A stretch of 64,000 nucleotides of DNA, from the IMG/VR virus record IMGVR_UViG_3300030047_000010. The stretch is one strand, 5' to 3'. The translations under genes and the position numbers were made by a program. The stretch comes from a virus. Taxonomy: Duplodnaviria; Heunggongvirae; Uroviricota; Caudoviricetes. Numbering within the stretch: the first letter of the stretch is position 1; every line of letters starts with the position of its first letter. Positions 1 to 64,000 of the stretch are shown here, piece by piece. A model generated the notes under the pieces. The model made no database searches. It was given only the letters and a program-made list of their open reading frames with translations, and was not told the origin of the DNA.

Positions 1-311
1 TCCACTCAGCTACAGTCGCTTCCCAGTCGTTTCGTTGCTGTCCAGTACAAGGCAATACCAGAAGACCTATCTGTGTATCATTCTGACAAACAGGAAGTTC
101 TATGCTGTTACATGTACCACCTGTTTGGATTTTTGTATATTTTTTCAACACAGGAATAGCTAGATTTATGCCACAAAGCATCTTATTGGCATCTCGAACA
201 AACATCCAGGTCTTATCTGTGCTGAATGTATAGCTGGATGCAAATAGCAGTACCACCAACAGCAAAGTGAATACAGTATTATAGCTCATAGCATAGACCT
301 CGTGAGCAAAA

Positions 312-503
312 TTAGTCTTCGTCACTATTCCGGTGCTTCAACCAAAACACCATGCCAACGACAAGAATAACAGCAGCCGAGATTCCAAGCAAGGGCCAAA
401 TAAGGCGGGCAATCTGGCCTTTAACCCAAATCTTGGCAGCATCCCAAGTAGAAATTTCTTCAAACTCGGGACTGGTACTCGGAACTTCTTCAATGACTGG
501 CAT
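312..503 (-). CDS. small membrane protein, hypothetical
   Basis: 63-aa ORF with one hydrophobic stretch (LIWPLLGISAAVILVVGMVFWL) and an upstream GGAGA-like RBS. Confidence 0.5.
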   Translation of the reverse strand: MPVIEEVPSTSPEFEEISTWDAAKIWVKGQIARLIWPLLGISAAVILVVGMVFWLKHRNSDED

Positions 504-553
504 GATTCTCTCCTTGAACTAAAGTGATTCGGACAATGTTAATTTACGTATTT

Positions 554-898
554 TCAAGTCTGGAGCAAACCTAAAATACGCATAACACGTATATCAGATT
601 TGAAGAAAAAACGAGCACGCCGGGTACCCTCTCGGTAGGGATAGCCAACTACCCAACTACCTAAAGTATCATTTGGGTGTTCTTGTCTGCGCTGAGCTAA
701 CACGCTAACAGCGATTAAGTAGAACTGAGAAGCTGTTTTTGGCAAGGACGGATACAGCTTGGCTAGATCACTATCTGGATCTTTATGTGTTTTTAGAATA
801 GAAGATAATACATTATCAACTTCAAACTCTGGATGCAGCAAAGTTACAAGACGATTCCGCATCTCTTCAAAGGTAAGCGTGTCATCCAACTCCACCAT
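554..898 (-). CDS. hypothetical protein
   Basis: 114-aa ORF abutting the upstream gene, co-directional. Confidence 0.5.
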   Translation of the reverse strand: MVELDDTLTFEEMRNRLVTLLHPEFEVDNVLSSILKTHKDPDSDLAKLYPSLPKTASQFYLIAVSVLAQRRQEHPNDTLGSWVVGYPYREGTRRARFFFKSDIRVMRILGLLQT

Positions 899-1212
899 TA
901 CTTAGGTTCTTCCCAAGTGCAGTTCTGGTTCCATACGTTCATTTTCTTTTGTGCGTAATGCAGAACAAAGCAGAACAAATTATTGGTACTGGGATTAAAT
1001 TCATGCCCCTCAGCCACATAGACCACAGTGTCGTGGGCAGCATCTACACAAGTGATCCATGTTGTATCTACTGCCTCAGGCGTGGTGGCTGTCTGAGGAG
1101 CATTCGGTGCCCTAGGTTCATCAGAGCAAGAAGAGAGCGAGAGCACCCCTGTTACCAAAACAAAGGCAGCGATAACTTCTAAGATGAGCAACTTACCATA
1201 TGAAATACGCAT
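898..1212 (-). CDS. putative lipoprotein
   Basis: Start reassigned to ATG at 1212, 6 nt after a TTGACA-N17-TATTTT promoter; hydrophobic signal ending in LSSC lipobox. Confidence 0.6.
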   Translation of the reverse strand: MRISYGKLLILEVIAAFVLVTGVLSLSSCSDEPRAPNAPQTATTPEAVDTTWITCVDAAHDTVVYVAEGHEFNPSTNNLFCFVLHYAQKKMNVWNQNCTWEEPK

Positions 1213-1243
1213 GCCTACAAAATAACTGATCTGTGTACTTTTG

Positions 1244-2020
1244 TCAAGGCTTTTTAGTATGTACAATATAATGAAGTAGTGAGCTGCGCAGTACATCATC
1301 TGTACCAAGCTGCAGTACACCAGTAGCTATAGCATCGTATAGAGCATCACCATTGAGATGTATCAGAACCGTGTCTTCTAGTAACAACTGTGCCTCTGAC
1401 ACAAGAGAAGAACCTATGCCCGATTCACGTGTTACTTTTAAGACAACTGTACTAGTGTCTAACTGACCTTCAGCATAATAGATACACGACACATTACGCA
1501 GGGCAGACGGTACTCGCTTATCTGTAGCAGCATCCCAGACAGAACCTACTTTTATTAAAGTACGTGCAGCTAACAAGTGACTGAATGAAATCAACCCCGT
1601 TGGTGCCCCTATTATCAGTTTCATACGAGCATCCCAACGATCCATGGTAGTCATCAAAGTAAGTGGCTTATAGCTATAGATGCGAGAACCCATGCGAAGC
1701 AATAAACAATCAGTGTAATATAAGTTAGCAGGGTTTCTTCCCAGTCCTACATATTCAACATCTAAGTGACCTGCCGATACGCTCTCTTTTAAGCGTAGCG
1801 CAAGACTAATCAACTCGGTTAATTCTTTATTTTGATCTTGAATAGCGGTATGCAGTAAAAAATTAAGATCTGACAAGGTAAGCACGGTTCTATCGAACTT
1901 ACTTGTTTCTCTGTGCAATAGAACGGTAAGGACATCTAAGGATTCTGTTTTAGATCCATCTAGAGTTCTACAGAAATCGAGGATAGGATCATTTTCAGGG
2001 CAAGTAGCATCGACCAACAT
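1244..2020 (-). CDS. hypothetical protein
   Basis: 258-aa ORF with GGAG RBS. Confidence 0.6.
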   Translation of the reverse strand: MLVDATCPENDPILDFCRTLDGSKTESLDVLTVLLHRETSKFDRTVLTLSDLNFLLHTAIQDQNKELTELISLALRLKESVSAGHLDVEYVGLGRNPANLYYTDCLLLRMGSRIYSYKPLTLMTTMDRWDARMKLIIGAPTGLISFSHLLAARTLIKVGSVWDAATDKRVPSALRNVSCIYYAEGQLDTSTVVLKVTRESGIGSSLVSEAQLLLEDTVLIHLNGDALYDAIATGVLQLGTDDVLRSSLLHYIVHTKKP

Positions 2021-2081
2021 AGGTTGTATCTCCTAGGAAATAAACATAATAACGATGTGGTCGGTATACAAGATGTGATAA

Positions 2082-2921
2082 TTAATTTAGTGTAACTTCA
2101 ACAGATCCCGTACCAACTACTTTATTGTCTGCCGAGTGTGCATACATATAAATGATTGTTGTACCACTTTTGATATTTGGTATAACTACAGTATAAGGTG
2201 ATAATGTAGATACCATAACTTCTTTAGCATCAATAACAAAAGACACATATGATACAGGCTTCGGCGTAGCAGGTACTGAGGGTTTTATTGTAATAGCCGA
2301 GGGAGCTGCTAAACTGGCTAATGTTACCAAGGCTGTAATTACAGCCACAGGAATAGGCAGCTCTGGAGACTTCCATACAAAGCCTGCTTGAGATGTTCCC
2401 CAATCTGCTGTAGAAGTAACACGCTGTTGTGCATGTGCTAATGTCTCATCCGACGTTAATTCTGGTGTGTACGTTCCTGTTGTGTTACCCTGATTTGTCG
2501 GTGAACTGTTTAACAAGGCTGTCTTGCGCCGTCCCAGCACACCGTTATATGATGTGACTGTAGCGCCGGTTCCGACAGTTACTTGTAAATTCCAAGTGTA
2601 GGCACCCCACCCATCAGTTGTAACTGCGATTGACTTTACACCGGAGACAAGCTCATTTCGATCTGATGTGCCAGATTTCTTTTGGATAGTCTGAAACCTT
2701 GTAACAGTTGCTTGAAGTTCTGATTTGATCCAAGCAGACTGATCAAGATATCCAATATGACCAACTTCAAGATTTGTACCATAACCACGAGAGCTGTCAA
2801 AGCGGGACTGTAGCATCTCGCCTAAATCTTGCGCCGATTTATTAGTGCCAGATACAGTACGAACACGCCCATAGGAGTCGTAATCAAAGTCCCCATTGAC
2901 CATAGAGATAGTGTAACTCAT
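2082..2921 (-). CDS. putative baseplate wedge/sheath-initiator (gp25-like) protein with C-terminal extension
   Basis: N-terminus NGDFDYDSYGRVRTVSGTNKSAQDL...YGTNL resembles gp25-like baseplate proteins; recognised by eye. Confidence 0.55.
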   Translation of the reverse strand: MSYTISMVNGDFDYDSYGRVRTVSGTNKSAQDLGEMLQSRFDSSRGYGTNLEVGHIGYLDQSAWIKSELQATVTRFQTIQKKSGTSDRNELVSGVKSIAVTTDGWGAYTWNLQVTVGTGATVTSYNGVLGRRKTALLNSSPTNQGNTTGTYTPELTSDETLAHAQQRVTSTADWGTSQAGFVWKSPELPIPVAVITALVTLASLAAPSAITIKPSVPATPKPVSYVSFVIDAKEVMVSTLSPYTVVIPNIKSGTTIIYMYAHSADNKVVGTGSVEVTLN

Positions 2922-3481
2922 AGCAGAGAACCAAAAGCTTTCTTCAGGGCTTTAGCCGTTCTATCCTGAGATAGGCCATTTACTGCTCTACGTATGAATG
3001 ATAAACTATCTGATGTCAAGTCATAACTTACAGACGACGCAGTTACCTCAGACATGCTCTTAATTATGTATAGAGCATGGGGTACATCTTCAGCAGCTTC
3101 TATTATACGTTTTAGCCTAGCATTATCCACTCGTGATAGCGTTACATGATGTAAGCTAGGTACAGCTATAGAATTCTTTTCAAGTATAGCTCCTGGAACA
3201 GAGGCAAAAGCAGCATATACTTGTGTGTTATTATCTACTACGGGAGTCAATACGTGAGCATAACGGTCCACCTGTTGTTGCAAGTAGGTAACTGCTGTAG
3301 CTTTCAAGACAGCCAAGTCTGCATACTCATCTTCATAGGCATCCGCGTGAGCCTCAGCTACGATAGAACTGACTCTTTCTTGATATTTCTGGGCTGATTT
3401 TGCGGTAACATGATTGCAAACAGCACAGTCCATAAGCATCTCAAGCTCACTCTTTGCCAAATCATAAGCTAAGGATTTCAT
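2918..3481 (-). CDS. hypothetical protein (late-type)
   Basis: 187-aa ORF with TAACTTCT-N4-ATG upstream motif. Confidence 0.6.
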   Translation of the reverse strand: MKSLAYDLAKSELEMLMDCAVCNHVTAKSAQKYQERVSSIVAEAHADAYEDEYADLAVLKATAVTYLQQQVDRYAHVLTPVVDNNTQVYAAFASVPGAILEKNSIAVPSLHHVTLSRVDNARLKRIIEAAEDVPHALYIIKSMSEVTASSVSYDLTSDSLSFIRRAVNGLSQDRTAKALKKAFGSLL

Positions 3482-3579
3482 ACAAAGAAGTTAGCTCAGA
3501 TACTAATTCAGCACCTGCGGTGGCTTAAAGGATCCACCCATTACTATCTGGTAAAGCCAGCAGACAAAGTATAGTGCCA

Positions 3580-5322
3580 TTACGATTTCGCTATCTTATG
3601 TTCAAAACCAAACAACTTAAACTCTGGATTCTCTTGTTCTAGATATGAACACCCAAAGAGAATTCTAGTCGGTGCTACTTTACCCATATTAGGAAAAGCC
3701 ATAAATGTTTTAGTTACTAGAGGGGATCCATTTATATCTATGCGCATTTGACGTAAAGAATCATCCCAATATACAATTGTTTTATATGTAACACCATTCT
3801 CTAAGGGTATCAAAGATGCAGATGATACTTCCGCAAAGGTCCCAGCAGCATCTACTAAGCGAGCAACAAACAAACCTACTCGTGTGTGCTTTAGTACAAT
3901 TCCGCTCTTACCTAAAGAATCTCGTGTATCAAATAGTATCTGGTCACCAGCAGGGTCTGGTGCTCCCTCATAGAGTGGAGCCCATGTCACCTGCATGGCA
4001 CCAAAATCCATCTCAGCTAAGTATGACGACGAAGGTAGGTAGATTAATTGATCCCTTTGACGTGTGCCACCAGAGGGTATTCTAGTAGATGCTGTTTTGC
4101 CGTATTCCACCTGAGGGAAACCAAGCCCAAGCATGAATCTATCACCGGGATTGAAATTTGATACACGCAGAAGCAGTTGAACGTAACCGGCAACGGCTGT
4201 CGCAGAGGTCTCTTTGCACCAATTCACTTCATGCACATTAACATTCTTTATGTCTGTGTATGCTAGCTGCTTGGTGCCCTCAAATAAAACAGCGGACCCT
4301 GTAGCTGAAATAACTTGAAGCACTAATTCAAATTTTAGACGATCTGCGTCATCTGAGTTAGCATAAACAAACATTGAACCTGTTACAGTATTCCCATCAA
4401 AAGCAACTTTATCGCTCCTCCAGGTCCACGTGGAATTTATCTGCTTCGGTGAGGATGCTGTAAAAAATGCCATTCTGTAGGCATCGCCAAAAGCAGTAAA
4501 AACCTCACGAGTTTCAACAACGACCGGGTCATTTAGAGAATCCCATGTACCATAATTAACATTCATACCTGCATGTGGCAGCAAATTACTAGCAGTACTT
4601 TCTAGGAATACAGGCATGCCCAGATCCCAAGGGGCCGTATCTTCATCCTGGTATATAATACTTGAAGTACCTACTAAGAAACGGTTCCCACCACCAGCAT
4701 AGATTAACGTACCATCATCATAACGAAGCAAGGGCTGATCTGTGAAGTTCATTTGAACTAACGGTGTCTCAGCCAAGTCGTCCAAGGCCCGAATAGCTAC
4801 GGTAGCCGGGGCTTTATGCTCCCACGATACATCCTGCGAGCTGCTTAGATGACCAACACGCTGATTTTGATTATGGATGCGTGCCTGATTTTCATCAGTA
4901 AGTAACGGTATGTCCTTAAATACTGTTGTACCATCTTTTAATGTCAACTCACAAGCTACCCAAATTTGCTCATCAGGTGCTCCAGGTGAAGTCATATAAA
5001 ATCTATAGGACTTATCATATCTTTGACAAGATGGTTCAAAATCAAGACTGCGCAAAAGGGTGTCTGTCTGGCATCCAGGTTGAACCCTATAAAGCCCCAA
5101 GGTACCAGAGGCTATAGATGAAAAGGACAGCCCGTCAGAGCGCTGTCCAACTAGTATCTCAAGTGAATCAATGTCGTTTCGGAAAAACGCGCTAAGTCCG
5201 AATTCCTGATAAGACTGTAGTGCAGGTTTATTCTCAGTAACGGCTACAATAGAAGTTTGCGAAAAAGGACGAGCGCCTGCTGACTTAACAAAGTAACCTA
5301 AGCTATTCGGCAGACTCGACAT
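3580..5322 (-). CDS. putative virion/tail protein with carbohydrate-binding and LamG-like C-terminal region
   Basis: PQVEYGKTASTRIPSGGTRQRD resembles the Q.E.G..ATSYIPT...TR..D motif of phage tail/lectin proteins; beta-rich C-terminus. Confidence 0.5.
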   Translation of the reverse strand: MSSLPNSLGYFVKSAGARPFSQTSIVAVTENKPALQSYQEFGLSAFFRNDIDSLEILVGQRSDGLSFSSIASGTLGLYRVQPGCQTDTLLRSLDFEPSCQRYDKSYRFYMTSPGAPDEQIWVACELTLKDGTTVFKDIPLLTDENQARIHNQNQRVGHLSSSQDVSWEHKAPATVAIRALDDLAETPLVQMNFTDQPLLRYDDGTLIYAGGGNRFLVGTSSIIYQDEDTAPWDLGMPVFLESTASNLLPHAGMNVNYGTWDSLNDPVVVETREVFTAFGDAYRMAFFTASSPKQINSTWTWRSDKVAFDGNTVTGSMFVYANSDDADRLKFELVLQVISATGSAVLFEGTKQLAYTDIKNVNVHEVNWCKETSATAVAGYVQLLLRVSNFNPGDRFMLGLGFPQVEYGKTASTRIPSGGTRQRDQLIYLPSSSYLAEMDFGAMQVTWAPLYEGAPDPAGDQILFDTRDSLGKSGIVLKHTRVGLFVARLVDAAGTFAEVSSASLIPLENGVTYKTIVYWDDSLRQMRIDINGSPLVTKTFMAFPNMGKVAPTRILFGCSYLEQENPEFKLFGFEHKIAKS

Positions 5323-5331
5323 TAGTTTCCT

Positions 5332-6606
5332 CTATTCGCGTGACTTCCTATACTCAAACCAATCCCCACTTGGGATGGGCTCACGAGAGGCTCTGCCGTC
5401 ATATTCATAGACATGGGTGAGTAGCAACTCACCAGACTCCATGGTAGCTAAAACAGTACGTCTCGTATATAGAGAAGTTGCGTCTCTTGTAAAGCCTAAC
5501 AGTTTATCCAGTTTCTTTAGACTACTAAACGGCAGCAGATATACTTCCAGGGTAACTTTATCTGTGTCAGGTCTATCTACAGAGAAATGTGCGCCAGGAA
5601 CAGCGTTTCCAACAGGGAAAAGAACACCACGAGCAGTACCTCTCCCTAAAAAGAGAAGATCATCCGAGTCCAAGCAGAAATGGTTGTGCATGCCAGAACG
5701 AAGACTACCATAGGCACCAAGCAGGCACGGTGCATGATCCGCAGGACAGCTATCACCATCATTACACTCCGCGAGGCTCTTTAGATGCCTAACGGTTTCT
5801 TGGCGATTCAAGCTTGTTTTCAGCAGTTCACTGATACGCATACCCTGTTCCACGGTGGATAGAGTAGTATCTGTAGGCATACTACCTGTTGCGCACAGAG
5901 TATCAAACGCAGCACGTGTGTTAGCATCAGCGGATCCAGCAACAGTTGCATCTTCTTGGGTACCCAAATTAGTTCTAAGGGCATCTCGCAACTGTGCCAA
6001 GTAAGCAGGACGATCACCACCCTCTTTAGGAACATCAATCTTGGCCAAGGGTTCTTCTGATGCTGTGGTAGCAGCGGTAGCAGCCGCAGTGGCATTATTG
6101 ACATCCGTAGTAATCACTGCGTGTGCTGCAACAAATGTTTGATCTCTATACGGATCTAAATCCCCGTAGATTCCACGCCAACGACGTGCGCTGGCTGCAG
6201 GATCCGGTTTGTAGTGCGCAGGAGCATACATTTGAGATCCCCACTGGAAGGCAAGAGCGATCTCGAAATTAACCGAGGTAGCGTCAATATGTCCGGGATC
6301 GGAGATAATGTCCTGAAACGCAGCGTACAAAGACGCACTCTTTAGCTTTTCCTGCAGATGCTTGATGATACTTCCGTGAATACGTGCTGCTTGAATTGGT
6401 GTTTTGCAATTAGACAAAGCTGTCACATATGTTACATGTAGCCGCTGCTGGTATGAGGTCCTATCCCACTTAAAGTAAGGACGGAGTCTAGGAATATCAA
6501 AAAAAGTTGGATCCGCCAGGGAAACACACTCCAGATCTTTGCGGACCTTAGGATCAAGATCAGCTTCTGCCAAAATTGTATCTCGCTCATCTTTCCACTG
6601 GCCCAC
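5332..6606 (-). CDS. hypothetical protein
   Basis: 424-aa ORF in a co-directional gene run. Confidence 0.6.
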   Translation of the reverse strand: MGQWKDERDTILAEADLDPKVRKDLECVSLADPTFFDIPRLRPYFKWDRTSYQQRLHVTYVTALSNCKTPIQAARIHGSIIKHLQEKLKSASLYAAFQDIISDPGHIDATSVNFEIALAFQWGSQMYAPAHYKPDPAASARRWRGIYGDLDPYRDQTFVAAHAVITTDVNNATAAATAATTASEEPLAKIDVPKEGGDRPAYLAQLRDALRTNLGTQEDATVAGSADANTRAAFDTLCATGSMPTDTTLSTVEQGMRISELLKTSLNRQETVRHLKSLAECNDGDSCPADHAPCLLGAYGSLRSGMHNHFCLDSDDLLFLGRGTARGVLFPVGNAVPGAHFSVDRPDTDKVTLEVYLLPFSSLKKLDKLLGFTRDATSLYTRRTVLATMESGELLLTHVYEYDGRASREPIPSGDWFEYRKSRE

Positions 6607-6685
6607 AGATCACCTTCAAGTTGTTCAGGTTAGAAACAAGACTGCTTAAATAATACTTAAGACACGTGTGGCTGTCAAGCACTAA

Positions 6686-6871
6686 TCAAGCGGAGTGATC
6701 CATAGAGCGAAGAAACTCACGATCCTCCTGTGAGATGTCCAGAGGCGTAGTGTCACAAGTACCGTAGACCGCAGGTTCAGTAGAGGCGGTTGCCATGAAC
6801 ATCTCAGGGCACATAGAGGCAAGAGCTTCCTGATTAGCAGCATGGATGTCAGTATTGGAAAGCTTCGTCAT
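6686..6871 (-). CDS. small hypothetical early protein
   Basis: 61-aa ORF with GGAGG RBS, downstream of a TTGACA-N17-TATATT promoter at ~6891-6920. Confidence 0.5.
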   Translation of the reverse strand: MTKLSNTDIHAANQEALASMCPEMFMATASTEPAVYGTCDTTPLDISQEDREFLRSMDHSA

Positions 6872-6924
6872 GGTGTCGTCCTCCTGCTATAAATATACAT
6901 TAATAATGTTCATTTGTCAAGTGC

Positions 6925-7425
6925 TTAACGTTCACCAGATTGATTTTTGAATTTTCTAATTAGCGACACCAGTCGTGTTACTTGATTTTTATCTATCTTA
7001 TTGCTGTCTTTGTCGAAGATATCTAACAAGGCGACATGGGAAGAACCAACTATGTAATAAAATCTCCAATGTTTATTAGCACTATGGTCTATGTACCGAG
7101 TATACCGAATACCTTTGAAATTCTGATTTCCGGGCATCTTATCAAAGTGAAAACGCAGTTTTGTTGGACTATTTGGTACAGAGATACCAATAGACTCAAG
7201 CTCTTGAAAAGGTGTTCCTGAAGCTATTGCTGCCAATAAGGAAAAAGCAACAATCTTAGTTTCATCCGTAAGACCATCTACTTTATTAGCTCTAAACATG
7301 TCAGGAACAATTTGTTTCGGGTGTCGTTGATTAGAATCATCAGCACCCGAGGAAGGTTTCTTGCTCGCTGCTATTACTATATGGGATACATTGCATGAAT
7401 TAAGAAATGTTGATAAAATGTTCAT
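6925..7425 (-). CDS. RelE/ParE/HigB-like toxin-fold protein
   Basis: C-terminal KHWRFYYIVGSSHVALLDIFDKDSNKIDKNQV resembles the R.FY....I.LL..F.K...K motif of RelE/HigB-family proteins. Confidence 0.55.
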   Translation of the reverse strand: MNILSTFLNSCNVSHIVIAASKKPSSGADDSNQRHPKQIVPDMFRANKVDGLTDETKIVAFSLLAAIASGTPFQELESIGISVPNSPTKLRFHFDKMPGNQNFKGIRYTRYIDHSANKHWRFYYIVGSSHVALLDIFDKDSNKIDKNQVTRLVSLIRKFKNQSGER

Positions 7426-8441
7426 TGTTTAGAATCCCAATGAGCTTTTAATCCACGTAACCACTTATCAGCATCCTCAGCCCGTAATACATGAGTAACA
7501 TTTCCGTTTGGCGTTATTCCGGTAACAGCATAACCTGGTACATTTTTTACAGAGGCAGGAACATGTTTTCGACCACGAGATGCTGGTACAGCAGGAGATA
7601 GTTCCACTTCTTTTGGTTCAGGGCGTATCTGTAATGTATGACCTTTATAGGTTACCTGGATACCGTCATTCTTACTTTGTGGTTGTCCAAAAATCAAACC
7701 CAGTTTTGTTAACTCCGTATGCTCTGTTGCATAGTCTGTATCGTCTTGATAGTTTACAGCCGCCGTTATATCCGTTGTATCTGGAATAGTATCAACCGCT
7801 GTGGTAGCTTGATACTCATCGTCTAACATTTTTTGAAAAAACTCGGGCTCTTTACCATAATAGGCATCATCGGGATACTTATTAATTGAAATTAGTTTCT
7901 CACCATTTGCTGCTCGCTGCAATCTCTCCCGAGCACTGTTATCTCTGATTGCGTGTACCTGGCGCTCCTCTTCGGGTGTAGCAGGACGAGGATAATATCC
8001 CCACTCAGCTAAAGAATCTCCGGCTGTATACAGATCACGGGCATGTGCTATTAGTTTCAGAATTTTATATGCCCCATGGCCACCAAGGTGTGCTTCACCA
8101 TGTTCTTTAGCATACGCACGGGATGTAGTTACCCAGTCACCAACGTTTATTTTAGCTCTACTTATATCTTTGGGTACTGCACGATATATAGTTATGGGTG
8201 CCCAGGGTTTATTATGGGTGCGAGATACGGCATATAACCCATCACGTTCTTCTGGTGAATTAGCATATTCGTGACCGCGCCCTGTATAGACATCTTTAGG
8301 ATACATTTTTTCGAGGTCATACATAGGAGCCGCATAGTCAGGACCGGGTGCTTCGTGGTCTTTTCTGTAATCTTCAGGCGTGACAGCAGCACAGACAACG
8401 CCTTGCTTTAGTAGAAAATCAGACAACAGAGACATAAACAA
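7422..8441 (-). CDS. ADP-ribosyltransferase-like domain protein
   Basis: TIYRAVP...INVGDWVTTSRAYAKEHG...DLYTAGDSLAEWGY resembles ART-like domains of phage virion/polyvalent proteins. Confidence 0.55.
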   Translation of the reverse strand: MFMSLLSDFLLKQGVVCAAVTPEDYRKDHEAPGPDYAAPMYDLEKMYPKDVYTGRGHEYANSPEERDGLYAVSRTHNKPWAPITIYRAVPKDISRAKINVGDWVTTSRAYAKEHGEAHLGGHGAYKILKLIAHARDLYTAGDSLAEWGYYPRPATPEEERQVHAIRDNSARERLQRAANGEKLISINKYPDDAYYGKEPEFFQKMLDDEYQATTAVDTIPDTTDITAAVNYQDDTDYATEHTELTKLGLIFGQPQSKNDGIQVTYKGHTLQIRPEPKEVELSPAVPASRGRKHVPASVKNVPGYAVTGITPNGNVTHVLRAEDADKWLRGLKAHWDSKQ

Positions 8442-8551
8442 CCTTGGTTGTGTGCATTATACTAAGAGATTATTTGAAAACACGGACTATAATCACAAAC
8501 AGGAAGGCAACAAAAGCCACGCGGCATAATTTCAACAGAAAGGAGGTTAAA

Positions 8552-8629
8552 ATGTCATTATCAGAAATAGCTACACAAGTTCTAATTGGAATACTCGTAA
8601 GATTATTCTGTAATTGGTTTGGTATCTAA
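8552..8629 (+). CDS. 25-aa hydrophobic peptide, Fst/type I toxin-like
   Basis: AAAGGAGG RBS, ATG at 8552, MSLSEIATQVLIGILVRLFCNWFGI*, followed by a strong hairpin. Confidence 0.55.
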   Translation: MSLSEIATQVLIGILVRLFCNWFGI

Positions 8630-8640
8630 TTAAAGAGCGA

Positions 8641-8672
8641 AGATCGGGTGCTTCTGTCAAAGCACCCGATCT
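8641..8672. terminator. bidirectional hairpin terminator
   Basis: 13-bp perfect inverted repeat AGATCGGGTGCTT/AAGCACCCGATCT between convergent genes. Confidence 0.8.
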
Positions 8673-8679
8673 GTTTATA

Positions 8680-11600
8680 TTATCCGCGAGCCTCTTCACT
8701 CTGTAGCTCTTCTAGGGATGCGATAGCGTAAGCACCTGTCCGAGGAACAAACATTAGAGTAGGCTCTGTAGTAGATGCCACACTCATGTGATACGCAGGA
8801 TACTGACGAGCGCCACGTTTGTAGAACTTGGTCTCCATGACAGGGAATGTAGATGCGTTGGCAAACAATCCCTTATCTTCAATCAAGGAGAAAGCCGCCT
8901 CAGCATCACCAGAGAAAGCGTGGATGATAGCGTTCACCTCAGCAGCAGCAGCCACCGGGTTTTCCTTGTAGTGGAGCAAATCTACCAGAGCAGAAGCAAA
9001 AGCGGCGTCGGCCTCCTCTTCCTCTGATGGCTCTTCATCCGTTTCAGCTTCAGCATCATCTGAAGACTTCTTAGCGTAATCAGCTAAATCAGCATCTAAG
9101 CGATCACGATCAGATGGTAGGGTATAGCCACCGTCATCACCATCAGCAGTGTCATTGAAGTTCTGGGGATCGAAAGTGTCTTCTTTAACGATAGTCTCAA
9201 AAGCATCAAAAATCTCATCAATGTTGCGAAGACTAGCAGAACGATCTTCTTGCTCAGACTTAGCTTTATCCAATGTCTTTGTTACTTCAGTGTCATCTAG
9301 AGTACCCGCCATACCATCAAGAATCAAAGCGTCACTGTACTCACACCGAAGACTTACCGAGTCATCCTCATTCTTACCTACTGTGTAGGTACGCAACCCT
9401 GTGCCAGATGTTACAAAGATCACGGTATCCTCGGGAACTTTTCCATCAGATATAGCATCAAACAGCTCCGTGAGTTTTGATGGGAGCTCAGCGTCCGCAT
9501 CTTCTGGCAGCACTGCACGGAATTTAAGGGCTGTGTTAATGTCAACCTTCTCTTCATCGCCATCAGACGTTTCAAGCGACTCAGGCTCTGCTGGTGTTGC
9601 CGGTGGTTCCGATGCAGCTTCATCCCCGTCAGCAGCTCCCTCAACGACATCATTAGGATCCTCAAGACTTTTGTCGGTGTCAGCAAAATCTGTATCCATG
9701 TCATTCAGTTCAAGGTCTGTTAGCGAGTCTGCCGTGTAGTCCTCATCAAACTCTTTAGCTGTAGCCTCATTCCCATATAAAGCCGTATTAAGAGCAGAGA
9801 GTAAACCCTCGTAGGCAGCCTCAGGAGATTCAAAGGCATCTCCTTGACCGTTATGATCTACAAGTTGACCATTAACAATGGAGGCTACTGGCTCAACAAA
9901 AGAACCGACTAGCTGCTTAAACTGCTTTGATATATTGTTCAAGCGAACATACCAGGAGTTACTATCAGGGTCTCTGTTGATTGAAATAACTGATGAATTA
10001 CCATTCCAATCATGGCCACCTGGCTGGTATATGTAATGATCCGCATTCTTATGATTCCACTTATTCAAAGGCAGCAGTTTAATCGGTGTCTTTTCTTCTG
10101 CAGCCTGTACAACCTTAGGCAAAATAGCGGCATTCTTTGGAAGTTTTACTTTAGGTGCTTCTTCTAAGGAATCTTTAATTTTGTCAGCAACAGTAGTTGC
10201 TCCAGAATCAGGTACTTCCGGTACATTAATCTCAGATGATAATTCTTTACCTGTCTTCGCCTTAGGGGTTTTATTCTCTATCTTGTTATAGGCCGATGTG
10301 TCCGTTCCCTTTTTCTCTGACTTTTTGCGGATCTCGGCCAGCTTCTTCTTGTAGGTCTCAACCTCAGTCTTAGATTCGGGCACTTTAACCTCCGTAGGCA
10401 ATTTAGGATGCTTAGTCTTATCCGCGGCTGTAGCTTCAGACTCTGTCTCAATAGCAGCGTCGGAGTTTGTGTTAGCTGCATGTTCAACATGCGTTGTGGC
10501 TTCAAGTAGATCGGCTACGATTTTATTTACTAGTTGAAGAGTATTCAAACGACCATACTCTGCAAGCCATTTCCACGTTCCTACAGATACATGTGTAACA
10601 TTTCCGACATCCTCCTCAAGTTCACCATCATAATAAGTAGTATCTAATACACCGGTGACCTCAAAACGAGGTCCCTTGTTCTTACCCAGGTTCAATTGAC
10701 CAATAGGTAACAAAGATATAGATGTCAATAGGCTAAGCTGAGGGTCACGTACATTTTGTACAGTAAATACAATAGCAGATTTATCAAGTTTAACACTAGC
10801 TGACGTATTACCAGATAATTTAGCTAGCTCTTTACGCACAGCGCTCAAGTTAGATTTCAACACCTGAAAGAAAGTAGCATAATTACCAACAGCATCATAA
10901 GGATGCTTCGGTGTTGTACTTTCTTGCAGATCAGGACTCAAGGAAAAGGAAGCTGCTGCTTTATATTCCTTAGACTTAGTATCCACATCCTCAACTTCAG
11001 GTTCATCCTCTAAAGGCTGCTCGGGAATAACAGGCTCGGGCTTAGGTTTCTCTATTGGAGCAGGAGCTTGGGCTACCTCAGGTGCCTCTATAGGCTGAGG
11101 TGGTTGTGCAATAGCAGCTTCATCTGGTGCCTCAGGTGCTCTATCATTTCTGCCGATACCTACAGAATTTACAGGAAGACGAACAAGCTTATTGTCATAG
11201 CGAGTTAGCGCTGCTGTCTTAGACAAGATATCGTCAATACGGCGAAGTAAATAGATTAAGAACCCACCAAAAGTGAGCTTGTCAAAAGGTGTGTATGGAA
11301 TAACTGCCAATATCCACCCGGCAACAGTAGCACCATCAGCAGATGCGTCCTTTTCTAGAACAATACGAAAAGCATCCTGATTGAAAACTACAGCAATGTC
11401 AACATAGGTACCACCAAAGATAATCTTTGGAATAGGGTTACCTACTAAATCAATAGATATATCATTGACATTATTTGTAGCTACCAAACCAAGAAAGCCG
11501 TTCTCACGCGGATGCATAAGAGAACGCAATTCCTGACGAAGAAATGATTTATAGCCATTTACATTACTCAAACTGTTAGCGATGTTCCTTAGATTAGAAC

Positions 11601-11685
11601 GAAGCAAAGCCGTGCCCTGAGTAAGGTCAATAGGTGTTAGCAGATTCTTACGGATATTACTTGGAATATTATTGAAGGTAGGCAT
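8680..11685 (-). CDS. large acidic hypothetical protein, possibly virion/inner head
   Basis: 1001-aa ORF, GAGGA RBS, D/E/P-rich low-complexity segments. Confidence 0.75.
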   Translation of the reverse strand: MPTFNNIPSNIRKNLLTPIDLTQGTALLRSNLRNIANSLSNVNGYKSFLRQELRSLMHPRENGFLGLVATNNVNDISIDLVGNPIPKIIFGGTYVDIAVVFNQDAFRIVLEKDASADGATVAGWILAVIPYTPFDKLTFGGFLIYLLRRIDDILSKTAALTRYDNKLVRLPVNSVGIGRNDRAPEAPDEAAIAQPPQPIEAPEVAQAPAPIEKPKPEPVIPEQPLEDEPEVEDVDTKSKEYKAAASFSLSPDLQESTTPKHPYDAVGNYATFFQVLKSNLSAVRKELAKLSGNTSASVKLDKSAIVFTVQNVRDPQLSLLTSISLLPIGQLNLGKNKGPRFEVTGVLDTTYYDGELEEDVGNVTHVSVGTWKWLAEYGRLNTLQLVNKIVADLLEATTHVEHAANTNSDAAIETESEATAADKTKHPKLPTEVKVPESKTEVETYKKKLAEIRKKSEKKGTDTSAYNKIENKTPKAKTGKELSSEINVPEVPDSGATTVADKIKDSLEEAPKVKLPKNAAILPKVVQAAEEKTPIKLLPLNKWNHKNADHYIYQPGGHDWNGNSSVISINRDPDSNSWYVRLNNISKQFKQLVGSFVEPVASIVNGQLVDHNGQGDAFESPEAAYEGLLSALNTALYGNEATAKEFDEDYTADSLTDLELNDMDTDFADTDKSLEDPNDVVEGAADGDEAASEPPATPAEPESLETSDGDEEKVDINTALKFRAVLPEDADAELPSKLTELFDAISDGKVPEDTVIFVTSGTGLRTYTVGKNEDDSVSLRCEYSDALILDGMAGTLDDTEVTKTLDKAKSEQEDRSASLRNIDEIFDAFETIVKEDTFDPQNFNDTADGDDGGYTLPSDRDRLDADLADYAKKSSDDAEAETDEEPSEEEEADAAFASALVDLLHYKENPVAAAAEVNAIIHAFSGDAEAAFSLIEDKGLFANASTFPVMETKFYKRGARQYPAYHMSVASTTEPTLMFVPRTGAYAIASLEELQSEEARG

Positions 11686-11694
11686 CGTTTCCTC

Positions 11695-13143
11695 TTATAG
11701 TGTGTATTCACTGGTGATCTTAGAAGACACCGTGCGGAGCAGATAGATGAGAACAGCGGCACAAGACAAGCGGGAACAACGCTCTTCCCATGTCCATCGG
11801 CCAACAGGATAAGACTTTTTATTCACAGACCGAGCGATGTTAACAGCATCTTTAGTAAAGACCATAGCATAGGCTACTGCACTGTTACCTACCATAACTA
11901 TAGGTGTTTGTGCATTTCCGTTTAAGGCAATAGCGAACCCATGAAGACTGGGCAGCTTCTCATCCCGCTGGGATTCAATCCACTTACGTGCCTGTGTAGT
12001 AATCTCATTATTGCTGCAAATGATGCCCATGAACTTCAAGAGATCTTGATAGTTCTTAGGACGAACCCCACCGAGTTCAACAAAGGTTTTAGGCTTAGAA
12101 AGTCCTACTTTTTCAAAGAATTCCCACTTACCAATAACAGTATGAGCTGCGTTAGCTTCACTATCATCAGTAAGAGTAAACTCATATGTATCTGGTTGGG
12201 CATGCCCTGGAGCTTCTGTCTCGGCAATCAAGCTATCCTTGGTGTCACCCTCGCGAAAACGCAGGATTTTGTCACCTTGAGAGAAATATGTATCTATTAG
12301 ATCTTGAGCTTTATTGCCTGTAATGATATCAACTTTAGATTTATTCTGTGGAACATTACCTAATGTAACAGTAGCGGTTAACTTGAGTTCAGAATCATCG
12401 CCAAATATACCAGAAATCAATTCATTTAGATTTTGAAGAAAAGACTCATAGGCATCTTCATAATCTAAAATATCTGGCTCGTCCGAGCTATCCGTGCCAT
12501 CAGCAGAAGCTTTACGGATCTTAGCAGGATCCCACTCAAGCGTCCAATTGTCGTCTTCTGCTACTGTGGCTGTTGCATTGTTAGTCGTCACGGTGTTGTT
12601 CCCTTGATTTTGTGTTGTAGCAAGCATCGCTGCCAGCTTTGGCTTTAGTGTAGTCACTATCTTAGACACAATGTTTCCAAGTGTCTGCTCCCAAAAGGAA
12701 GTATTCCCCGGATCAAACGGAAGTTGAAACTTCTGCTGAGTGCTTACGGGGGCTTTATTTACTATAAGAGCAAGACTAACTTTGTTCTGGTTTAATACAC
12801 AAGGAACAATAACAAGTACATCCAGAGTTCCTTCTTTAGTACCGATCCTGAATGAGAAGTAACCAGATCCTTGTTGCTTTGGCTTCATCCCTATAGCTAC
12901 AAGATGTACTTTATTTGTCATAGCAGCTAACTGCCGATTAAGCTCAACTATGAAAGGAGCCTGTTCCTGGTTAACTGCAATGTCATGCTCTATTGTATCA
13001 AAAGCATTATTATTTTTTAAGGCAGCATCTAAGGAATTAGGGTCAGAAACTACGTCGGCTGTAACAGCAATACCGTCACAAAGTACAGATAAATGTGAAT
13101 CTGCAATGGCTTCAAATATCTGGTGCTTAACGGAATGTGCCAC
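11695..13143 (-). CDS. hypothetical protein
   Basis: 482-aa ORF, GAGGAG RBS. Confidence 0.7.
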   Translation of the reverse strand: MAHSVKHQIFEAIADSHLSVLCDGIAVTADVVSDPNSLDAALKNNNAFDTIEHDIAVNQEQAPFIVELNRQLAAMTNKVHLVAIGMKPKQQGSGYFSFRIGTKEGTLDVLVIVPCVLNQNKVSLALIVNKAPVSTQQKFQLPFDPGNTSFWEQTLGNIVSKIVTTLKPKLAAMLATTQNQGNNTVTTNNATATVAEDDNWTLEWDPAKIRKASADGTDSSDEPDILDYEDAYESFLQNLNELISGIFGDDSELKLTATVTLGNVPQNKSKVDIITGNKAQDLIDTYFSQGDKILRFREGDTKDSLIAETEAPGHAQPDTYEFTLTDDSEANAAHTVIGKWEFFEKVGLSKPKTFVELGGVRPKNYQDLLKFMGIICSNNEITTQARKWIESQRDEKLPSLHGFAIALNGNAQTPIVMVGNSAVAYAMVFTKDAVNIARSVNKKSYPVGRWTWEERCSRLSCAAVLIYLLRTVSSKITSEYTL

Positions 13144-13208
13144 TTTTTAACTCCTCAGTACACCTAAGTCGTTCTTAAGTTGTGTACTGTAGAGAAGTTC
13201 TTGCAGAT

Positions 13209-14420
13209 TTATAGGACTGGTTGTATACCTAATTGCTGCATCTGATCAATAAGAGCGTGACGAATAGTAACAAATATAGCCGTAAATACTTGCGCAGGTG
13301 CCGCTTCCCAGATACTTTGTTTCATGTCACGTGTGAATACATTATGTCGATTAGAGCCTTCCATGAGGTCTAGTTTTATCTCACCACGAGCAGATGCAAT
13401 CACAAGAAACGAAATATCAGTCTCAGGTACACAGAACTCTAACTCAATACTGCCATATAGTTGACCTGGGACTTTGAGTTTTAGATTCTTAGGTAACTTA
13501 GCTGTAATGCGACCTTCCATAATAGGTCGGACAATAGCAACATTACGAGCAGATAGCGGGCCAGCGATTAAATTGTATTTATCATAAGCAGTCGATTGTC
13601 CTATCTCAGAGGAAAATGACTCAGCAATATAATAAACAGAACCCTGAGCAAAAATAGTTACTTTACGCTCACGAGGAACAAAGACACTTTCTTCCTCTGA
13701 GGACTGTACCACATGCGGTGGGGTTACAGTCTCACCGTTCTTCCAGAGTTCCGCCAAGCGGCTTACAAGAGCATTCTTAACAGGATCCTTACCAGGTTTA
13801 GGTGTAGAGAACCCGTGTCCAATAGGTGAACCCTTCGCTAAAAGAGGATCCGTAGACTTAGTTAACTTATACTCGCGATGATCGAATTTCTGAGTAAGCA
13901 GATCAGTAATGTGTGTTAACTGCTCTTCTGAGGGGTGCTCAGCAACAGACCAGTAGATTCGGTTACCTTTGTCTCGCATCAAGAGTATTGTATACTCGGG
14001 TACCTTCTCTAGATCCATTGCTAGATCACTCTTGTCAACAACAAAGTTTTTACCGTAAACAGAGTTTAATAGGGATGCAATCTTATGGAACGACGATCCA
14101 TGCCCATCACGATAGCGCTCATGGATGGAGAAAGTCTTAGGATCCTTCTCATAAGCGGATAGCTCATTTGTGAGATAGTCACAGTGGTGACACAATTCAT
14201 GGGCTACGACTCTACGAAGAGTATCTTTATCTGCAAAGATACTCTTTTGAACAAAAATAGTAGTATTACGTTCACCGGGCATCCATTCACACTTACCCAG
14301 CCAAGCCGAGTGGTAATCACTCTTCAGCTCAAATTTAGGCATGGGCAAATGCCCAGGCAGCTTAGATAAGAACTCATGCGATACTTGCTCTAGTGTATGT
14401 TCATTAGGAATGATATTCAT
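13209..14420 (-). CDS. SprT-like zinc metalloprotease domain protein
   Basis: AHELCHH (HExxH) followed by HGSSFHKIA, the SprT-type HG..F motif. Confidence 0.75.
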   Translation of the reverse strand: MNIIPNEHTLEQVSHEFLSKLPGHLPMPKFELKSDYHSAWLGKCEWMPGERNTTIFVQKSIFADKDTLRRVVAHELCHHCDYLTNELSAYEKDPKTFSIHERYRDGHGSSFHKIASLLNSVYGKNFVVDKSDLAMDLEKVPEYTILLMRDKGNRIYWSVAEHPSEEQLTHITDLLTQKFDHREYKLTKSTDPLLAKGSPIGHGFSTPKPGKDPVKNALVSRLAELWKNGETVTPPHVVQSSEEESVFVPRERKVTIFAQGSVYYIAESFSSEIGQSTAYDKYNLIAGPLSARNVAIVRPIMEGRITAKLPKNLKLKVPGQLYGSIELEFCVPETDISFLVIASARGEIKLDLMEGSNRHNVFTRDMKQSIWEAAPAQVFTAIFVTIRHALIDQMQQLGIQPVL

Positions 14421-14448
14421 TATGTCCTCAATAAGAATTAGTATCCAA

Positions 14449-15522
14449 TTACCACGTCATATTAGGTAATTCTTGCTTAATAAGAGCTAGATTTTTATGA
14501 GCTATTTTCCATAGCTGTTCAGTTTTCGGCTTGCTCTCATGAAAAACAGATAAAGGCAACTTAGATCTGTAGAGCTTTACCAAATAATTGTATAAGGACT
14601 TGCTATAATTAGCCATCCAATCTTGAATAGCTTCCTGCTCTTTTGAATTTATAGCTTTACCCGAATAGGCACTTGCGGTAATCTTCAACAGCACTTGTGT
14701 TAAAGATATATCCAATGTAGGTCTAGGTATTTCTGTATCCCCAATTAAGGATACACCACCTTTATGAAAAGGCGTGAGTAACCCATAAAGCCAAGAGGAA
14801 AAAACAGCAGCCCCAGAACCAAATATCTCAGTTAAGATCCGTAGAGAGTTAGCTCTGTGCTCAGGCTCACCTTGGGTACCTATCGACTGAGCAACTAAAG
14901 CATGAATAACATCCTCAGCCGAGTGGCCTATTTCGGTGACACGCGCTCTAATCTCTGACGGGTCTTTATAATAGACCTCATGATCCTTGCTATAATCTGG
15001 ATGTGGATCACGCATAGACCAGTGGTTAGTTACAGAGTCAGCAGCATGCCGAACTTCATGACTCAGGACACTCTCCAAGTATGAGGACCTATGCACAGCT
15101 TCTTGGTAGGGTAAAGCTATGATCCCTGTAGTCCCAAATTTGGGTATCGCATCTAATGCTATCCTACGGAATAAAGCTTCGTACTCTTTATCGTAAGCTA
15201 ACGTTATAGGCCCCTCTGTAAATACCAAAGATATGTTACAAAGTAATTTATATAATGTATCTACCGCCTCAGGGCTTTCGTACTTAGGGAGTATTCTATC
15301 AAGCTGCTTAGGATCTGACCCTTTTGGATTTTTATTCAGCCTAAATATATACCAGAGAGGAACCGTAAACAGAGGATTAGATGGACACTGTGGATCAGAT
15401 GTTGAATGTCCCTTAATAATATAAGGAGTTTTTGACTCATGATGACTAGCCCACTCAATAATATGATCGCGAACAAACCGAATAGCACGGCTAACATCGT
15501 ATTCAGCTTGATCTGAAATCAC
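14449..15522 (-). CDS. zincin-like metallopeptidase
   Basis: LSHEVRHAAD (HExxH) plus downstream YYKDPSEIRAR (third-ligand Glu). Confidence 0.65.
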   Translation of the reverse strand: MISDQAEYDVSRAIRFVRDHIIEWASHHESKTPYIIKGHSTSDPQCPSNPLFTVPLWYIFRLNKNPKGSDPKQLDRILPKYESPEAVDTLYKLLCNISLVFTEGPITLAYDKEYEALFRRIALDAIPKFGTTGIIALPYQEAVHRSSYLESVLSHEVRHAADSVTNHWSMRDPHPDYSKDHEVYYKDPSEIRARVTEIGHSAEDVIHALVAQSIGTQGEPEHRANSLRILTEIFGSGAAVFSSWLYGLLTPFHKGGVSLIGDTEIPRPTLDISLTQVLLKITASAYSGKAINSKEQEAIQDWMANYSKSLYNYLVKLYRSKLPLSVFHESKPKTEQLWKIAHKNLALIKQELPNMTW

Positions 15523-16292
15523 TCTTCGGGTTCCTTCGTACCTTTAGGAAGCCCAAGAGCTACAATTTCGGTAGGCTTTCCATCATCCAAAGTAACAATA
15601 TGGGTATAACCCTCAGCCAGGAGCTTCTTTGTGAGCTCGGTACCTGTAGCACGATAAACGTCAGCAAGAACATGCTTCCAACTATCTGTATCACCATCAG
15701 AGTCGGAGCCCCAGTCAAGGACCAAAGGATTCTTGATCTCCATCTTTCCTGCACTCCACCCCTCAGGAACAGGAGCACCAGCATCACGTTCTAGCACATA
15801 AAAGCCAGAAGGCTCTACATCCTTTCCGAACCTTGAACCACCATAGGTGGAAGATGTATCGTTATGAATGTATTCAACAGTCACAGGCTTGCCTGTCTCA
15901 AAACGATCATTTTTTGCTAGATGATCATCAAGACCTTCTGAACCAGCCACAACAATAGCCGGGGTACCAGCACTTGCTAGAACAGATACAGCAGCAGCAG
16001 TAGCAACGGCGGCTTCCGCTTTTGCGTGCTTTTTCTTACCCTGACGAACAAATGTCTTGGCTAAGTTTATCTGTTTGATCCTGTGCGCATTTCCAGACTT
16101 CTCAGCCGACACATGCATTCTATCCAAAAGGGAAATTGAAAACTTCTCACCCTTCTCAAGACCAAAGTCTTTTTCAGCCCATTTACGCAAGCTACCGGGA
16201 TGCTTGACAGCCCCCTGCTCCCATTTTGGGTCTTTAGACTTTTTAGACTTTTTGCCTGAAGCAGTTACTTCATTAGGGTAAATCGTTATCAT
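15519..16292 (-). CDS. two-module protein: basic N-terminal domain plus ART-like C-terminal domain
   Basis: Start reassigned to ATG 16292 (GGAGG RBS); KWEQGAVKHPGSL basic module, then RFGKDVEPSGFY...KNPLVLDW...GYTHIVT resembling ART-like polyvalent domains. Confidence 0.45.
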   Translation of the reverse strand: MITIYPNEVTASGKKSKKSKDPKWEQGAVKHPGSLRKWAEKDFGLEKGEKFSISLLDRMHVSAEKSGNAHRIKQINLAKTFVRQGKKKHAKAEAAVATAAAVSVLASAGTPAIVVAGSEGLDDHLAKNDRFETGKPVTVEYIHNDTSSTYGGSRFGKDVEPSGFYVLERDAGAPVPEGWSAGKMEIKNPLVLDWGSDSDGDTDSWKHVLADVYRATGTELTKKLLAEGYTHIVTLDDGKPTEIVALGLPKGTKEPEE

Positions 16293-16366
16293 GCTAGCCT
16301 CCACGCAACGGTTAACTTGCGCATAAAGAAGTTGTTTATGAGAGGCAGACACTAAACATAGGATGT

Positions 16367-17389
16367 ATGATGTACTTCAGTGAAATCTTACCCAAACTAA
16401 ACAACGGCGAACTGTACCGTAGAGCCTCTTGGCCAAGAAATGACTTCATCTACTCTGTTCCAGGATCTACTTTCCCTGTCAACCGTAATCCGTTGTTGGG
16501 TATTTTTACAGAAGGTACTCAGATAAGCTATGCACCGCATATTGATTACTTGCATGTTGAAACAAATACAGCATCTGTCTGGACACCGACGCAAGAAGAT
16601 ATATTTGGACTGGATTGGACCAAAACATTCCTAGGAGGACAGACAGCGCTGCCGTTAGAAAAAGATAAAGCAGAACCAACAGTAATGCCTACATGGGAAA
16701 CAGGTACCGTATGGACACCCAACTATTCCGATTTGATCAGTACGGAAGAGCGAGATCGTGCTCGTACTGAAGCGGTCACAGGTTTGAAATGGTTGCACAA
16801 AAAGTGCTTTGCTGATCGTAACCCAGCATTAGCCGCTTTTCTATATGCTTTTGAGCATAATATGACAAGCTATAAGTCTAGAGTATTACAAGATGAGCAA
16901 TTCAGTAAAAGTCTCATCCCTGAGGTAACAAAGCACGCACTCTTTAGCCGTAATACCATAACCAAAAGCTTGCTGCTAAAAGTACCAAGTAACGTAGTTG
17001 ATGATCGTGAGGGCTCAATCAACTTATTTATATCCGGTTCCTTTAGCCTACTTTCGGGACTTGATCCAATTGACCAAAAATTCCTTCAAGCTGTTTTTGT
17101 GCGAACCTATGCGCTTACGTACTCACGCATAACAGCACATCTAGAGAAACTGCTTAACATCCGTATCCGAGCAGACAAATACCCGGAACCAACTAAGCCA
17201 GAAGAAGTCAAGTTAGAAGAACAAGATGCTATTGCAGAAACATCACCGTTCAAAGTAAATGTTGATGATTTCATTGAGCCTGTTGCAGGCGCACATCGGC
17301 CAGTAACATTGGATAACTGGAAAACCGCCGCACGCATAGTCAAGGATGAACTAGTCCAATTACACCAAGATCTCACGGTAGATGATTAA
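16367..17389 (+). CDS. DUF2829/Tad2-like domain protein with long C-terminal extension
   Basis: First ~85 aa (RRASW...PGSTFPVNRNPLLGIFTEGTQISYAPHID...WTPTQEDIFGLDW) match the DUF2829 pattern. Confidence 0.75.
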   Translation: MMYFSEILPKLNNGELYRRASWPRNDFIYSVPGSTFPVNRNPLLGIFTEGTQISYAPHIDYLHVETNTASVWTPTQEDIFGLDWTKTFLGGQTALPLEKDKAEPTVMPTWETGTVWTPNYSDLISTEERDRARTEAVTGLKWLHKKCFADRNPALAAFLYAFEHNMTSYKSRVLQDEQFSKSLIPEVTKHALFSRNTITKSLLLKVPSNVVDDREGSINLFISGSFSLLSGLDPIDQKFLQAVFVRTYALTYSRITAHLEKLLNIRIRADKYPEPTKPEEVKLEEQDAIAETSPFKVNVDDFIEPVAGAHRPVTLDNWKTAARIVKDELVQLHQDLTVDD

Positions 17390-17437
17390 ACTACGATTCA
17401 AACCGTAGGCTCCCATAACGATTACTTACTAAACTAG

Positions 17438-17472
17438 AAAACGCCGAGACCTTTTATAGATCTCGGCGTTTT
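17438..17472. terminator. bidirectional terminator
   Basis: 12-bp inverted repeat AAAACGCCGAGA/TCTCGGCGTTTT between convergent genes. Confidence 0.8.
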
Positions 17473-17486
17473 GTTATTAATCAATC

Positions 17487-18047
17487 TTACGCCTGAGCAG
17501 GAAACTTAACGCAGTTTTCTGGAGGAGCAACCTGCACGCCAACGCCGCGAAGGCTAACATAGCTGCGTTCCACGTCTTCCAGAGTAGAGAACCACTTGAT
17601 CTTGGGAACGCGAGACATGTGACTCGTAGCCGTAACCAACCAAGACTTATACCCAGGCTTGAACCTATACTGAAGCTGAAAATGCATCCCACGAGACTCA
17701 ACTTCCCAGATATTCTCGGAGATCTGCTTTACGGAATCAGCCAGCACAGACGCCTTCTTAGGCGCGGACTGCTCTACAACATTCTGCTCAGCACGAGCAC
17801 GAGCAGCCGTATACAACGGATGATCAGCAAACAGGGTCACACGGCCAGTATCAAAATAGTCCGTCATGATGTCGGTATCATTCTTGTAGTTATCCGGGAA
17901 TAACTTACCCAAATCCTGCCCGTAGTCCTTCTCGTACAGAGTAACACAGGGGCGCTTGTCACCACGATTGTCCAAGGAGTAGTACACCTTCACGCGGTTG
18001 GTTCCATCGGTGACAAAGAACTTCATAAACTTGATCGTCGTAGCCAT
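17487..18047 (-). CDS. hypothetical early protein
   Basis: 186-aa ORF behind a sigma70-type promoter and AAGGAG RBS. Confidence 0.65.
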   Translation of the reverse strand: MATTIKFMKFFVTDGTNRVKVYYSLDNRGDKRPCVTLYEKDYGQDLGKLFPDNYKNDTDIMTDYFDTGRVTLFADHPLYTAARARAEQNVVEQSAPKKASVLADSVKQISENIWEVESRGMHFQLQYRFKPGYKSWLVTATSHMSRVPKIKWFSTLEDVERSYVSLRGVGVQVAPPENCVKFPAQA

Positions 18048-18107
18048 TTGAGAACTCCTTGTTGGGGTGACAAGAACAAATATACATTAATTTTGTATCT
18101 TTGTCAA
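18048..18107 (-). promoter_or_regulatory. early promoter plus RBS module, copy 1
   Basis: TTGACA-N17-TATATT and AAGGAG; 59-bp near-identical copy at 19058-19116. Confidence 0.85.
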
Positions 18108-18159
18108 TAGATAGCATACAAAAAAGCACACCTAGTAACAAGTGTGCCTTCCATGCGCT

Positions 18160-18909
18160 CTATTCTTCAGGTGTACTGTTACAGACTAACCGTAACTCCT
18201 GAGGATGATCCGTCGGATACACAGACAGACTATATTCTTTACTTATGCGCCTAAGTTGTTGAAGCAGTACCTTACGCCACGCAGATGGAAGCTCCTGGTA
18301 TATATCTGCCAGAGATCTAGCTGGTATAGGACGAAAATTAAGTGTGACCGAAGCATCCGCTAGATTACAATAGGGCCGAGGACAGGAATCAGTCAAAGAA
18401 AACACAAGATCTGTTAGACTTGGTTTAGGTACAGACCTAAGGATAGCATCAATTTCACGCTTGTACCTATTAACAAGGCAAACAGCCACGCACACAGAAT
18501 CATTGTCTGTCACAGGTGGGGATGTTTTGCCTAAATCTGTTTTTATTAGGCACCCACGGCGTATGTTAGTAAGTTCAAACTTCCAAACATCACATGTTGC
18601 TGCCGGTAGATTACCGAAAACACCATAGAGAACTGTCAAAATTTGCTGGTTAAGATCTTCGTACTCTGGAGAGTACATCAGCACAGCATCTGAAAATGCT
18701 ATGTAAGCAGATTCACCGGGTGCTCGCTCAATAAACTCAGACGGTTTAGAATTTAACAAATCATAGATGTTAGCAATAAGTTCAGGCCATTCAAACATAG
18801 CTAGTTCCTTTTTACTATGAGGCACATGCTTCATATGGGAACTATTTACACGCAGACTTATCCAATAACATCGGATAGTTGGTGAAATTCTATCTTCTTC
18901 CGCTCGCAA
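18160..18909 (-). CDS. hypothetical protein (true start probably downstream of the annotated one)
   Basis: 249-aa ORF. Confidence 0.55.
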   Translation of the reverse strand: MRAEEDRISPTIRCYWISLRVNSSHMKHVPHSKKELAMFEWPELIANIYDLLNSKPSEFIERAPGESAYIAFSDAVLMYSPEYEDLNQQILTVLYGVFGNLPAATCDVWKFELTNIRRGCLIKTDLGKTSPPVTDNDSVCVAVCLVNRYKREIDAILRSVPKPSLTDLVFSLTDSCPRPYCNLADASVTLNFRPIPARSLADIYQELPSAWRKVLLQQLRRISKEYSLSVYPTDHPQELRLVCNSTPEE

Positions 18910-19058
18910 ATGTCGGTAAGTACAATAGCCTGGTTCCAGTTACGTTTTGACCCAGGAAGACCACGCTGCTTTTCGCACTCAATGTACAGATCCTGCAAAG
19001 CCGGCAACACCACCGACATATATGCGTTAATGAGAGTTTCTTGCTTACTTTGAGACAT
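18858..19058 (-). CDS. small hypothetical early protein
   Basis: ATG 19058 (MSQSKQ...) directly behind promoter/RBS module copy 2. Confidence 0.6.
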   Translation of the reverse strand: MSQSKQETLINAYMSVVLPALQDLYIECEKQRGLPGSKRNWNQAIVLTDICERKKIEFHQLSDVIG

Positions 19059-19116
19059 TGAGAACTCCTTGTTGAGGTGACAAGAACAAATATACATTAA
19101 TTTTGTATGTTTGTCA
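19058..19116 (-). promoter_or_regulatory. early promoter plus RBS module, copy 2
   Basis: CTGACA-N17-TATATT; 2 mismatches versus 18048-18106. Confidence 0.8.
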
Positions 19117-19467
19117 GGCTGACATCAACTAATTCTCATTATTTTCATCATATTTGCGCGTCAATGAGAGTTCTTGCTTACTTTGAGACATTGAGAGTAT
19201 CCTTCTTATGGCATAGCAGCACAAGTTTCTCAGAACCAACTGCTATTAAGTATCCCCAAAGAAATACGAGAATTGGCAGTCCTAACAAGGACATATCAGA
19301 ATCAGACTCCCAGGCTAAACCTATGTAGAAGAGCAATCCGGTTCCACAGTATATCAGTACGGGAAATAACAGAAGGGCAACCATTCCGAAATGAGCGCAA
19401 GCGCACATCTGTATAATTGCCTCTAGAGTACCAAGAGGAAATAGAGCAGTTGAAACTGCAATGATGT

Positions 19468-20451
19468 TCATATATCCTCCAAACTGCGCCATGAAACAAA
19501 CTTAGGAAACCTTGGCTTCTCTACAATACCGCTGGGGAAATGACGATATGTTAGTATCTTTCCTGGCAGAGTAGCACTTGCGGACCATAGGGCTTTTCTA
19601 TCCTGCAATGTCCAAACACCACGTACTGCGATACCTATATCAAACTCAACGCCGCTCTTGATATCCCTAACATGAAGTCCCCCGAGATACCCAGCAGGCA
19701 CTAATCCAGCCTTAGCACTACTGCGCTTAGCGTAGCCACGATCATCAACATCCCTTGCATTTGTATTGTGCATAGCCTCATACGCAGATATGATTTCAGC
19801 TTCAGCATCTTCCCAGATCTTCACTTTAAGAAGAAATGCTTCATTCCGGGTGGATCGTCCTTGCTTATACGGACTAGTAGGAAGTCGCAGCATGCCTCCC
19901 TCATATCCCAGAGCAAGGAAGCGACCTACATGCTCCTGCACCTCCTTGCTTGTGCGAATCAGCGTCTGTTCTACTACATGCACATGCGACTTCCACAGAA
20001 GACTAAGCTCTGTATCAGGCAGACCAGCAAGCGCGCTTTCAAAGGATTTCAAGTATTCATAGCGTTGACTAAAGGGCTCACTGCCTTGAGAGTAAGCATC
20101 AAAAGCGTAGTAGTGTGGGATGACTTGACTATCAGCTTTAGATGTGGCTGAATTGGCAGCCTGCATAGCATTAGGGTCAGTAGACTCACCTGCAATAAAC
20201 TCGCCGTCCAGCCCACTTAGAAATGTATGAGCAAAGACTTCTTGAATCTTAGCACTTCTGATTTCTTTCCATGTACGAGACATCACATGAGTGTCTATAG
20301 CGCCACGCACACCGTCTAGCTTTGTAGAGATGTACATAGGACCAACTCGGTCAAGAACAGTTTGAATCTGTTCCCAATAGTGCTGTAGGCCAGCCTCCTT
20401 GCCCTGAGAGTAGTTTAGATCGGCTACTTGATCAGCCAGCATAACTCTCAT
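19468..20451 (-). CDS. lig: ATP-dependent DNA ligase
   Basis: Motif I STKLDGVR, LDGEF, YAFD, GYEGGMLR, LLKVK, C-terminal OB fold ending RFPKF. Confidence 0.9.
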   Translation of the reverse strand: MRVMLADQVADLNYSQGKEAGLQHYWEQIQTVLDRVGPMYISTKLDGVRGAIDTHVMSRTWKEIRSAKIQEVFAHTFLSGLDGEFIAGESTDPNAMQAANSATSKADSQVIPHYYAFDAYSQGSEPFSQRYEYLKSFESALAGLPDTELSLLWKSHVHVVEQTLIRTSKEVQEHVGRFLALGYEGGMLRLPTSPYKQGRSTRNEAFLLKVKIWEDAEAEIISAYEAMHNTNARDVDDRGYAKRSSAKAGLVPAGYLGGLHVRDIKSGVEFDIGIAVRGVWTLQDRKALWSASATLPGKILTYRHFPSGIVEKPRFPKFVSWRSLEDI

Positions 20452-20957
20452 AGTATATCCCGGTCAAGAACAGTCAGGCACTGAAGAACGTTTGCCTGAG
20501 TTAAACCAACAGAGCCAGAAACACGAACAAAGTGAGCTCTCTGTTTAGCTAACATATCTGAGTCATCATCTAATATGCAATAGTGCTTAATCTCGGGATG
20601 CTCTTGTAGATATTGATCAATCTCAGCACCACGTATGCAGCCGGTGATTACGGGCGTTGCATCAACAATACATGCAGCATGATTAAAACCCAGTGTCTCC
20701 AGATACTCACTAATTTTATGAATGGACATAAACTGCCGCCAAGCGCTAGATATGATTATCGTTGCGTGCGACAACACGACTAAGTCACTCAGCAAAGCAA
20801 CAGCCAAAGGATCGCACTCAGCATAGATAGGCTTTTTGATGCCCTGAAGGAGACGTTTCTTGTATTCAAGCACAGTCCAGTCGTGACTATTTAGGACACC
20901 ATCAATATCCAGGAACAGAGCTCGATCCTTAGTATCTTGGGATTTGATCTTCGTCAT
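20448..20957 (-). CDS. HAD-superfamily phosphatase (RNA-repair-associated type)
   Basis: LFLDIDGVLN, ISSAWR, RGAEI, ILDDDSDM. Confidence 0.85.
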   Translation of the reverse strand: MTKIKSQDTKDRALFLDIDGVLNSHDWTVLEYKKRLLQGIKKPIYAECDPLAVALLSDLVVLSHATIIISSAWRQFMSIHKISEYLETLGFNHAACIVDATPVITGCIRGAEIDQYLQEHPEIKHYCILDDDSDMLAKQRAHFVRVSGSVGLTQANVLQCLTVLDRDIL

Positions 20958-21168
20958 ACGGGCTTTTTCGTGGGATGCTTATTTGAGATCTGATAGAACT
21001 TACTCGGATCAGCAGCCTGCAGTTCTGCCAACTTAGTATCAGACGTGGAAATAACTGTGTCTTTAACACGCAGCCATTTGCTGATAGTGTCATTGAAGTA
21101 CCAAATGGTAGTCAAAGCTTCCATGTTAAACAAACCTGTCTGTTAAACAAATGTTAAACGTGAGCAGT

Positions 21169-22134
21169 TTATCTGTGCGTCTGCTCATACTTGTTATTGT
21201 ACATCACAATACAGTCCAAGCAATTCTTTTGGCAGATAGGATCTTTGTGCGTATCATGCCGAGCAACCCACTCCTCACGCTCTTTGCGCATATGTGGTCC
21301 TACTTCCCCAATAGGATCACCCAGTTCTCGCATGTGAATCACACAAGGGAAATGATGATTACCCATGACAACCATGTCATCCAAGGCAATCCAGCATTTA
21401 TGTGAATCGTGTTCACCAATACCCCGGACATTGATTCCGTTAATCGCATTTTCAATACGATATTTGAGAATTTTATGACGATCACGAATTTCAACAGGTA
21501 CTGTTTTTGATACCTCCAACAACTCGTTATATTGTGCTGCAGAAATGATTCGAATATCTGCCACCCCTAGAGAGTCAGCAAATTCAACAGTGGACTTAAG
21601 TTCAGTTACTGTTTCTTCTGTTACTACAACTCCAACAGTAACGTAAGTGAGCTTGGCTAAAGCTTTAATGTTTTCAATGACATGTTCCCAAGCACCTTCA
21701 ATGCCACCGGCCATCTTGTCACCATAAGCAGCACAGCAAGCATCTAGGGAGATACTAAAGTCATTAACTCCAGCAGCGATCAATTCAACGTAAGTTTCGT
21801 AAGAAGATGATCCATTTGTAGAGATGGCAATATTCTCAATTCCAACTTCTTTAGCATGTGCGACCAATGCTGTGAGGTCTTTCCACACAGTTGGTTCTCC
21901 ACCAGAGAAACGAATACTTTTCAAATTATCCGCCGCCCACAAATCAACTACGCGAGCAGCCTCTTCATAGGTAAGATGCTTTTTGAGATCCTTACGCTGC
22001 CCCCGACAATAAGGACACTTGAAATTATAAGCACTGGTCAAAATCAACTCACCCCGCATCATACGAGATGTAGCCGACGCTGCAGCGCAACGATCATCAG
22101 ATAGAGTGTAAAAGCCAATGTCTTCAAGTTTCAT
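21169..22134 (-). CDS. radical SAM protein with substituted first cluster cysteine
   Basis: TSAYNFKCPYC (YxxxCxxC), FSGGEP, ISTNG, ISLD, Cys-rich C-terminus; start reassigned to ATG 22134 behind a promoter. Confidence 0.85.
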   Translation of the reverse strand: MKLEDIGFYTLSDDRCAAASATSRMMRGELILTSAYNFKCPYCRGQRKDLKKHLTYEEAARVVDLWAADNLKSIRFSGGEPTVWKDLTALVAHAKEVGIENIAISTNGSSSYETYVELIAAGVNDFSISLDACCAAYGDKMAGGIEGAWEHVIENIKALAKLTYVTVGVVVTEETVTELKSTVEFADSLGVADIRIISAAQYNELLEVSKTVPVEIRDRHKILKYRIENAINGINVRGIGEHDSHKCWIALDDMVVMGNHHFPCVIHMRELGDPIGEVGPHMRKEREEWVARHDTHKDPICQKNCLDCIVMYNNKYEQTHR

Positions 22135-22505
22135 AGTACAAATATACTTCACATATGTAATTTTGTCAACATACAAGCCAAGTAATAATTATTCCTTAAA
22201 ACTTAGACTGTACGAGATGTGCGGTGAATAGCAGCTCTAATCACCGCAAGATGTGCGGCGAATAGGGCTACGACGGAGCATTAACCAAGGAGATAGGATG
22301 AAGAACTTCACCGGAAGCTTTAGAAATGAAGCCTACTCCAGTAACGTCATTCACCTGTTCCAGAATTTGAAGACCCGTGTCAAGAGCAAAGCGCATAGCT
22401 GCGGCATGGTCACAATTGTATCGTGCCATAATACCTAGAATGCTACGCTCTGCTTTAGCGGTACAGTCAAATGCCAGTATGTGAATAGCCATTAATCAAT
22501 TCCTC

Positions 22506-22808
22506 TCAATTGATTGTTTGCGGAATGACAGGCACAAAATCTTCTAAAAGGTGAGCTCGTTTCTTTCGCATAGCTGTTAGGTAGTCTTTGTAGAATGGAC
22601 CTAAATGAACATAGATCTCACCCCCGAACAACGAATGACTCTGCTGAGCATCAACAACATATACAGTTGTCTGCGCCTTCAAACTGAAAGCACGAGCAAC
22701 AGCAATAGCCTCGTCGTGATTATCTGAGCGGGAATATGGATCCCATGGTGGAAAATCAGACTCCAAAGAGTAGACTAAATAACGCAGCGTAGGATCAGTA
22801 CCCAACAT
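22506..22808 (-). CDS. hypothetical protein
   Basis: 100-aa ORF in the early-gene run. Confidence 0.5.
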   Translation of the reverse strand: MLGTDPTLRYLVYSLESDFPPWDPYSRSDNHDEAIAVARAFSLKAQTTVYVVDAQQSHSLFGGEIYVHLGPFYKDYLTAMRKKRAHLLEDFVPVIPQTIN

Positions 22809-22994
22809 ATCAGACGATCATCGCTATAGAAAAGCAAATGGCTACGCCAGCAACTAGTACAAGAGTAATACCCAAAATGGTACCAATAGCTCCGAGTAAA
22901 AGCCACTCAACATAGTCCAAAGATTTGATTTTCAGAACAAGCTCCAGCATAAGCATTATCTACATCAGTTCTGTTAACTTGTCAAGGCTAAATT

Positions 22995-23228
22995 TCAATA
23001 TTTAATCATAGCAACAAAGCGATTTACCAGAAAAGTCAGAAACGCACAAGCACAACCCGCGCCGCAGATTTTAGCAGTAAGCAACAGATAATAAAAAATG
23101 TGCGGTTCGTGCAAGCCAAGAAGCCAGTTCAAAGGACTGAGAGCAATCAGGAGCATACAGGCGACAAAAGCAATCTCGCTTACCGCCTTAAACATACGAT
23201 AAGCAGTCGCAGTAAAACTCAAAAACAT
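22995..23228 (-). CDS. small membrane protein
   Basis: Two hydrophobic segments, GGAGG RBS. Confidence 0.55.
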   Translation of the reverse strand: MFLSFTATAYRMFKAVSEIAFVACMLLIALSPLNWLLGLHEPHIFYYLLLTAKICGAGCACAFLTFLVNRFVAMIKY

Positions 23229-23266
23229 AGAACACCTCCCTTGGATTAAATTTTAAGCTTTAAGCT

Positions 23267-23665
23267 TTAAGCATTAAACGGAACAGCCGTTACCACACCA
23301 AACACAGTTTCATAGGGAATACGTTCCCAATGAGTGATCTGATTTGATTCCACAGGTTTTGCACCAGGAGCCACAGCCAGAGTAATGTGCTTGATCTCTT
23401 TAGCACTATGCACATCGGTAACAACACGAAGAGCAACAGCTCGATCTGAAATACCGATTGCATGAATGATCATAGAGTGATTTTCACCCAGCATGAAGAA
23501 AGCATCCGCCTGCAGATCTTTACGCCTGTCTGCGGCATGTACGATTGTCATGTGATGGCAAAACAAACGCCAACCTGTGGGGATGTAGTTGGCGTAGATC
23601 CGCACAAGACGTTCATGGGTAGAAGGTTCAAGAACAAGTCCATAGTACTCAATGTTGTTCTTCAT
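23267..23665 (-). CDS. 2H phosphoesterase family protein
   Basis: Two HxT motifs (HHMTI, KHITL) and AKPVESN tail. Confidence 0.7.
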   Translation of the reverse strand: MKNNIEYYGLVLEPSTHERLVRIYANYIPTGWRLFCHHMTIVHAADRRKDLQADAFFMLGENHSMIIHAIGISDRAVALRVVTDVHSAKEIKHITLAVAPGAKPVESNQITHWERIPYETVFGVVTAVPFNA

Positions 23666-23719
23666 AAATCAAAATATACATTATTTTTGCACTTTTGTCA
23701 AGCACAATCAAATGAAAGT

Positions 23720-24049
23720 CTAATTCAATAGAGGCCGATCACCGCCAATAACATAGCCGGATCCCCATCCAATGTTTAGCCATAATTGCCCGTGAATACC
23801 GCTGCGTGATACATCAGCACTATAGCCATCGGCATGAAGTGAGGCCGGTACATCAGAAATAGGAGGTGTTTGCGCATTACATGGCAGGCTAATATGATCT
23901 TCTCGTGCTTCTGCACGCTCGTACATCATACCATGAATAGTATCCATGTAGGTAGCTAGCAACTCAGTAGCATTATCATTGTTCGTCACAGTACGCAAAA
24001 AACTTGCAGGATATCTCATGTCAGATCCCAATAAACGCCAAGAGCCCAA
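23720..24049 (-). CDS. hypothetical protein
   Basis: 109-aa ORF. Confidence 0.45.
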   Translation of the reverse strand: MGSWRLLGSDMRYPASFLRTVTNNDNATELLATYMDTIHGMMYERAEAREDHISLPCNAQTPPISDVPASLHADGYSADVSRSGIHGQLWLNIGWGSGYVIGGDRPLLN

Positions 24050-24300
24050 CTACCGGAGCCACCTTGAGTATATCCTACACGGTAACCTAATTTTTCTAAA
24101 GCAGCGTTTATATCTGATCGAGCAGGATCGTGGCAAGTACATAGGATTTTTACAGAGTACAGACCTGATTTAGCAGCAGTATTACAGCAGGACAAAACAT
24201 AATCAATGAAAGTTCCTAAAGATACATCCATCCCCTTTGCAATCTTATGCAAATTTTCTGCGGTTCGTATTTCCGGTGTAAAATCAGCAAACTCTGTCAT
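24016..24300 (-). CDS. hypothetical protein
   Basis: 94-aa ORF overlapping the stop of the upstream gene. Confidence 0.5.
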   Translation of the reverse strand: MTEFADFTPEIRTAENLHKIAKGMDVSLGTFIDYVLSCCNTAAKSGLYSVKILCTCHDPARSDINAALEKLGYRVGYTQGGSGSWALGVYWDLT

Positions 24301-24836
24301 ACAATTTCCAGTCGAGAAGGAAATCTAAGACTTAGATAGAAATGAATTTTTGCTATGTCAGTAGCACCTGTTAGGAACAATTCAGCAGATACTACAGATT
24401 TTAAGTGCGCTGCTTGCCATTCTGGAAATGTCCTAACAATGGCTCTAAGCTGACTACGACTAAATCTATGATATGCGGAATAAGTAGTTGCTAGAACTTG
24501 AGTATCGGAATCAGACATCTCATCGGTATCCCAAATAGCTCCCTTGCGTATATCCACATCATTAGGCGTTACATCCAAACACAGACGACAGTAAACCACA
24601 TCCGGCGTAGTTACATATGCCTTGATGTGCCTAGTAAGTAGGTCACGAGTACTCACCGGCTCAAATCCAGTAGCTGTTCGGATATAAGTATCTTCCGATA
24701 TGGTTCTTCCGTATTCTCGCAAATGTGACACATCGGCAAGAAACAACCAAGCTAAAGCCGTAGATATCTTGACAGAACTATTAGATTCTCTACAAAAATA
24801 AGACAATGCCTGTATTGTCTTTTTGACTTGAAACAT
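24297..24836 (-). CDS. Panacea/SocA (DUF4065)-like antitoxin-domain protein
   Basis: KTIQALSYF...LFLADVSHLREYGRTISEDTY...EPVS...MSDSDTQVL follows the Panacea pattern, degenerate at the GPV motif. Confidence 0.6.
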   Translation of the reverse strand: MFQVKKTIQALSYFCRESNSSVKISTALAWLFLADVSHLREYGRTISEDTYIRTATGFEPVSTRDLLTRHIKAYVTTPDVVYCRLCLDVTPNDVDIRKGAIWDTDEMSDSDTQVLATTYSAYHRFSRSQLRAIVRTFPEWQAAHLKSVVSAELFLTGATDIAKIHFYLSLRFPSRLEIV

Positions 24837-25276
24837 TATTGCTCCAACATCCCAATATCTTGTCGCTTCCAGTATTGGACATAGTCCAGAACTTCACGAA
24901 GCACACCGTACTTCTTACCATTTTGAATCAATAGATGAACACTGAACTTGTTATTCTTCGTCAGGGAAGATTGAATTGCTTGACTGAATGCTCGTTTAGC
25001 GCTGTCAGAGCAAGAAGAACTCGCAGATGCTTGGACAGCAACCGGATCTATATTTTGTGAATCCCATGGCTTATTATCTGCGGCGTGTACCAGAGCAAAC
25101 GCAAAGATTACACTGCCAAAAATAGTACGGTACATAGCCTGTCCTTTAGAAGTCAAACACGTCAAACAGAAGACCGAGACCCCCCAGAGCAATTCCAGCA
25201 GCGCCAGCAACCAGCGTACTAGGTATGCCACCAAGAGCATCATCGACAGCAAGCACAATACCAGCAGTAACTGCAA
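24836..25276 (-). CDS. hypothetical membrane/secreted protein
   Basis: Hydrophobic N-terminus; start uncertain. Confidence 0.45.
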   Translation of the reverse strand: MQLLLVLCLLSMMLLVAYLVRWLLALLELLWGVSVFCLTCLTSKGQAMYRTIFGSVIFAFALVHAADNKPWDSQNIDPVAVQASASSSCSDSAKRAFSQAIQSSLTKNNKFSVHLLIQNGKKYGVLREVLDYVQYWKRQDIGMLEQ

Positions 25277-25417
25277 AAGGAACTAAAAGAAGCTCAGCAG
25301 CACTTGTATCTGGACAAACAGTGCCTTTCTTTGTAACATCATCTGCAAACTTGCAAGCGTTGTCACGAGACAGACCACGTGAAATTCCATAATCCACCAA
25401 CTGACCGTAACTTAAGC

Positions 25418-25774
25418 TCATGGGTTCTCCTTTAGGATCTTAGTCATAGTCTCGTTAAATTTACACAGCTTTTCATGCAATGCGATATCCAAATCAGACT
25501 TAGAAATTCCATAAAAGCGCATCATTTGATCAAACAGAATTAGACAATCAGCTAATTCTTCGGCAATGCCAGCATTTACAGTAACTCGTCCCCGCATACG
25601 CTTCATCAGCTCAATGGTTAATTCAGCAACTTCTTCGGAGAATTGATTTAGCTGACGTTGTATGCCTTCTTGCTGGAACAATTTAATATAGTGCTGCTGT
25701 GCCTCCTGAGCTAAAGTATAATTATCAAGTACGGCCGTATCCCAGGTTGTTAGCGCGGTCAGCAGAGAATGCAT
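25418..25774 (-). CDS. MazG-like nucleotide pyrophosphohydrolase
   Basis: QFSEEVAEL...IAEELADCLI (EExxE/EExxD). Confidence 0.75.
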   Translation of the reverse strand: MHSLLTALTTWDTAVLDNYTLAQEAQQHYIKLFQQEGIQRQLNQFSEEVAELTIELMKRMRGRVTVNAGIAEELADCLILFDQMMRFYGISKSDLDIALHEKLCKFNETMTKILKENP

Positions 25775-25789
25775 GTTGTGTCTCCTTAA

Positions 25790-26437
25790 CTAAGGAACAG
25801 TATTGTTAAAGAATTCAATGATCAAAACACCCATCTGATCGCGATTGCTGGTATATAGAAACATGTCTTTACAGGATATTCGGCTATGCCGAATAGTAGG
25901 TGATTCAAATACACGTTTCAACAGATGCTCAAAGTCTTGTACGTCTTTCTTATGTCGCATAGTTGCCTGCAAATCTGCCGTTACAGCGAGAAGAACTTGA
26001 CCATGGTACTTCAAGCTCTGCTGCACTAAACTAAAAATAGCCTGCAAATTGCTTAGAAGCTCCGGCCCAAAAGTAGATGTATACAAATCGTAAACGATGT
26101 ACCTAATTGGATCGCGATACTGTAGACAGAACTCACGCCAATCTTGACAGAAGAACTGAGCTTTTGGGAATTTAGTGCGGCACTGCTCGATGTTCTGACG
26201 TGATCCTGCAATATCCCTAGGGTTCTTGTCTAACCCAATCAGGCTAGCTTCATCTATACGCCCGGTTGCTAGTAATGAATCAAATGTTAAAGCACCTGCC
26301 CCAATGGGCTCAAGCCACTTACCATGGAAATCACCAAGAGAATGAATATCGAATTGGCCCTGAACATACTTGCGGTATTCCTGCTTGCCATGAGAAGCAT
26401 AAACAAACTCAGGTGACGTTGTCTTAGTCTTAGGCAT
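25790..26437 (-). CDS. putative class I SAM-dependent methyltransferase-fold protein
   Basis: WLEPIGAG (motif I-like), LIGLDKN, FFCQDW, YIVYDLY at Rossmann strand spacing. Confidence 0.5.
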   Translation of the reverse strand: MPKTKTTSPEFVYASHGKQEYRKYVQGQFDIHSLGDFHGKWLEPIGAGALTFDSLLATGRIDEASLIGLDKNPRDIAGSRQNIEQCRTKFPKAQFFCQDWREFCLQYRDPIRYIVYDLYTSTFGPELLSNLQAIFSLVQQSLKYHGQVLLAVTADLQATMRHKKDVQDFEHLLKRVFESPTIRHSRISCKDMFLYTSNRDQMGVLIIEFFNNTVP

Positions 26438-28602
26438 CCAAGACTTCTCCTATATGTAGTTCCTGTATGATACTAGCAGTGTGCTGAGAAGCAACTACAG
26501 TCATTTTGTCCTTATAGATTCTGTAGAATTTATAGGCGGACCTCTCTTCTAGATCAGAAGAAATCTGGGGTAGCCTTCCATGCGCCTTCACCCAAGATGC
26601 CAAAGGTACAAAACGCTGAAGAGTTAGCAAGGTACCATTGTTACAAACAAGAGGATCATTCCAGTTATCAGCAAAAATGCGACTAGACAACCCAGCAGCA
26701 TCTAACAGCGCACGAGCCTCTAAACTGGGACGTTTAACTGCGGGCAGCACCGTACTGAGCAGATTACGCAGCCGAAACTCTTCAAACGATGGGTAGTTGA
26801 TATGATCGTCACGACGAAGGCTACCCGTGCTGAAAGCCTGAACTAGACCGTCAGCTTTTTCCAGATCTGTCCTGTCTCTAAGTTTCTCCCAGCGATCAGA
26901 CCACTCGGTCAAAACGCGACTATCAATAGTTGTCACAAACTGATCTATTTCTTCATCAGCATACTGCTCTGCAAGCATATGAAGGTAAAAGTCGGCAATC
27001 TCAAATGACGGCGTACTTCCCGGCTTATGCTTTCCGCCTTTGTGATTTCGTGTACGCCGTTCAATGATAGACTCCATGTGCTCCAATAACTTATCAGGAT
27101 GATTCTTAAGCTGTTGATACATAGCCAATTTAACAACGTTTGAGTCCATTCCATACTGCTGAATTAGCTTAGGAAGAGTTACTCCTTGCTGAGTCTCATA
27201 GGCCAGCGTAACTTGAGCATCTAAGTCGGCAAGAGCCTCACACATAGTTGTTTCAGCGTCATCTTCCAAGGCATCCGCAAATTCAGCATAACTTTGTGCT
27301 AATTTAATATCACCTGAATTGTCTGCTTGCCGCCTGCGCATACGCAGTTCGCCGATCATAGCTTTGATTGGTGGCAGAGTAGCAGCAGCTAAAGGATTCT
27401 CTGTTCGGAGAATGTACTTTAGAACATCACAGGAAAATTCTATCAGGGCGCCAGCAGCCGAAGAAGTATGGAATATCTGTTTAGACTTAAATCTAAACTG
27501 CACAGGCAGATATCCTTCAGGTTTCTCGCGAAGAGTCCTACCCGGAATCTGAACGCTAAGAATAGAGGACTTCGGACGAACAAAGTATTGAATACAGGCT
27601 AGCCTGGGATCATCCACACCCTCACGGTATTTGCCTGTGGTTGGCGTGAATTGAATATCGTGATAGGTATCACCACGGCACTCTTTGGTGATAATATCTG
27701 TCTTAGAATCGCCCAGAGTATTCAACAAAGAAATATCTGTACGTGGCACAAGTTTGTAGCACTCGTCTATGATCTTATCGACGTATTCCTCCGTTGTACC
27801 GCAAGCCCGGCATGACGGTGTAGCAGGTACAACAACAAGACTCTTGACTCGATCATTTGCTAAAAACGTCTCAATCGTTTTACGTGCCACAAACTCAGGC
27901 GAAGGGAGTCCGTTCTCCATAGGCCAGATATCGCTATAGATGATCTCATTTTCCAGGCGAGGTGCAAAGCCTTCTTCAATATGCTGACTAAGCGGACGTA
28001 TACGAGACTTTGTCTTATTCTTTAAGATGAACTCCCACGAACCGGTAGATACAAACGGCGTTGCTGTCAGTAGCAGCATTCGAGCACCTTTATCTACAGC
28101 ACACTGTACGACACTCGTCAGGTTATTCAGCATTAAGGTGATGTGCTTCATCAACTACAATAAGTAAATCTGAGCAGTCGTCCAACTGCTCAAAAGCATG
28201 AGCATCTTCAGCTTTTGCGTTAGCCAAAGATGCGTGACATGCAATATAGGCACCCACACGATCTGTCTGCAGCATAGCTAGAAGAGCACCATCTGTTGTC
28301 TGAAAGTCTAGTGGCCGAACGCCACCGTTCTGAAGCCAGCTAAACGAGTCAGACGTATACGTTACGCCGTAGTCCCGATCACGTGCAAACCCAAAACGGA
28401 TTGCTATCAATGGTGTCAGTACCAGAATTTTCTTGATCCCTAGACTAGGACATTCCAGAGCAAACCGACTAATCAAATGGGCCTGCATAGACTTTCCTGC
28501 ACCCGGTGGCTGCCCAATCAACAAATGTGGACGCTGCGGATTAGCCAGTACATGGAAAGCCCACGTAAGTGTCTCTTCCTGATACTTGCGAAGCTTTTTC
28601 AC
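26430..28602 (-). CDS. SF2 DExH helicase (Res/RadD-like) with helicase-associated C-terminal domain, split by a +1 frameshift at ~28125
   Basis: ORF 28123-28617: LRKYQ, GQPPGAGKS (Walker A), IVVDEAHH (Walker B). ORF 26430-28154 continues with LLLTATP (III), REGVDDP (V), QIPGRTLR (VI) and LASWVKAHGRLP (HA-like). Confidence 0.85.
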
Positions 28603-28603
28603 T

Positions 28604-30520
28604 TTAATCAACAGCAATCCCCTGGCCAGAAGTCAACGCAGCCTTTCGCAGTAACTTAGCTTGCTTACGGGCTTCTTTCTGAGTTAATGCTTCACCAAAT
28701 CTGCGTAAAGCATCCGTTCCTGACTTAGCTCCAAGAACAAGTTTTGGGTGATCAAACGGAATATACAGTAGACGGGTAGGTGCATTAGCAACAACATCAT
28801 CACACATTGTAGCACCAGTAGAAATAACATGACCGCAGCTACAGGTGTGCAGAGGATCATAGTCAGAAGAGACCACGATCACGTTCTTCTGCATAGTAGC
28901 AGCAGACGCAACAAGCATGCTACGCAATGTTCCAGCAGCTAGCTGATGTGTGAACCTGTTGATATTGCGCCGTCGGATAGCGCAGCCACGCCATCTGCGA
29001 GGCTTCTTATCTTTGTCCTTCTCCCCATCTTTCTTTGTCTTTGCCTTTGCCTTGAAACCTTCGTTCAAAGGAATATCTTGAATGACAAATGTAGTTGCTT
29101 CTGATGCTACCCAGGAATGCACAATGTGCCGTCTTAAGTTTGTCAGTATACCAGCACTACGAGCATGCAACATAGATAGCTCAAACTTGGCTTTACGATG
29201 ATTCTTAGATTTCATCCTCACGGAGAACCCACAAGAACACTTAAAAGTGTTAAGATCAGCAACAGCTTCGTCTGAGGCAACTGCGCCACAAATAGGACAA
29301 ACGTGTGTAGTCTTGAACGTCTGGCTAGCTCGCTTATGCAGCTCATACTTACGAGAAACCTCACGCTGCTTCATGACAATAGCGTTTTGATTCTTTTCAT
29401 ACTTCTTAGCCAGAGCGGCACAATTAGGATAGCTAGTTACAGAACGAAGAGCATCAAGACTCCGCATCATCCGGAATCCGGTACTAGTTGTAATAGCGGC
29501 TGGACGAAAATCAAGTGCCATAGTTTTATTAATGTCAACAGGATACAACACAGGACTATGGTTGGTATCAATAGTAATACTAGTCCACCAACGCCCAGTA
29601 CCATCAACTGCTACAGTAATCTGTTGACCTACGGACATCCCAATAACACGCCTAGCTGAGATAGCCTGTGTAATTTCTTTGGCTGATCCCGTGAGAATGT
29701 CAACATAAGCACAAAATTGAACAGTAAGTGCAGGGGTAATCTTAAGATTACCTAGTTTACCATTGATAAATGCGGAAGGTTTCTGCGCCTCTAAAATAAA
29801 GCTAGAGGTACGAGATCTGAAATTCGGGAAGTTCTCTACCTTTTGAACAGATTCCGGATCTGTGTACGTAACAATGTGTGTTTTAGTAGATTCACGTCTA
29901 CGAGAAACAAGAAAGTTGCCGTCTTTCTTAGAAAGACGATCTGACGTGTAAATGCTTTTCTGTGCTTGGCTAAGGCGTTTGGCTACTGTCGAATTAAATG
30001 TAGTCGCTGGAATTCCCAAACTTGCGTCATAAGCAGGGTGTGACTTATTCAAGCGCCGAATAGCACCAGCAAGAACAGTCATGTCCTCTCTAGAGAGACG
30101 TGGCCAGATCTTTTTCTCATATTCTGTGCGCATTTTTGCTAAACCTAAAACAAACGTATCATGTTTGCCACGCATCTTCTCTAGGCTATCCAGAATCTTA
30201 TTTTGTTTACATTGTGTGCCTGGCCGTTTTTGCAGCTCTTCCAACTCCAAAGTAAGAATAGCTTGTTTCTTCTCAGTATCACTAAGAAGAGCCAGTACGC
30301 GATGCTCTAGCCACACGTCAATGTCACCCATATCAAACAGCATCTTATCCGTAAACAACCATTCAAGCGCATCATTGTACATGCACCGAGTTGCCCAAAG
30401 AAAAGTAAACAACTTGTCTCTCTGATCTTTTGTTGGATACAGCTCAAACTTATAGGACTTAGTCGTTCGCACATCACCCGGAGCAGCGCCCAAGATTGGA
30501 GTCTTTTTGCGAATAGCCAA
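28604..30520 (-). CDS. TnpB/Cas12f-like RNA-guided effector with degenerate RuvC
   Basis: N-terminal KSYKFELYPT...ATRCMYNDAL (IS605 OrfB/TnpB-type); RuvC-I MALDFR; RuvC-II FVIQDI; TCSCGH; adjacent to CRISPR array; TTG start with GGAGA RBS. Confidence 0.85.
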   Translation of the reverse strand: MAIRKKTPILGAAPGDVRTTKSYKFELYPTKDQRDKLFTFLWATRCMYNDALEWLFTDKMLFDMGDIDVWLEHRVLALLSDTEKKQAILTLELEELQKRPGTQCKQNKILDSLEKMRGKHDTFVLGLAKMRTEYEKKIWPRLSREDMTVLAGAIRRLNKSHPAYDASLGIPATTFNSTVAKRLSQAQKSIYTSDRLSKKDGNFLVSRRRESTKTHIVTYTDPESVQKVENFPNFRSRTSSFILEAQKPSAFINGKLGNLKITPALTVQFCAYVDILTGSAKEITQAISARRVIGMSVGQQITVAVDGTGRWWTSITIDTNHSPVLYPVDINKTMALDFRPAAITTSTGFRMMRSLDALRSVTSYPNCAALAKKYEKNQNAIVMKQREVSRKYELHKRASQTFKTTHVCPICGAVASDEAVADLNTFKCSCGFSVRMKSKNHRKAKFELSMLHARSAGILTNLRRHIVHSWVASEATTFVIQDIPLNEGFKAKAKTKKDGEKDKDKKPRRWRGCAIRRRNINRFTHQLAAGTLRSMLVASAATMQKNVIVVSSDYDPLHTCSCGHVISTGATMCDDVVANAPTRLLYIPFDHPKLVLGAKSGTDALRRFGEALTQKEARKQAKLLRKAALTSGQGIAVD

Positions 30521-30546
30521 CGTTCATCTCCAAGTTCAAATAGGGT

Positions 30547-30594
30547 AAAACAAAAAGATCCCTGCCTAGGTTTTATTTCGCACCTAGGCAGGGA
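30547..30594 (-). terminator. intrinsic terminator
   Basis: 12-bp perfect stem TCCCTGCCTAGG/CCTAGGCAGGGA (30559-30594) followed on the minus strand by TCTTTTTGTTTT. Confidence 0.8.
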
Positions 30595-30730
30595 CTTGTG
30601 TGTGAATTTGGCAGCCGTTTCGCTAGGTTACCCTAGCAGCGAAGCCCTCCAGTGAGTTCTTCTTCGGACTGTTAACGAGGACCTGAAATACCCCCCGGCA
30701 TTGATTTAGAGTCGCTGTGCTCGACTTGTA
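30548..30730 (-). ncRNA. candidate tracrRNA/scaffold RNA (~180 nt)
   Basis: Own promoter, GNRA-capped hairpin (30622-30637), 10-nt anti-repeat (30599-30608), terminator; no ORF. Confidence 0.6.
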
Positions 30731-30736
30731 GAACAA

Positions 30737-30764
30737 AATATAGTTCAAAAAATTTGTTTGTCAA
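30737..30764 (-). promoter_or_regulatory. sigma70-type promoter for the candidate tracrRNA
   Basis: TTGACA-N16-TATATT on the minus strand. Confidence 0.7.
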
Positions 30765-30815
30765 GCTTAAATTTTAGTCAAATACAAAATCACGGCGACT
30801 GCCCAATGGTACAAG

Positions 30816-31360
30816 GTTTCAATTCACACATGGGTACAAGCTCCTGGATGTCAATCCAGATATGCGAACTGTAAGAGTTTCAATCCACACAGGGGTACAA
30901 AGTACTACCCAAATTTCTCCGCCAACTAATCTGCCGCCATGTTTCAATTCACACATGGGTACAAAATGCTACTCTGGCCAAAGCCTCTCGCACGACCTAG
31001 CGTTGTTTCAAGTCACACAGGGATGCAAAGTGCTACTTGTCAGGAATTGTCGGAGCGGCTGTCGAGAAGTTTCAATTCACACATGGGTACAAAATGCTAC
31101 GGGCGATCCAACGTCGTTAAGCCTGTCAGCGAGTTTCAATTCACACATGGGTACAAAGTGCTACCCATTAGCTAATGCCTTATTAAGACAATACCTCGTT
31201 TCAATTCACACATGGGTACAAAGTGCTACGAAGGAGCTTGGGTGGGATCGAGGGTATACTCGGTTTCAATTCACACATGGGTACAAAGTGCTACCCGCCT
31301 CAAGCTGTCGGCATGCATGGTCATACTTGTTTCAATTCACACATGGGTACAAAGTGCTAC
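30816..31360 (-). CRISPR. CRISPR array, 9 repeats and 8 spacers
   Basis: 32-nt repeat GTAGCACTTTGTACCCATGTGTGAATTGAAAC (minus sense) at + starts 30816, 30877, 30941, 31005, 31069, 31133, 31198, 31263, 31329; spacers 32-34 nt (about 29 nt next to the eroded terminal repeat); degeneracy increases leftwards. Confidence 0.97.
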
Positions 31361-31434
31361 CGCACTAGGTACAAACACACACTGTCAAAGAGCGAACAGG
31401 AGGTAATTCGCTAACCAACTGCTTCGTATTACGA

Positions 31435-31462
31435 AATATACAAGCAAAGCCAAAAATGTCAA
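31435..31462 (-). promoter_or_regulatory. CRISPR leader promoter
   Basis: TTGACA-N16-TATATT on the minus strand, ~75 nt upstream of the first perfect repeat. Confidence 0.65.
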
Positions 31463-31520
31463 GATAAACTCAAAAATTTCCAAAAATAGTCATCGCTAAC
31501 CTACCGGCATTGACGTGGAA

Positions 31521-31988
31521 CTACAGGTTAGCGATCCCCGAGATCCCCCGCAGTACACTAGTCCAGTCTGGGTACTGCAACGAACCGAAGTTTAGGAGAT
31601 ACCCATGGAACTCGGTCTGCTTATTAGAGTCGCATTTATCATCCACAAGAATGTCCCCGCGTAACAAGCTTTTGTCGTGAGCAATTATTAGGTCTGTACA
31701 AGCATCAAAGCCGAAGTGACGCTCTATGCTCATCCGCTTTTCTGTGTAGCACATGGGATTACGCACAGATGGAGCAGTTAAGAACAAGACACGGTGGCCT
31801 TGCTCTCTAAGAGTGTCATAAGCCTGTAGCGCTCCAGTGATCGGTCGAAGTCCCAGAAAGAATCCTATCTGTGACTGAGGAAAGGGTTGTGCCGGATTAT
31901 CCTCTAGAGCTTGACGGTAGGCCCCTGTAAAGTCAAACAGAGTATCATCCATGTCTATATAGATGGTCAGATATTTTGGCATATGCAT
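31521..31988 (-). CDS. 5'(3')-deoxyribonucleotidase (NT5C-like HAD)
   Basis: IYIDMDDTLFDF, FLTAP, DKSLLRGDILVDD. Confidence 0.85.
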   Translation of the reverse strand: MHMPKYLTIYIDMDDTLFDFTGAYRQALEDNPAQPFPQSQIGFFLGLRPITGALQAYDTLREQGHRVLFLTAPSVRNPMCYTEKRMSIERHFGFDACTDLIIAHDKSLLRGDILVDDKCDSNKQTEFHGYLLNFGSLQYPDWTSVLRGISGIANL

Positions 31989-32082
31989 AATTTACACTGC
32001 GTGGTTTAAGTTGACAAGACTACAAAGTTAACGTATATTTACAAGAAGTCTTCATACAGAGATAGCAACAGAGAGAAGTAAT

Positions 32083-32292
32083 ATGATGCAGCACACACTT
32101 GGTTGTACTTTTGAGGATAGCGTCAGAGAAAGATTCTTTGGCACTATCGGGCAAGGTGAAATTTCGGGAGCCGCCAGCTTTGGACGAGATTCTTCCTCGG
32201 GTAAGGTAGAACTTTCCTTAAGTGATGGATGGACAAGCACTATCTATATGCCGTTCAAGTTCTGTCCAATTTGCGGAGCTAAGCTAGACTAA
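32083..32292 (+). CDS. small Cys-motif hypothetical protein
   Basis: FCPICGAKL terminus, downstream of a TTGACA-N17-TATATT promoter. Confidence 0.5.
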   Translation: MMQHTLGCTFEDSVRERFFGTIGQGEISGAASFGRDSSSGKVELSLSDGWTSTIYMPFKFCPICGAKLD

Positions 32293-32314
32293 AAGTAAGA
32301 GTAAAGGAAATATA

Positions 32315-32824
32315 ATGCATAATGTACTACTTGTCTTCCTGGGTGTACTTGCGGCCTGTGTGACGTTGGGCAGCTTAACAGCTCTGTTCATCCTGTTACT
32401 GCTCTTATTTGGGCAGGACAAGATCATCCTAGGCCCAACTAAGTACAGAACAGTTGGACCTAACTTTGACTGTCATCTTGAGTATGAGTGCCGAAAAACT
32501 TTGTTTGGTATTACTCTACCAGGAACTGATTGGGCACCGGTACCTACGCCTTATTACAATGCTATTGTGGGTAGGAGTGATGTTCACTGTAGTGAAGATG
32601 ATCTATACCTCCATGGAAGCTTATCTTTTATTCAAGATGTAGTAAAACAGTACCCGAGTATTCAAGAATACATGAAAAACTACGAAAAGGATCAAAAAGC
32701 AGTGGAACAATCTGTAAAAGCAGAACACCTATATAGAAGAGGAAGTACCTATGGCATCTCACAAAATCACAGGAACGCTAAGTGTCACCATCTTTGTTCA
32801 CGAAACAGAGCCCATCAAGTGTAG
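32315..32824 (+). CDS. hypothetical membrane-anchored protein
   Basis: N-terminal hydrophobic helix, AAGGA RBS. Confidence 0.55.
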   Translation: MHNVLLVFLGVLAACVTLGSLTALFILLLLLFGQDKIILGPTKYRTVGPNFDCHLEYECRKTLFGITLPGTDWAPVPTPYYNAIVGRSDVHCSEDDLYLHGSLSFIQDVVKQYPSIQEYMKNYEKDQKAVEQSVKAEHLYRRGSTYGISQNHRNAKCHHLCSRNRAHQV

Positions 32825-33009
32825 CATGGGGTGCCCACATATGCACATTGACGATTATGGTAACTGCTCGTGCAGTTACTTCGGTGAGCTTTACGTGCGG
32901 AGTAGTGACATCAGCCCGACACGGGACGAGGCATGTATCAGCGCCTTCGGAATTTAACGTTTAGCCAAGTTGTATCAATAAACCAAGTCAGAGCCAAAGG
33001 AGAAAGTAA

Positions 33010-33492
33010 GTGAAGACGTTGTTTAATACTATCTATGAAGAAATGATCAACGCGGCTAAGAATAAGGATACAGCCCGTGTCCTTATTCTGCGTACACTCA
33101 TCAGCGAGATCAAGGGAATATGCCGCAAGGATGTCAACAGGGATGATGTAATGAATGCCCTGATTAAGGGCGTCAAGCAGCGCGAAGATTCTCTTAGTCA
33201 GTACACCGCTGCAGGTCGTACTGATTTGGCAGAACAGGAAGCTTACCAGATCAGCGTACTCAAGGAATTTCTTCCTCAGCAGATGTCTGAAGAAGCTGTT
33301 CGTGCTTTGGTTGTTGCTACTGTGGACAATCTGTTCGCAGGAATGGAGAAGAACAAGAAACTGATGGGTGCTGTCATGAAGGAACTTGGTCCGCAACTCA
33401 AGGGCGCTGTCATGGAGGAACTTGGTCCGCAACTCAAGGGCAAGGCCGACATGAAGTTTGTCAACAAGCTGCTCTCTGAACTGCTTAGCTAA
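33010..33492 (+). CDS. yqeY: GatB/YqeY domain protein
   Basis: LRTLISEIK...KQREDSLSQYTAAGRTDLAEQE...LKEFLPQQMSEE...MGAVMKEL...KGKADMK. Confidence 0.9.
   Translation: MKTLFNTIYEEMINAAKNKDTARVLILRTLISEIKGICRKDVNRDDVMNALIKGVKQREDSLSQYTAAGRTDLAEQEAYQISVLKEFLPQQMSEEAVRALVVATVDNLFAGMEKNKKLMGAVMKELGPQLKGAVMEELGPQLKGKADMKFVNKLLSELLS
33367..33438 (+). repeat. 36-bp in-frame tandem duplication
   Basis: GAVMKELGPQLK / GAVMEELGPQLK; 2 nt differences. Confidence 0.9.
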
Positions 33493-35111
33493 GAAACTGT
33501 ACCCAAGACCCAAGCATCTGTGTCTACATCAAACACACGGTATGCCAGTCCTGGGTGCTCTAGGGAATTATCAAAAATGATAAAGCCATCATGATTTTTG
33601 CGGACAGCCTCAAAGTATAACTGATTCTGCTCTAGAAAATCGGCAGGCGTTGTATCCATCACATCTAATAAATCGTCCCAGTCATACTCTGTAGCAAACA
33701 ACTCATTGTATATAGCAACTAAGTCTTCTTCATGTGCGGGATTATTCATGCGCAAGTAGGCACAGTGCGTAATGTGTCCGAACTCACGAGTATTTCTAAG
33801 ATCCGGTGTCCACCAATCATCGTCGCGCAGTTCTTCGTCCCCACCGTGAAACAGTAAAAGCGGCTTTCCTACTTCATCTCTAATCAACCCAGCAAGCGAC
33901 CACCGTTCAAACTCTGCCAGCTCTGCCTCGTCTAGATCCTCTAAAGAGGGGATCCTGTGATTAGCCGCAGTAATCCCAATAGAATTATGTAGCATATCGT
34001 TAGAAGCCAGGGCAGAACCTGAGTCAGTCGCAGTATTCGCAGTATTCTTCGGTAGGTACCAAATAAGTGACTTGCGATAAGCATTGATATTTTTAACAAC
34101 CCACTCGACACAAGCACGGCAATTCTTTTCAGCATTAAATCCATAAGTAGCAGAATTAGGCACTTCGGATGACGTGCGAAAAGCATACGAACCATCAGTT
34201 GCGAGTACGGCATAATCGTCATCAGACTGATACTCGTAATTCTCTACAGGAGCTGGAACAATAGGCACAACCCACTCTATATGAGGACCCCAGAATATGA
34301 TTTGGTCCTCCTCATCACCAGAGTGATAAGCAGACACACCTGAAGTTTGAAATAATACAAGCTCCTTGCCATATTTTGCAACACCTCGCTGCCAATTCTT
34401 GCGCATAGTCTTAACATCAAAGCCAAAATTATACCCAGTATGTCCATATCGAGCCTCATCTGACTTGAGTCTTGTTAATCCTAAGGAGTAAGCGTCAGGT
34501 TCACCATGCATAAAACCATGAGATGCAATAGAACGAGCATCTGAGCAGAAGTGACCTACCCATGTGTTTCTAGGGAGAAGCTTACCGTGATTATTCAAAC
34601 TAAAATTTACAGATGAATCACTTTCGTCATCTTCCCGGATCGCTTGCCGCAAGCGATCTTCCGATGTATTCTTAAGAAACTCCTCAACAGCACCAGGGGA
34701 AGGCACATACTTATCTTCTAAAATTGCATCAAACAGATCATTTCTATCTGGAGATGCAGTACCAGAAGCATCTACAAGTTTTTGATACTCAGCTTTATTG
34801 TTATCTTGACAGTACTTAAAATAAAGAGCAGCAGGACCCCACTCATGAATAAGATATACATCATGCTTTAGGTCTCTCTCTGCCAAAGCACCACGAAGGA
34901 AATCATTCTCCCTACTATACTTAGCCTCAACACAAATATGAGGAACACAGCAAGTATGCAGCACAGAGATAAGGGATGTTGTATTGGAGGCATACTCGGA
35001 AGGGCCAGCAACCGAAATGTCACGTATCTTAGACATTTCAGTGGCATAAGCAACAATATAAGGTACATTATGCTTAGATAAAATACTAGACACAGCAGCA
35101 GTACTACTCAT
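33489..35111 (-). CDS. multi-domain protein with ART-like modules
   Basis: C-terminal IRDEVGKPLLLFHG...YLRMNNP...HDGFII resembles ART-PolyVal; central GHF...GYNFGF...KYG...YHSGDEEDQIIFWG is a second probable ART-like fold. Confidence 0.55.
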   Translation of the reverse strand: MSSTAAVSSILSKHNVPYIVAYATEMSKIRDISVAGPSEYASNTTSLISVLHTCCVPHICVEAKYSRENDFLRGALAERDLKHDVYLIHEWGPAALYFKYCQDNNKAEYQKLVDASGTASPDRNDLFDAILEDKYVPSPGAVEEFLKNTSEDRLRQAIREDDESDSSVNFSLNNHGKLLPRNTWVGHFCSDARSIASHGFMHGEPDAYSLGLTRLKSDEARYGHTGYNFGFDVKTMRKNWQRGVAKYGKELVLFQTSGVSAYHSGDEEDQIIFWGPHIEWVVPIVPAPVENYEYQSDDDYAVLATDGSYAFRTSSEVPNSATYGFNAEKNCRACVEWVVKNINAYRKSLIWYLPKNTANTATDSGSALASNDMLHNSIGITAANHRIPSLEDLDEAELAEFERWSLAGLIRDEVGKPLLLFHGGDEELRDDDWWTPDLRNTREFGHITHCAYLRMNNPAHEEDLVAIYNELFATEYDWDDLLDVMDTTPADFLEQNQLYFEAVRKNHDGFIIFDNSLEHPGLAYRVFDVDTDAWVLGTVS

Positions 35112-35493
35112 GGTACTTACACCTAATTCGTAGAGTTATTCCGGATGTCAACCAGCTAAATGTCCAATCTTGCGCATATGTATCCAAAGGAATGTAAAAC
35201 AAAGCGGGTATCACGGTTCTATAGGTTGAATCACCGCGATGTTCTAATAAAACACGAAGTCTGTTACCTAGAATGAAAAGCTTTTCATATGTTTTCTTAG
35301 CTGCTGGGACACTATCCCGAGCAGGATCATAGGTGACAGATACGCTAAAACGTAACCAGGCAAGCATAAATGTATGTGTTATTAAAAAAGCTATGATAGT
35401 TGGTGTAATAACACATTGACCAGCCCACCAAAACATAAGATTAACACGAAGTCGGCTCGTGATACGAAGCGTAAGCTGTGTTGCATCTTTCAT
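35104..35493 (-). CDS. hypothetical protein (late-type)
   Basis: 129-aa ORF with TAACTTCT-N4-ATG. Confidence 0.55.
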   Translation of the reverse strand: MKDATQLTLRITSRLRVNLMFWWAGQCVITPTIIAFLITHTFMLAWLRFSVSVTYDPARDSVPAAKKTYEKLFILGNRLRVLLEHRGDSTYRTVIPALFYIPLDTYAQDWTFSWLTSGITLRIRCKYHE

Positions 35494-35541
35494 ACTAAGA
35501 AGTTAATTGACAAAAGGCTCTGTTTACTGTATATTCAAAGT

Positions 35542-36144
35542 ATGCTGCAACCTCAAGACCTCGGGCTTTTGGGCTACCTTATTACGTCAGGAGGAACAGA
35601 GCCTACAAGCCATGGCGATAAAGCAGAAGCTATCTACTACTGTGCCACAACAGAAATAGAATTACTTGAAAGCCTGGAACGGTTACTTACGGGTCACTTG
35701 GTATCTAAAGTAACAGGACGAGTATTCTCAAGCAACACGAAAGACGTACTAAGAGCTGTTCCCTATGTCTATCCTGGCGCGGTCACTGAGAACTCAGTTC
35801 TTGGCCTACCTACAGCATGGTCACAGAGCACCATAGCAGATCTATCACATATAGTATCAGGCACACCTATTGTGTGGGAATATGCAGTAGAAACAGAAGT
35901 ACCTGCAAGAATAACAGGCATAAGCGTTGAGCCTCTGTTCAAAACTGTGCCAATCGTAGCTACGCGCAGTCCTGATTTGTATATATGGTTAAGCCTACTA
36001 GATTGCCTGCGCTATGGCAAGGCCAGAGAAGTAAACTTTGCCCTGAATGGCATTGATGTGTTACTGAGGGAGTATGATAGAGCCATTTCGCAGGATGAGA
36101 CAGACGAAAATTATGAAAACATGTTATGTGATCTAATCAACTAA
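35542..36144 (+). CDS. AbiEi/type IV antitoxin-like protein
   Basis: MLQPQDL..., GLPTAWS, PIVW, VEPLFKTVP, LSLLDCLRYGKARE resemble a family usually paired with nucleotidyltransferase toxins; ATG 6 nt after a perfect TTGACA-N17-TATATT. Confidence 0.5.
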   Translation: MLQPQDLGLLGYLITSGGTEPTSHGDKAEAIYYCATTEIELLESLERLLTGHLVSKVTGRVFSSNTKDVLRAVPYVYPGAVTENSVLGLPTAWSQSTIADLSHIVSGTPIVWEYAVETEVPARITGISVEPLFKTVPIVATRSPDLYIWLSLLDCLRYGKAREVNFALNGIDVLLREYDRAISQDETDENYENMLCDLIN

Positions 36145-36288
36145 AGATTAAATGCGACTGATCAAAATTAAAAAAGCAGAACAACGCGAAGAACAACAAG
36201 CCGAGGATGAGCAGGAACCAAAAGAAAAACGTACACAGAATACTGCATACGTTCAGGTAGGCTCAAGAATGCTTGAAAGAAATATTAG

Positions 36289-36723
36289 CTAGCGTATCGG
36301 TGGCAGTTTATTAAACTCAGAACGCTGTGATGCCGATATCTTTTTAGCATACTTCTGCCAGATAGCTTTAGCGACTTCTTTGTAGACTTGTTTCGCGTCT
36401 TTACCTCGGGTAACCGAAGTTTTCTGTAGATTCTCAAAGATAGATTTGAGTTCTGCAAACTCAATATCAGTAAGTCCCGGAGCGGTATCTGCCGTTTGGC
36501 TATCAGGAACACCGAACCCCTGCGCCCTAGGAGCATCAGCATTTGGTAAAGGTGCGCTCTGCGGCTCAGGGCCGTTTTCATCAACAGGAGGAGCAGCATC
36601 CTTAACAGGAGCAGCCATTGTACCACTCTGTGTCGGCTCACCAGATTTAGCAGGTGCCATAGGGTCATTAGCATCGGCTATGGCGATACTGTGGTATGGA
36701 AGATCAGTTGGAACGCGAATCAT
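36289..36723 (-). CDS. hypothetical Pro/Ala-rich protein
   Basis: 144-aa ORF, GAGGAG RBS. Confidence 0.6.
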   Translation of the reverse strand: MIRVPTDLPYHSIAIADANDPMAPAKSGEPTQSGTMAAPVKDAAPPVDENGPEPQSAPLPNADAPRAQGFGVPDSQTADTAPGLTDIEFAELKSIFENLQKTSVTRGKDAKQVYKEVAKAIWQKYAKKISASQRSEFNKLPPIR

Positions 36724-36733
36724 AGGTAACTCC

Positions 36734-37183
36734 TCAGAACTTTTCTATTAAGTCGTGTATAAAGTGTGCTTCAGCACCAGGTGTTATTAGAATATCGTTT
36801 GCAAGCTCACTTGGGTGAGCAATAACAGCTTTGATCTTTGCTATTACATCATCATTTACAATAAGAACATCTGTTGTAAATGGTCTAATTATTTGTTTAT
36901 TTGTAAGTATAAAATGACGATCCTGTGCGCCATCACAGGCTAGTGTAGCCTCAAATTTAATAGGCGATGAACTACCGGATACTGTGCATACACCTATGCT
37001 AGGTAACCGAAATTTTATATTCCAGAACTGTCGTCTACAGCCAAAAATATCTCTCTGCGGTCCTGATAGCTTATAATAATGTGCATATATCTCTTCTGTT
37101 ATAGGCTTTTGTTCAGCAGCAATTACAACATGATCTACAGCGAACAAAGATAAAACAGAAGATATGGTATTTGTATTTGTCAT
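36734..37183 (-). CDS. hypothetical protein
   Basis: Start reassigned to ATG 37183 just after the upstream stop. Confidence 0.55.
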   Translation of the reverse strand: MTNTNTISSVLSLFAVDHVVIAAEQKPITEEIYAHYYKLSGPQRDIFGCRRQFWNIKFRLPSIGVCTVSGSSSPIKFEATLACDGAQDRHFILTNKQIIRPFTTDVLIVNDDVIAKIKAVIAHPSELANDILITPGAEAHFIHDLIEKF

Positions 37184-37187
37184 AGTA

Positions 37188-40115
37188 TTAAGGCAGGAAG
37201 ATACCGTAAGTCGCGGCTGCATTAAGAACACCTTCAAACCCAACGTTGGAATCAATACCACGAGCCGAGTCATACCGGAGAACACGGTTGTATGCACCAA
37301 AAGCACGCTGAGTACGAATGCCCAAACTACCCACACCAGAACGCTGACGGCTAATCATAATCTTTTGTGGAGTAATATGTGCATTCAACCACTCGCTCAA
37401 ACGCTGAATAGCAGAGTCAATTGCACCTGTCTGATCATAATCTAGCGTGACGGCTTGGCCAGAGTTATGGGTAACAAATCCATTAGCATAGAAGTGGTGT
37501 GCTAAGTCCGTATCACGATCTGGAAGAGTAGGGTCTATAACGCATTCTTCTGTTTCCAGTGTATCTATACTGTGTACAGATTCCCACTGAAAGTCAAGAT
37601 CAGCTAAATACTTAAGTTTCTTTAGAACGTCAGGCTTTAACTTAGCTAACAACTCTGTACGCTGTTCTAAATAGAATAATAGATTTTTCTGTGTAGGACA
37701 CCGGCTATCAAAAATAGCTTGAGTTGCGTTCAAAGTCAAACCAGAATACACTCTAAACTTTTTACCTGTTTCTGAATCTGTATGCCAACCCTTATTAGCT
37801 CCGGAAAAAAGAGACTTAATATAAGTACCAACAAACTCAGGGTATGCTTCTACTTGCTCATAGTAACGAACACGCGGCTTATGATCTCTACCCTTATACC
37901 AAAAACCTATGGTATCTGCATAGATATCAATAGCAGAACTTGGTACATGTATTTGCGGAACTTGTGCTGACGCATATCTATGCTTAGATGTAATAATCCC
38001 AAATCTAAGCAGCAGGCTTTGAAATTGATCTAGCATCTTTGTACTAGAGGATGCAAAGCTCATAAAAGTTTTACCTTTTTGCTTAGACGTATCATATGAT
38101 GTATAAGACCCATCTCCCTCAAAAAAGGCTTGAATAAATTCACGAGCTAACCTACGAGGTGCTGCCATGATAGACCACGGAATTTCTTTGTCAGGTGCCT
38201 GCTTAAATTGCTCTCCGCACCCAATCAAAAACATGGCTATTTTACGATTTGATTCTTCGTAGTAGTGTACTTTATTTCCAGCACTACTTATCTGAAATCC
38301 TTTATACTTCGGAGCAACACCAAAGCATTCCGTGAAGTTTTTAACGTAGTCATCTAATAAAATTTGATTTATATTACAGAAAGATATAATCCCCTCAGTA
38401 TTTATATAGCCCTCACTCGTAATGTAGCCGAGTACCCGAGCTAAGGCAGGAGTCATTTTTCTGGGAAGTTCGTAATTTTTAGCACCTTTAATTGTGTATC
38501 TATTAACAGCATCCACCAAAAACGATAAATCAATATCCCAATCCTCGTCAGCACTGTCATGACGCTTAGATATAGCGACAACATCACCCACAGAGATATC
38601 GGCTAAGTTCTTGTTTTGTACATTAAGTTCTTTATCTAAAACTAATACCGGGTGATTTCCTGTTGCTTTCAAAGAGTACCCGTGCGCTGTTTCTAATCTA
38701 TAGACAGGCTTTGCACCAAGGTCCCAAACACAAGTAGGAACATCTCTACCATAAGGTGTAAGCAGCTTAAATTTTGTGTCAAACTTAGCATTTGTGCTGA
38801 TTATGGTATTTGCAAGAAGAGTTTCATTAATAAATGTAAACAAAGCATCTGAACAATCAATTAAGATACGACGCCACTCATCATGAGTGGCAAACTGAGA
38901 TAACTCATAGTTGGAAAACATGCTCAAAATTGAATTACTTGCTACTTCCGGTGCTGTAGAAGCAACTAATTCAGATAACCCTAATTTCTGGTCTTTTATG
39001 TCAGAAGAATTAGCTATAATACCAGTAAGAACAGCTTCTCTATCTGGGTGAAAAGCAATAGATGCTACTAGTTTTAGAACATCATGCTCCAGGGCACCTG
39101 GCCGCAAATACTTAGCTTGCACAAGACCCCGATTTGTAGACACATAAGTATCCTCAGTGACACAGAAAGAAAATGCGAGCTGTGATTGGAGCATATGTTG
39201 AGAATTCAGCATCCACCAAGTAGAAAGCATAATCCAGTATGTAGAGCACTGCATAGGAAAGTCAGTCCAGTTGTAGTTAGATACAGGGAACCAACCGTTA
39301 AACAGGCCCAAGCCCTCCGTAAGAGCCTCGCAGAGATCTCCATCACTAATATGCTGAGGGGTACCTAACCTATGCTGGAATCTATCCACCATGAAACGAA
39401 TAGACTGTATGTACTGAACCATCTGCTTCTTGATGACACGAAACTGATCATACTCCACTTGGAGTTCAGATACAGATGTCTCACGAACAGACCACAGACC
39501 AGTATACAGATTGTTCAAAGGATCCCATAAAGTAAACGCAGATGAGGGGATCTCATAATAGTAAACTATACTATCACCATCTATCACTTTAGTCAGAGCT
39601 GATTTATTTAGAGCAGCAGCATGTGGAATTGGGGCTAGATCAGAGTTATCTGCGTAGGGAGAGGCATAACACTCCAATGTAATCTCCGCCGGATCAAAAT
39701 CACCACGCCAAAACAAACGATGAGGTGATCCTTGAATAGCTAAGTTTACAACATCTTTACGACCTGTAGCTGTTACCTGCTTGTCTACAACAAAGAAATC
39801 AAAGGTATGTGTTAATTGAGAACGGCGCGCCGTAACAAAGTTTACTTGTAACTGCCAGGACATCTCATCATTAGATAACTCACTATCTTGAGGAATTGTC
39901 CATAAAACACGATATTGCCCAGGAGTGCCATAAGCTTGAGCTGTCCCTGTCTGTATCTGAAGACCCGATGGGGATACAAAAGCATAATTCGGATATTTAT
40001 TAGCATCCAAAGGAACTAAAGCATCACCGGAAGAGTTAACAAAAGAGAAACGGAACTCGGCCTGCTCCCCACGTTGCCATGTTTGGCGAACTCTAGATGA
40101 ATTAGCGTCAGTCAT
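37188..40115 (-). CDS. putative virion structural (neck/adaptor-like) protein containing an intein
   Basis: 975 aa; ~408-aa extein with beta-rich N-terminus; TAACTTCT-N4-ATG upstream motif; structural role inferred. Confidence 0.75.
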   Translation of the reverse strand: MTDANSSRVRQTWQRGEQAEFRFSFVNSSGDALVPLDANKYPNYAFVSPSGLQIQTGTAQAYGTPGQYRVLWTIPQDSELSNDEMSWQLQVNFVTARRSQLTHTFDFFVVDKQVTATGRKDVVNLAIQGSPHRLFWRGDFDPAEITLECYASPYADNSDLAPIPHAAALNKSALTKVIDGDSIVYYYEIPSSAFTLWDPLNNLYTGLWSVRETSVSELQVEYDQFRVIKKQMVQYIQSIRFMVDRFQHRLGTPQHISDGDLCEALTEGLGLFNGWFPVSNYNWTDFPMQCSTYWIMLSTWWMLNSQHMLQSQLAFSFCVTEDTYVSTNRGLVQAKYLRPGALEHDVLKLVASIAFHPDREAVLTGIIANSSDIKDQKLGLSELVASTAPEVASNSILSMFSNYELSQFATHDEWRRILIDCSDALFTFINETLLANTIISTNAKFDTKFKLLTPYGRDVPTCVWDLGAKPVYRLETAHGYSLKATGNHPVLVLDKELNVQNKNLADISVGDVVAISKRHDSADEDWDIDLSFLVDAVNRYTIKGAKNYELPRKMTPALARVLGYITSEGYINTEGIISFCNINQILLDDYVKNFTECFGVAPKYKGFQISSAGNKVHYYEESNRKIAMFLIGCGEQFKQAPDKEIPWSIMAAPRRLAREFIQAFFEGDGSYTSYDTSKQKGKTFMSFASSSTKMLDQFQSLLLRFGIITSKHRYASAQVPQIHVPSSAIDIYADTIGFWYKGRDHKPRVRYYEQVEAYPEFVGTYIKSLFSGANKGWHTDSETGKKFRVYSGLTLNATQAIFDSRCPTQKNLLFYLEQRTELLAKLKPDVLKKLKYLADLDFQWESVHSIDTLETEECVIDPTLPDRDTDLAHHFYANGFVTHNSGQAVTLDYDQTGAIDSAIQRLSEWLNAHITPQKIMISRQRSGVGSLGIRTQRAFGAYNRVLRYDSARGIDSNVGFEGVLNAAATYGIFLP
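37464..39164 (-). mobile_element. intein with LAGLIDADG homing endonuclease (567 aa)
   Basis: Block A CVTEDTYV, block B TGNHP, LAGLIDADG motifs LGYITSEG and QAFFEGDGS, terminal FYANGFVTHN followed by Ser. Confidence 0.92.
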
Positions 40116-40124
40116 ACAAAGAAG

Positions 40125-41588
40125 TTACCGGACTTTGGCTTTCCACTCACGCATAAAATATTGTCGATTTTTAATGGAGCAGGTACGAAAATCAGAAGAC
40201 TGTATAAAACCTATATAAGCTATCTGTAAGATATCTGGGGGCAATTCAAGATGCACTGCCCAAGGAAAGTAGTGTTCTATTTTCTTAATATTGTCTGTGG
40301 TAATAGCAAATTTAGTCAAACTTGGAATAGATGTATGTTTGTTAATTGATGCTTTCAGCTTAACACAGATACTTATGATCCAATCTAACTCCTGAGTAAC
40401 TACACGCTCAAAATCAAAATCAGAAGATACCCCGTCTTTAATGCTATCTATGCTTAGTTTTATATATAAAGTAGTATTATGTAAATGAATACTACTGTTG
40501 TTATTTGTACTTAATTTGAAGTCTCCTCTACTGGGAGTCTCCTTAGTTCCAAATAGAATTAAACGACCACCATCAGATGACCAGAGATCCAACGTAGGAT
40601 ATTCTGCGTCTATATCGTCAGGTATTAAATCCTGCGGCTTAACCACCTCAGAGTCTTTCGGGTTGTACTCGTTAAGCATCCGTTTAACAGCTAGTATGTA
40701 TTGAGCCTGATATGCAGTTGGCGATAAAGAGATCACAAGACAACGAGCAAGGTGTTTAACAATATTTACAAGTGTTGTAGTACTCTGTGCTAAATAGTTA
40801 CCACCCATACCACGAACTTCAACTAGATTATTTTTAATTTTAGATAAACTTATGTTTTGGTAATGATCTATTGGGATTAACCTACGACGCAGCCTAGGAT
40901 CTAATAAAACTTTAGCTAAGTTCGCATCAGTCGCCTTAGGACCTGTCCGGCTAGTTTCTTTATCATATTGTGTTCGTGACCAGGGTGAGATAATAGACGT
41001 ACCAACTCTAGTAACGTCATCTCGGAACATCTCTTCGTGTAACTCATACAATATCTCTTTTGACGTATTTAAGGAAAAACCGTTATCCGTTCTACCAAAA
41101 CGAGCTAATAACTTATCCTCCTGCAAGAATACACCGAACTTAAGAGGATTAAAATATGTTAAATTTGCTGTAATCTTCGGATGACCAAAGGTAACATGCA
41201 AGCCACAACTATCATTTGTTTCACACTTAAGCGCCTTGAGTAAAGAAAATACAGATTCAAGTATTTTTGATACTTGGGATAATTTCAATACAGGAGAAAT
41301 AAGCTCTATCCCAAATTCATTAGGAGAAGCGTCAATAGAACCGTCCCCTGTTATATTCCAAGAATTATACATAGCAGCACCAAGTTGCTCATGAGCATTG
41401 TAAATACTGGAAATCACACCAATTTTCCAACTTGGGTACTTTTTACTTAAAGCTTGTGCAAACTTTTTGTGACTAATAGGAGATATGAATTCAAATTCAA
41501 AACCAACAGTAAGTCTAGATATGTTAACATCACTAAAATCTAGACCAGGAACTACTGCGGCGGTAGTTTCAAAAGGAATAAACATCAC
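40125..41588 (-). CDS. Amidoligase_2 (COOH-NH2 ligase type 2) family protein, paralog 1
   Basis: VGFEFEF, WNITGDGSI, IELISP, TNDSCGLHVT, VEVR. Confidence 0.85.
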   Translation of the reverse strand: MMFIPFETTAAVVPGLDFSDVNISRLTVGFEFEFISPISHKKFAQALSKKYPSWKIGVISSIYNAHEQLGAAMYNSWNITGDGSIDASPNEFGIELISPVLKLSQVSKILESVFSLLKALKCETNDSCGLHVTFGHPKITANLTYFNPLKFGVFLQEDKLLARFGRTDNGFSLNTSKEILYELHEEMFRDDVTRVGTSIISPWSRTQYDKETSRTGPKATDANLAKVLLDPRLRRRLIPIDHYQNISLSKIKNNLVEVRGMGGNYLAQSTTTLVNIVKHLARCLVISLSPTAYQAQYILAVKRMLNEYNPKDSEVVKPQDLIPDDIDAEYPTLDLWSSDGGRLILFGTKETPSRGDFKLSTNNNSSIHLHNTTLYIKLSIDSIKDGVSSDFDFERVVTQELDWIISICVKLKASINKHTSIPSLTKFAITTDNIKKIEHYFPWAVHLELPPDILQIAYIGFIQSSDFRTCSIKNRQYFMREWKAKVR

Positions 41589-42601
41589 TCATCCCCGTCG
41601 GACTTAGCAGGTGTCCACATAGGCTTCTTAGGTGCTTTGTACACAGGCATCATTCTACGGACGGCTGCAACATACTGCGGAACATAAGCCGTAGGCATCA
41701 GAGCGATAGCCACGCAGCGGGCCATGTGAAGTACTCGTCCTGTAAGCTCTTTGACTGAAACATTCAAATAATCGCCGCCCATGCCCCGAATCTCTACACG
41801 ATGCTTAGACAAGTATTGTAAGCTGATATTAGTATAATGATCCACCATAGCCATGCGCTTACGGAAAGCCGGACTTACTAGTATCTGAGCTAAATTAGCA
41901 TCAGTTAATTTCGGACCTGTTTTATCAGTCGTGGGTATGGATGTTGGTGTATGATCAAAGACATTCAATCCTTTTAGTGTAGTAACTTGATCCCCAGACG
42001 ATCCTATCTCAGTATTGATCGCTTGAACAATACGCTTAGATAAATTATCAGCAAATGCATTATCCGTTCTACCGAATCTAGATAACAAATTATCCTCTCT
42101 GAGAAAAATACCAAGTTTCAACGGATCAAACTTTGTTAACGCAGAATTAATGTCGGGGTGGCCGAATGTAACGTGCAAACCGCAACTCTCGTTAGTTTTA
42201 CCACCAGTAGATTTAATCAAGGAAAAAACACGTGTAAGAATATCACCAACTTGATTCAACTGAAGTACAGGAGAGATCAACTCAATACTATAATGAGGTG
42301 TCAAGGATAGAAGGTCTTCAGCATCTTCCTGAACAGTCTCATCACTAGTTACATTCCAAACAGAGTATTTCTCAACGTCCTTCACATTCTTAGGAAGTCC
42401 GTGCTTATCTTGAACAGTGCCAATCTTCCAGGTAGGTTGAGCAAGCTGAAGAGACTTAGCAAATGATTTATGTGATAACCGAGATACAAATTCAAACTCA
42501 AAACCAACAGTCAACTTAGACAAGTCAACCTGAGAAAGGTCCAACTTTGGGACAACAGCAGCGACTGCACTATCCTGTGCAGTATGATTAGGAATGAACA
42601 T
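41585..42601 (-). CDS. Amidoligase_2 family protein, paralog 2
   Basis: VGFEFEF, WNVTSD, IELISP, TNESCGLHVT, VEIR. Confidence 0.85.
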   Translation of the reverse strand: MFIPNHTAQDSAVAAVVPKLDLSQVDLSKLTVGFEFEFVSRLSHKSFAKSLQLAQPTWKIGTVQDKHGLPKNVKDVEKYSVWNVTSDETVQEDAEDLLSLTPHYSIELISPVLQLNQVGDILTRVFSLIKSTGGKTNESCGLHVTFGHPDINSALTKFDPLKLGIFLREDNLLSRFGRTDNAFADNLSKRIVQAINTEIGSSGDQVTTLKGLNVFDHTPTSIPTTDKTGPKLTDANLAQILVSPAFRKRMAMVDHYTNISLQYLSKHRVEIRGMGGDYLNVSVKELTGRVLHMARCVAIALMPTAYVPQYVAAVRRMMPVYKAPKKPMWTPAKSDGDE

Positions 42602-42628
42602 CTAGCACCCCATCAGATAAAACGTACC

Positions 42629-43081
42629 TTATTCAGAGGTTGTTTGACTGTCATCAAAAGCACTATCATCGTCAAGTATACTAGGATCAGATGGCATATC
42701 TACGGACAGCTCATTACTCACTGCCCAATACATAAAATCAGCACCACACAATACCTGATAAAGGATACTGTTATCCCAACAAACGTTAATACGCATAATT
42801 GTACATAAATGAGCTTCTTCATCATGAACAATATAGACAGCGGCACCAAGCTCATAGTTAGACTCAACAAGTGTTGAATAGGGTGGCTTATGTGCCGAGG
42901 ATATAGGAGCCAACTCATCGCAAGCAGCTATGTATTCAGTGTCACCAGATGCCAAAGTGTAGTCTTGATGACCGTCTAGGGATGTTTGAATAGCTACAAC
43001 CATCCAAATTTGATAGTCTTCTACATCATGACAGAGCTTTACACGCTCCCCAAAATCATAGTCATGCGTAAGAAGAAACAT
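42629..43081 (-). CDS. hypothetical protein with two similar short beta modules
   Basis: YDFGERVKL... and YELGAAVYIV... internal repeat. Confidence 0.55.
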   Translation of the reverse strand: MFLLTHDYDFGERVKLCHDVEDYQIWMVVAIQTSLDGHQDYTLASGDTEYIAACDELAPISSAHKPPYSTLVESNYELGAAVYIVHDEEAHLCTIMRINVCWDNSILYQVLCGADFMYWAVSNELSVDMPSDPSILDDDSAFDDSQTTSE

Positions 43082-43135
43082 AAAAACCTCCGGACTACAT
43101 CCAGAGGTTCACACGCAGAGCAGCTTAAAGGCAGA

Positions 43136-43909
43136 TCAAGATTCTTGAACTACAGAAATAACCCAAAAGTCTTGAGCTAAGTCAGCACGAAGGACATAGT
43201 CATAAGGAAGATAAAAGAATCCCTTATCACCCCAAGCAGGACCCCAAGAGTTCATTATAGTGAACAAACGCTTCGTATCATCATAACCAACCATCAAAAT
43301 TGCATGGCCACCAAGGCACGGTTCAACTGCTTGATTTGGCAGAGGAACCAAACCTGTCTTAGCTACTACATCTGATTCAAACGACTGAAATAACATTATA
43401 CCGAAAACAATAGGAAAACCACTAGCGAGAGCTGTCTTGATATCATTTTCAGTTTGAATCACGCTATGATACTGAAGCGCTTTATGCGATGTGGCGTCCG
43501 CTACAGCCACCTGAGGTGGAGCAACAGCAAACTTAGTTACATCATAGGGCCAGTCCGATTCTGGAGGAGCACCAAAAGAAGCAAGAACTTTAGCACCATC
43601 GCGTATCTGGGCACCAGAATCTTCTGCAATAGTATTTTCTAGCTCACGTTCTTTGTAATAAATAAAAAGCCTAGATGGTAGGGCATCATGCCCACCAGTT
43701 TCTTTTATCTGAGCAAACAAATGCGCATTAGCTAAAGCATGACTCGTACAGGCACCCAACTGACCCTGGTCCAAAACAGGCGGACAGGTGGGTCGCAAAT
43801 CTACCGAGGCAGGTAATCCCTGAGTTGGTGGAGTAGCTCTAAAAATCTTATCCCGAGGATCCTTAGTATCCTTTTTCCAACCGTATACATGATTCATTGA
43901 AAACTCCAA
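43136..43909 (-). CDS. papain-like C1 cysteine peptidase
   Basis: DQGQLGACT (catalytic Cys), GGHAI (His), NSWG (Asn), WGDKGFFYLPY. Confidence 0.92.
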   Translation of the reverse strand: MEFSMNHVYGWKKDTKDPRDKIFRATPPTQGLPASVDLRPTCPPVLDQGQLGACTSHALANAHLFAQIKETGGHDALPSRLFIYYKERELENTIAEDSGAQIRDGAKVLASFGAPPESDWPYDVTKFAVAPPQVAVADATSHKALQYHSVIQTENDIKTALASGFPIVFGIMLFQSFESDVVAKTGLVPLPNQAVEPCLGGHAILMVGYDDTKRLFTIMNSWGPAWGDKGFFYLPYDYVLRADLAQDFWVISVVQES

Positions 43910-43942
43910 TTACTATGTTGATAATATTGGTAATGTCCAGAA

Positions 43943-45412
43943 TCAAGCATCCACAGGCGTCAAGCCGCTTTCACGCATACGAGACTGGAACGTAGATACA
44001 TTCATTTTTATAGCAGCTAGCTTAGGGAAACGTGCTAAAAGTTTCTTATAAGCAGATATGCTAGGTGATATCTTCACCAAGCCCGGAACAGGACCCATTT
44101 TAGATGCTGCTCGGATAATCTGGTTAGATACCTCTTGAGCGACATCAGCTACTACAGGGTATGTCTGCAGAGTATACTTACTGGGCAGCACAACTTCAGT
44201 TATTCCAAAATTATCTACATATAAGCGTAGAGCAATACGATGTTTCTCTTCTACCATAACAGCCCAAGCAACACTAGCATCAGCTCTAGGATTATCTGGA
44301 GCACCATGTGTTATGGTAACAAGTACAGACTGACCAGCTATCTTAACCTTACCGCTGATTGAGGTCTGGCCTGATGCTTTACTCACCTCATTAACGTTTA
44401 ATTCTTGCTGGGCACGTTTGGCATCTGTAGCCTGCTTAGGTGCATTATACTGTTTTAGCATTCTACGAACAGCTAATACATATTGCGTTTCAAGCAAGGT
44501 TGGATCCAAAGCTACTGCAAGGCACCGAGCCATATGTAGAACCATCTGAGCAAGCCCTTGAGCATCTTGAGACAAGTAGTCACCACCAGGAGAACGAACC
44601 TCCACACAGTGGTTACGAAGTTTTATCAAATTAATACTCAGATAGTGCGAGTACAGGGCAAAACGCTGACGTACTCGTAGAGATGTCAAGAACTCTTGTA
44701 AGTTCTCCTCTGTAAGAGCAGGCCCGGTAACCTCATTAGGTAAAATAGTATAATAATTTTCAGGGTAATTAGCCTCGTCCGTCTCTTCAAAATTCGGCTG
44801 CTCTCTCTGGAACACACGATTCTTTAGCTCGTGCATTTCTTCGTACATAGCCTTTAATATCCTAGATGAGAAATTTTGAGCATACTCATTTCGTTCTCTA
44901 TCAAACCGTTCCAGTACCTTATCTTCCTGCATAAATACAGCGAACTTTAGAGGATCAAAGTTTATCAGATCGGTAGTCAGTAAAGGATGTCCAAAAGTAA
45001 TATGCAAACCACAAGATTCATTCGTAGTGCCACCAGCACGTTTAATTATAGCTACGATATCAAGAAGAGCCTTCTTAGCCTTAGCTAACGGTAACACAGG
45101 TGAGATAACTTCAATCCCGTAAAGGGACTTAGTATCGTCAGACACAGCAGCCGTATCAATAGAATCATCACCTGTTATGTGCCAGAAACTATATAAATTT
45201 TTGCCGGGATACTTAGTTTTGTGACCAGCGTATTCCTTTGTTACGGCACCAATCTTATAATCTAGGTCTGTGTCACGCATAACATCGGCAAAACTCTGAT
45301 GACTAATTGGGGATATAAATTCAAATTCAAAGCCGACCGTTATCTTAGAGAGGTCAACAGCTAAATTATTTAACTTTGCGCCGGGCACAACAGCAGATAT
45401 TACAGTATCCAT
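43943..45412 (-). CDS. Amidoligase_2 family protein, paralog 3
   Basis: VGFEFEF, WHITGDDSI, IEVISP, TNESCGLHIT, VEVR. Confidence 0.85.
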   Translation of the reverse strand: MDTVISAVVPGAKLNNLAVDLSKITVGFEFEFISPISHQSFADVMRDTDLDYKIGAVTKEYAGHKTKYPGKNLYSFWHITGDDSIDTAAVSDDTKSLYGIEVISPVLPLAKAKKALLDIVAIIKRAGGTTNESCGLHITFGHPLLTTDLINFDPLKFAVFMQEDKVLERFDRERNEYAQNFSSRILKAMYEEMHELKNRVFQREQPNFEETDEANYPENYYTILPNEVTGPALTEENLQEFLTSLRVRQRFALYSHYLSINLIKLRNHCVEVRSPGGDYLSQDAQGLAQMVLHMARCLAVALDPTLLETQYVLAVRRMLKQYNAPKQATDAKRAQQELNVNEVSKASGQTSISGKVKIAGQSVLVTITHGAPDNPRADASVAWAVMVEEKHRIALRLYVDNFGITEVVLPSKYTLQTYPVVADVAQEVSNQIIRAASKMGPVPGLVKISPSISAYKKLLARFPKLAAIKMNVSTFQSRMRESGLTPVDA

Positions 45413-45470
45413 ACTCAGAAGTTATCTTTTTGATTGACTAAACGAGCACTCTTCCCTATATTCAGTATGT

Positions 45471-45887
45471 ATGACAACAGCCCTTTGGAAAACTAAAAAA
45501 GCTATAGCTTGCCCCGTATGCTGCAAAACTTTTGTACCCAACTCACCTAAGCAAAAGTATTGCTCTGATAAATGTTCTCGTATCATGAGGCCATCAAACA
45601 CGGTGCATCGTCGCCAAACAGTAGCAGAGAAAAAAGCTATCAGTCGAGATAGGTTTGAAGAGAACATAAAGCACCAAGATTTAGATGAGTTAGAGCGTGC
45701 TAGAGAAGCTCGCATCAATATCGGGCCACAACCTGCGACATGTACCCACTGTCCCTGCTATGTGCATAAGGGTGGCTCTGTAGACCCATGCAGCCACCCA
45801 AGACTGCCATTTTCTCTTATTGGGATAGCGGCCCGTAACGTTAGAATGCAGTGCAAGTGCCCATGGGGACTCAAAGTTATAAAGTAA
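45471..45887 (+). CDS. zinc-finger hypothetical protein
   Basis: CPVC...KYCSDKC and C-terminal Cys cluster. Confidence 0.55.
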   Translation: MTTALWKTKKAIACPVCCKTFVPNSPKQKYCSDKCSRIMRPSNTVHRRQTVAEKKAISRDRFEENIKHQDLDELERAREARINIGPQPATCTHCPCYVHKGGSVDPCSHPRLPFSLIGIAARNVRMQCKCPWGLKVIK

Positions 45888-46041
45888 GCCGCAAGAGCAT
45901 CCAAATACAAAAAGCCGCTTTATGACAAGCGGCTTTTTGTTTCATAGAGCAGAGCACGAAAAAGCCCTGTCTCTTTCAAGACAAGGCTCCCAAGGCTACT
46001 CCCATGAATGCCTCAAACACTACAAAAGTAGCCTATGAGGT

Positions 46042-48420
46042 TTATGCGTCCTCGTCACCACCATCATCAGCATCCGGCCCAGCTACATAAGTCAGACGAG
46101 CAATCTCAGTACGGATACGACCAACGTGAGTAGGACGCAGAATCGTATCAGCAACATGAGCGGTCTCAAGGGCGAGCAACGTCAACATCGGTGTCATTCT
46201 ATGCTCAGAAGCAACATTGACAATCGCATGAGCCAAACGAATAGGGCTATGTACCAAGGCTGCCACACCATGTATATCATCCAATCGAGTCAGCGTACAA
46301 GCTACACGAGTCTTAATGGCAGTCAACCAAGAAGTAAAGGCTTGTCGCTCTGCCTCTGTTCCAAGGGCGGGATGAGTAACATAGTCACTCAAACGAGAGA
46401 CCGTAACAGCAATGCTAAAGCAATCAGCAATTACACCACTACGAGCAGCCACAGGCAAACCTTGCATATACTCAGAGCTTAGGGGCTGAACATAATTAGC
46501 CACAAGACGAGTAAGCGCCTGAGCTACACGATGAGATACATGCATAGACGATTGCAGACAACGCAGAAGATCCATAACAGGTGGTGCATCAAGCAGGATC
46601 TTTAGTGCCACTGCTGTATCATGCAAAACTGTAGCAGGTGATGCTAGTGGATCTCCCTCTACCGGGCCATCAATCCCACGAGCAATGTCACATAGGCGCT
46701 TCCCAAAATGCGTATTTCTAAACATTGGGCGAACCATACTCCAGATATTTCCATCTGCCGAAATATCCTCGTGATTAGCGGACGACTCCGAAGTAACGGC
46801 AGAAATAGGTGCAGAACCTGTCCAAGAGCTAGACGTAGCAGCAGTCCGAAGAGCAGCCAAGCGAGCAGCCAGCTTTGTACTGAACTGATCCTGGTTCACA
46901 ATCTGAGAAGCACGCTCTGCCGCACGGCGAGTTGCTTGCAACGATTCATTCAGAGCGCTCAACGGACGTGTCCACAAGTCATTGTTCAAAATAGAAGGAG
47001 CATCCGCGCCAACCTGAACAAACGACAAGATACGCTGAATTCCTGTATCAAGAATAGAACGCTGCAGAGCAGCGGTTACATTAGAAGTCAACGCCTGCTT
47101 AAATGCAGGCGAACCGAGCATAGTCCGAATAGCGGATACAAGCTCAAGAGCCGCCGTGTGTTGGTTTACATCAACCAGGGTACTTGAGAAGCTAACACTC
47201 TGAGGAGTAACAGGAAGTACATCGCCATGCCTACGAAGGAACTCCTCGTAGTTCTCATCGAGCAGAGAGTCTTCCGCACAGAGAGAATTAAACTGCACGT
47301 TAATATCAAATTGACGAGAAGCTGTTGATGAAGCTGGGCTGAAGATACCATTACGAGTGGCCTCGGATTCAGGCAACATGGCACTAACTTTGATATTGTG
47401 AATAAAGACAGCACGATTGTGCATCAAGTTCCACCCGTCAACCTCATGGTTCAAAGCCTTGCGACGAAAGGTAACACAGACATGCATATTAGCATAACCA
47501 GGAACCGTAAAGGTCACGTGGTCAACGCTATTAACAAGTTGAGGACAAGGACGAGGCTTGATGCGCGACTCAAAAAACGACATGAAACGAGTATGATACT
47601 CATCAAAACCAGCATCAGGGATGCATGCGTAAACAAGAGACGAAAGGATCTTACGTGCCGTTTCGATAGCTTCATCTGCACCAGCACCCAAGTAGTCACC
47701 ACCAGGAGAACGAACCTCCACACAGTGATTACAGATCTTGCTGAGGTTGATAGAGCGATATTTCTCTGCCTCAATCAAGACACGACGAATTCGTGGCTCC
47801 TTAGTTGCCAACAAAAATAAAATCTCAGGATCACCAGACCAGGGAACATTCAAGTCCCGTGCCTGAATGCGATGGTTGTTGAAACCTTCACGATGTCCTT
47901 GTGCAAACAAAGCCATTGTGCTCTGAGCATAATGAGTATTCAGATTACCCCGATACTTCAGTGTCATCCCGATGTCATCCATAAAGATGCCCATCTTAAT
48001 TGGATCAAAACTGCTGTACTCTTCATTCACATTAGGATGTGATACTGTCACATGCATACCTGTAGACGAATTAGTTACAGCGTGTGCGTCACGTAGATAC
48101 GCAAAAACTTTCGTCAATGTGTCATGTAGCACGGATGGCGTGAGAATTGGTGATACCAACTCCACACGATAACCAGCAGCATGGGTTGGGTTGATGGAAC
48201 TATCGGCAGTAACGTTCCACTTCGTGTAGCCACCATGGCGATGTGCGTTGTAACAATCTTCTACAACACCAACAGAGCCGTCACCGAAAAGCTCACGTAC
48301 AGCCTCACCAACACGTCGATGAGACTGTGCGCTAGCAAATTCAAATTCAAAGCCGAGTTTGACAGGGTGGTTAGAGAGTTCGTCAAGAGTTAAATCATGG
48401 TAGGATGTTGCTTGAGGCAT
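46042..48420 (-). CDS. Amidoligase_2 family protein, paralog 4, with long helical C-terminus
   Basis: LGFEFEF, WNVTADSSI, VELVSP, TNSSTGMHVT, KYRSINL, VEVR; start reassigned to ATG 48420 behind a TTGACA-N17-TATTAT promoter. Confidence 0.85.
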   Translation of the reverse strand: MPQATSYHDLTLDELSNHPVKLGFEFEFASAQSHRRVGEAVRELFGDGSVGVVEDCYNAHRHGGYTKWNVTADSSINPTHAAGYRVELVSPILTPSVLHDTLTKVFAYLRDAHAVTNSSTGMHVTVSHPNVNEEYSSFDPIKMGIFMDDIGMTLKYRGNLNTHYAQSTMALFAQGHREGFNNHRIQARDLNVPWSGDPEILFLLATKEPRIRRVLIEAEKYRSINLSKICNHCVEVRSPGGDYLGAGADEAIETARKILSSLVYACIPDAGFDEYHTRFMSFFESRIKPRPCPQLVNSVDHVTFTVPGYANMHVCVTFRRKALNHEVDGWNLMHNRAVFIHNIKVSAMLPESEATRNGIFSPASSTASRQFDINVQFNSLCAEDSLLDENYEEFLRRHGDVLPVTPQSVSFSSTLVDVNQHTAALELVSAIRTMLGSPAFKQALTSNVTAALQRSILDTGIQRILSFVQVGADAPSILNNDLWTRPLSALNESLQATRRAAERASQIVNQDQFSTKLAARLAALRTAATSSSWTGSAPISAVTSESSANHEDISADGNIWSMVRPMFRNTHFGKRLCDIARGIDGPVEGDPLASPATVLHDTAVALKILLDAPPVMDLLRCLQSSMHVSHRVAQALTRLVANYVQPLSSEYMQGLPVAARSGVIADCFSIAVTVSRLSDYVTHPALGTEAERQAFTSWLTAIKTRVACTLTRLDDIHGVAALVHSPIRLAHAIVNVASEHRMTPMLTLLALETAHVADTILRPTHVGRIRTEIARLTYVAGPDADDGGDEDA

Positions 48421-48468
48421 ACAGACAATAATAACTAAAAGTCGTATGCCTGTCAAGGCGGTTTTCTA

Positions 48469-49947
48469 CTAACCGTGTATTATATCTCTGACGATCAAAG
48501 CCTTGTACGTGTCTAAGGCTTCTTCCGGGTGTAGAGCTACCTGTGCCGACGCTGCCAGCCTACGAGCAATGTTTTCAAACATCTCTGGTTTCTTGTAGGA
48601 CCATCCGTTACCTGGCGCACGATACTCCAGCAGGGGTGTTGACCCGAATCCCGGCTGCAACTTAACCAAATTTATACTTAGATTTCTATCAAACGAATTA
48701 ACTAACCTAAGTTTCATTCGAGGATCTAAAGCAATCTTATCTACAACAGATACCGCGTCATACGTAGTTGGTATCTTCTCTAGCGTCTCATGATCACGCA
48801 GGTGTGCGGGCTTATCCGGGTTACTTCGCTGACCGATAATATGCTTAAATCCTGTTTTTAGATCTGCGTGAATAATACCACGAACATAAGCTAAAAAAGA
48901 CCTACAATTATAGTTATCTTCCCTATCCATAGTTTTTAATATATCATCATCACCAAGAAACAACGCCAATTTAATAGGATTGAATCCAGGAGTATTGAAG
49001 CCATTACCCGTATGACTAATAGTCATATGTAATCCGCAAGACTCATTTGTATAGGCATTAATATCAGAAAGCATTTTCCAAACAAACTGAAGCGTCTTAC
49101 GAATATCACCAAACATCATTGGTGGTGATATCAACTCTATGCCATCATCTCCGTCATGTGCAGCAATAGATGGGTCTCCTGTTACATGCCAAGAATCATA
49201 ACCTACATCTCTAGGAATACCGTAATCATCTCGCACAACACCAACCTTACGCCCAGATAAATGAAGCAACTCAGCAATATGTGTATGCTTCAACCCAGAC
49301 ACAAATTCAAACTCAAAACCAACCCTAAAATCAGTTAAGGAGCCATCATCTATAGATAATTTATAATTCAAAGGCAAGCTTGCAATAGCTTCTGTTCTAG
49401 CTACAACAGACAAGCGCATCTGCTCTGCTTCCGCATCTGCTCGTATTTTTTCAATAACATCCAGGGCTGTTAACCCCATGCCATTAGGGACTGACGTTAC
49501 TCTATAGGGAAGCACAGCTATGCGCTCATGGAACTCTGGGTATTTAGCCAACCAATGTATGGGTGTATTACCATAGATATTTCTATAGACAAAATCATCT
49601 ACGTTACCATGCCTAAAGATATCCACACCGCGCTGTGCTAGATAATGAAGAACAGAGTTCTTAGTAGAATCTTGTAGTGTTCGGTAGATAGGTGGCATAT
49701 CAAATATGCGATCAATAACTCTCCAATTATGCAAAGGATCTAACTTTTTAACAATGCTGTGAATCAGCAAATCTATGCCATCTTCATCCAGACGGCTCAA
49801 GAATAACTGACGATCAGATAATAAACAGATCAACCCGTATTCGCTGTCATCACTTAACATGTTGACAACTGTAGGAGATAGCTTAAAGGTACTCTCCTTA
49901 GGCAGCCGAACGACAAGATCTTCTGCGTCACTCATGGCAATCACCAT
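48469..49947 (-). CDS. ankyrin-repeat/Amidoligase_2 fusion, paralog 5
   Basis: NSVLHYLA, GNTPIHWLA, GLTALD (ankyrin-like); then VGFEFEF, WHVTGD, IELISP, TNESCGLHMT, LEYR. Confidence 0.8.
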   Translation of the reverse strand: MVIAMSDAEDLVVRLPKESTFKLSPTVVNMLSDDSEYGLICLLSDRQLFLSRLDEDGIDLLIHSIVKKLDPLHNWRVIDRIFDMPPIYRTLQDSTKNSVLHYLAQRGVDIFRHGNVDDFVYRNIYGNTPIHWLAKYPEFHERIAVLPYRVTSVPNGMGLTALDVIEKIRADAEAEQMRLSVVARTEAIASLPLNYKLSIDDGSLTDFRVGFEFEFVSGLKHTHIAELLHLSGRKVGVVRDDYGIPRDVGYDSWHVTGDPSIAAHDGDDGIELISPPMMFGDIRKTLQFVWKMLSDINAYTNESCGLHMTISHTGNGFNTPGFNPIKLALFLGDDDILKTMDREDNYNCRSFLAYVRGIIHADLKTGFKHIIGQRSNPDKPAHLRDHETLEKIPTTYDAVSVVDKIALDPRMKLRLVNSFDRNLSINLVKLQPGFGSTPLLEYRAPGNGWSYKKPEMFENIARRLAASAQVALHPEEALDTYKALIVRDIIHG

Positions 49948-50124
49948 CTTTTAAGTCATTGGATATGAAAACTTCTTTGAGAGGATCCAGCCTCATCTCA
50001 CCGGAACTTATAGCAGGCAAGCAATCAAGAAGAGCACCAAAAAGTTGAGAACTTTTTTCAAGCTCTTGGTTGCGTGCTAAACGTTGAAATTTTTTTGTTA
50101 CGGTGCCCACAGAAAGAAGTTCTG

Positions 50125-50409
50125 ATGCCAGAGTTGCCTGAGATCACTGAGTTGCCTCTAGGATCTGTTATACCTGCAGAATGTCCGTTCTGCGGATCTT
50201 TACATGCACGGCTACTTGCCGTGCAGAACAACCTGTTTTACCTACGATGCTGCGACTGTTACTGTGTGGGACCAGCTAAATACTCTACAGAAGATGCAAT
50301 AAGTGCTTGGAACACACGACCTATGGCTCTCTTACCCAGAAAGCTCTTAGACGGTGAGATGGATACATTAATCAGCAACTGGTGTCCGGAACCACCTAAA
50401 TTAGGTTGA
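50125..50409 (+). CDS. Lar-like (restriction alleviation) zinc-ribbon protein
   Basis: CPFCG...CCDC...EDAISAWNTR. Confidence 0.6.
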   Translation: MPELPEITELPLGSVIPAECPFCGSLHARLLAVQNNLFYLRCCDCYCVGPAKYSTEDAISAWNTRPMALLPRKLLDGEMDTLISNWCPEPPKLG

Positions 50410-50532
50410 CAGGGACACATATTAATTGTATCTTTTCTTTATGAGCAGAAGAAAACGGTGCGAACGAAGTGTTTGTATCGGATGACTTTGGTACCTGCTC
50501 TAACCGTTGATGGAGCGCCCATCAGCGGTTTT

Positions 50533-52890
50533 TTATTGCTGTGATTGGTGCAACAAAGCAGGAACTACAGTACGCTGCCAGAAATGTACCAGACGAGGGT
50601 CTGTAGAGTAAAGAAAACCTAGAGCTTCCTCTAGATTTTCAGAACTACCCAACAGTGCATTATTGAATTTGTACTTATACACGTACAACACAATTTGAAC
50701 ACAAATAGTATCACGGGAGGCATTAAAGAGCATTGTAGAGAAATTTGACCCAAGCCTAAACTGCGCGGAAATCTTATCAGAATACTCTTGTGTTAAGATA
50801 CCAGCATAACGAGCATAATCAGTAGCCATCTGTGACAGATTGTAAGCTGTCAAGCCATGAAGATACTCCCGTAGCCTCAGCGCAGCACTAAGTAGATAAG
50901 AACTGAGTGTTGCTAACGTAGCTACTACGGAGTTACTTGCTACAAAGTGATTAACAATAAAATCACCGACCTCAGCATAACTAGTAAAGTAACCCATACC
51001 AGCTAAAGCTAACGAATTACCAGCTACATTATACAATGTCATATTTGGTACAAATCCAGAAAGATCTAGATTAAACGGATCTACTATACGCTGCTTAGCT
51101 TTCTTATATAAAACAATACCCAAGTTATCCACTAGATCATCCACATCCATATGATACATACTAACTACTTGACCAAATGCATTTCCTTTTAGGAATGTCC
51201 TAGCCCTATCAACATGCTCATTTTTATTCTCAGCATACTTTGATTGAACATCAGTAGGATTCATATGCTGGACAACTAAATAGGCCATTAAATCCTTAAG
51301 CCTTTCGTTGTTATCCTTAGAAAATAAGGAACTACGACCAACCCGGATAATATTAATGGCATCAGCAGGCGATAAACCGTAAGAACGTGACGTAATCGCA
51401 AGAGCTTTCCAGCCATTATTTAGATAAGGATTAGTAGGCGTTGCTATTATTGCTTTGATCTCTGCATAAATTTTAGCGACCTCTTGCCTTGTAAGATAGG
51501 CAGCAGATCCGCTTTTTGTATGATGGTCTATTGAAACATCTGTATGGTTAGCACCACCGAAGGTAAGTTTTCCTGTTTTAACGTCTCTGTTAAAAGATAC
51601 TTTACCTATATATTTAAGAGATACCAAATCATGAGAATGACCTAAAACACTTGCATTATCACGAATAACAGCAAATACAACAGAAAAACGTATGCAATTT
51701 AATGCATAGTCTGGTATAACCTGCATTGTCACATCTAAGTGCAAATCAGAACCGATAGGTATTGCTCTAGTAAACACATAAGGTGTTACAGAACCTGCTG
51801 ACCCACCCGCAGATTTTATCAACTTGTCCTCCCGTGAGGGGTCTGACAAACCAAATCTACGAGTTAGAAGAGCCGCATAGGCTTGATCTAGCTTAGGACT
51901 AGACACGTCGCCAACAGCTACGAGCAGCGCATACATGATCCTACGAACCATGCCTGATAGAGCAGCCGGATTTTCGCCTAGATAATTAGACCCAATAGCT
52001 CTATATTCCACTACATTTGAATTTACTTTTTGCAAATTTACCGAGTGGTACCTATCATCATAGATACCCGAATTAAACTTGGTCAAGTATGTCAGTAGCT
52101 TCCTACGACCATCATGGATGAAGCCCGCGCCCTTAGCTGATTTCGACAGCAACTCGGTCTTCATTACTTCAAAAGGTGTCTGTTCAATCTCCTGTTCTAA
52201 CTGATCCGGATCCCAAGAATCATCAGATTCCTGCTCTGTATCAGCATCTTGAACTTTCTCGTGAAAAGAACTAGCATCTGCCAAGGACTCCCGGACAGCA
52301 TCTAATATACTATGAGCATACTCATTACTTGTTCGCTCAAAACGCTGTAGAATTTTATCATCACCCAAAAATATGGCAAATTTAATTGGGTCTAAGTAGT
52401 CCTTTATCTTAGGATGACCTAACGTAACGTGCATACTGCAAGAGCTGTTAGTCCGTGCGTCGATACTCTTAAGCAGCGTTAGAGCTTTATTCAACGTGGC
52501 AACCGCGTCTGTTGCTTTTAGCACAGGAGATACCAATTCTACACCTGTCTCACCCAGAGCTTTATCAATACGTGCATTATATGCAGCGTCTGTTTCACCG
52601 GCCTCACGAGGAGGCTCATCATCAGAATCACCCAGATTATAATCTTTAATAGATGTGTCACCCGTAATATGCCAAGCAGTTAAAGTATCTTCCCTGCCGT
52701 GGTGCTTACCATATAAATTAGTAACGGCACCAACAGGACCTAACTGCTCTCTTACCCGCTTACCTAGTTCAGGCCATATACGAGTCTTGCAAATAAACTC
52801 AAACTCAAAGCCAACTGTAACAGATGACAAGTCACCCTGACCAACAAACTTAACTTTGGTAGGATCCGCAGCTAAAGCAACTTCAAACAT
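50533..52890 (-). CDS. Amidoligase_2 family protein, paralog 6
   Basis: VGFEFEF, WHITGDTSI, VELVSP, TNSSCSMHVT, RYHSVNL, VEYR. Confidence 0.85.
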   Translation of the reverse strand: MFEVALAADPTKVKFVGQGDLSSVTVGFEFEFICKTRIWPELGKRVREQLGPVGAVTNLYGKHHGREDTLTAWHITGDTSIKDYNLGDSDDEPPREAGETDAAYNARIDKALGETGVELVSPVLKATDAVATLNKALTLLKSIDARTNSSCSMHVTLGHPKIKDYLDPIKFAIFLGDDKILQRFERTSNEYAHSILDAVRESLADASSFHEKVQDADTEQESDDSWDPDQLEQEIEQTPFEVMKTELLSKSAKGAGFIHDGRRKLLTYLTKFNSGIYDDRYHSVNLQKVNSNVVEYRAIGSNYLGENPAALSGMVRRIMYALLVAVGDVSSPKLDQAYAALLTRRFGLSDPSREDKLIKSAGGSAGSVTPYVFTRAIPIGSDLHLDVTMQVIPDYALNCIRFSVVFAVIRDNASVLGHSHDLVSLKYIGKVSFNRDVKTGKLTFGGANHTDVSIDHHTKSGSAAYLTRQEVAKIYAEIKAIIATPTNPYLNNGWKALAITSRSYGLSPADAINIIRVGRSSLFSKDNNERLKDLMAYLVVQHMNPTDVQSKYAENKNEHVDRARTFLKGNAFGQVVSMYHMDVDDLVDNLGIVLYKKAKQRIVDPFNLDLSGFVPNMTLYNVAGNSLALAGMGYFTSYAEVGDFIVNHFVASNSVVATLATLSSYLLSAALRLREYLHGLTAYNLSQMATDYARYAGILTQEYSDKISAQFRLGSNFSTMLFNASRDTICVQIVLYVYKYKFNNALLGSSENLEEALGFLYSTDPRLVHFWQRTVVPALLHQSQQ

Positions 52891-53596
52891 CAGTAGAATC
52901 TGCCTTTTTCAAAAATAGATGGGATAAATCTACACCATAAACATCTTCTAATGTATGAACACCTCTATTATAATCTACTTTTATATCAGATGTCAGAGAC
53001 TTCAACATATCTTGAATTGCCTCTTTGAACTTATGCCTCTGATTATCTGAATTAAATGTTAGAGATAATTCTTTGTTTACATGATCAAAAGATGTAATCA
53101 AGCTTTTCAATACCGCATATATCATAGGACGTAAAATCTGCAGCACAACAGACTCAGCAATCTCTTGTGGATCATCTAGAGATTCACGTGATTTAATCAA
53201 TTCCTTAAAAGTAGTCGCTAAGCTGGATAAAGCATTATAACCTGTCTCCGACGTAGGATCTGCTTTATACTCAGATAAGGCTACGACAAGACACTCATCT
53301 ATCTCAATAGCGAGACGCTCCAGCATCTCCTTAGGCTTAATTTTCTGAGCAGGTGCAGGCTGTTGGTTAGAAATAGCAGTTGCTCTTACTGTTAAACTGC
53401 CTTGAGGAGTGCTTACAGACTGAGTTGTCTGTTGAACTTGTCGTACTTCATGTGCCTGTGCTCCACCGGGAGTAAAACTAGATCGTATCCGCATAACTTG
53501 AGCTAATGTCATATTTAGCTCACGTGCAATCAAAACATCAGAGCGCCCCTCGGCAGCTAAATCATAAACTTTATTGAACGTTTCATCTTGTGTCAT
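52883..53596 (-). CDS. N-terminal HTH hypothetical protein
   Basis: GRSDVLIARELNMTLAQVMRIR resembles an HTH. Confidence 0.55.
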   Translation of the reverse strand: MTQDETFNKVYDLAAEGRSDVLIARELNMTLAQVMRIRSSFTPGGAQAHEVRQVQQTTQSVSTPQGSLTVRATAISNQQPAPAQKIKPKEMLERLAIEIDECLVVALSEYKADPTSETGYNALSSLATTFKELIKSRESLDDPQEIAESVVLQILRPMIYAVLKSLITSFDHVNKELSLTFNSDNQRHKFKEAIQDMLKSLTSDIKVDYNRGVHTLEDVYGVDLSHLFLKKADSTDV

Positions 53597-55077
53597 GTAA
53601 ACAACATATTGAGTAAGGTGGTAAATTTTATAATGCGTTTTTCAGGATCTTCATCTAGCTCCAGAGTACGAGCTTTGCCTATCTGAAGCATCTTCTGCTC
53701 ACCAAATATAGAATAAGCTAAATCAATTATGTTAGCCCACTTACCTGTAGTTGTTAAGGCTTCCATAAGTTCATCACCGTGAGCATCCATGTGATCTCGG
53801 TTATTAAGAAGCTCTTCTAGCACAGCTTTAGCGTCAAATTCAGAAAATACAACAGTGTTTTGCTCACGTGCTAAATATAAACCGACTATTGATTTAATGT
53901 CTGCTGTTGATCTGTATCGTGTTTTCTCGTCAAAAGAAAAAGCTGTTAATATATTAACATGAGCTTTTTCCGGATGTAAGAGGAAATTGAATACAAAGTC
54001 AGCTACATCGTCAGACTGACTATAACTCTTGAACGACTCACTCTCACCAAAAACTTTATCTATACGTGAACGAACAATAGGATTAGATATAATGGCACGA
54101 TACGCCAAGTATATTTGAGCTGCTTGCTTATCTGTGAAGTAGGACCAGTCAGCCGATCCTTGCTCATGTACAACTGCTATCAAATACAGCTTAAGATTAT
54201 AAGAAGTAGCCAAATGCTCACTCAAATACTGAGCCGACTCTAAAAACTTAGAAGGAACACCCGACATCTCTGAAACCGTCTTAAAATAATCTGATGCTGT
54301 TGGTGTAGTAGCATTAGACAACTCATAAGCAAATATATCATTAGCCCGATTAAAATCTTCAGCCTCAGGCATGGCTGGAAGAGTAATTCTCTGCTTAGTA
54401 GCTTCTGAGAAAAATAATTGCAGAGCATGGCTGATCTCATGAGTATCTATAGGCGAAGTAGCAACATTAGATTCTTGTGCCTGCTGGGCATTTAAGGGGC
54501 CGTTGAATGGCAGCCCAGCAGTCGCTAGTGCGTACACAGCAGCTCGGACATAACCCAACTCAGTGAACTCCCATACATGTACAAGCCTATTATCTGTGTG
54601 ATCCGGTACTGTTAGAATATGCTGACCTAAAGCTGCAAAAACATACCTGTCGTTTAACAGAGTAAGAACTTTATTAATCTCAAGACTCTTAGCTTTTAGA
54701 TTTTCTATCTCACGCGCATATCTAATTCGATTAGCTACGCTAGAAGCCATCCTAGACAGAGGAAGACGAAGTTTTACTTCAAAGTACTGTTTTACTGTTT
54801 GAAGTAGTCTACGTCGATCTATGTTATAATACACAAAAACAGGAATCTCACCATCAGGGGATGGCTTTATACCGCTCCAAGTATGCTCTCGTGTGACAAG
54901 CTCGGCAGCATCACCACCAAGATACTTGTCTATCTCAGACACAGCAAAGAAAAAATTAGTTAAAGCTTTATCTTGAGCTGACTCTGTGGAGTTTCTTACA
55001 TACGGGCGATAGTGCCCATATCGCTCCCAGATAGGCCGCTCTTGAGTATCAGACTGTTGTTCTTGGGTAGTAGGCAT
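53593..55077 (-). CDS. hypothetical protein
   Basis: 494-aa ORF, last of the minus-strand block. Confidence 0.7.
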   Translation of the reverse strand: MPTTQEQQSDTQERPIWERYGHYRPYVRNSTESAQDKALTNFFFAVSEIDKYLGGDAAELVTREHTWSGIKPSPDGEIPVFVYYNIDRRRLLQTVKQYFEVKLRLPLSRMASSVANRIRYAREIENLKAKSLEINKVLTLLNDRYVFAALGQHILTVPDHTDNRLVHVWEFTELGYVRAAVYALATAGLPFNGPLNAQQAQESNVATSPIDTHEISHALQLFFSEATKQRITLPAMPEAEDFNRANDIFAYELSNATTPTASDYFKTVSEMSGVPSKFLESAQYLSEHLATSYNLKLYLIAVVHEQGSADWSYFTDKQAAQIYLAYRAIISNPIVRSRIDKVFGESESFKSYSQSDDVADFVFNFLLHPEKAHVNILTAFSFDEKTRYRSTADIKSIVGLYLAREQNTVVFSEFDAKAVLEELLNNRDHMDAHGDELMEALTTTGKWANIIDLAYSIFGEQKMLQIGKARTLELDEDPEKRIIKFTTLLNMLFT

Positions 55078-55174
55078 GGCTAATAAGAAGTTTAACCACT
55101 TGTCACCTTGACAACGGTACGTATTAAAAGTATATTTAACTCTACCTAACTTGAAACCTTGTCATGGAGAACGC

Positions 55175-56071
55175 ATGCGTCGCTTCCGCCCATCTGAATG
55201 CCGAATCAACCTGGGGCTTGCTGGCCAACTCTCAGAGCACTCCCTAGCAGATGCTCTTATCGGTATCAAATTCGCTGTCACCCAGTCGTCATCTGATTGG
55301 GGACATGAGTCAGCACCGAAGCGGTTCTACCTGACAGCATTTGCCTTTGTGGACACAGATATGGTGCCACTCATTGGGCCTGATGTTGATCGCAGCACAG
55401 TCACTCTGTCTCGCACGCAACTTCCGGACAAAACCGAAACATTCTTCAATGAGGAGATCGTAACGGACGCATCCGTGGTTGGTGTATGGGAAGCTAGCAC
55501 AGCAGCGCAGAACAAGAAACTCATCAATCTGGTGCTTGGTGCTCTTGGACGACATCGCATCAGTGCCGAAGTGGAAATGGGCAATAATGAACTGCTAAAC
55601 CGCATCCAAACGGATCTCGGGATGTACCTGATGTATCGAGATCTTTCCACAACTCGTATGGGTGTGCTTCGTGCAAATGTTTACAAAATGGATTCCAAAG
55701 AGGACACTAAGCGATCCCCAGAGCTAAATGCTGGATTGAAAACACTTGCTACAGAGCACATGAGTCTCCGGAAAATCAACACACGGATCAATGAGTTGGA
55801 ACGCACATATGATCTGCACTCGCGACATCTTGGACTTCGAGCACAGACTATCCCCACAGGTATTTCTCTGATCGTTGTCCAAGTGGATACGAGTAAGCTT
55901 AAGGAGAATGATATCCCTGGATTCATTCTCCCGTCTATGGTAGAAGCACCACAGACAGCAGCACCTGTGGTTAAAACACCTGAAGGTGTTGAGGTACATG
56001 TGCAAGTTGAAATTGAAGGAAAGCCACCTGTTGATATCGCAGGGGCTACTAGTGGAACAGAGAACATCTAA
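55175..56071 (+). CDS. hypothetical early protein
   Basis: GGAGA RBS, behind a TTGACA-N17-TATATT promoter near 55108. Confidence 0.65.
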   Translation: MRRFRPSECRINLGLAGQLSEHSLADALIGIKFAVTQSSSDWGHESAPKRFYLTAFAFVDTDMVPLIGPDVDRSTVTLSRTQLPDKTETFFNEEIVTDASVVGVWEASTAAQNKKLINLVLGALGRHRISAEVEMGNNELLNRIQTDLGMYLMYRDLSTTRMGVLRANVYKMDSKEDTKRSPELNAGLKTLATEHMSLRKINTRINELERTYDLHSRHLGLRAQTIPTGISLIVVQVDTSKLKENDIPGFILPSMVEAPQTAAPVVKTPEGVEVHVQVEIEGKPPVDIAGATSGTENI

Positions 56072-56087
56072 CCAAAAGGAAACATAA

Positions 56088-56510
56088 ATGCTGACGATCA
56101 AACTGACGGATGCCACCACGTTGAAGCTGTTCTTCAACTATACGAAGATTCCTGCCGAGCGAAAGCAGGAAGTTAAAGGATCTCGCTTCCGTCGTCGCAC
56201 GACTGAGGCTGTTCTGGAGTTGTATCAGAACGGCACGGCACACAAGGCTAAGATTGTGGGCAGTGCAATCAACGACAGCACGGAGCGCTTTGATCGCGTA
56301 CATGGTCGGGAAGCTGCCTTGCGTAGCCTCACTGACGGACTCCTTGTAAGCCTGCTTCAGGCTGCATGGAATATGGATGTGGAGTCATCTACTCTGCGCA
56401 CCAGTGTGTGGGATGCGTACAGGAACAGTTGCACGCGCAAGATCAAGCCACAGTTCCGTGCTGATCCCGAGCGTGTCCGTCGTGGAACGCATCATCAGGT
56501 ATCTCGCTAA
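56088..56510 (+). CDS. hypothetical protein
   Basis: 140-aa ORF, AAGGA RBS. Confidence 0.6.
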   Translation: MLTIKLTDATTLKLFFNYTKIPAERKQEVKGSRFRRRTTEAVLELYQNGTAHKAKIVGSAINDSTERFDRVHGREAALRSLTDGLLVSLLQAAWNMDVESSTLRTSVWDAYRNSCTRKIKPQFRADPERVRRGTHHQVSR

Positions 56511-56597
56511 CCTAAGCGATGACTAAGCAGGTATACATAAATAAGTGTACCTGCTTTCTATAAAATGCAATAATAGTAATAAAGAAAGATTAATACC

Positions 56598-57140
56598 ATG
56601 AAGAATATGCTTATCATGGATGGGGGCTTTATGATTGCCCTCGCTAAAATGTCATCCCCCAGCATTGATTTGAAAAAGATCCGTGTTATGCTTGAGGCCA
56701 AATTCGGAAAGATTGACCGATCTCATTGGTTTACTTGTCACAATGAACCAAAGCAAGCAGCCTTCCATACTTGGCTTACGACAGAAATTCGCACACAGGT
56801 ATTTACCTATAGCACCAAAATCAAAACTTGTGGACACTGCAACGGTGATATCACAGTTGAGCGCGGTATTGATGTTGGTATTGCTACTGATGCTATCAAG
56901 TTTGCCCACAACAATTCCTATGATCGGCTGATTCTGGCAAACGGTGATGGTGATCTAGTAGATGCTGTTCAATACATCCGTGATGACTTAGGGAAGCAGG
57001 TAGTGCTTGTAGGCACCTCTACATGCACTTCCAATGAACTACTGCTTCATTGTGATGACTTCATTGATTTGTTTGATGAACGCATTATGAAGCGAGTGCT
57101 TCGTGATTTTGCCTATGCACCTGAGTTGAGGGCGGCATAA
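56598..57140 (+). CDS. NYN/LabA (PIN-like) domain protein
   Basis: IMDGG, ERGIDVGIATD, LANGDGDL, LLLHCDDFIDL. Confidence 0.85.
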   Translation: MKNMLIMDGGFMIALAKMSSPSIDLKKIRVMLEAKFGKIDRSHWFTCHNEPKQAAFHTWLTTEIRTQVFTYSTKIKTCGHCNGDITVERGIDVGIATDAIKFAHNNSYDRLILANGDGDLVDAVQYIRDDLGKQVVLVGTSTCTSNELLLHCDDFIDLFDERIMKRVLRDFAYAPELRAA

Positions 57141-57428
57141 ATGAAAAACAGGATTTTTGTACTCTTGAGTGTTCTTGCACTTGCTGCATGCAGCAACAAG
57201 CATAGAAGCAGCAAAGTAGATCCACTTGACAACACACAATGCCTATTGTCTGTCCAGAAAGACTACCCTACAGGACGTGTAACTCCGATTCCCGATCAAA
57301 AATATCGGTTTATTGTCCAAACATCTGACAACTATATCTTGTACGTAGAGACAAGAGACAGCGAAACGACAGATACAACGCGCACGGATACCTTATTCTC
57401 ACCCATAGACAGCAGTGAGCATAAATGA
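57141..57428 (+). CDS. putative lipoprotein
   Basis: Signal peptide ending in LAAC. Confidence 0.6.
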   Translation: MKNRIFVLLSVLALAACSNKHRSSKVDPLDNTQCLLSVQKDYPTGRVTPIPDQKYRFIVQTSDNYILYVETRDSETTDTTRTDTLFSPIDSSEHK

Positions 57429-57750
57429 TATTGCTCAACTATAGGTATGAAGTATCACACAGCATAGCCGCAGGTTGCGAAGACTTCATCGGCATTTTCC
57501 AGGATGCTGGAAATATCCAGCGTCTGGTGCAAGATGCTATGGAGCATAAAAAGACACTCATATTTAGAGAAGCTAATGCGCAGAGCCAAATCTTTGCTAA
57601 AGATGAGTCTTATGCTATTCTTCACAAGAAACCAGGTAAACCAGGATATTGTATTCGGGTAGAACGCTCAGGATACCACTCATTCTGTACTCCGTGGGAA
57701 CCTGAATTGCTTCGGATTGTTACTCAAACAATACATACTGAGGACTAAAA

Positions 57751-58815
57751 GTGATTAACATGAAGCAGTCAACCGCTATGAAGGTTGGAGCAGCCCTTTT
57801 CGGAAGTATTTCCGTAATTATAGGCTTCTCTCTAAACATTGTATCAGCAGATGCATGGCATACCTGGTTTGACGCCTGTGGTACAGCAAATACATTAGCA
57901 GCCGGACTCTGTGCCGTAAGTTGGCTACTAGCTCAAGTTCTATTCATGAGCACACCAGGTATAGCAATAGGTGCTATAATTGGAATACTACCATATAAGC
58001 TTAAGAAACATGATGTATACAAACCAAATTTGAAGAACACTACGCATAACAAACTCTACCACAAGATTGAAAGGCTTTACGTATATAAGTCACGTGACGC
58101 ACAAGACTTGCTTCTATCTATGGGAATTATCGTCAGTCTAACTATTTTTACGGTGTGCGCATTTTATTTTAGTGCGCCTACAACACATATCATATGCGTT
58201 AAAACACGAGCCTTTGCTGGTTGGCCTGCCCTTCTAATCGGTGGTCTGTTTTTCTATGTGTATATAGCTATTGGTACTAAATGTCTAGCAGCCTTTAGAC
58301 ACAAAACAGCAGCTTTATTTGATAACTATGTCTTTCAATATATTTATCACCACCCTCTAGCGTACCCTAAAATGGCATACGACAACATCTATGCTAATCT
58401 ACGTGGTACCCCACAACTCTTTGATCACACGCAAGAGGCACTATGTAACTATCTGAAGCATATACTACCAGAAAGCTGGAGCACCACGCTCGCCGTCTTT
58501 AGCTTAAGCAGAACAGATTTGAATTCATGGGATTGTGAAGAACAGAACACACCAAAAGCGCTTATTGAATTCTTAGACGCAGAAAACAACAAGTACCATA
58601 TTGAAATTGATACGCAGGATGACTATAAACGTACAACTATAGCACACATTCCGACTGAAGTAAACGAAACAACCCACTATAGAATAAAGTGCTTAACAAA
58701 AGAACATGTGCCTACTGATAATATGCAAGTCTTTCTATTCACGAGGGATATTGGCTTTGATCAAATACTTTCCTATCTCCTGGACCACAAAGATCTTTGG
58801 AAAGTAAACATATAA
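57751..58815 (+). CDS. multi-pass membrane protein
   Basis: Four hydrophobic segments in the N-terminal half. Confidence 0.65.
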   Translation: MINMKQSTAMKVGAALFGSISVIIGFSLNIVSADAWHTWFDACGTANTLAAGLCAVSWLLAQVLFMSTPGIAIGAIIGILPYKLKKHDVYKPNLKNTTHNKLYHKIERLYVYKSRDAQDLLLSMGIIVSLTIFTVCAFYFSAPTTHIICVKTRAFAGWPALLIGGLFFYVYIAIGTKCLAAFRHKTAALFDNYVFQYIYHHPLAYPKMAYDNIYANLRGTPQLFDHTQEALCNYLKHILPESWSTTLAVFSLSRTDLNSWDCEEQNTPKALIEFLDAENNKYHIEIDTQDDYKRTTIAHIPTEVNETTHYRIKCLTKEHVPTDNMQVFLFTRDIGFDQILSYLLDHKDLWKVNI

Positions 58816-59132
58816 CTGATGAGTTACGCTCATGACATGGGCCACGACTGCATGCCCGACCAAGATGACCCCGGCTGGGATGATGCAGATGCTGTACTAG
58901 AAGTATTTGGTAAGGTGTGCGATCATTGTGGTGCAGACAAACTGCATTGGGAAAATGTTAATGGTTGGGATGGTACGTGGACGCCTGAAAAACGATGGCG
59001 GCTATGTGATGAACATGATAATATACATGTTTGTCGCCCTGCTAGGAATAAACCAGGGCAATGATCCAGGGCACAAACAGAGCGACCTATGGAAAACAAC
59101 TGATGGGAACACTTGGAGGAATTTCGTTAATT

Positions 59133-59678
59133 ATGTCTAATAAAATGCAAGTAGGTGATATCGTAGACTGCACTGTTACAGGAATTACAACTTTCGGTGC
59201 TTTTGTTGAAACAGATGAAGAAGTGATTTGCCTACTACATCTACATGATATCAGTTGGTCTAGAAATGTAAAGCACCCAGCAACTGTCCTACAGGTAGGA
59301 GATAGAATTAGGTGCAAAGTAACAGTTATTGATATCCAAAACTGTCGCATTCAAGTATCGCTCAAAGCAATGCAACAGGATCCCTGGGATGTGATCGGTG
59401 CAAACTACCCAATTGGAAAAACAATAGCAGTACCCATCATGCGTCTCTTAGATCGTGGTGTAATCGTCCAAACAACAGATGGCCTAGAATGTTTTGTTCC
59501 CCTATCTAAGTTGCCTGTACGTAACATTCGAGTACCAGCAGATGCATTCCGCGTTGGCCAGCTACTTACTGGACGAATTATTAGCAAAGAACGAGAAACC
59601 CGCAAAATCATAGTCTCCTGTTTACCCGTAGCCGAAGAATACCGCACGGACTCGGCACGTATGTCTATTTCAGCTTGA
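59133..59678 (+). CDS. tandem S1 RNA-binding domain protein (ribosomal protein S1-like fragment)
   Basis: VGDIVDCTVTGITTFGAFVE...LLHLHDISW...IQVSLKAMQQDPW, plus a second S1 repeat. Confidence 0.85.
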   Translation: MSNKMQVGDIVDCTVTGITTFGAFVETDEEVICLLHLHDISWSRNVKHPATVLQVGDRIRCKVTVIDIQNCRIQVSLKAMQQDPWDVIGANYPIGKTIAVPIMRLLDRGVIVQTTDGLECFVPLSKLPVRNIRVPADAFRVGQLLTGRIISKERETRKIIVSCLPVAEEYRTDSARMSISA

Positions 59679-59710
59679 CATGTAGACAAAAATAATCTAT
59701 ACGGAATAGC

Positions 59711-59845
59711 GTGCATGACTTAGAGACAAAGTTATCGCAGCATCAAAAGGATTTGACAGCCCATATAGCTTTAGAAAACGACCAACAAAGAAAACAAAAT
59801 GCCGCTAGGTACATCAGGCATAACTATAAATACGTTAAAAACTAA
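59711..59845 (+). CDS. 44-aa hypothetical protein (below the ORF-track cutoff)
   Basis: GTG 7 nt after TTGACA-N17-TATACG; open to TAA at 59843-59845. Confidence 0.4.
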   Translation: MHDLETKLSQHQKDLTAHIALENDQQRKQNAARYIRHNYKYVKN

Positions 59846-60510
59846 AGGAAGCATACAACATGCGTGATCAAGTATTTAATACAATTAAGGATCTTGTTTC
59901 CGATTTCTTGTACTACGACAGAAAAGAAGATGACTTGCTACCTGTTGGCCGTATTGAAGAATTAGTTAAAACACAGCAACTGTCCGTAGATGACATTGTG
60001 AACAAATTTCGAGAGCAACTTGAAAAGCGCATCAAGCAGCAGCACCTATGACTAAACGACACATCATTGTTGATACGGTTCTGTGGACATATGAAGTAGG
60101 TCGTGCTTCTTGTGTAGCGTGGCACGAAAGTACAAAAGTCATAGCCGCGCTGACAGAAGTGGCAGATATGGATTGGGATAGCATTGAGAAGGCACGATGG
60201 CACCGTCAGTTCTGCGTGCGTCCTAGAGATATTGCTAAATGGCTACACCCGCACAGCTTGAAGATCACACGCGCAGGACAATTCAAATAATGCTCACCCG
60301 GATTTACAAATTAGGCATGCTTGAACTTAATGCTCCCACTAGCCTTGGAATTTCCATCGGTTTGCTCCTCGTGGCTTTTGTTGTCTATCGCCAGCACGGT
60401 AAGCAAACAATAGCAGATCACATGGATAACTGGCGAAATGCACATGGCAACAAAGAACGCATGGATGCCTTTGTATCCACAAATTTTGGTATCAAACTTA
60501 AATAGTATCA

Positions 60511-60540
60511 AAGTATAGCTAAGTATAGCTAAGTATAGCT
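60511..60540 (+). repeat. three perfect 10-bp tandem repeats AAGTATAGCT
   Basis: Intergenic; enclosed by the inverted repeat ATCAAAGTATA/TATACTTTGAT. Confidence 0.9.
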
Positions 60541-60712
60541 CATTTTAGGTATACTTTGATATACTTGAGTACATCAGGAACTGTGTGATGCGTCAAAAGT
60601 AGCTGTTAATGCTTGACAATAATACAAAATTAATGTATATTGTTCTTGTGATCGGAACCAACGGTGATCACTAGTGTGTGAAACAATGTTGGTGGAATTT
60701 TGTTAGATAAAC

Positions 60713-61165
60713 GTGAGAAACGAGAAACAAATGCCCTATAAGCTACAACGCTATGTGTCACGGCAGTTAATGAAGAAATATAGCATTGAGCGAATCCGCA
60801 AATTTGATACTGTAAGCGCATACATCCACGTTGCCAAACATAAGTCCGATCTCAAATACTGGAAACCTTTATACCTAATCCAGCTACAGCAGTGGGGTTT
60901 CGGACTATCGGGTGCCTCTGTGATGTTTAACTGGGGCGAGAGTGGGCACAACTGGAAAAAGCTACACCCGGATGAAGCTGAAGAGAAAGCATCACCAGAA
61001 CTTGTTCTCAACTGGTTCTACTCTGAAGTGGAATACTGCTCAGATAGAATGAGCCTAGATAGACTGTTCCGGTGCCACTGGTTGTATAATCTGTACCAGC
61101 AGAAAGTACACAAGATCCAATGGCAGCAGGAACAACTAAAAAAAGCTTTTAAGGAAGGCAAATAA
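60713..61165 (+). CDS. hypothetical early protein
   Basis: 150-aa ORF downstream of the promoter at 60613-60641. Confidence 0.55.
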   Translation: MRNEKQMPYKLQRYVSRQLMKKYSIERIRKFDTVSAYIHVAKHKSDLKYWKPLYLIQLQQWGFGLSGASVMFNWGESGHNWKKLHPDEAEEKASPELVLNWFYSEVEYCSDRMSLDRLFRCHWLYNLYQQKVHKIQWQQEQLKKAFKEGK

Positions 61166-61613
61166 CATGTGGGTACTCATTGCAACAATCATATCAACAG
61201 GCGCATACGCCTCTAAGACAACGACACAAACAGCTATTCAGGGATTCCCCACGGCACAATCATGTGTCGATTTTGGTAAGCGTTGGATGCAAATAACCCA
61301 GGATAGAGTTCCATCTTTGGGCTCCACATCTCTGCACTATGACTGTATGAAAATGTAAAATATGAAAGATCACCTAGGCTAATCACTGCTCTCCAACTTG
61401 TTCTTTTCACAGGGGCAGCACTACATGCTGCTAGCGTTATTGCTACAGGTGTCATCGGCGGCTACCAAAGCTATAAACAAGTAGCTCTTGATCTCCTCCC
61501 TGTTTACGGTTTATATAAAAACGTAAAAAGAGTCCTGACTTGTAATTTCTAGTTGACATACATACAAAATTAATGTATATTTAAGCAGATCAATCAAGGT
61601 CTGCTTTTCTTTT

Positions 61614-61907
61614 ATGGGAGACAACATGCAAAACGCAGAACAGACCCCTCTGAACATTGGGGACGAACTTCGCAGTGCTATGGGGACCACGGTACTGGAC
61701 GATGTTGCAGCTTTCCTGGCGTTCCATAAGAAAGAGATGCTTGCCAAAGCGGCACATGGTTCCACAGAGATGGACTTTGACATAGGCTTGGACATTCTCG
61801 ACTATAACGAAGGTATCCTGACTCGTGCTGTAGCTCGTCACGGGCTATTCCTCACAGACTTCTATTCGGGCTGGGGCAGCCTTAGCTTTACTCTGCACTG
61901 GCTATAA
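61614..61907 (+). CDS. hypothetical early protein
   Basis: Downstream of the promoter at 61553-61581; GGAG RBS. Confidence 0.55.
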   Translation: MGDNMQNAEQTPLNIGDELRSAMGTTVLDDVAAFLAFHKKEMLAKAAHGSTEMDFDIGLDILDYNEGILTRAVARHGLFLTDFYSGWGSLSFTLHWL

Positions 61908-62288
61908 TCAAACAAAGGAACAAAACCATGATTCAATCTTCGCTAACGGAGGCGCAACGTGGACAAGCAGCAGCTACTTAAGAACATTTTGGCGGCAATT
62001 GACATCTCTACGTTTGCCTACGTTGAAGTGAAGGCTTGCCGTGATCGGTACTGGCGCACTCTGGCATGTGATGACAAAGCCTCCGCAGCCGTTCACGATC
62101 TTTTCAAGAAGCGCCTCTTTTTTCAAAATGCCTTTGAGCTGCGAGTAAAAGATCTTGAGGCTAGGCCACATAAAACTACTGCGAACCTTTACTGGCCCGG
62201 AGCTGATAGGACAGACTCATAACGCAATAAAGAGAGACAGAATATCTCCCTTGAGCTACACGGACTGTAATTTAGAAAGGACAAAATC

Positions 62289-62618
62289 ATGACTCGGGAC
62301 GTAGGGACTAGTCTCAAAGAGCTGGCATTACAGCATAGGGACATGCAGGAAAAGCTGGCTAGCTTTGACGCTTTCCTGAAAATCTATATAAATGCTATGC
62401 AAGATGCCGCGTTGTTAGGAAACAACGGACTCTATATTAACATCCACGTAGATTCAGATAACTGCACGGCCTGCGAGCATGACGTTGCCGACATGGACAA
62501 AGGTGAATTGGCTAGTGTAGCTAGGCAGTATGACTTAATTGTTGAAAACTATGAGTGCGTGAATAACATGAACTACCAAACGCGAAATCATACTGCTTTT
62601 GATTTGTTGTGGATGTAA
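62289..62618 (+). CDS. hypothetical protein
   Basis: 109-aa ORF, AAGGA RBS. Confidence 0.55.
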   Translation: MTRDVGTSLKELALQHRDMQEKLASFDAFLKIYINAMQDAALLGNNGLYINIHVDSDNCTACEHDVADMDKGELASVARQYDLIVENYECVNNMNYQTRNHTAFDLLWM

Positions 62619-63205
62619 TCGCAATGAAGCATTTTGATAAAAATGATATTGAACTGAAAGATGGAGACATCTTTGATATCCACCAGACGGTTAACGGTAG
62701 CAGCTTATTCCTTGCTGTAACCGTAGATCCGTTAGATATTGAATATGCAGAACACCCAGGATACAAGTACGAATACAACAAAGAAGAACTACTCGCGGCT
62801 TGTCCGGTAGAAGGTGTAACTGAGTTTGAAATCGTAGGTAATATCAAAACACTACCTTTGACTCTGTCACTACAAGCAAGCGAAGTAGATAATCGTAAGC
62901 AGCTTAAAATCACAAAAAAGAACATAGTAGACAAAGCAAGCATCATTGTCTATACATACGCAGATGATGAAAGTACAGCATATCTTGCCAGTCTACTTGT
63001 ACATGACCGACTTCGGCATCAGGGCCTCGGCAGAGAACTCCTGAAGCTAGGTGAAGCATACGCCGGGGAAAACGGTGCTACAACGGTATGCGTAAAGGTA
63101 CTAGAGAGAGCGTGGATGCACAAGTGGTATGAACGCTGCGGTTACACAGATCTTAAGCAGGATGAAACGCCTGGCTATGTTTGGATGTCAAAACAAATTA
63201 GTTGA
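62609..63205 (+). CDS. YopX-like plus GNAT acetyltransferase fusion
   Basis: DKNDIELKDGDI N-terminus; LLVHDRLRHQGLGRELL...WYERCGY GNAT motifs. Confidence 0.7.
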   Translation: MDVIAMKHFDKNDIELKDGDIFDIHQTVNGSSLFLAVTVDPLDIEYAEHPGYKYEYNKEELLAACPVEGVTEFEIVGNIKTLPLTLSLQASEVDNRKQLKITKKNIVDKASIIVYTYADDESTAYLASLLVHDRLRHQGLGRELLKLGEAYAGENGATTVCVKVLERAWMHKWYERCGYTDLKQDETPGYVWMSKQIS

Positions 63206-63285
63206 TAGCTCTTGACATTCAAAAAAATGTTAGTAGTTTATAGGCGGGAATCCATACACACAACAGCAAGTAAAAGGATAATACT

Positions 63286-63732
63286 ATGCCAATCGCAACC
63301 ATGCAAGACTTTCTGCGGCTATGTGACGTTAATCCACAAGAGATGACCGATGGGAGTATCTTGAATGTCTACAGCGCATCTCCAGAACTCATTAGCCAGC
63401 TACACCTAGAAGATAGTACAGGTGTAAATAAAAATCGCCGGGTACACGTGAATGTTGTTAATGAATTTGTACGCCGCATGCGCGAAGGCACGTGGGAACC
63501 ACTTACAAGCGAACCAATTGTTTACAATGCTATTGAAGGACATGATCGCTATGGCTCCTTAGTTTCTGGTCAGCATCGTTTGCTTGCCGCGTCAAAAGCG
63601 AACTATACTCTTAAATTTTATGCATGGGGTTCGGAAACTGAAGGTGATCTAAGTCGCACAGATCTTGTGATTAGACGTACCCACACAGACACAGCAGCTT
63701 CAATGAAGTCACAAGCAGGTGGCAGTGTCTGA
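63286..63732 (+). CDS. ParB/Srx-like N-terminal domain protein
   Basis: KNRRV...MREGTW...SGQHRLLA. Confidence 0.6.
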   Translation: MPIATMQDFLRLCDVNPQEMTDGSILNVYSASPELISQLHLEDSTGVNKNRRVHVNVVNEFVRRMREGTWEPLTSEPIVYNAIEGHDRYGSLVSGQHRLLAASKANYTLKFYAWGSETEGDLSRTDLVIRRTHTDTAASMKSQAGGSV

Positions 63733-64000
63733 GCTAACTTGATCAAATCACCAGGAACACGTGGCTTTGAATTGCCGAAAGCATCAGCAACTGTGAACAA
63801 AGCAGTACGGTAAGCCGATACATTTTTGTTCCTGTAGATAGGTATGAAAAGGGATGCTACAGCCTTGCTCTCTTCAGGAGTTAGACTCTTATAGCTAGGT
63901 TCAATAACAGCTTTATCCTGAGCCAACTGACGAAAGACCAGTTGCTCAACATGGAACAACGACTCAAAGCACTTAGCTATAGCCTGTTCAACCTGGGCAG

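Follow-up and report, generated by a model that had tools for sequence, protein, structure and literature searches.

A candidate adaptation-less type V-like CRISPR locus of a peat phage, with a nuclease-dead TnpB-derived effector followed by helicase and methyltransferase-fold genes

Results

Organisation of the locus

The window (the whole 64,000-nucleotide stretch of DNA analysed) belongs to a 375-kb peat phage (genome 375,537 bp), and all of the parts of its CRISPR locus, from the leader promoter through the array, the tracr-like RNA and the effector to the helicase and methyltransferase-fold genes, are located on the minus strand:

31492..31535, minus strand: inverted repeat upstream of the leader promoter, ATCGCTAACC ... 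GGTTAGCGAT
31435..31462, minus strand: leader promoter (TTGACA, 16-nt spacer, TATATT; 11/12 consensus matches)
30816..31360, minus strand: CRISPR array, 9 repeats of 32 nt and 8 spacers of 29–34 nt
30803..30815, minus strand: conserved element CTTGTACCATTGG, directly 3' of the last repeat
30737..30764, minus strand: promoter of the tracr-like RNA (TTGACA, 16-nt spacer, TATATT; 11/12 consensus matches)
30548..30730 (about), minus strand: tracr-like RNA, with conserved core, anti-repeat and terminator
28604..30520, minus strand: effector of TnpB/Cas12 fold, 638 aa; RuvC residues D / Q / V (canonical D / E / D)
28123..28602 (ORF 28617/28602-28123), minus strand: helicase N-terminal fragment, Walker A PPGAGKS, DEAHH
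26430..28154, minus strand: helicase C-terminal fragment, motif III TATP, motif V EGVDDP, motif VI QIPGRTLR
25790..26437, minus strand: methyltransferase-fold protein, 215 aa, class I methyltransferase (Rossmann) fold

The layout given in a preliminary description of this DNA, namely a leader promoter, a 9-repeat array, a separately promoted structured RNA and a 638-aa TnpB-derived protein on the minus strand, was confirmed throughout, as were the two gene junctions that it reported: the helicase start (GTG 28602) lies 1 nt past the effector stop, and the methyltransferase-fold gene overlaps the helicase stop by 8 nt. In a scan of positions 25600-31700 (6.1 kb), the promoters of the leader and of the tracr-like RNA were the two best sigma-70-like matches. 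The reported absence of cas1, cas2 and cas4 was found to hold genome-wide, Pfam models for Cas1, Cas2 and Cas4 matching nothing across the complete 375,537 bp, and no Rfam family was matched within the window. A search of RNA sequencing runs recovered none that contains this DNA.

The array is the sole one found in the 375-kb genome. Its repeat consensus starts with GTAGCAC and ends with ATTGAAAC (minus strand, 31360-30816); the four repeats nearest the leader share one sequence, and those at the distal end are degenerate. Searches for protospacers returned none in the phage's own genome (up to 8 mismatches), across all of the retrieved related loci, in PLSDB plasmids, in IMG/VR (20–22-nt seeds of spacers 1, 2, 4 and 5) or in GTDB genomes (seed of spacer 6), and GenBank phages yielded a single 23-nt chance match (E = 0.1).

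The tracr-like RNA

The RNA encoded between array and effector folds better than all of 200 shuffled sequences (z = -3.9), and its terminator consists of a strong hairpin (stem 30593-30560) followed by a U-tract. The element AATTCACACA (30608-30599) is the exact complement of TGTGTGAATT in the repeat, which makes the window anti-repeat only 10 nt long; the resultant repeat/anti-repeat duplex (-19.5 kcal/mol) was equalled by 80 of 300 shuffled repeats, and is consequently not significant by energy alone. Because of this, the anti-repeat reading rests on the homologous loci, in which an anti-repeat occurs at the same position as a 22-nt perfect or a 19/21 match. The corresponding duplexes of two such loci were far less readily matched by chance, at -46.4 kcal/mol in L009 (0/300 shuffles as good) and -34.3 kcal/mol in L018 (1/300), and in both of these the anti-repeat co-varies with the local repeat. 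When the RNA was aligned from five loci, compensatory changes were present at 10 of the 22 consensus pairs. The earlier claim of a structured RNA with an anti-repeat was therefore sustained by the fold and by the homologous loci, but not by the window pairing considered alone; judged from these sequence comparisons, the locus would conform to the tracrRNA-dependent class 2 pattern of a separate RNA whose anti-repeat tracks the local repeat.

The effector and its RuvC site

The effector had been described as Cas12f/TnpB-like, and sequence and fold matches to both were recovered, although it proved to be nearer to TnpB than to Cas12f. The family profile matched TnpB structures in the PDB at E = 1e-17 to 1e-11, Cas12f at about 1e-7 and Cas12m2 at E = 0.002, and all of the 50 top Foldseek matches were to Cas12m, TnpB, Cas12f, Cas12p, TranC, CasLambda or Fanzor, with Cas12m first. 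Against the NCBIfam guided_TnpB model (cut-off 100 bits) the effector scored 26 bits, under that threshold, and its nuclease-intact relatives passed it with 164–177 bits. Assignment to Cas12f (V-F) or to C2c8 (V-U2) was rejected, the window protein and the intact relatives scoring 24–38 bits with the Cas12f2 model (cut-off 450) and 15–50 bits with that for C2c8 (cut-off 350).

One of the three RuvC catalytic residues is retained: the RuvC-I D is kept, the RuvC-II E is replaced by Q and the RuvC-III D by V, which bears out the initial view of a broken RuvC and a nuclease-dead protein. RuvC-I is followed by an additional, inserted zinc ribbon (CxxC...CxC). Within the family, Q occupies RuvC-II in five members and one member each has K or T there; two members have H at RuvC-I, and the RuvC-III aspartate is lost (protein P0004, for example, has H / Q / L), such that all three catalytic positions vary inside the dead clade and two members have none of the three. 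Three relatives, proteins P0008 and P0024 and the protein of locus L022, retain D/E/D. Comparison with a 75%-identical relative gave a dN/dS of 0.06 (pN 0.15 versus pS 0.73), which indicates strong purifying selection on the dead effector.

On both the profile and the Foldseek results, the locus encodes a single large effector with a TnpB/Cas12 RuvC fold, and this effector stands beside an array in the window and in L009, L012, L015, L018 and L022. It has no intact D-E-D triad; that triad is also missing from V-K, V-M and other inactivated subtypes. The locus is classed within type V as a new variant.

The helicase, its frameshift and the methyltransferase-fold protein

The SF2 helicase reported next to the effector gene was confirmed by its motifs and by the junction, but it is not one ORF, being split by a frameshift. 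Motifs I, Ia, II (DEAH), III, V and VI of two RecA-like domains are all intact across the two window fragments, and are aligned in all members of the family. The only Pfam matches were to ResIII (9e-15 in the related helicase P0012) and DEAD, and the top Foldseek matches were RadD, Snf2/ISWI, XPB, RapA, Mfd and type ISP motors. Identification as a Cas3 or CasDinG helicase was rejected, there being no HD domain and no DinG/XPD-like character, and the PDB match to Cas3 (E = 0.096) was not significant. The C-terminal fragment ends in a helical region with one W..H.R.P repeat.

A 2-nt deletion directly after the DEAH box (DEAHH) splits the gene, and it is because of this deletion that the N-terminal fragment stops at TAA 28125-28123. 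No additional stop interrupts the C-terminal frame of 574 codons, which also contains an in-frame ATG (28133), 8 nt ahead of the stop of the upstream fragment. As checked on assembled contigs, the deletion-bearing sequence is present in those of three peat runs at 18–92x depth, and the deletion is fixed in the phage population. Programmed +1 frameshifting at GAA-TAA-C was considered unlikely, since P-site tRNA re-pairing would be poor and the spacing in four homologues fits a 2-nt deletion. No second helicase copy was found in the phage genome.

The methyltransferase-fold gene is intact in the window. The Atlas model of its relative P0002 matched rRNA/tRNA methyltransferase clusters with TM 0.60–0.65, and on this model the protein has the Rossmann-like fold of class I SAM-dependent methyltransferases. 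Sub-threshold matches to Methyltransf_31 were recorded in 2 of 11 members (best E = 0.0017), and the top PDB match of the profile was a methyltransferase, albeit weak (E = 0.14). The invariant residues are E43-P-x-G46, D70, W100 and D117; a GxGxG motif is absent. Searches of IMG/VR and of GenBank phages returned no relatives.

Conservation of the operon

The effector family is rare, with 9 representatives among 1.84 billion proteins. Word-indexed homologue searches, whether by the single effector sequence or by its profile, recovered only the effector itself and one fragment, and the sole relatives in GenBank phages were generic TnpBs at no more than 29% identity. No scan pattern could be derived from the effector alignment on account of its divergence; the tracr core pattern found no match in IMG/VR, and a scan of JGI metagenomes with it added one locus, the nuclease-intact L022.

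Three other nuclease-dead loci, at 28–36% effector identity, have the same order of array, tracr-like RNA, effector, helicase and methyltransferase-fold gene, the three genes overlapping or abutting in the window, L009, L012/L013 and L018/L019. By way of comparison, the nuclease-intact relatives (about 500 aa) have an array and a tracr-like RNA with no helicase alongside: the 9 kb of L014 contain none, and the helicase/methyltransferase-fold pair of L015 is 6 kb distant. In six loci the effector occurs together with an array and a tracr-like RNA. That array and helicase recur in divergent nuclease-dead relatives answers the check on homologue neighbourhoods proposed in the preliminary description, and because the operon so recurs, the objection that homologues generally lack arrays and the helicase does not refute coupling.

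The pair is also found without an upstream effector (L015-L017, L021), and judged from its gene neighbourhoods appears to have a function of its own; in L011, known from one short contig, the methyltransferase-fold gene directly follows the effector and there is no helicase. Few loci are informative on this point. In the effector tree, a single core dead clade has support (98/97) and two long branches lack firm placement, as a result of which the independent events may number only one or two. Effector and helicase could be adjacent through synteny inherited in a single phage lineage.

Discussion

Relationship to known systems

By both sequence and fold the effector is closest to TnpB, the RNA-guided nuclease of IS200/IS605 elements, and to those TnpB derivatives that have become associated with CRISPR independently (unclassified 'V-U'-type variants; Altae-Tran et al. 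2023, PMC10691335). The locus differs in having no transposon context, and its guide would come from a CRISPR array accompanied by a separate tracr-like RNA rather than from an omega RNA; the branch that includes the window protein is without the catalytic residues and has acquired insertions of REC and zinc-ribbon type. Cas12f is alike in its small size, TnpB-like architecture and tracrRNA with a 3' anti-repeat between array and gene, whereas the RuvC of the present effector is dead and its PDB matches to Cas12f are weaker than those to TnpB. With Cas12m (V-M) and TldR, nuclease-deficient proteins whose binding blocks transcription, the locus shares an inactivated RuvC, the absence of adaptation genes and carriage on a mobile element; however, Cas12m needs no tracrRNA and TldR has no array (PMC11656645, PMC10705468), and neither is linked to a helicase. 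A TldR identity was rejected, the window having an array and a tracr-like RNA upstream of the gene in place of the single 3' omega-type guide RNA of those arrayless proteins.

The dCas12f-sigmaE system, which effects RNA-guided transcription (PMC12259090), is alike in that a dead Cas12-type binder delivers a genetically linked partner protein to DNA, but it delivers an ECF sigma factor, has its guide fused into a single RNA and occurs in Bacteroidetes, and a helicase is not mentioned in the paper concerned (PMC12259090). Type IV-A (CasDinG), type I (Cas3) and a Cas12h variant linked to Cas3 (PMC10691335) each combine an RNA-guided DNA binder with an SF2 helicase, and type IV-A is also without nuclease and adaptation genes and borne on mobile elements (PMC11656645); the type IV-A and type I binders are, however, multi-subunit class 1 complexes and Cas12h is active, whereas the window effector is single and dead. 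The preliminary opinion that the combination of effector, helicase and methyltransferase-fold protein is unlike the described type V subtypes was borne out, no description of it being found in the type V literature searched.

Proposed function and alternative explanations

Functional coupling of the binder to a motor and modification module is the most likely reading, and the locus is accordingly regarded, with a probability of about 0.55, as a phage-borne, adaptation-less type V-like CRISPR system in which an RNA-guided non-cutting binder is coupled to a motor/modification pair. The array would be transcribed from the leader promoter and the tracr-like RNA from its own; the latter would pair with the repeats, processing presumably being by host RNase III, and the 638-aa TnpB-derived protein would bind complementary DNA under the direction of the guide and, having lost its RuvC site, would leave it uncut. 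With the binder as the first gene of the operon, guide-directed binding might then place or license the motor/modification pair on host or competitor DNA, with silencing, unwinding or modification as the presumed output. In the window phage, given its split helicase, the system may operate as a roadblock only, or with a two-piece helicase. Such a scheme would resemble Cascade bringing in Cas3 or CasDinG, or dCas12f bringing in a sigma factor.

In favour of coupling, every RNA and protein part is present, each with a promoter or a tight gene junction. A complex prediction with the full P0004 effector and the C-terminal region (residues 390-713) of the P0012 helicase scored 0.00, the helicase part being poorly folded, which leaves the balance of evidence on binding unchanged. 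The original suggestion of an RNA-guided module that recruits a helicase consequently stands in respect of a genuine CRISPR locus, a dead effector and a recurrent operon, but is tempered by the lone pair elsewhere, by the fixed 2-nt deletion and by an effector nearer to TnpB than to Cas12f. Its strongest form, a class 2 counterpart of Cascade-Cas3 or Cascade-DinG in which a dead TnpB-type protein, guided by crRNA and tracrRNA, would load both an SF2 motor and a methyltransferase onto selected sites, is rather doubtful.

A plain RNA-guided roadblock like Cas12m or TldR, in which the dead effector with its crRNA and tracr-like RNA would by itself repress or obstruct target DNA, with the helicase and methyltransferase-fold genes as an unrelated phage module on a shared transcript, is conceivable though on balance unlikely. 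The effector-free pairs of L015-L017 and L021 favour it, as do the helicase-less L011 and a window effector kept under purifying selection while its helicase is frameshifted; but gene junctions are tight or overlapping in four lineages at 28–36% effector identity, and adjacency tracks nuclease loss, the nuclease-intact relatives not being adjacent to the pair. It is improbable that the locus is a functionless, decaying relic in the window phage, with a helicase pseudogene and an anti-repeat eroded to 10 nt: set against the deletion after DEAHH, a repeat/anti-repeat duplex energy no better than chance, degenerate distal repeats and the failure to find targets are the low dN/dS (0.06) of the effector, four identical leader-proximal repeats, two intact near-consensus promoters, a stop-free 574-codon C-terminal helicase frame with all motifs kept, and an intact methyltransferase-fold gene.

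There is very little likelihood either that the array is a hijacker mini-array serving host Cas proteins or that the effector is still a nuclease by way of a rearranged active site. Repeats ending in ATTGAAAC occur in class 1 systems too, but the joint occurrence of array, tracr-like RNA and effector in six loci, with an anti-repeat that tracks the local repeat, argues against the former. As regards the latter, some TnpB clades are known to have rearranged RuvC sites in which catalytic residues have moved (PMC10691335), and an acidic residue lies just after the RuvC-II Q in most members; that residue is not a relocation, however, because canonical TnpB has the same +1 acidic residue, and all three catalytic positions vary in the clade, two members having lost every one. 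A relocated catalytic residue of the kind found in those TnpB clades would nonetheless still be compatible with the sequence taken by itself.

Implications

Nuclease-dead Cas12m, Cas12c and TldR act alone as roadblocks, and Cas12k delivers a transposase and dCas12f a sigma factor. If the coupling reading is correct, a conserved operon that unites dead binder, SF2 motor and methyltransferase-fold protein would give RNA-guided systems a new output, helicase recruitment would have arisen in class 2 as in types I and IV, and huge phages would be seen to use CRISPR parts without adaptation genes. The compact parts (about 600 + 710 + 220 aa) could then serve for programmable unwinding or modification, and were Cascade-like loading also to be true, the locus would be a natural system in which RNA directs the remodelling or methylation of DNA, whether of the host or of a rival. 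The natural comparison is between the nuclease-intact relatives of about 500 aa without a motor and the dead relatives with one, which would render the evolutionary switch testable.

Two further features are shared with related loci. A third copy of the inverted-repeat sequence, GGTTAGCGA, lies downstream of the leader promoter at 31416-31407, and the same hairpin plus an extra GGTTAGCGAT copy is present around the leader promoter in L012 and L015. At the opposite end of the array, the element that follows the last repeat has counterparts of the form CT(A/T)GTACCATTG(G/A), located after a repeat at the array end in L018 and after the third unit from the end in L009.

The locus and its phage

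Analysis confirmed that the locus is a type V-like system, rare, carried by a phage and devoid of adaptation genes. It combines a tracr-like RNA with a TnpB-derived effector that is nuclease-dead and is conserved within an operon that also encodes an SF2 motor and a methyltransferase-fold protein. The components of the locus are:

31462-31435, minus: leader promoter, TTGACA-16-TATATT (sequence reading and promoter scan)
31360-30816, minus: CRISPR array, nine repeats of 32 nt and eight spacers of 29-34 nt (repeat analysis)
30764-30737, minus: second promoter, TTGACA-16-TATATT, before the tracr-like RNA (promoter scan)
Between second promoter and effector, minus: tracr-like RNA, about 185 nt, its 3' end a long hairpin and U-tract
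30520-28604, minus: effector ORF, 638 aa, GGAG ribosome-binding site, 5' of the helicase ORF (ORF reading)
28602-28123 and 28154-26430, minus: helicase gene, two ORFs
26437-25790, minus: 215-aa ORF (third protein), overlapping the helicase stop by 8 nt

The leader promoter, nine-repeat array and separately promoted RNA of the preliminary description, all placed on this strand, were borne out by these coordinates and by a 6.1-kb promoter scan in which the two promoters were the top matches. The four leader-proximal repeats were identical and the distal ones degenerate. The absence of cas1, cas2 and cas4 claimed for the window was extended by model searches for Cas1, Cas2 and Cas4 to the whole 375,537-bp genome, in which neither a second array nor a second effector copy was found.

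That genome, a virus record rated complete, bearing direct terminal repeats and represented in the window by its minus strand, is that of a huge phage whose DNA occurs in peat metagenomes. The minus strand of the window encodes nearly all its large ORFs; no tRNA genes or Rfam families were found in the window, and GenBank phages provided no DNA relatives. One of several large ORFs in 40125-52890 (46042-48456) gave a PHROG amidoligase match. A ~975-aa protein that combines LAGLIDADG and intein-splicing domains with a PHROG match to a head-tail connector was present in the window (37188-40115) and in two metagenome contigs, L009 (6596-9535) and L018 (6179-9106), on differing sides of the CRISPR operon, indicating phages that are related but rearranged.

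The effector

Against Pfam, the effector matched HTH_OrfB_IS605 (6e-8) and, sub-threshold, Cas12f1-like TNB; PHROGs labelled it a transposase, and NCBIfam guided_TnpB gave 26 bits, below the cut-off of 100. Structure searches with the family profile placed TnpB nearest (1e-17 to 1e-11), followed by TranC (~1e-8), Cas12f (~1e-7) and Cas12m2 (0.002), and the best 50 Foldseek matches of the AlphaFold model (mean pLDDT 70) were exclusively Cas12m, TnpB, Cas12f, Cas12p, TranC, CasLambda, Cas12n, Cas12h and Fanzor. In alignment, the RuvC-I D was present (ALDF), with E replaced by Q at RuvC-II (VIQDIP) and D by V at RuvC-III, in agreement with the TnpB-derived protein with a broken RuvC described previously. 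In relatives, the RuvC-I position was H and the RuvC-II position Q, K or T, while RuvC-III lacked a conserved acid. Comparison with the 75%-identical relative P0003 (pN 0.15, pS 0.73) gave a dN/dS of ~0.06, indicating that the nuclease-dead effector is maintained by selection.

An additional CxxC...CxC zinc ribbon interrupts the helix that follows RuvC-I, and the canonical TNB zinc finger is partly eroded. This inserted ribbon (residues 384-420 of P0004, the L009 effector; ~400-433 in the window effector) resembled the Lar restriction-alleviation family sub-threshold (2e-5; 24.8 bits, cut-off 39.6), and was missing in nuclease-intact relatives and in P0009.

The tracr-like RNA

The predicted fold of the tracr-like RNA bettered 200 of 200 shuffles (z = -3.9). 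A core common to the window, L009, L018, L015 and L022 (...TGCCGGGG-N4-TTTCAG-N2-CCTCGT.AACA ... GACGGCTGC.AAA) preceded the anti-repeat, and 10 of the 22 pairs in the RNAalifold consensus showed compensatory changes, for example CAGC/GCTG in three loci versus CATC/GATG in two. The L009 anti-repeat was perfect over 22 nt (-46.4 kcal/mol, equalled by 0/300 shuffled repeats) and that of L018 reached -34.3 (equalled by 1/300); pairing in the window was limited to AATTCACACA, with an unremarkable energy (80/300 shuffled repeats as good). At the homologous position, an exact complement of 10 nt has, as a rough estimate, a chance expectation of ~0.004. The structured RNA with an anti-repeat proposed earlier was therefore upheld by fold, compensatory pairs and the L009 and L018 anti-repeats. 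The anti-repeat tracks the local repeat, a linkage that speaks against reading the array as a hijacker mini-array that serves host Cas proteins.

Related loci

An exhaustive HMMER search of 1.84 billion representative proteins recovered an effector family of only nine, on contigs forming three groups. Those with effectors are:

L009, dead, full layout: P0004 (32% identity); array of 16 or more repeats, tracr-like RNA, effector, 713-aa helicase overlapping the effector by 20 nt, 221-aa protein
L012/L013, dead, full layout: P0009 (28% identity); 6-repeat array, tracr-like RNA, effector, 731-aa helicase, 220-aa protein
L018/L019, dead, full layout: decaying array, tracr-like RNA, effector in three called pieces, 705-aa helicase, 224-aa protein
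L011, dead, incomplete: 2.4-kb contig, shortened effector followed directly by the small protein, without helicase
L014, intact P0008: no helicase on 9 kb, upstream array not found
L015, intact P0024: 6-repeat array and tracr-like RNA, then PIF1 helicase
L022, intact protein: array and tracr-like RNA

Inspection of homologue neighbourhoods thus found array plus helicase with dead effectors in L009, L012/L013 and L018/L019. The intact relatives (494-504 aa) passed guided_TnpB (164-177 bits), fell far under the Cas12f2 and C2c8 cut-offs, and mark a separate instance of a CRISPR array capturing a TnpB. The maximum-likelihood tree supported the core dead clade (98/97) and the intact proteins (94/93), with P0009 and P0007 on long branches without resolved placement. 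L015 also carried an effector-free helicase/methyltransferase-fold pair, 6 kb from its intact array/tracr/effector system (6320-9645; 15136-18512).

The helicase and the third protein

The helicase gene did begin 1 nt past the effector stop, as first described, but it was not a single ORF: the reading frame breaks immediately past DEAHH. From DEAHH to the G-A/K-R motif, the distance is 17 codons in four homologues and 49 nt in the window, which indicates a 2-nt deletion creating a TAA at 28125-28123. The break was identical in contigs of three peat runs (18, 28 and 92x) and in the JGI contig, and the phage genome held no other helicase copy. The 574-codon frame downstream is stop-free and keeps motifs III-VI, with an ATG 8 nt before the upstream stop; either the break is a recent event, or a two-piece protein is made.

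Intact helicase relatives possessed ResIII (9e-15) and DEAD domains and every SF2 motif. In the structural model (pLDDT 66, the C-terminal third poorly predicted), the core appeared nearest to RadD, ISWI/Chd1/Snf2, XPB, RapA, Mfd and type ISP restriction motors, all better matches than Cas3 or DinG. The helical C-terminus contained a single W..H.R.P repeat, which resembles the 'helicase-associated' repeat and is present in several copies in effector-free versions.

The third-protein family comprised 11 members, all metagenomic, with W41, E43, P44, G46, D70, W100, Y113, D117, T120-S-T122, D155 and R161 invariant. Sequence matches to methyltransferases were sub-threshold; the ESM Atlas model matched class I rRNA/tRNA methyltransferases (TM 0.60-0.65) and viral hypothetical clusters (TM 0.74-0.75), supporting a methyltransferase fold; enzymatic activity is putative. 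The methyltransferase-fold gene of the preliminary description thus gained model support, its 8-nt overlap being read directly.

A possible functional link within the operon

The best reading, to which we assign a probability of about 0.55, is that the effector recruits the SF2 motor and methyltransferase-fold partners. The gene order and tight junctions, which persist at 28-36% effector identity, count for a functional link, as does the coincidence of adjacency with nuclease loss. Against it count helicase/small-protein pairs with no effector upstream (L015-L017, 894-aa helicase, that of L015 being the pair 6 kb from the intact system; L021, 1135-aa helicase), and the small number of independent events, since the phages of related loci are kin, sharing for example the intein-bearing protein. 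As regards the original idea of an RNA-guided binder recruiting a helicase, and perhaps also a methyltransferase, the operon is conserved; recruitment remains an inferred reading, and the window's motor gene is split.

The 2025 CRISPR classification lists V-C, V-M and predicted V-O and V-P as transcription-blocking inactivated type V subtypes, and gives class 2 accessory proteins without naming a helicase partner for type V (PMC12669027). A TnpB/Cas12 census reports several unnamed inactivated V-U branches and, as its sole helicase-type linkage, a Cas12h variant with Cas3 (PMC10691335); a review of CRISPR in mobile elements treats helicases for types I and IV only (PMC11656645), and the dCas12f-sigmaE papers do not mention one. 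Thermus phages encode Cas12r, an active nuclease that has no tracr. The preliminary description did not recognise the combination among described type V subtypes, and no account of it was found in the literature searched, the scope of which excluded Al-Shayeb et al. 2022 (Cell).

Spacers and flanking elements

No protospacers were found in any search made. Spacer GC (0.51) exceeded that of 2-kb windows of this stretch (0.39-0.48), a hint of foreign targets. GACA, in crRNA sense, occurred six times in the eight window spacers (30848-31328; 0.78 expected), a post hoc count as it was the commonest 4-mer, and six times in 27 spacers of related loci (2.7 expected, P = 0.05), at no fixed position.

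The 16 repeats of the L009 array (1-1003) diverged mutually at many central positions, mainly by transitions, around an invariant 3' GGATTGAAAC handle; the array looks as though it is no longer homogenised by acquisition. L012 (7439-7753), and likewise L013, has a 104-aa ORF of unknown family between array and tracr promoter. A 12-13 nt element, CT(A/T)GTACCATTG(G/A), directly 3' of a repeat in three nuclease-dead loci (the final repeat in two of them) and unmatched elsewhere in the phage genome, may be either a repeat relic or a short guide that has been conserved:

Window 30815-30803; L018 346-358; L009 872-884

A hairpin, ATCGCTAACC ... GGTTAGCGAT, upstream of the leader promoter, with an extra GGTTAGCGA(T/A) copy downstream, was kept in three divergent loci, nuclease-dead and nuclease-intact systems among them, and could be an operator or leader element:

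Window 31535-31492 and 31416-31407
L012 6860-6905 and 6978-6990
L015 14970-15012 and 15080-15092

Follow-up and report, generated by a model that had tools for sequence, protein, structure and literature searches.

A phage-borne TnpB/Cas12-fold CRISPR effector predicted to bind DNA without cutting it

Does an effector that keeps the TnpB/Cas12 fold inside a phage CRISPR locus still cut DNA, or does it hold the site to which its guide RNA leads it? Nuclease-dead Cas12 proteins are already known, and they include Cas12k, Cas12m, Cas12c, TldR and dCas12f-sigma. The window, which is the whole stretch of 64,000 nucleotides analysed here, comes from a complete phage genome of 375,537 bp with terminal repeats and of peat origin, and contains an ORF (28604-30520; all features given here with coordinates lie on the minus strand) that encodes a 638-aa TnpB/Cas12-fold protein, with a TTG start and a GGAG 7 nt upstream. 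This protein is probably the effector of a minimal type V-like phage CRISPR locus, and would bind DNA under RNA guidance and silence its target in the manner of Cas12m, without cutting.

The N-terminal part of the effector shows a HTH_OrfB_IS605/WED-type segment at residues 20-53 (30362-30463; PF12323, E 6.1e-8, above the Pfam cut-off) and an expanded helical REC-like lobe of seven helices at approximately residues 55-190 (29951-30358), which is mostly without counterpart in a 405-aa TnpB; the enlarged N-lobe described in an earlier note on this DNA is real in comparison with that protein. After this segment comes a split RuvC fold, its motifs I to III in order, which places the protein in the TnpB/Cas12 superfamily by fold, but the catalytic D-E-D of the canonical nucleases is missing, and membership of that group does not hold. 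In a profile-profile alignment (hhalign) of the dead clade with two canonical relatives (probability 100, E 7.5e-54, 467 columns), the positions of the RuvC-I Asp, the RuvC-II Glu and the catalytic D-x-N-A-A Asp are occupied by D337, Q481 and V577, in that order, and the triad is therefore D-Q-V, not D-E-D. D337 belongs to the RuvC-I motif MALDFR (residues 334-339, 29504-29521) and Q481 (CAA, 29078-29080) to the RuvC-II motif FVIQDI (residues 478-483, 29072-29089), and the alignment bears out both as they were first read, with the Asp kept and Gln in place of the catalytic Glu. RuvC-III had been described as only weakly recognisable at CDDVVANA (residues 573-580): this location is correct, but the motif is more than weakened, since its catalytic Asp is replaced by V577 (28790-28792), and D575 falls on the first, non-catalytic Asp of DRD.

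The AF2 model of the effector, built with nine sequences, shows a moderate pLDDT of 72. Foldseek gives a probability of 1.0, and the VIA-align Z values are 13.0 for TnpB, 11.3 for both Cas12m2 and Cas12p, and about 10 for Cas12f.

Two zinc-binding elements differ from the usual arrangement. An extra zinc ribbon, C408/C411...C428/C430 (29228-29299; CPICG at 408-412 and KCSCG at 427-431), lies within the helical hairpin between RuvC-I and RuvC-II, where the earlier note had placed it. It is present in P0001-P0004 and P0006, the fragment P0005 keeps its second half, and it is missing from P0007, P0008 and the canonical TnpB P0010, which makes it a clade-wide feature. Of the terminal TNB zinc finger C560/C562...C573 remain, and the RuvC-III remnant DVVANA comes next (28781-28846 in all). 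Its degeneration had been recognised, but the statement that it keeps only TCSCGH (residues 559-564) goes too far: C573 is also kept, and H558 and H564 are nearby, either of which could be the fourth ligand. All homologues have the full CxC/CxxC...CxxC finger, and the fourth Cys, lost by a 3-residue deletion relative to P0002, is gone in this phage effector alone. The earlier proposal of coordinated zinc-finger changes is therefore only partly right: the ribbon is shared by the clade, but only the phage genome studied shows the terminal-finger loss.

The effector sequence is identical, with zero differences, in Logan contigs from four peat-metagenome runs (depth 18-92), so that the Gln codon is not an error; a sequencing error at CAA was rejected on these four identical assemblies and on P0002, which likewise encodes Gln, by the synonymous codon CAG. 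Against the P0002 gene (75% protein identity, 71% nucleotide identity) dN/dS is approximately 0.07, with synonymous sites saturated, which argues that the effector is not decaying. RuvC-II Gln is found in 5/5 clade members at 29-75% identity. Neither Glu in close homologues nor an erroneous CAA, the two possibilities raised against the Gln beforehand, was encountered: the homologues have Gln and the independent assemblies have CAA. A decaying pseudogene or an artefact is hardly credible as an explanation. There is local decay nearby (a frameshift in the phage helicase gene, a frameshift in the effector of locus L005 and a truncation in that of L006), but the 638-codon ORF is intact, the four runs agree at 18-92x and the same substitutions recur in diverged homologues; a pseudogene reading of the effector was rejected by its dN/dS. 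With two of three cutting residues lost and conservation nevertheless strong, the effector most likely binds without cutting. The earlier proposal that selection has favoured a binder that does not cut, and that the gene is not simply decaying, gains support at the sequence level from the intact ORF, the dN/dS, the Gln in 5/5 members and the conserved array and tracrRNA.

The triads of the effector and its relatives are variable. They read D-Q-V in P0001, D-Q-A in P0002, H-Q-T in P0003, D-Q-S in P0004, ?-Q-V in P0005, D-K-absent in P0006 and H-T-Q in P0008, and D-E-D in P0007, the L015 effector and the TnpB P0010. D-E-D relatives of about 500 aa and the dead effectors of 590-640 aa have their repeat and tracrRNA families in common. 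The lineage is very rare: among 1.84 billion cluster representatives only nine proteins were found at E <= 0.001, six of them at E <= 1e-10, while IMG/VR scans with P0001 and P0003 gave no homologue, word-indexed protein searches gave the effector itself and P0002 and nothing else, and megablast of 12 kb vs the phage collection gave no match. The backbone of the inactivation tree is without resolution, P0008 and P0006 are not placed, and more than one inactivation event cannot be shown from it.

This variability bears on whether the protein is a rearranged active nuclease that relies on a relocated group of acidic residues, for example D337, D482 and D575, and perhaps processes pre-crRNA or nicks ssDNA. 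TnpB branches with replaced RuvC-II/RuvC-III residues can be rearranged rather than dead, conserved rearrangements of these motifs probably keep activity, and some are virus-specific (PMC10691335), which counts against a silent binder; the Gln is conserved and not random, an acidic residue stands right after the RuvC-II position in 6/7 clade members, and Asp575 is present in 4/5. However, the invariant positions of the clade (W312, F426, C430, N440, K443, L451, T477, I520 and G563) include no acidic or His column, RuvC-I has His instead of Asp in P0003 and P0008, P0005 shows no equivalent of Asp575 and P0006 lacks the entire RuvC-III region. Moreover, the acidic residue at +1 and the leading Asp of DRD are ancestral traits of canonical TnpB, not new compensations, and a rearranged nuclease is quite improbable. 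Judged from the triad residues alone, loss of cleavage is most likely.

Upstream of the effector gene the locus contains, in order, a promoter, nine repeats, a second promoter and a tracrRNA-like gene. The leader-side promoter-like sequence TTGACA-N16-TATATT (31435-31462) and the second one ahead of the tracrRNA-like gene (30737-30764) each show 11/12 consensus matches. The CRISPR array (30816-31360) has 9 repeats of 32 nt and 8 spacers of 29-34 nt, the crRNA-sense repeat ends in ATTGAAAC, and the degenerate repeats are at the array end opposite the leader-side promoter. The tracrRNA-like scaffold (30599-30726) has at its end an anti-repeat (30609-30599) complementary to the TGTGTGAATT of the repeat, and 3' of it there is a terminator-like hairpin with an 11-bp stem followed by a T-run (30550-30593), read directly from the sequence and missed by a consensus scan because its loop is 12 nt. 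This terminator stands 28 nt ahead of the effector gene and counts against the preferred reading. Homologous repeats of 31-32 nt with arrays are found upstream of the effector in the phage locus, L001, L002/L003, L005, L006 and L015, a stable association as expected of a type V effector. The scaffold is conserved in the phage locus, L001, L005, L006, L015 and L004, with hairpins kept via compensatory changes; the anti-repeats range from 10 to 24 nt across loci, being perfect over 22-24 nt in L001 (duplex -46 kcal/mol). Array and tracrRNA accompany the effector in every locus with enough flank, and a cognate guide, formed by a predicted crRNA and a tracrRNA with anti-repeat and its own promoter, is recognisable at the level of sequence. 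Rfam shows no family match anywhere in the 64-kb window.

Spacers differ between loci, are richer in G+C than the phage, and number from 4 to about 15 different ones in each related phage. No protospacer was found for any spacer, which also counts against the preferred reading: there is no second match within the phage's own genome, blastn vs 50,697 phage records gives one chance-level 23-nt match (E 0.1), exact 22-24-mers of spacers 1-5 have no match in genome, metagenome or viral contig collections, and no cross-targeting occurs among the homologous loci compared. The complete phage genome has this one array and no cas1 or other adaptation genes. The lack of adaptation genes would suit a decoy or anti-CRISPR function, in which host crRNAs or host Cas components would be titrated by the dead effector and the phage tracrRNA, an idea put forward for a phage-encoded RuvC-dead Cas9 (II-C2) with its own tracrRNA (PMC10910872, PMC11656645). 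Such a decoy is very improbable, given that a promoter-driven array of its own with 8 distinct spacers, and 4 to about 15 in related phages, would be superfluous for it, and active-type relatives have the same architecture. The repeat end ATTGAAAC presumably resembles many host class 1 repeats, a point in favour of the decoy.

Which known system does the locus resemble? The best matches in fold and sequence are TnpB proteins of IS200/IS605 and IS607, with ISFba1 and ISDra2 TnpB at Z 12-13, and the dead-clade profile alone matches ISFba1 TnpB at E 5.8e-8. P0007 and the L015 effector pass the NCBIfam guided_TnpB model (177 and 164 bits, cut-off 100) and match the PADLOC Cas12u4/Cas12f models at 1e-28 to 1e-33, whereas the phage effector scores only 26 bits on guided_TnpB, with D-Q-V vs D-E-D; unlike TnpB elements, the phage locus has neither transposon ends nor a transposase. 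Like the Cas12f/Cas12n (V-U4) group, the phage system has a tracrRNA with anti-repeat, a small size and, at least as a remnant, a TNB zinc finger. No Cas12 subtype model reaches its cut-off (NCBIfam c2c8, 15 bits vs 350; PADLOC Cas12f/Cas12u, partial matches), the active-type relative scores 24.5 bits on NCBIfam Cas12f2 vs a cut-off of 450, and the best PADLOC match of P0003 is Cas12u1 (6.4e-7).

Cas12m (Cas12m2, PDB 8HHL; GoCas12m, 8PM4) resembles the effector in its compact size (about 600 aa), its TnpB ancestry and its carriage by mobile elements, and Cas12m2 is among the top structural neighbours of the effector at the Z given above. Cas12m2 also has a non-canonical triad and binds without cutting; published Cas12m clades include H-Q-K and H-D-D, and tight DNA binding with transcriptional silencing in place of cleavage, described for Cas12m (PMC10442227), is likewise proposed for the effector. 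Cas12m2 is matched in sequence (E 0.0037) only when canonical TnpBs form part of the profile; with the dead clade alone there is no match to it. Cas12m works with a crRNA alone, whereas the phage locus has a tracrRNA-like gene with an anti-repeat and does not fit a crRNA-only system. Further differences from Cas12m are the extra ribbon between RuvC-I and RuvC-II, the huge-phage origin and the abutting helicase and methyltransferase-like genes. TldR and dCas12f-sigma are reported as nuclease-dead RNA-guided binders of the TnpB lineage, exapted as transcription factors and kept by selection, some of them phage-encoded (bioRxiv 10.1101/2023.11.30.569447, PMC13472631). They have a single omega-RNA-like guide and have lost the CRISPR arrays, whereas the phage locus keeps its nine-repeat array and a separate tracrRNA, and falls outside a TldR definition by single fused guide and no array.

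Silencing by a bound complex is proposed on the model of Cas12m. The ancestor would be an active TnpB-like Cas12 of about 500 aa that was carried by a phage and needed a tracrRNA, and from it the effector would retain the fold, the guide-RNA partners and the WED/REC/RuvC architecture, with RuvC-II Glu changed to Gln481 and RuvC-III Asp to Val577. The two near-consensus promoters would drive the array and the separate tracrRNA gene, and, as conservation suggests, the anti-repeat would pair crRNA with tracrRNA and the RNA pair would load the effector. By analogy, an R-loop would form on matching host or rival mobile-element DNA and the complex would stay bound, an obstacle to transcription or replication like that formed by Cas12m, Cas12c and type IV-A systems; inactivated V-C, V-M, V-O and V-P are credited with a block of transcription (PMC12669027). 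More speculatively, a single metal ion may be bound by Asp337 and either Asp482 or Asp575, and the displaced strand gripped there, in the manner of Cas12m2.

The lineage was not found in the published survey of TnpB/Cas12, the 2023 rare-systems paper, the 2024 mobile-element CRISPR review and the 2025 classification. Active-type effectors of about 500 aa and dead ones of 590-640 aa form a natural before-and-after pair, and since both share one repeat/tracrRNA family, the requirements for passing from cutter to binder become testable. A compact natural predicted DNA binder with a defined tracrRNA is also of interest for CRISPRi-type tools.

Downstream, the effector stop is overlapped by 14 nt by a SF2 (ResIII/DEAD) helicase gene (26430-28617), and the third gene of this conserved block encodes a class-I SAM-methyltransferase-like protein of 215 aa (25790-26437), whose AF2 model has pLDDT 89.7 and matches Trm14, NodS, rRNA methylases and RlmCD in Foldseek, all at probability 1.0. 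Helicase motifs I, II, III, V and VI are conserved; the protein has no recognisable nuclease domain and is not DinG or Cas3 (PADLOC matches of 3e-4 to 1.5e-3 only). The phage gene is split by one frameshift just past the DEAH box (ORFs 28617-28123 and 28154-26430), found in every assembly of the phage; a programmed +1 frameshift was considered, and the site, GAA-TAA-C, shows no known slippery motif. Intact helicase orthologues of 705-731 aa directly follow the effector in L001, L002/L003 and L005. In all dead-effector loci whose flanks extend far enough (4/4), the helicase gene starts within or immediately next to the effector stop, and the methyltransferase-like gene comes third; orthologues of these neighbours share 27-45% identity.

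The helicase and the methyltransferase-like protein, whose genes appear translationally coupled to the effector, may be brought to the place where it is bound; such a coupling falls somewhat short of an even chance, and effector function does not seem to depend on them. A nuclease-free binder beside a SF2 helicase is also the arrangement of type IV-A (Csf-DinG), the Cas12m-Cas3 hybrid and Cascade-Cas3 (PMC10910872, PMC11656645), although, unlike in type IV-A and Cas3 systems, the phage helicase is a ResIII/DEAD protein free of a nuclease domain and also found without an effector. By analogy with these three systems, the dead effector would be a recruiter that loads both neighbours at its target, a reading that is unlikely. 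The adjacency in 4/4 loci, the conserved helicase motifs and the published Cas12m-Cas3 and Cas12a2-UvrD associations (PMC10910872) speak for it, as does the pair lying about 6 kb away from the D-E-D effector of L015, with none in the 9-kb L004 contig. However, the pair occurs in L019 with no effector or array seen and in L015/L017 about 6 kb from the active-type effector, L015 being the one D-E-D locus that also holds it, which indicates that helicase and methyltransferase-like gene form an older phage module. The phages carrying the loci are related, so that the shared gene order may be inherited synteny; the phage helicase is frameshifted in all assemblies, in contrast to an effector on which purifying selection is strong; in L006 the methyltransferase-like gene follows the effector with no helicase; and the tree, as said, cannot show more than one inactivation event. 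A three-part phage machine is rather unlikely: binder, SF2 translocase and SAM-methyltransferase-like enzyme would remodel or mark guide-specified DNA (or nascent RNA) without cutting, and nuclease loss would have accompanied fusion of the CRISPR cassette onto a pre-existing helicase-methyltransferase operon. Silencing by the bound effector remains the preferred reading, and the recurrent adjacency of the two genes offers a practical entry to the question of whether phages deliver non-nuclease enzymes by means of CRISPR guides. The effectors of L005 and L006 are themselves altered, the former by a frameshift and the latter by truncation.

The window effector P0001 (638 aa; ORF 28604-30520, minus strand) shows the Pfam domain HTH_OrfB_IS605 above cut-off, a weak Pfam match to the Cas12f1-like TNB in an extra ribbon, and 26 bits against the NCBIfam model guided_TnpB, whose cut-off is 100. 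A profile made only from the seven proteins of the dead clade (effectors with replaced RuvC catalytic residues) finds ISFba1 TnpB in the PDB (E 5.8e-8), and hhalign against two canonical relatives gives a probability of 100 (E 7.5e-54, 467 columns). The AlphaFold2 model of P0001 (pLDDT 72, pTM 0.53) matches TnpB/Cas12 structures only: ISFba1 TnpB (Z 13.0), ISDra2 TnpB (Z 12.2), Cas12m2 and Cas12p (both Z 11.3) and Cas12f (Z about 10), values too similar to assign a subtype from structure. The family is very rare, with nine proteins at E <=0.001 and six at E <=1e-10 among the 1.84 billion representatives searched.

All motif positions of the earlier note were confirmed in P0001: MALDFR in RuvC-I (residues 334-339), CPICG (408-412) and KCSCG (427-431) in the extra ribbon, FVIQDI in RuvC-II (478-483), TCSCGH in the terminal finger (559-564) and CDDVVANA as the RuvC-III remnant (573-580). 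D337 aligns with the RuvC-I Asp, and Q481 (CAA, 29078-29080) pairs with the RuvC-II Glu, so Gln does stand in place of the catalytic Glu, as proposed. RuvC-III, described as weakly recognisable, does leave a remnant, and the description can be sharpened: V577 replaces the catalytic Asp of D-x-N-A-A, and D575 aligns with the first, non-catalytic Asp of DRD. The triad of P0001 is D-Q-V, with an array and a helicase nearby; the same neighbours are found for the homologues P0003 (H-Q-T), P0004 (D-Q-S) and P0008 (H-T-Q). P0002 (D-Q-A) and P0005 (?-Q-V) are fragments, and P0006 (D-K, third region absent) has a repeat and only the methyltransferase-like gene. D-E-D is present in the active relatives P0007 and the effector of contig L015, the latter with an array, and in the ordinary TnpB P0010. 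Conserved catalytic sites that have been rearranged are known from some TnpB branches (PMC10691335); the dead-clade alignment shows no invariant acidic or His column, which makes such a site less probable in these sequences.

The extra ribbon (CxxC...CxxC) lies at the tip of the long helical hairpin that separates RuvC-I from RuvC-II, and its second Cys pair is CxC in P0001 and P0002. P0001-P0004 and P0006 all have the ribbon, the P0005 fragment retains its second half, and P0007, P0008 and TnpB lack it in the alignment. The terminal finger is whole in all homologues other than P0001, which lacks three residues relative to P0002, including the fourth Cys, and retains C573. The rearrangement of the zinc fingers thus stands as to the extra ribbon and the reduced terminal finger, but the ribbon is shared by the clade, the Cys loss is private to P0001 and C573 is kept. 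The N-lobe is enlarged over TnpB, as had been noted, with seven helices (about residues 55-190), most of them without counterpart in a 405-aa TnpB.

The virus record is complete (375,537 bp, direct terminal repeats), and the sequencing runs containing the phage are peat metagenomes. Logan contigs from four runs (depth 18-92) show zero differences from the window across 26400-30970, which rules out a sequencing error at the effector gene; one of these samples does not carry the flag for possible sources of the window DNA. The close homologue P0002 also has Gln at RuvC-II, encoded by CAG, a synonymous difference from CAA. The P0001 and P0002 genes share 71% nucleotide identity, and dN of 0.18 with saturated dS gives dN/dS of about 0.07, uniform over the gene length. 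This ratio and the synonymous Gln codon rule out decay of the effector gene; together with the conservation, the ratio supports the earlier suggestion of selection for binding without cutting.

A CRISPR array (31360-30816; nine 32-nt repeats, eight spacers) is upstream of the effector gene on the same strand, with its degenerate repeats at the end closest to that gene. Between them is a conserved non-coding, tracrRNA-like segment of 128 nt (30726-30599, minus strand), with an anti-repeat at its end; a hairpin with a T-run comes after the segment. Two promoter-like sites of the same type (11/12 positions each) precede the array and this segment. L001, L005, L006, L015 and L004, contigs with homologous loci, share this conserved segment, and L002 has a more distant version; compensatory changes preserve the hairpins of the segment, and the L001 anti-repeat is a perfect 22-24-mer (duplex energy -46 kcal/mol). 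On sequence grounds, P0001 is a CRISPR effector with a putative tracrRNA. Neither Cas1 nor a second array was found in the whole phage genome. The 16-repeat array of L001 (1-1003) is unusual in how much its repeats vary (67-97% identical to the reference), mainly centrally, so that many would mismatch the perfect anti-repeat of the L001 tracrRNA. Six of the eight window spacers (30848-31328) have 50-59% G+C, against 43% for the phage, and L001 spacers reach 72%. This G+C content suggests that the spacers come from a host or from foreign DNA and not from closely related phages; no protospacer was found for them. L002 (9439-9753) and L003 (210-524), of one lineage, contain a 104-aa ORF that separates the array from the tracrRNA-like region, with no equivalent in the other loci.

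The best-supported reading is that P0001 would bind under RNA guidance without cutting, much as Cas12m does. In Cas12m, non-canonical triads (H-D-D, and H-Q-K in another clade) allow targets to be bound and silenced but not cleaved (PMC10442227); subtypes V-C, V-O and V-P, which are also inactivated, have been read likewise (PMC12669027). Unlike Cas12m, the window system has a tracrRNA, and P0001 has the extra zinc ribbon, is encoded by a huge phage and adjoins a helicase and a methyltransferase-like gene. Cas12-helicase pairings on record are Cas12m-Cas3 and Cas12a2-UvrD (PMC10910872); no description of an effector-helicase-methyltransferase-like module was found in PMC10910872, PMC12669027, PMC10691335 or PMC11656645.

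The active relatives share the repeat and tracrRNA families of the dead effectors. The tree is compatible with one inactivation event as well as with several. In the regions L015:14136-16400 and L004:1838-3700 the active relatives are 500-aa D-E-D proteins with the same tracrRNA scaffold, and just downstream of each effector gene a single repeat-like unit stands alone behind a TTGACA-type promoter of its own, followed in L015 by a PIF1-type helicase. The L015 effector is about 6 kb from a helicase-methyltransferase-like pair, and L004 shows no helicase beside its effector. Beyond the window, the same phage encodes a second TnpB-like ORF of 426 aa (G000:C1:4909-6189, plus strand) with a full C4 finger and the D-E-D-type motifs GVDQG, KLEKI and DVNAS; a canonical RuvC and a dead, array-linked RuvC thus coexist in it.

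A ResIII/DEAD helicase gene directly follows the dead effector in the window, L001, L002/L003 and L005, and its start codon often overlaps the effector stop codon; the intact-size helicases of the last three have 705-731 aa. The third gene encodes a 215-224-aa protein with a predicted class-I SAM-methyltransferase fold (AF2 pLDDT 89.7; Foldseek matches Trm14, NodS, rRNA methylases and RlmCD), in which motifs I to IV vary little or not at all across 21 sequences. The window helicase shows one frameshift just after DEAH (28120-28160, minus strand; DEAHHLNAE-TAA). Logan contigs from three runs (18-92x) all carry it unchanged, the fourth, low-depth run not spanning the site. Neither a homopolymer nor a known slippery motif was found there, and the frameshift either truly inactivates the helicase or reflects recoding of an unusual kind. 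The effector is frameshifted in L005, and in L006 it is truncated and the helicase is absent. L019 contains the helicase and methyltransferase-like pair, with no effector or array seen there. The adjacency is suggestive of functional coupling, but related phages may simply have inherited this gene order; that the effector serves as the targeting component of a helicase-methyltransferase machine is a possibility. The window gene at 37188-40115 (975 aa) shares 60-78% identity with a gene in L001 (6596-9535) and one in L005 (6179-9106), both of which contain intein and LAGLIDADG domains; the three phages are therefore related, and the genes surrounding their CRISPR blocks are arranged differently. 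In L019, a gene encoding an HTH protein precedes the helicase, and a 317-aa protein with faint Helitron_like_N/3HBD matches (5346-6299) is encoded between the helicase and methyltransferase-like genes.

Follow-up and report, generated by a model that had tools for sequence, protein, structure and literature searches.

A candidate tracrRNA with two putative anti-repeats in the phage-borne CRISPR locus of a divergent TnpB/Cas12-fold effector

Introduction

Cas12m (type V-M) uses crRNA and is not known to have a tracrRNA, and the scoutRNAs that serve Cas12c and Cas12d have only about 3 to 5 nt of complementarity to the repeat. In Cas12b, Cas12f1, Cas12g, and Cas12l, a long repeat/anti-repeat stem is combined with a pseudoknot that contains a short stem of 5 to 7 bp, and the dual RNAs of Cas12e and Cas12k include a triple helix (PMC11246509). 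Cas12m, a small Cas12 from mobile elements, blocks transcription and leaves its target uncut (PMC11656645). A 2025 update of the classification counts about 50 independent events leading from TnpB to type V systems, with repeated inactivation of RuvC and repeated origin of tracrRNAs (PMC12669027).

The locus described here lies in a 64,000-nt window (the whole stretch of DNA that was analyzed) of a virus record of 375,537 bp, which has direct terminal repeats and is rated complete. On the minus strand, the promoter of a CRISPR array is followed by the array, a second promoter of the same type, a candidate RNA, and the ribosome-binding site (RBS) and gene of the effector (Table 1). Like the RNAs of Cas12b, Cas12f1, Cas12g, and Cas12l, the candidate is a separate structured RNA of roughly 150 to 200 nt encoded beside an effector of TnpB/Cas12 fold, with a long anti-repeat near its 3′ end and a putative 6-bp short anti-repeat in an internal loop, complementary to the spacer-adjacent nucleotides of the repeat. 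It differs from them in having no sequence or Rfam match, in accompanying an effector that is not a scored member of those subtypes, and in a long duplex that is only 10 bp in the phage and is followed by a terminator hairpin directly before the effector RBS. The three-dimensional pseudoknot, moreover, is predicted from the sequence of the phage RNA rather than observed.

Other described systems share some traits with the locus. The position of the RNA between the effector gene and the array, and a Cas12 with naturally substituted RuvC residues, recall Cas12k (type V-K); however, Cas12k has a triple helix (PMC11246509), whereas the phage RNA would form a short-stem pseudoknot, and the phage locus has an SF2 helicase and a conserved protein of ~215 aa as neighbors instead of Tn7 genes. 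Cas12m is among the best structural matches of the phage effector (8PM4 and 8HHL), but the phage family has a conserved candidate tracrRNA. Complementarity to the repeat is more extensive than in scoutRNAs, amounting to 10 nt plus 6 nt for the phage RNA and reaching about 27 nt among its relatives. The omega-RNA (reRNA) of TnpB serves as scaffold to a protein of the ancestral fold; the phage RNA, in contrast, precedes its gene instead of overlapping the 3′ end, an array of repeats and spacers supplies the guides, and the phage locus showed no transposon ends. Cas12r of Thermus phages, which has an active RuvC and no tracrRNA, is unrelated in kind. No description of this effector family or system was found in the literature searched.

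Results

Transcription unit of the candidate RNA

Positions 30521 to 30816 hold no open reading frame (ORF) of 60 aa or more, and the stretch with the candidate RNA, which is noncoding, lies outside the array and within the CRISPR-cas locus. No Rfam covariance model matched this interval at E values up to 1. The initial annotation had proposed a tracrRNA of ~180 nt here, with a TTGACA-N16-TATATT promoter, an AGTCG/CGACT hairpin near the 5′ end, an anti-repeat of 10 nt, and a 12-bp stem with a U-tract, and each of these elements is present (Table 1). The promoter belongs to the standard class of the phage (TTGACA-N16-18-TATAWT), which has 43 copies in the genome compared with 0.76 expected. Promoter-like hexamers were read by eye in the same relative place in four related loci (L012, L013, L016, and L022).

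The terminator hairpin, with a folding energy of -27.5 kcal/mol, was missed by our scan, which allowed loops of at most 8 nt compared with the 10 nt found here. Its end lies 17 nt before the effector RBS, and no promoter was predicted between the two. An equivalent hairpin with a U-tract was found in L013, L015, L016, and L020 (five of seven loci, including the window) and is absent from L012 and L022, where the RNA extends to the start codon of the effector gene, with the anti-repeat abutting it. The whole spacer between array and effector folds better than its own shuffles on both strands (z of about -3.7), so that folding energy alone does not give the strand of the RNA. The strand is fixed by hairpin P2, since one G-U pair that is invariant in all loci is possible on the minus strand only. 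The reading of this stretch as a tracrRNA of ~180 nt, whose expression is predicted, is supported mainly by the similar RNAs in related loci and by their complementarity to their own repeats.

Table 1. Coordinates of the features of the CRISPR locus in the window and of compared features in related loci
Feature	Locus	Coordinates	Strand	Description
Array leader promoter, TTGACA-N16-TATATT	Window	31435-31462	minus	Same type as candidate tracrRNA promoter
CRISPR array	Window	30816-31360	minus	9 repeats of 32 nt, GTAGCACTTTGTACCCATGTGTGAATTGAAAC; spacers 29-34 nt
Candidate tracrRNA promoter, TTGACA-N16-TATATT	Window	30737-30764	minus	-35 at 30764-30759, -10 at 30742-30737; predicted start near A30729
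P1 hairpin	Window	30710-30726	minus	AGUCG/CGACU, 7-nt loop; arms 30726-30722 and 30714-30710
P2 hairpin	Window	30676-30697	minus	CGGGGG/UCCUCG; 10-nt loop contains UUUCAG (30688-30683)
P3	Window	30612-30671	minus	Closing helix CAGUC (30671-30667)/GGCUG (30616-30612) around variable insert
Conserved CYAAA motif, then long anti-repeat	Window	30599-30611	minus	Anti-repeat AAUUCACACA (30608-30599); pairs with repeat positions 18-27
Intrinsic terminator	Window	30547-30593	minus	12-bp stem (30593-30582/30571-30560), 10-nt loop, U-tract AUCUUUUUGUUUU (30559-30547)
RBS and effector gene	Window	28604-30531	minus	GGAG at 30531-30528; TTG start at 30520; 638 aa, TnpB/Cas12 fold
Helicase and ~215-aa genes	Window	25790-28617		
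Helicase and ~215-aa genes	L012	3120-5916		
Helicase and ~215-aa genes	L013	5773-8617		
Helicase and ~215-aa genes	L022	2357-5148		
~215-aa gene only	L015	1631-2224		
Extent of long anti-repeat	Window			10 bp
Extent of long anti-repeat	L012			About 24-27 bp
Extent of long anti-repeat	L022			12 bp plus flanking stretches
Extent of long anti-repeat	L016 and L020			10 bp plus 3-4 bp across bulge
Extent of long anti-repeat	L015			7 bp plus flanks
Extent of long anti-repeat	L013			8 bp plus flanks

CRISPR array

The degenerate repeats of the array are those distant from the array promoter. In the last repeat (window positions 30780 to 30847), the 5′ third (CCAGGAGC) is unrelated to the consensus. 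Immediately after this repeat, in the same interval, CTTGTACCATTGGG resembles CTTTGTACCCATG of the repeat and may be the remnant of one more decayed repeat. A pre-crRNA that is read through beyond the array would carry the anti-repeat in cis. The spacers had no targets in the phage's own genome or in GenBank phages or plasmids, the sole match being one of 23 nt with an E value of 0.1.

Related loci

Of 1.8 billion cluster representatives, an exhaustive HMMER search returned only nine as relatives of the effector. Six further loci (L012, L022, L013 [= L014], L015, L016, and L020) were obtained from the contigs of representatives and from one RNA-motif match, namely, L020, which was found by a metagenome scan with the P2 motif of the RNA. 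The comparative set thus consists of seven loci from about five lineages, with L013 aligned by eye only and with decayed effector genes in L015 and L022. The effectors of L012, L022, L013, L015, and L016, which were aligned, have 23 to 34% identity, and that of L020 was read from its translation. Scans with the P2 motif also gave three chance matches in coding sequence in IMG/VR (L017 to L019) and one chance match in genomes (L021), all of which were rejected. L002 and the P0005 contig come without upstream DNA and so have no RNA region to compare. Word-index protein searches with the effector and with the family alignment recovered only the query and one fragment, and scans of IMG/VR, for which three proteins and the repeat served as queries, gave no match.

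In five of these six loci (L012, L022, L015, L016, and L020), the same RNA immediately precedes the effector gene. The sixth, L013, has only a divergent RNA with the same order of elements, which was matched by eye and whose homology rests on that order and on its anti-repeats. A 104-aa gene parts this RNA from the array, which indicates that the RNA travels with the effector gene and not with the array. Five of the six loci have a repeat-spacer array that precedes the effector and shares its strand. In the exception, L016, the only repeat lies downstream of the effector (L016:3550-3740) and has a TTGACA/TATATT promoter to itself; the sequence 3′ of this repeat runs into the RBS and start codon of the next gene, making it a solo repeat unit and not an array. 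In L022 (positions 1 to 2357), the effector gene is broken into ORFs of 178, 59, and 338 aa, and the repeats of the array are highly degenerate; despite this decay, the helices of the candidate tracrRNA and both anti-repeats are intact.

A covariance model built from six loci scores 75 to 105 bits on the same sequences, a range that is circular by construction. More informatively, it recovers a single copy from the phage genome; it misses the divergent RNA of L013. Contigs of four DNA runs that were compared with the locus contained only short identical fragments, so that no variation could be read from them. Among the runs listed for the locus and for the RNA by itself, none was of RNA.

Conserved helices

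P1 is a helix of 4 to 5 bp (AGUCG/CGACU in the window and AGUUU/AAACU, AGAUG/CAUCU, and GGAGG/CCUCC in other loci) that pairs fully in six loci by a scripted check and in L022 by eye. Its double changes are U-A/A-U, C-G/U-A/G-C, and G-C/U-A. The consensus of P2 is CGGGGN(N)/(N)NCCUCG. The closing helix of P3 covaries among CAG:CUG, CAU:AUG, and CAAU:AUUG. A GCTAGG-GTAA-CCTAGC hairpin that had been noted as GNRA capped on the minus strand is present at 30637 to 30622, with its GUAA loop on that strand only. It falls inside the P3 insert, a region that varies between relatives, and is therefore lineage specific and outside the conserved core.

Once the rows are registered manually, pairing in P1, P2, P3, and the terminator is 100% in six loci in the scripted check, with compensatory changes (P3 was not identified in L013, and L012 has no terminator), and L022 fits the same helices when read by eye. 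In the model alignment, 88% of the cells pair compared with 77% in shuffles, none of 500 of which reach 88%; when the partners are slid, the share drops to 37 to 48%. In both the MAFFT and the covariance-model alignments, P1 of three loci and P3 of L015 are out of register by a single column.

Long anti-repeat

The segment AATTCACACA (30608-30599) is perfectly complementary to TGTGTGAATT (positions 18 to 27 of the 32-nt repeat) in all but two of the nine repeats; in one of these two the long duplex has a mismatch and in the other a G-U pair. By our own estimate, about 0.006 10-mers this complementary would be expected in the spacer by chance. Only 3 of 2,000 shuffles of the 17-nt anti-repeat segment pair as well, and the 10-nt pairing is part of the minimum-energy structure when the RNA is cofolded with the repeat.

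Across loci, pairing was tested in the segment after the CYAAA motif because the G-rich arms of the terminator confound duplex prediction with the whole RNA. The repeat of the same locus was the best partner of this segment in five of six rows. Of 2,000 shuffles, those that equaled pairing with the own repeat numbered 3 for the window, 0 for L012 and L022, 1 for L016 and L020, and 2 for L013. L012 and L022 have anti-repeats that are near full length (24 to 27 bp) with respect to their own repeats, and L015 has the weakest, equaled by 71 of 2,000 shuffles.

Putative short anti-repeat in the P2 loop

The P2 loop sequence UUUCAG could form six contiguous base pairs with UUGAAA, the tail of the repeat before its last base and the spacer. 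At the sequence level, six contiguous pairs between loop and tail occur in all seven loci, with compensatory changes in L022 (loop UUACAG with tail UUGUAA) and L013 (loop CUUUAA with tail UUGAAG). Judged by these pairings, the P2 loop is a second, short anti-repeat, which was absent from the initial annotation. The loop could instead pair with the A-rich CYAAA motif of the same RNA, but this intramolecular alternative offers only 3 to 5 bp in a varying register. The long and short anti-repeats compete for the UU of the repeat.

Effector and neighboring genes

The effector was implied to be a Cas12f in the initial annotation, and this assignment did not hold. The protein has an N-terminal HTH_OrfB_IS605 domain and scores below threshold with Pfam Cas12f1-like_TNB (22.7 bits; cutoff, 26.3) and with the NCBIfam profiles for C2c8 (15; cutoff, 350) and TnpB (26; cutoff, 100). 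Its structure model, of moderate confidence (pLDDT of 64), matches TnpB, Cas12m, Cas12f, TranC, Cas12p, and Cas-lambda about equally, and Foldseek ranks TnpB, Cas12m (8PM4 and 8HHL being among the best), and Cas12f alike, with TM scores of 0.2 to 0.36. The RuvC-II motif is VIQD, whose Q stands in place of the E of L016 and L020, so that the D-E-D triad is not intact, and the zinc finger has lost its second CxxC. Because of the subthreshold profile scores and the RuvC substitution, we made no type V-F assignment; the effector is a divergent TnpB/Cas12-fold protein, not a demonstrable Cas12f.

The start of the effector is uncertain. TTG at 30520 has a good GGAG RBS, and an in-frame GTG 16 codons downstream (window positions 30470 to 30520) would give an N terminus like that of the relatives (M, 2 to 6 aa, and TKSYKF).

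The effectors of the window, L012, L022, and L013 carry Q or T in place of the RuvC-II glutamate, those of L012 and L013 also having H at RuvC-I, and downstream of each lie genes for an SF2 (ResIII/DEAD) helicase and the conserved ~215-aa protein. The helicase has about 705 to 731 aa and is split into ORFs of 164 and 574 aa in the window. The ~215-aa protein, with 41 to 44% identity, is better conserved than the effector (23 to 34%), and L015 has kept its gene while losing the helicase and the C terminus of the effector. L016 and L020 keep D-E-D, and no helicase adjoins their effectors, the L020 contig ending early. RuvC status thus tracks gene neighborhood in this set, with a substituted RuvC-II found beside a helicase and D-E-D found without one.

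Discussion

The region most probably encodes the tracrRNA of a phage-borne, TnpB-derived, type V-like CRISPR system, with two anti-repeats that engage the 3′ half of the repeat. From the elements, the covariation, and the locus-specific complementarity seen in the sequences, we infer a transcript, its ends, its binding to the effector, and a processing route. The RNA would be transcribed from its own sigma-70-type promoter, starting near 30729 and ending at the terminator near 30548, for a length of about 180 nt. It would fold into hairpins P1 and P2 and helix P3 around a variable insert, as the covariation suggests. Its 3′ segment AAUUCACACA would pair with UGUGUGAAUU in the repeat, and UUUCAG in the P2 loop would pair with UUGAAA 5′ of the spacer in a pseudoknot-like contact. 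Both contacts would fall on the 3′ half of the repeat, the part that is kept as the 5′ handle of a Cas12-type crRNA, and the resulting dual RNA may be the scaffold bound by the 638-aa effector. The duplex might also mark the pre-crRNA for trimming. Trimming by host RNase III would be plausible for the 24- to 27-bp duplexes of relatives and is doubtful for the 10 bp present here. Since no promoter is predicted between the terminator and the RBS, the effector mRNA is probably produced by terminator read-through, and the tracrRNA would then be in excess of the protein.

That dependence on read-through would also be compatible with a role of the RNA in cis, as a 5′ leader or attenuator of effector mRNA that only sets the amount of effector, perhaps in response to pre-crRNA pairing at the anti-repeat beside the terminator stem, and does not act in trans in the effector complex. 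A strong terminator so near the RBS would suit such a leader, as would the anti-repeats of L012 and L022, which abut the start codon and make the RNA a 5′ UTR there, and the fact that in all seven loci it is the effector gene, not the array, that the RNA accompanies. However, neither a 6-bp loop contact nor a segment of 8 to 27 bp that tracks the repeat of each locus would be required of a leader, and pairing at two sites matches the known dual-RNA scaffolds of Cas12 effectors. We therefore consider it improbable that the RNA acts as a leader and not in trans; a leader role and a tracrRNA role are in themselves compatible and not mutually exclusive.

The brevity of the long pairing bears on another possibility, namely, a scoutRNA-like cofactor that binds the effector and contacts the repeat briefly, with the crRNA cut by the effector or other nucleases and with no need for a stable duplex or RNase III. 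The 10 bp in the phage and the 7 to 10 contiguous bp in L013, L015, L016, and L020 point in this direction, and the phage genome has no match to Pfam PF14622 (Ribonucleas_3_3), the sole RNase III family searched. Yet pairing of 10 to 27 bp plus 6 bp far exceeds the 3- to 5-nt limit of scoutRNAs, the anti-repeats of L012 and L022 span nearly the whole repeat, and the RNase III of the host would be available, all of which makes a scoutRNA-like cofactor an unlikely explanation. We give still less credence to a nonfunctional relic, whether an inverted repeat fragment or a decayed omega-RNA scaffold of TnpB, that is complementary to the repeat by descent only. Decay is evident at these loci, in that the arrays look static and partly degenerate, adaptation genes are missing nearby, and two relatives have decayed effector genes; a relic would nevertheless not be expected to keep its helices by compensatory changes across effectors that have diverged to 23 to 34% identity, to have anti-repeats that track changes in the repeat, or to retain a promoter and terminator in several lineages.

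Beyond the tracrRNA assignment, it is possible, if rather speculative, that the RNA is the scaffold of a dual-RNA-guided, nuclease-dead, non-cutting Cas12 that marks DNA for the downstream SF2 helicase and the ~215-aa protein, which is methyltransferase-like, and that the same RNA serves as the 5′ leader of the effector mRNA, with read-through coupling guide supply to effector synthesis. If true, a non-cutting Cas12 acting with a helicase would be a type V counterpart, in jumbo phages, of the helicase-dependent type I and type IV systems. The family itself offers a natural series in which to ask how an RNA-guided nuclease turns into a binding-only module, with an apparently intact RuvC triad found without the helicase and a substituted RuvC found with it.

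The phage lineage fits the picture of repeated type V origins (PMC12669027) and adds another case of tracrRNA use in a TnpB-derived lineage. An origin of tracrRNA and crRNA by splitting of an omega-RNA fits a lineage in which L016 and L020 keep D-E-D. As the design of the tracrRNA is itself known, the RNA alone is useful rather than surprising, and the effector family is rare. The candidate tracrRNA, its two anti-repeats, and its likely ends are a prerequisite for reconstitution, for the design of a single-guide RNA, and for finding the PAM.

Several further observations concern the distribution and the surroundings of the locus. Short contigs identical to parts of positions 30400 to 31500 were found, in small shares, in bioreactor, wastewater, and freshwater runs besides peat runs; the phage or a near-identical relative may be widespread, which we take as a lead only. 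A motif, GGTTAGCGA(T/A), occurs around the array promoter (window positions 31492 to 31535 and 31408 to 31419) and again in L013 (L013:2860-2905 and 2978-2990) and L016 (L016:3497-3545 and about 3613-3622). Two inverted copies, ATCGCTAACC ... GGTTAGCGAT, immediately precede the promoter, and a single copy lies in the leader. As these three phage loci are otherwise divergent, the motif may serve as an operator or as a conserved terminator or leader signal. Finally, a 15-nt direct repeat (13 of 15 positions identical) links 30690 to 30704, which covers the linker and the 5′ strand of P2 in the candidate tracrRNA, with 31499 to 31513, where the second copy lies in a hairpin upstream of the array promoter.
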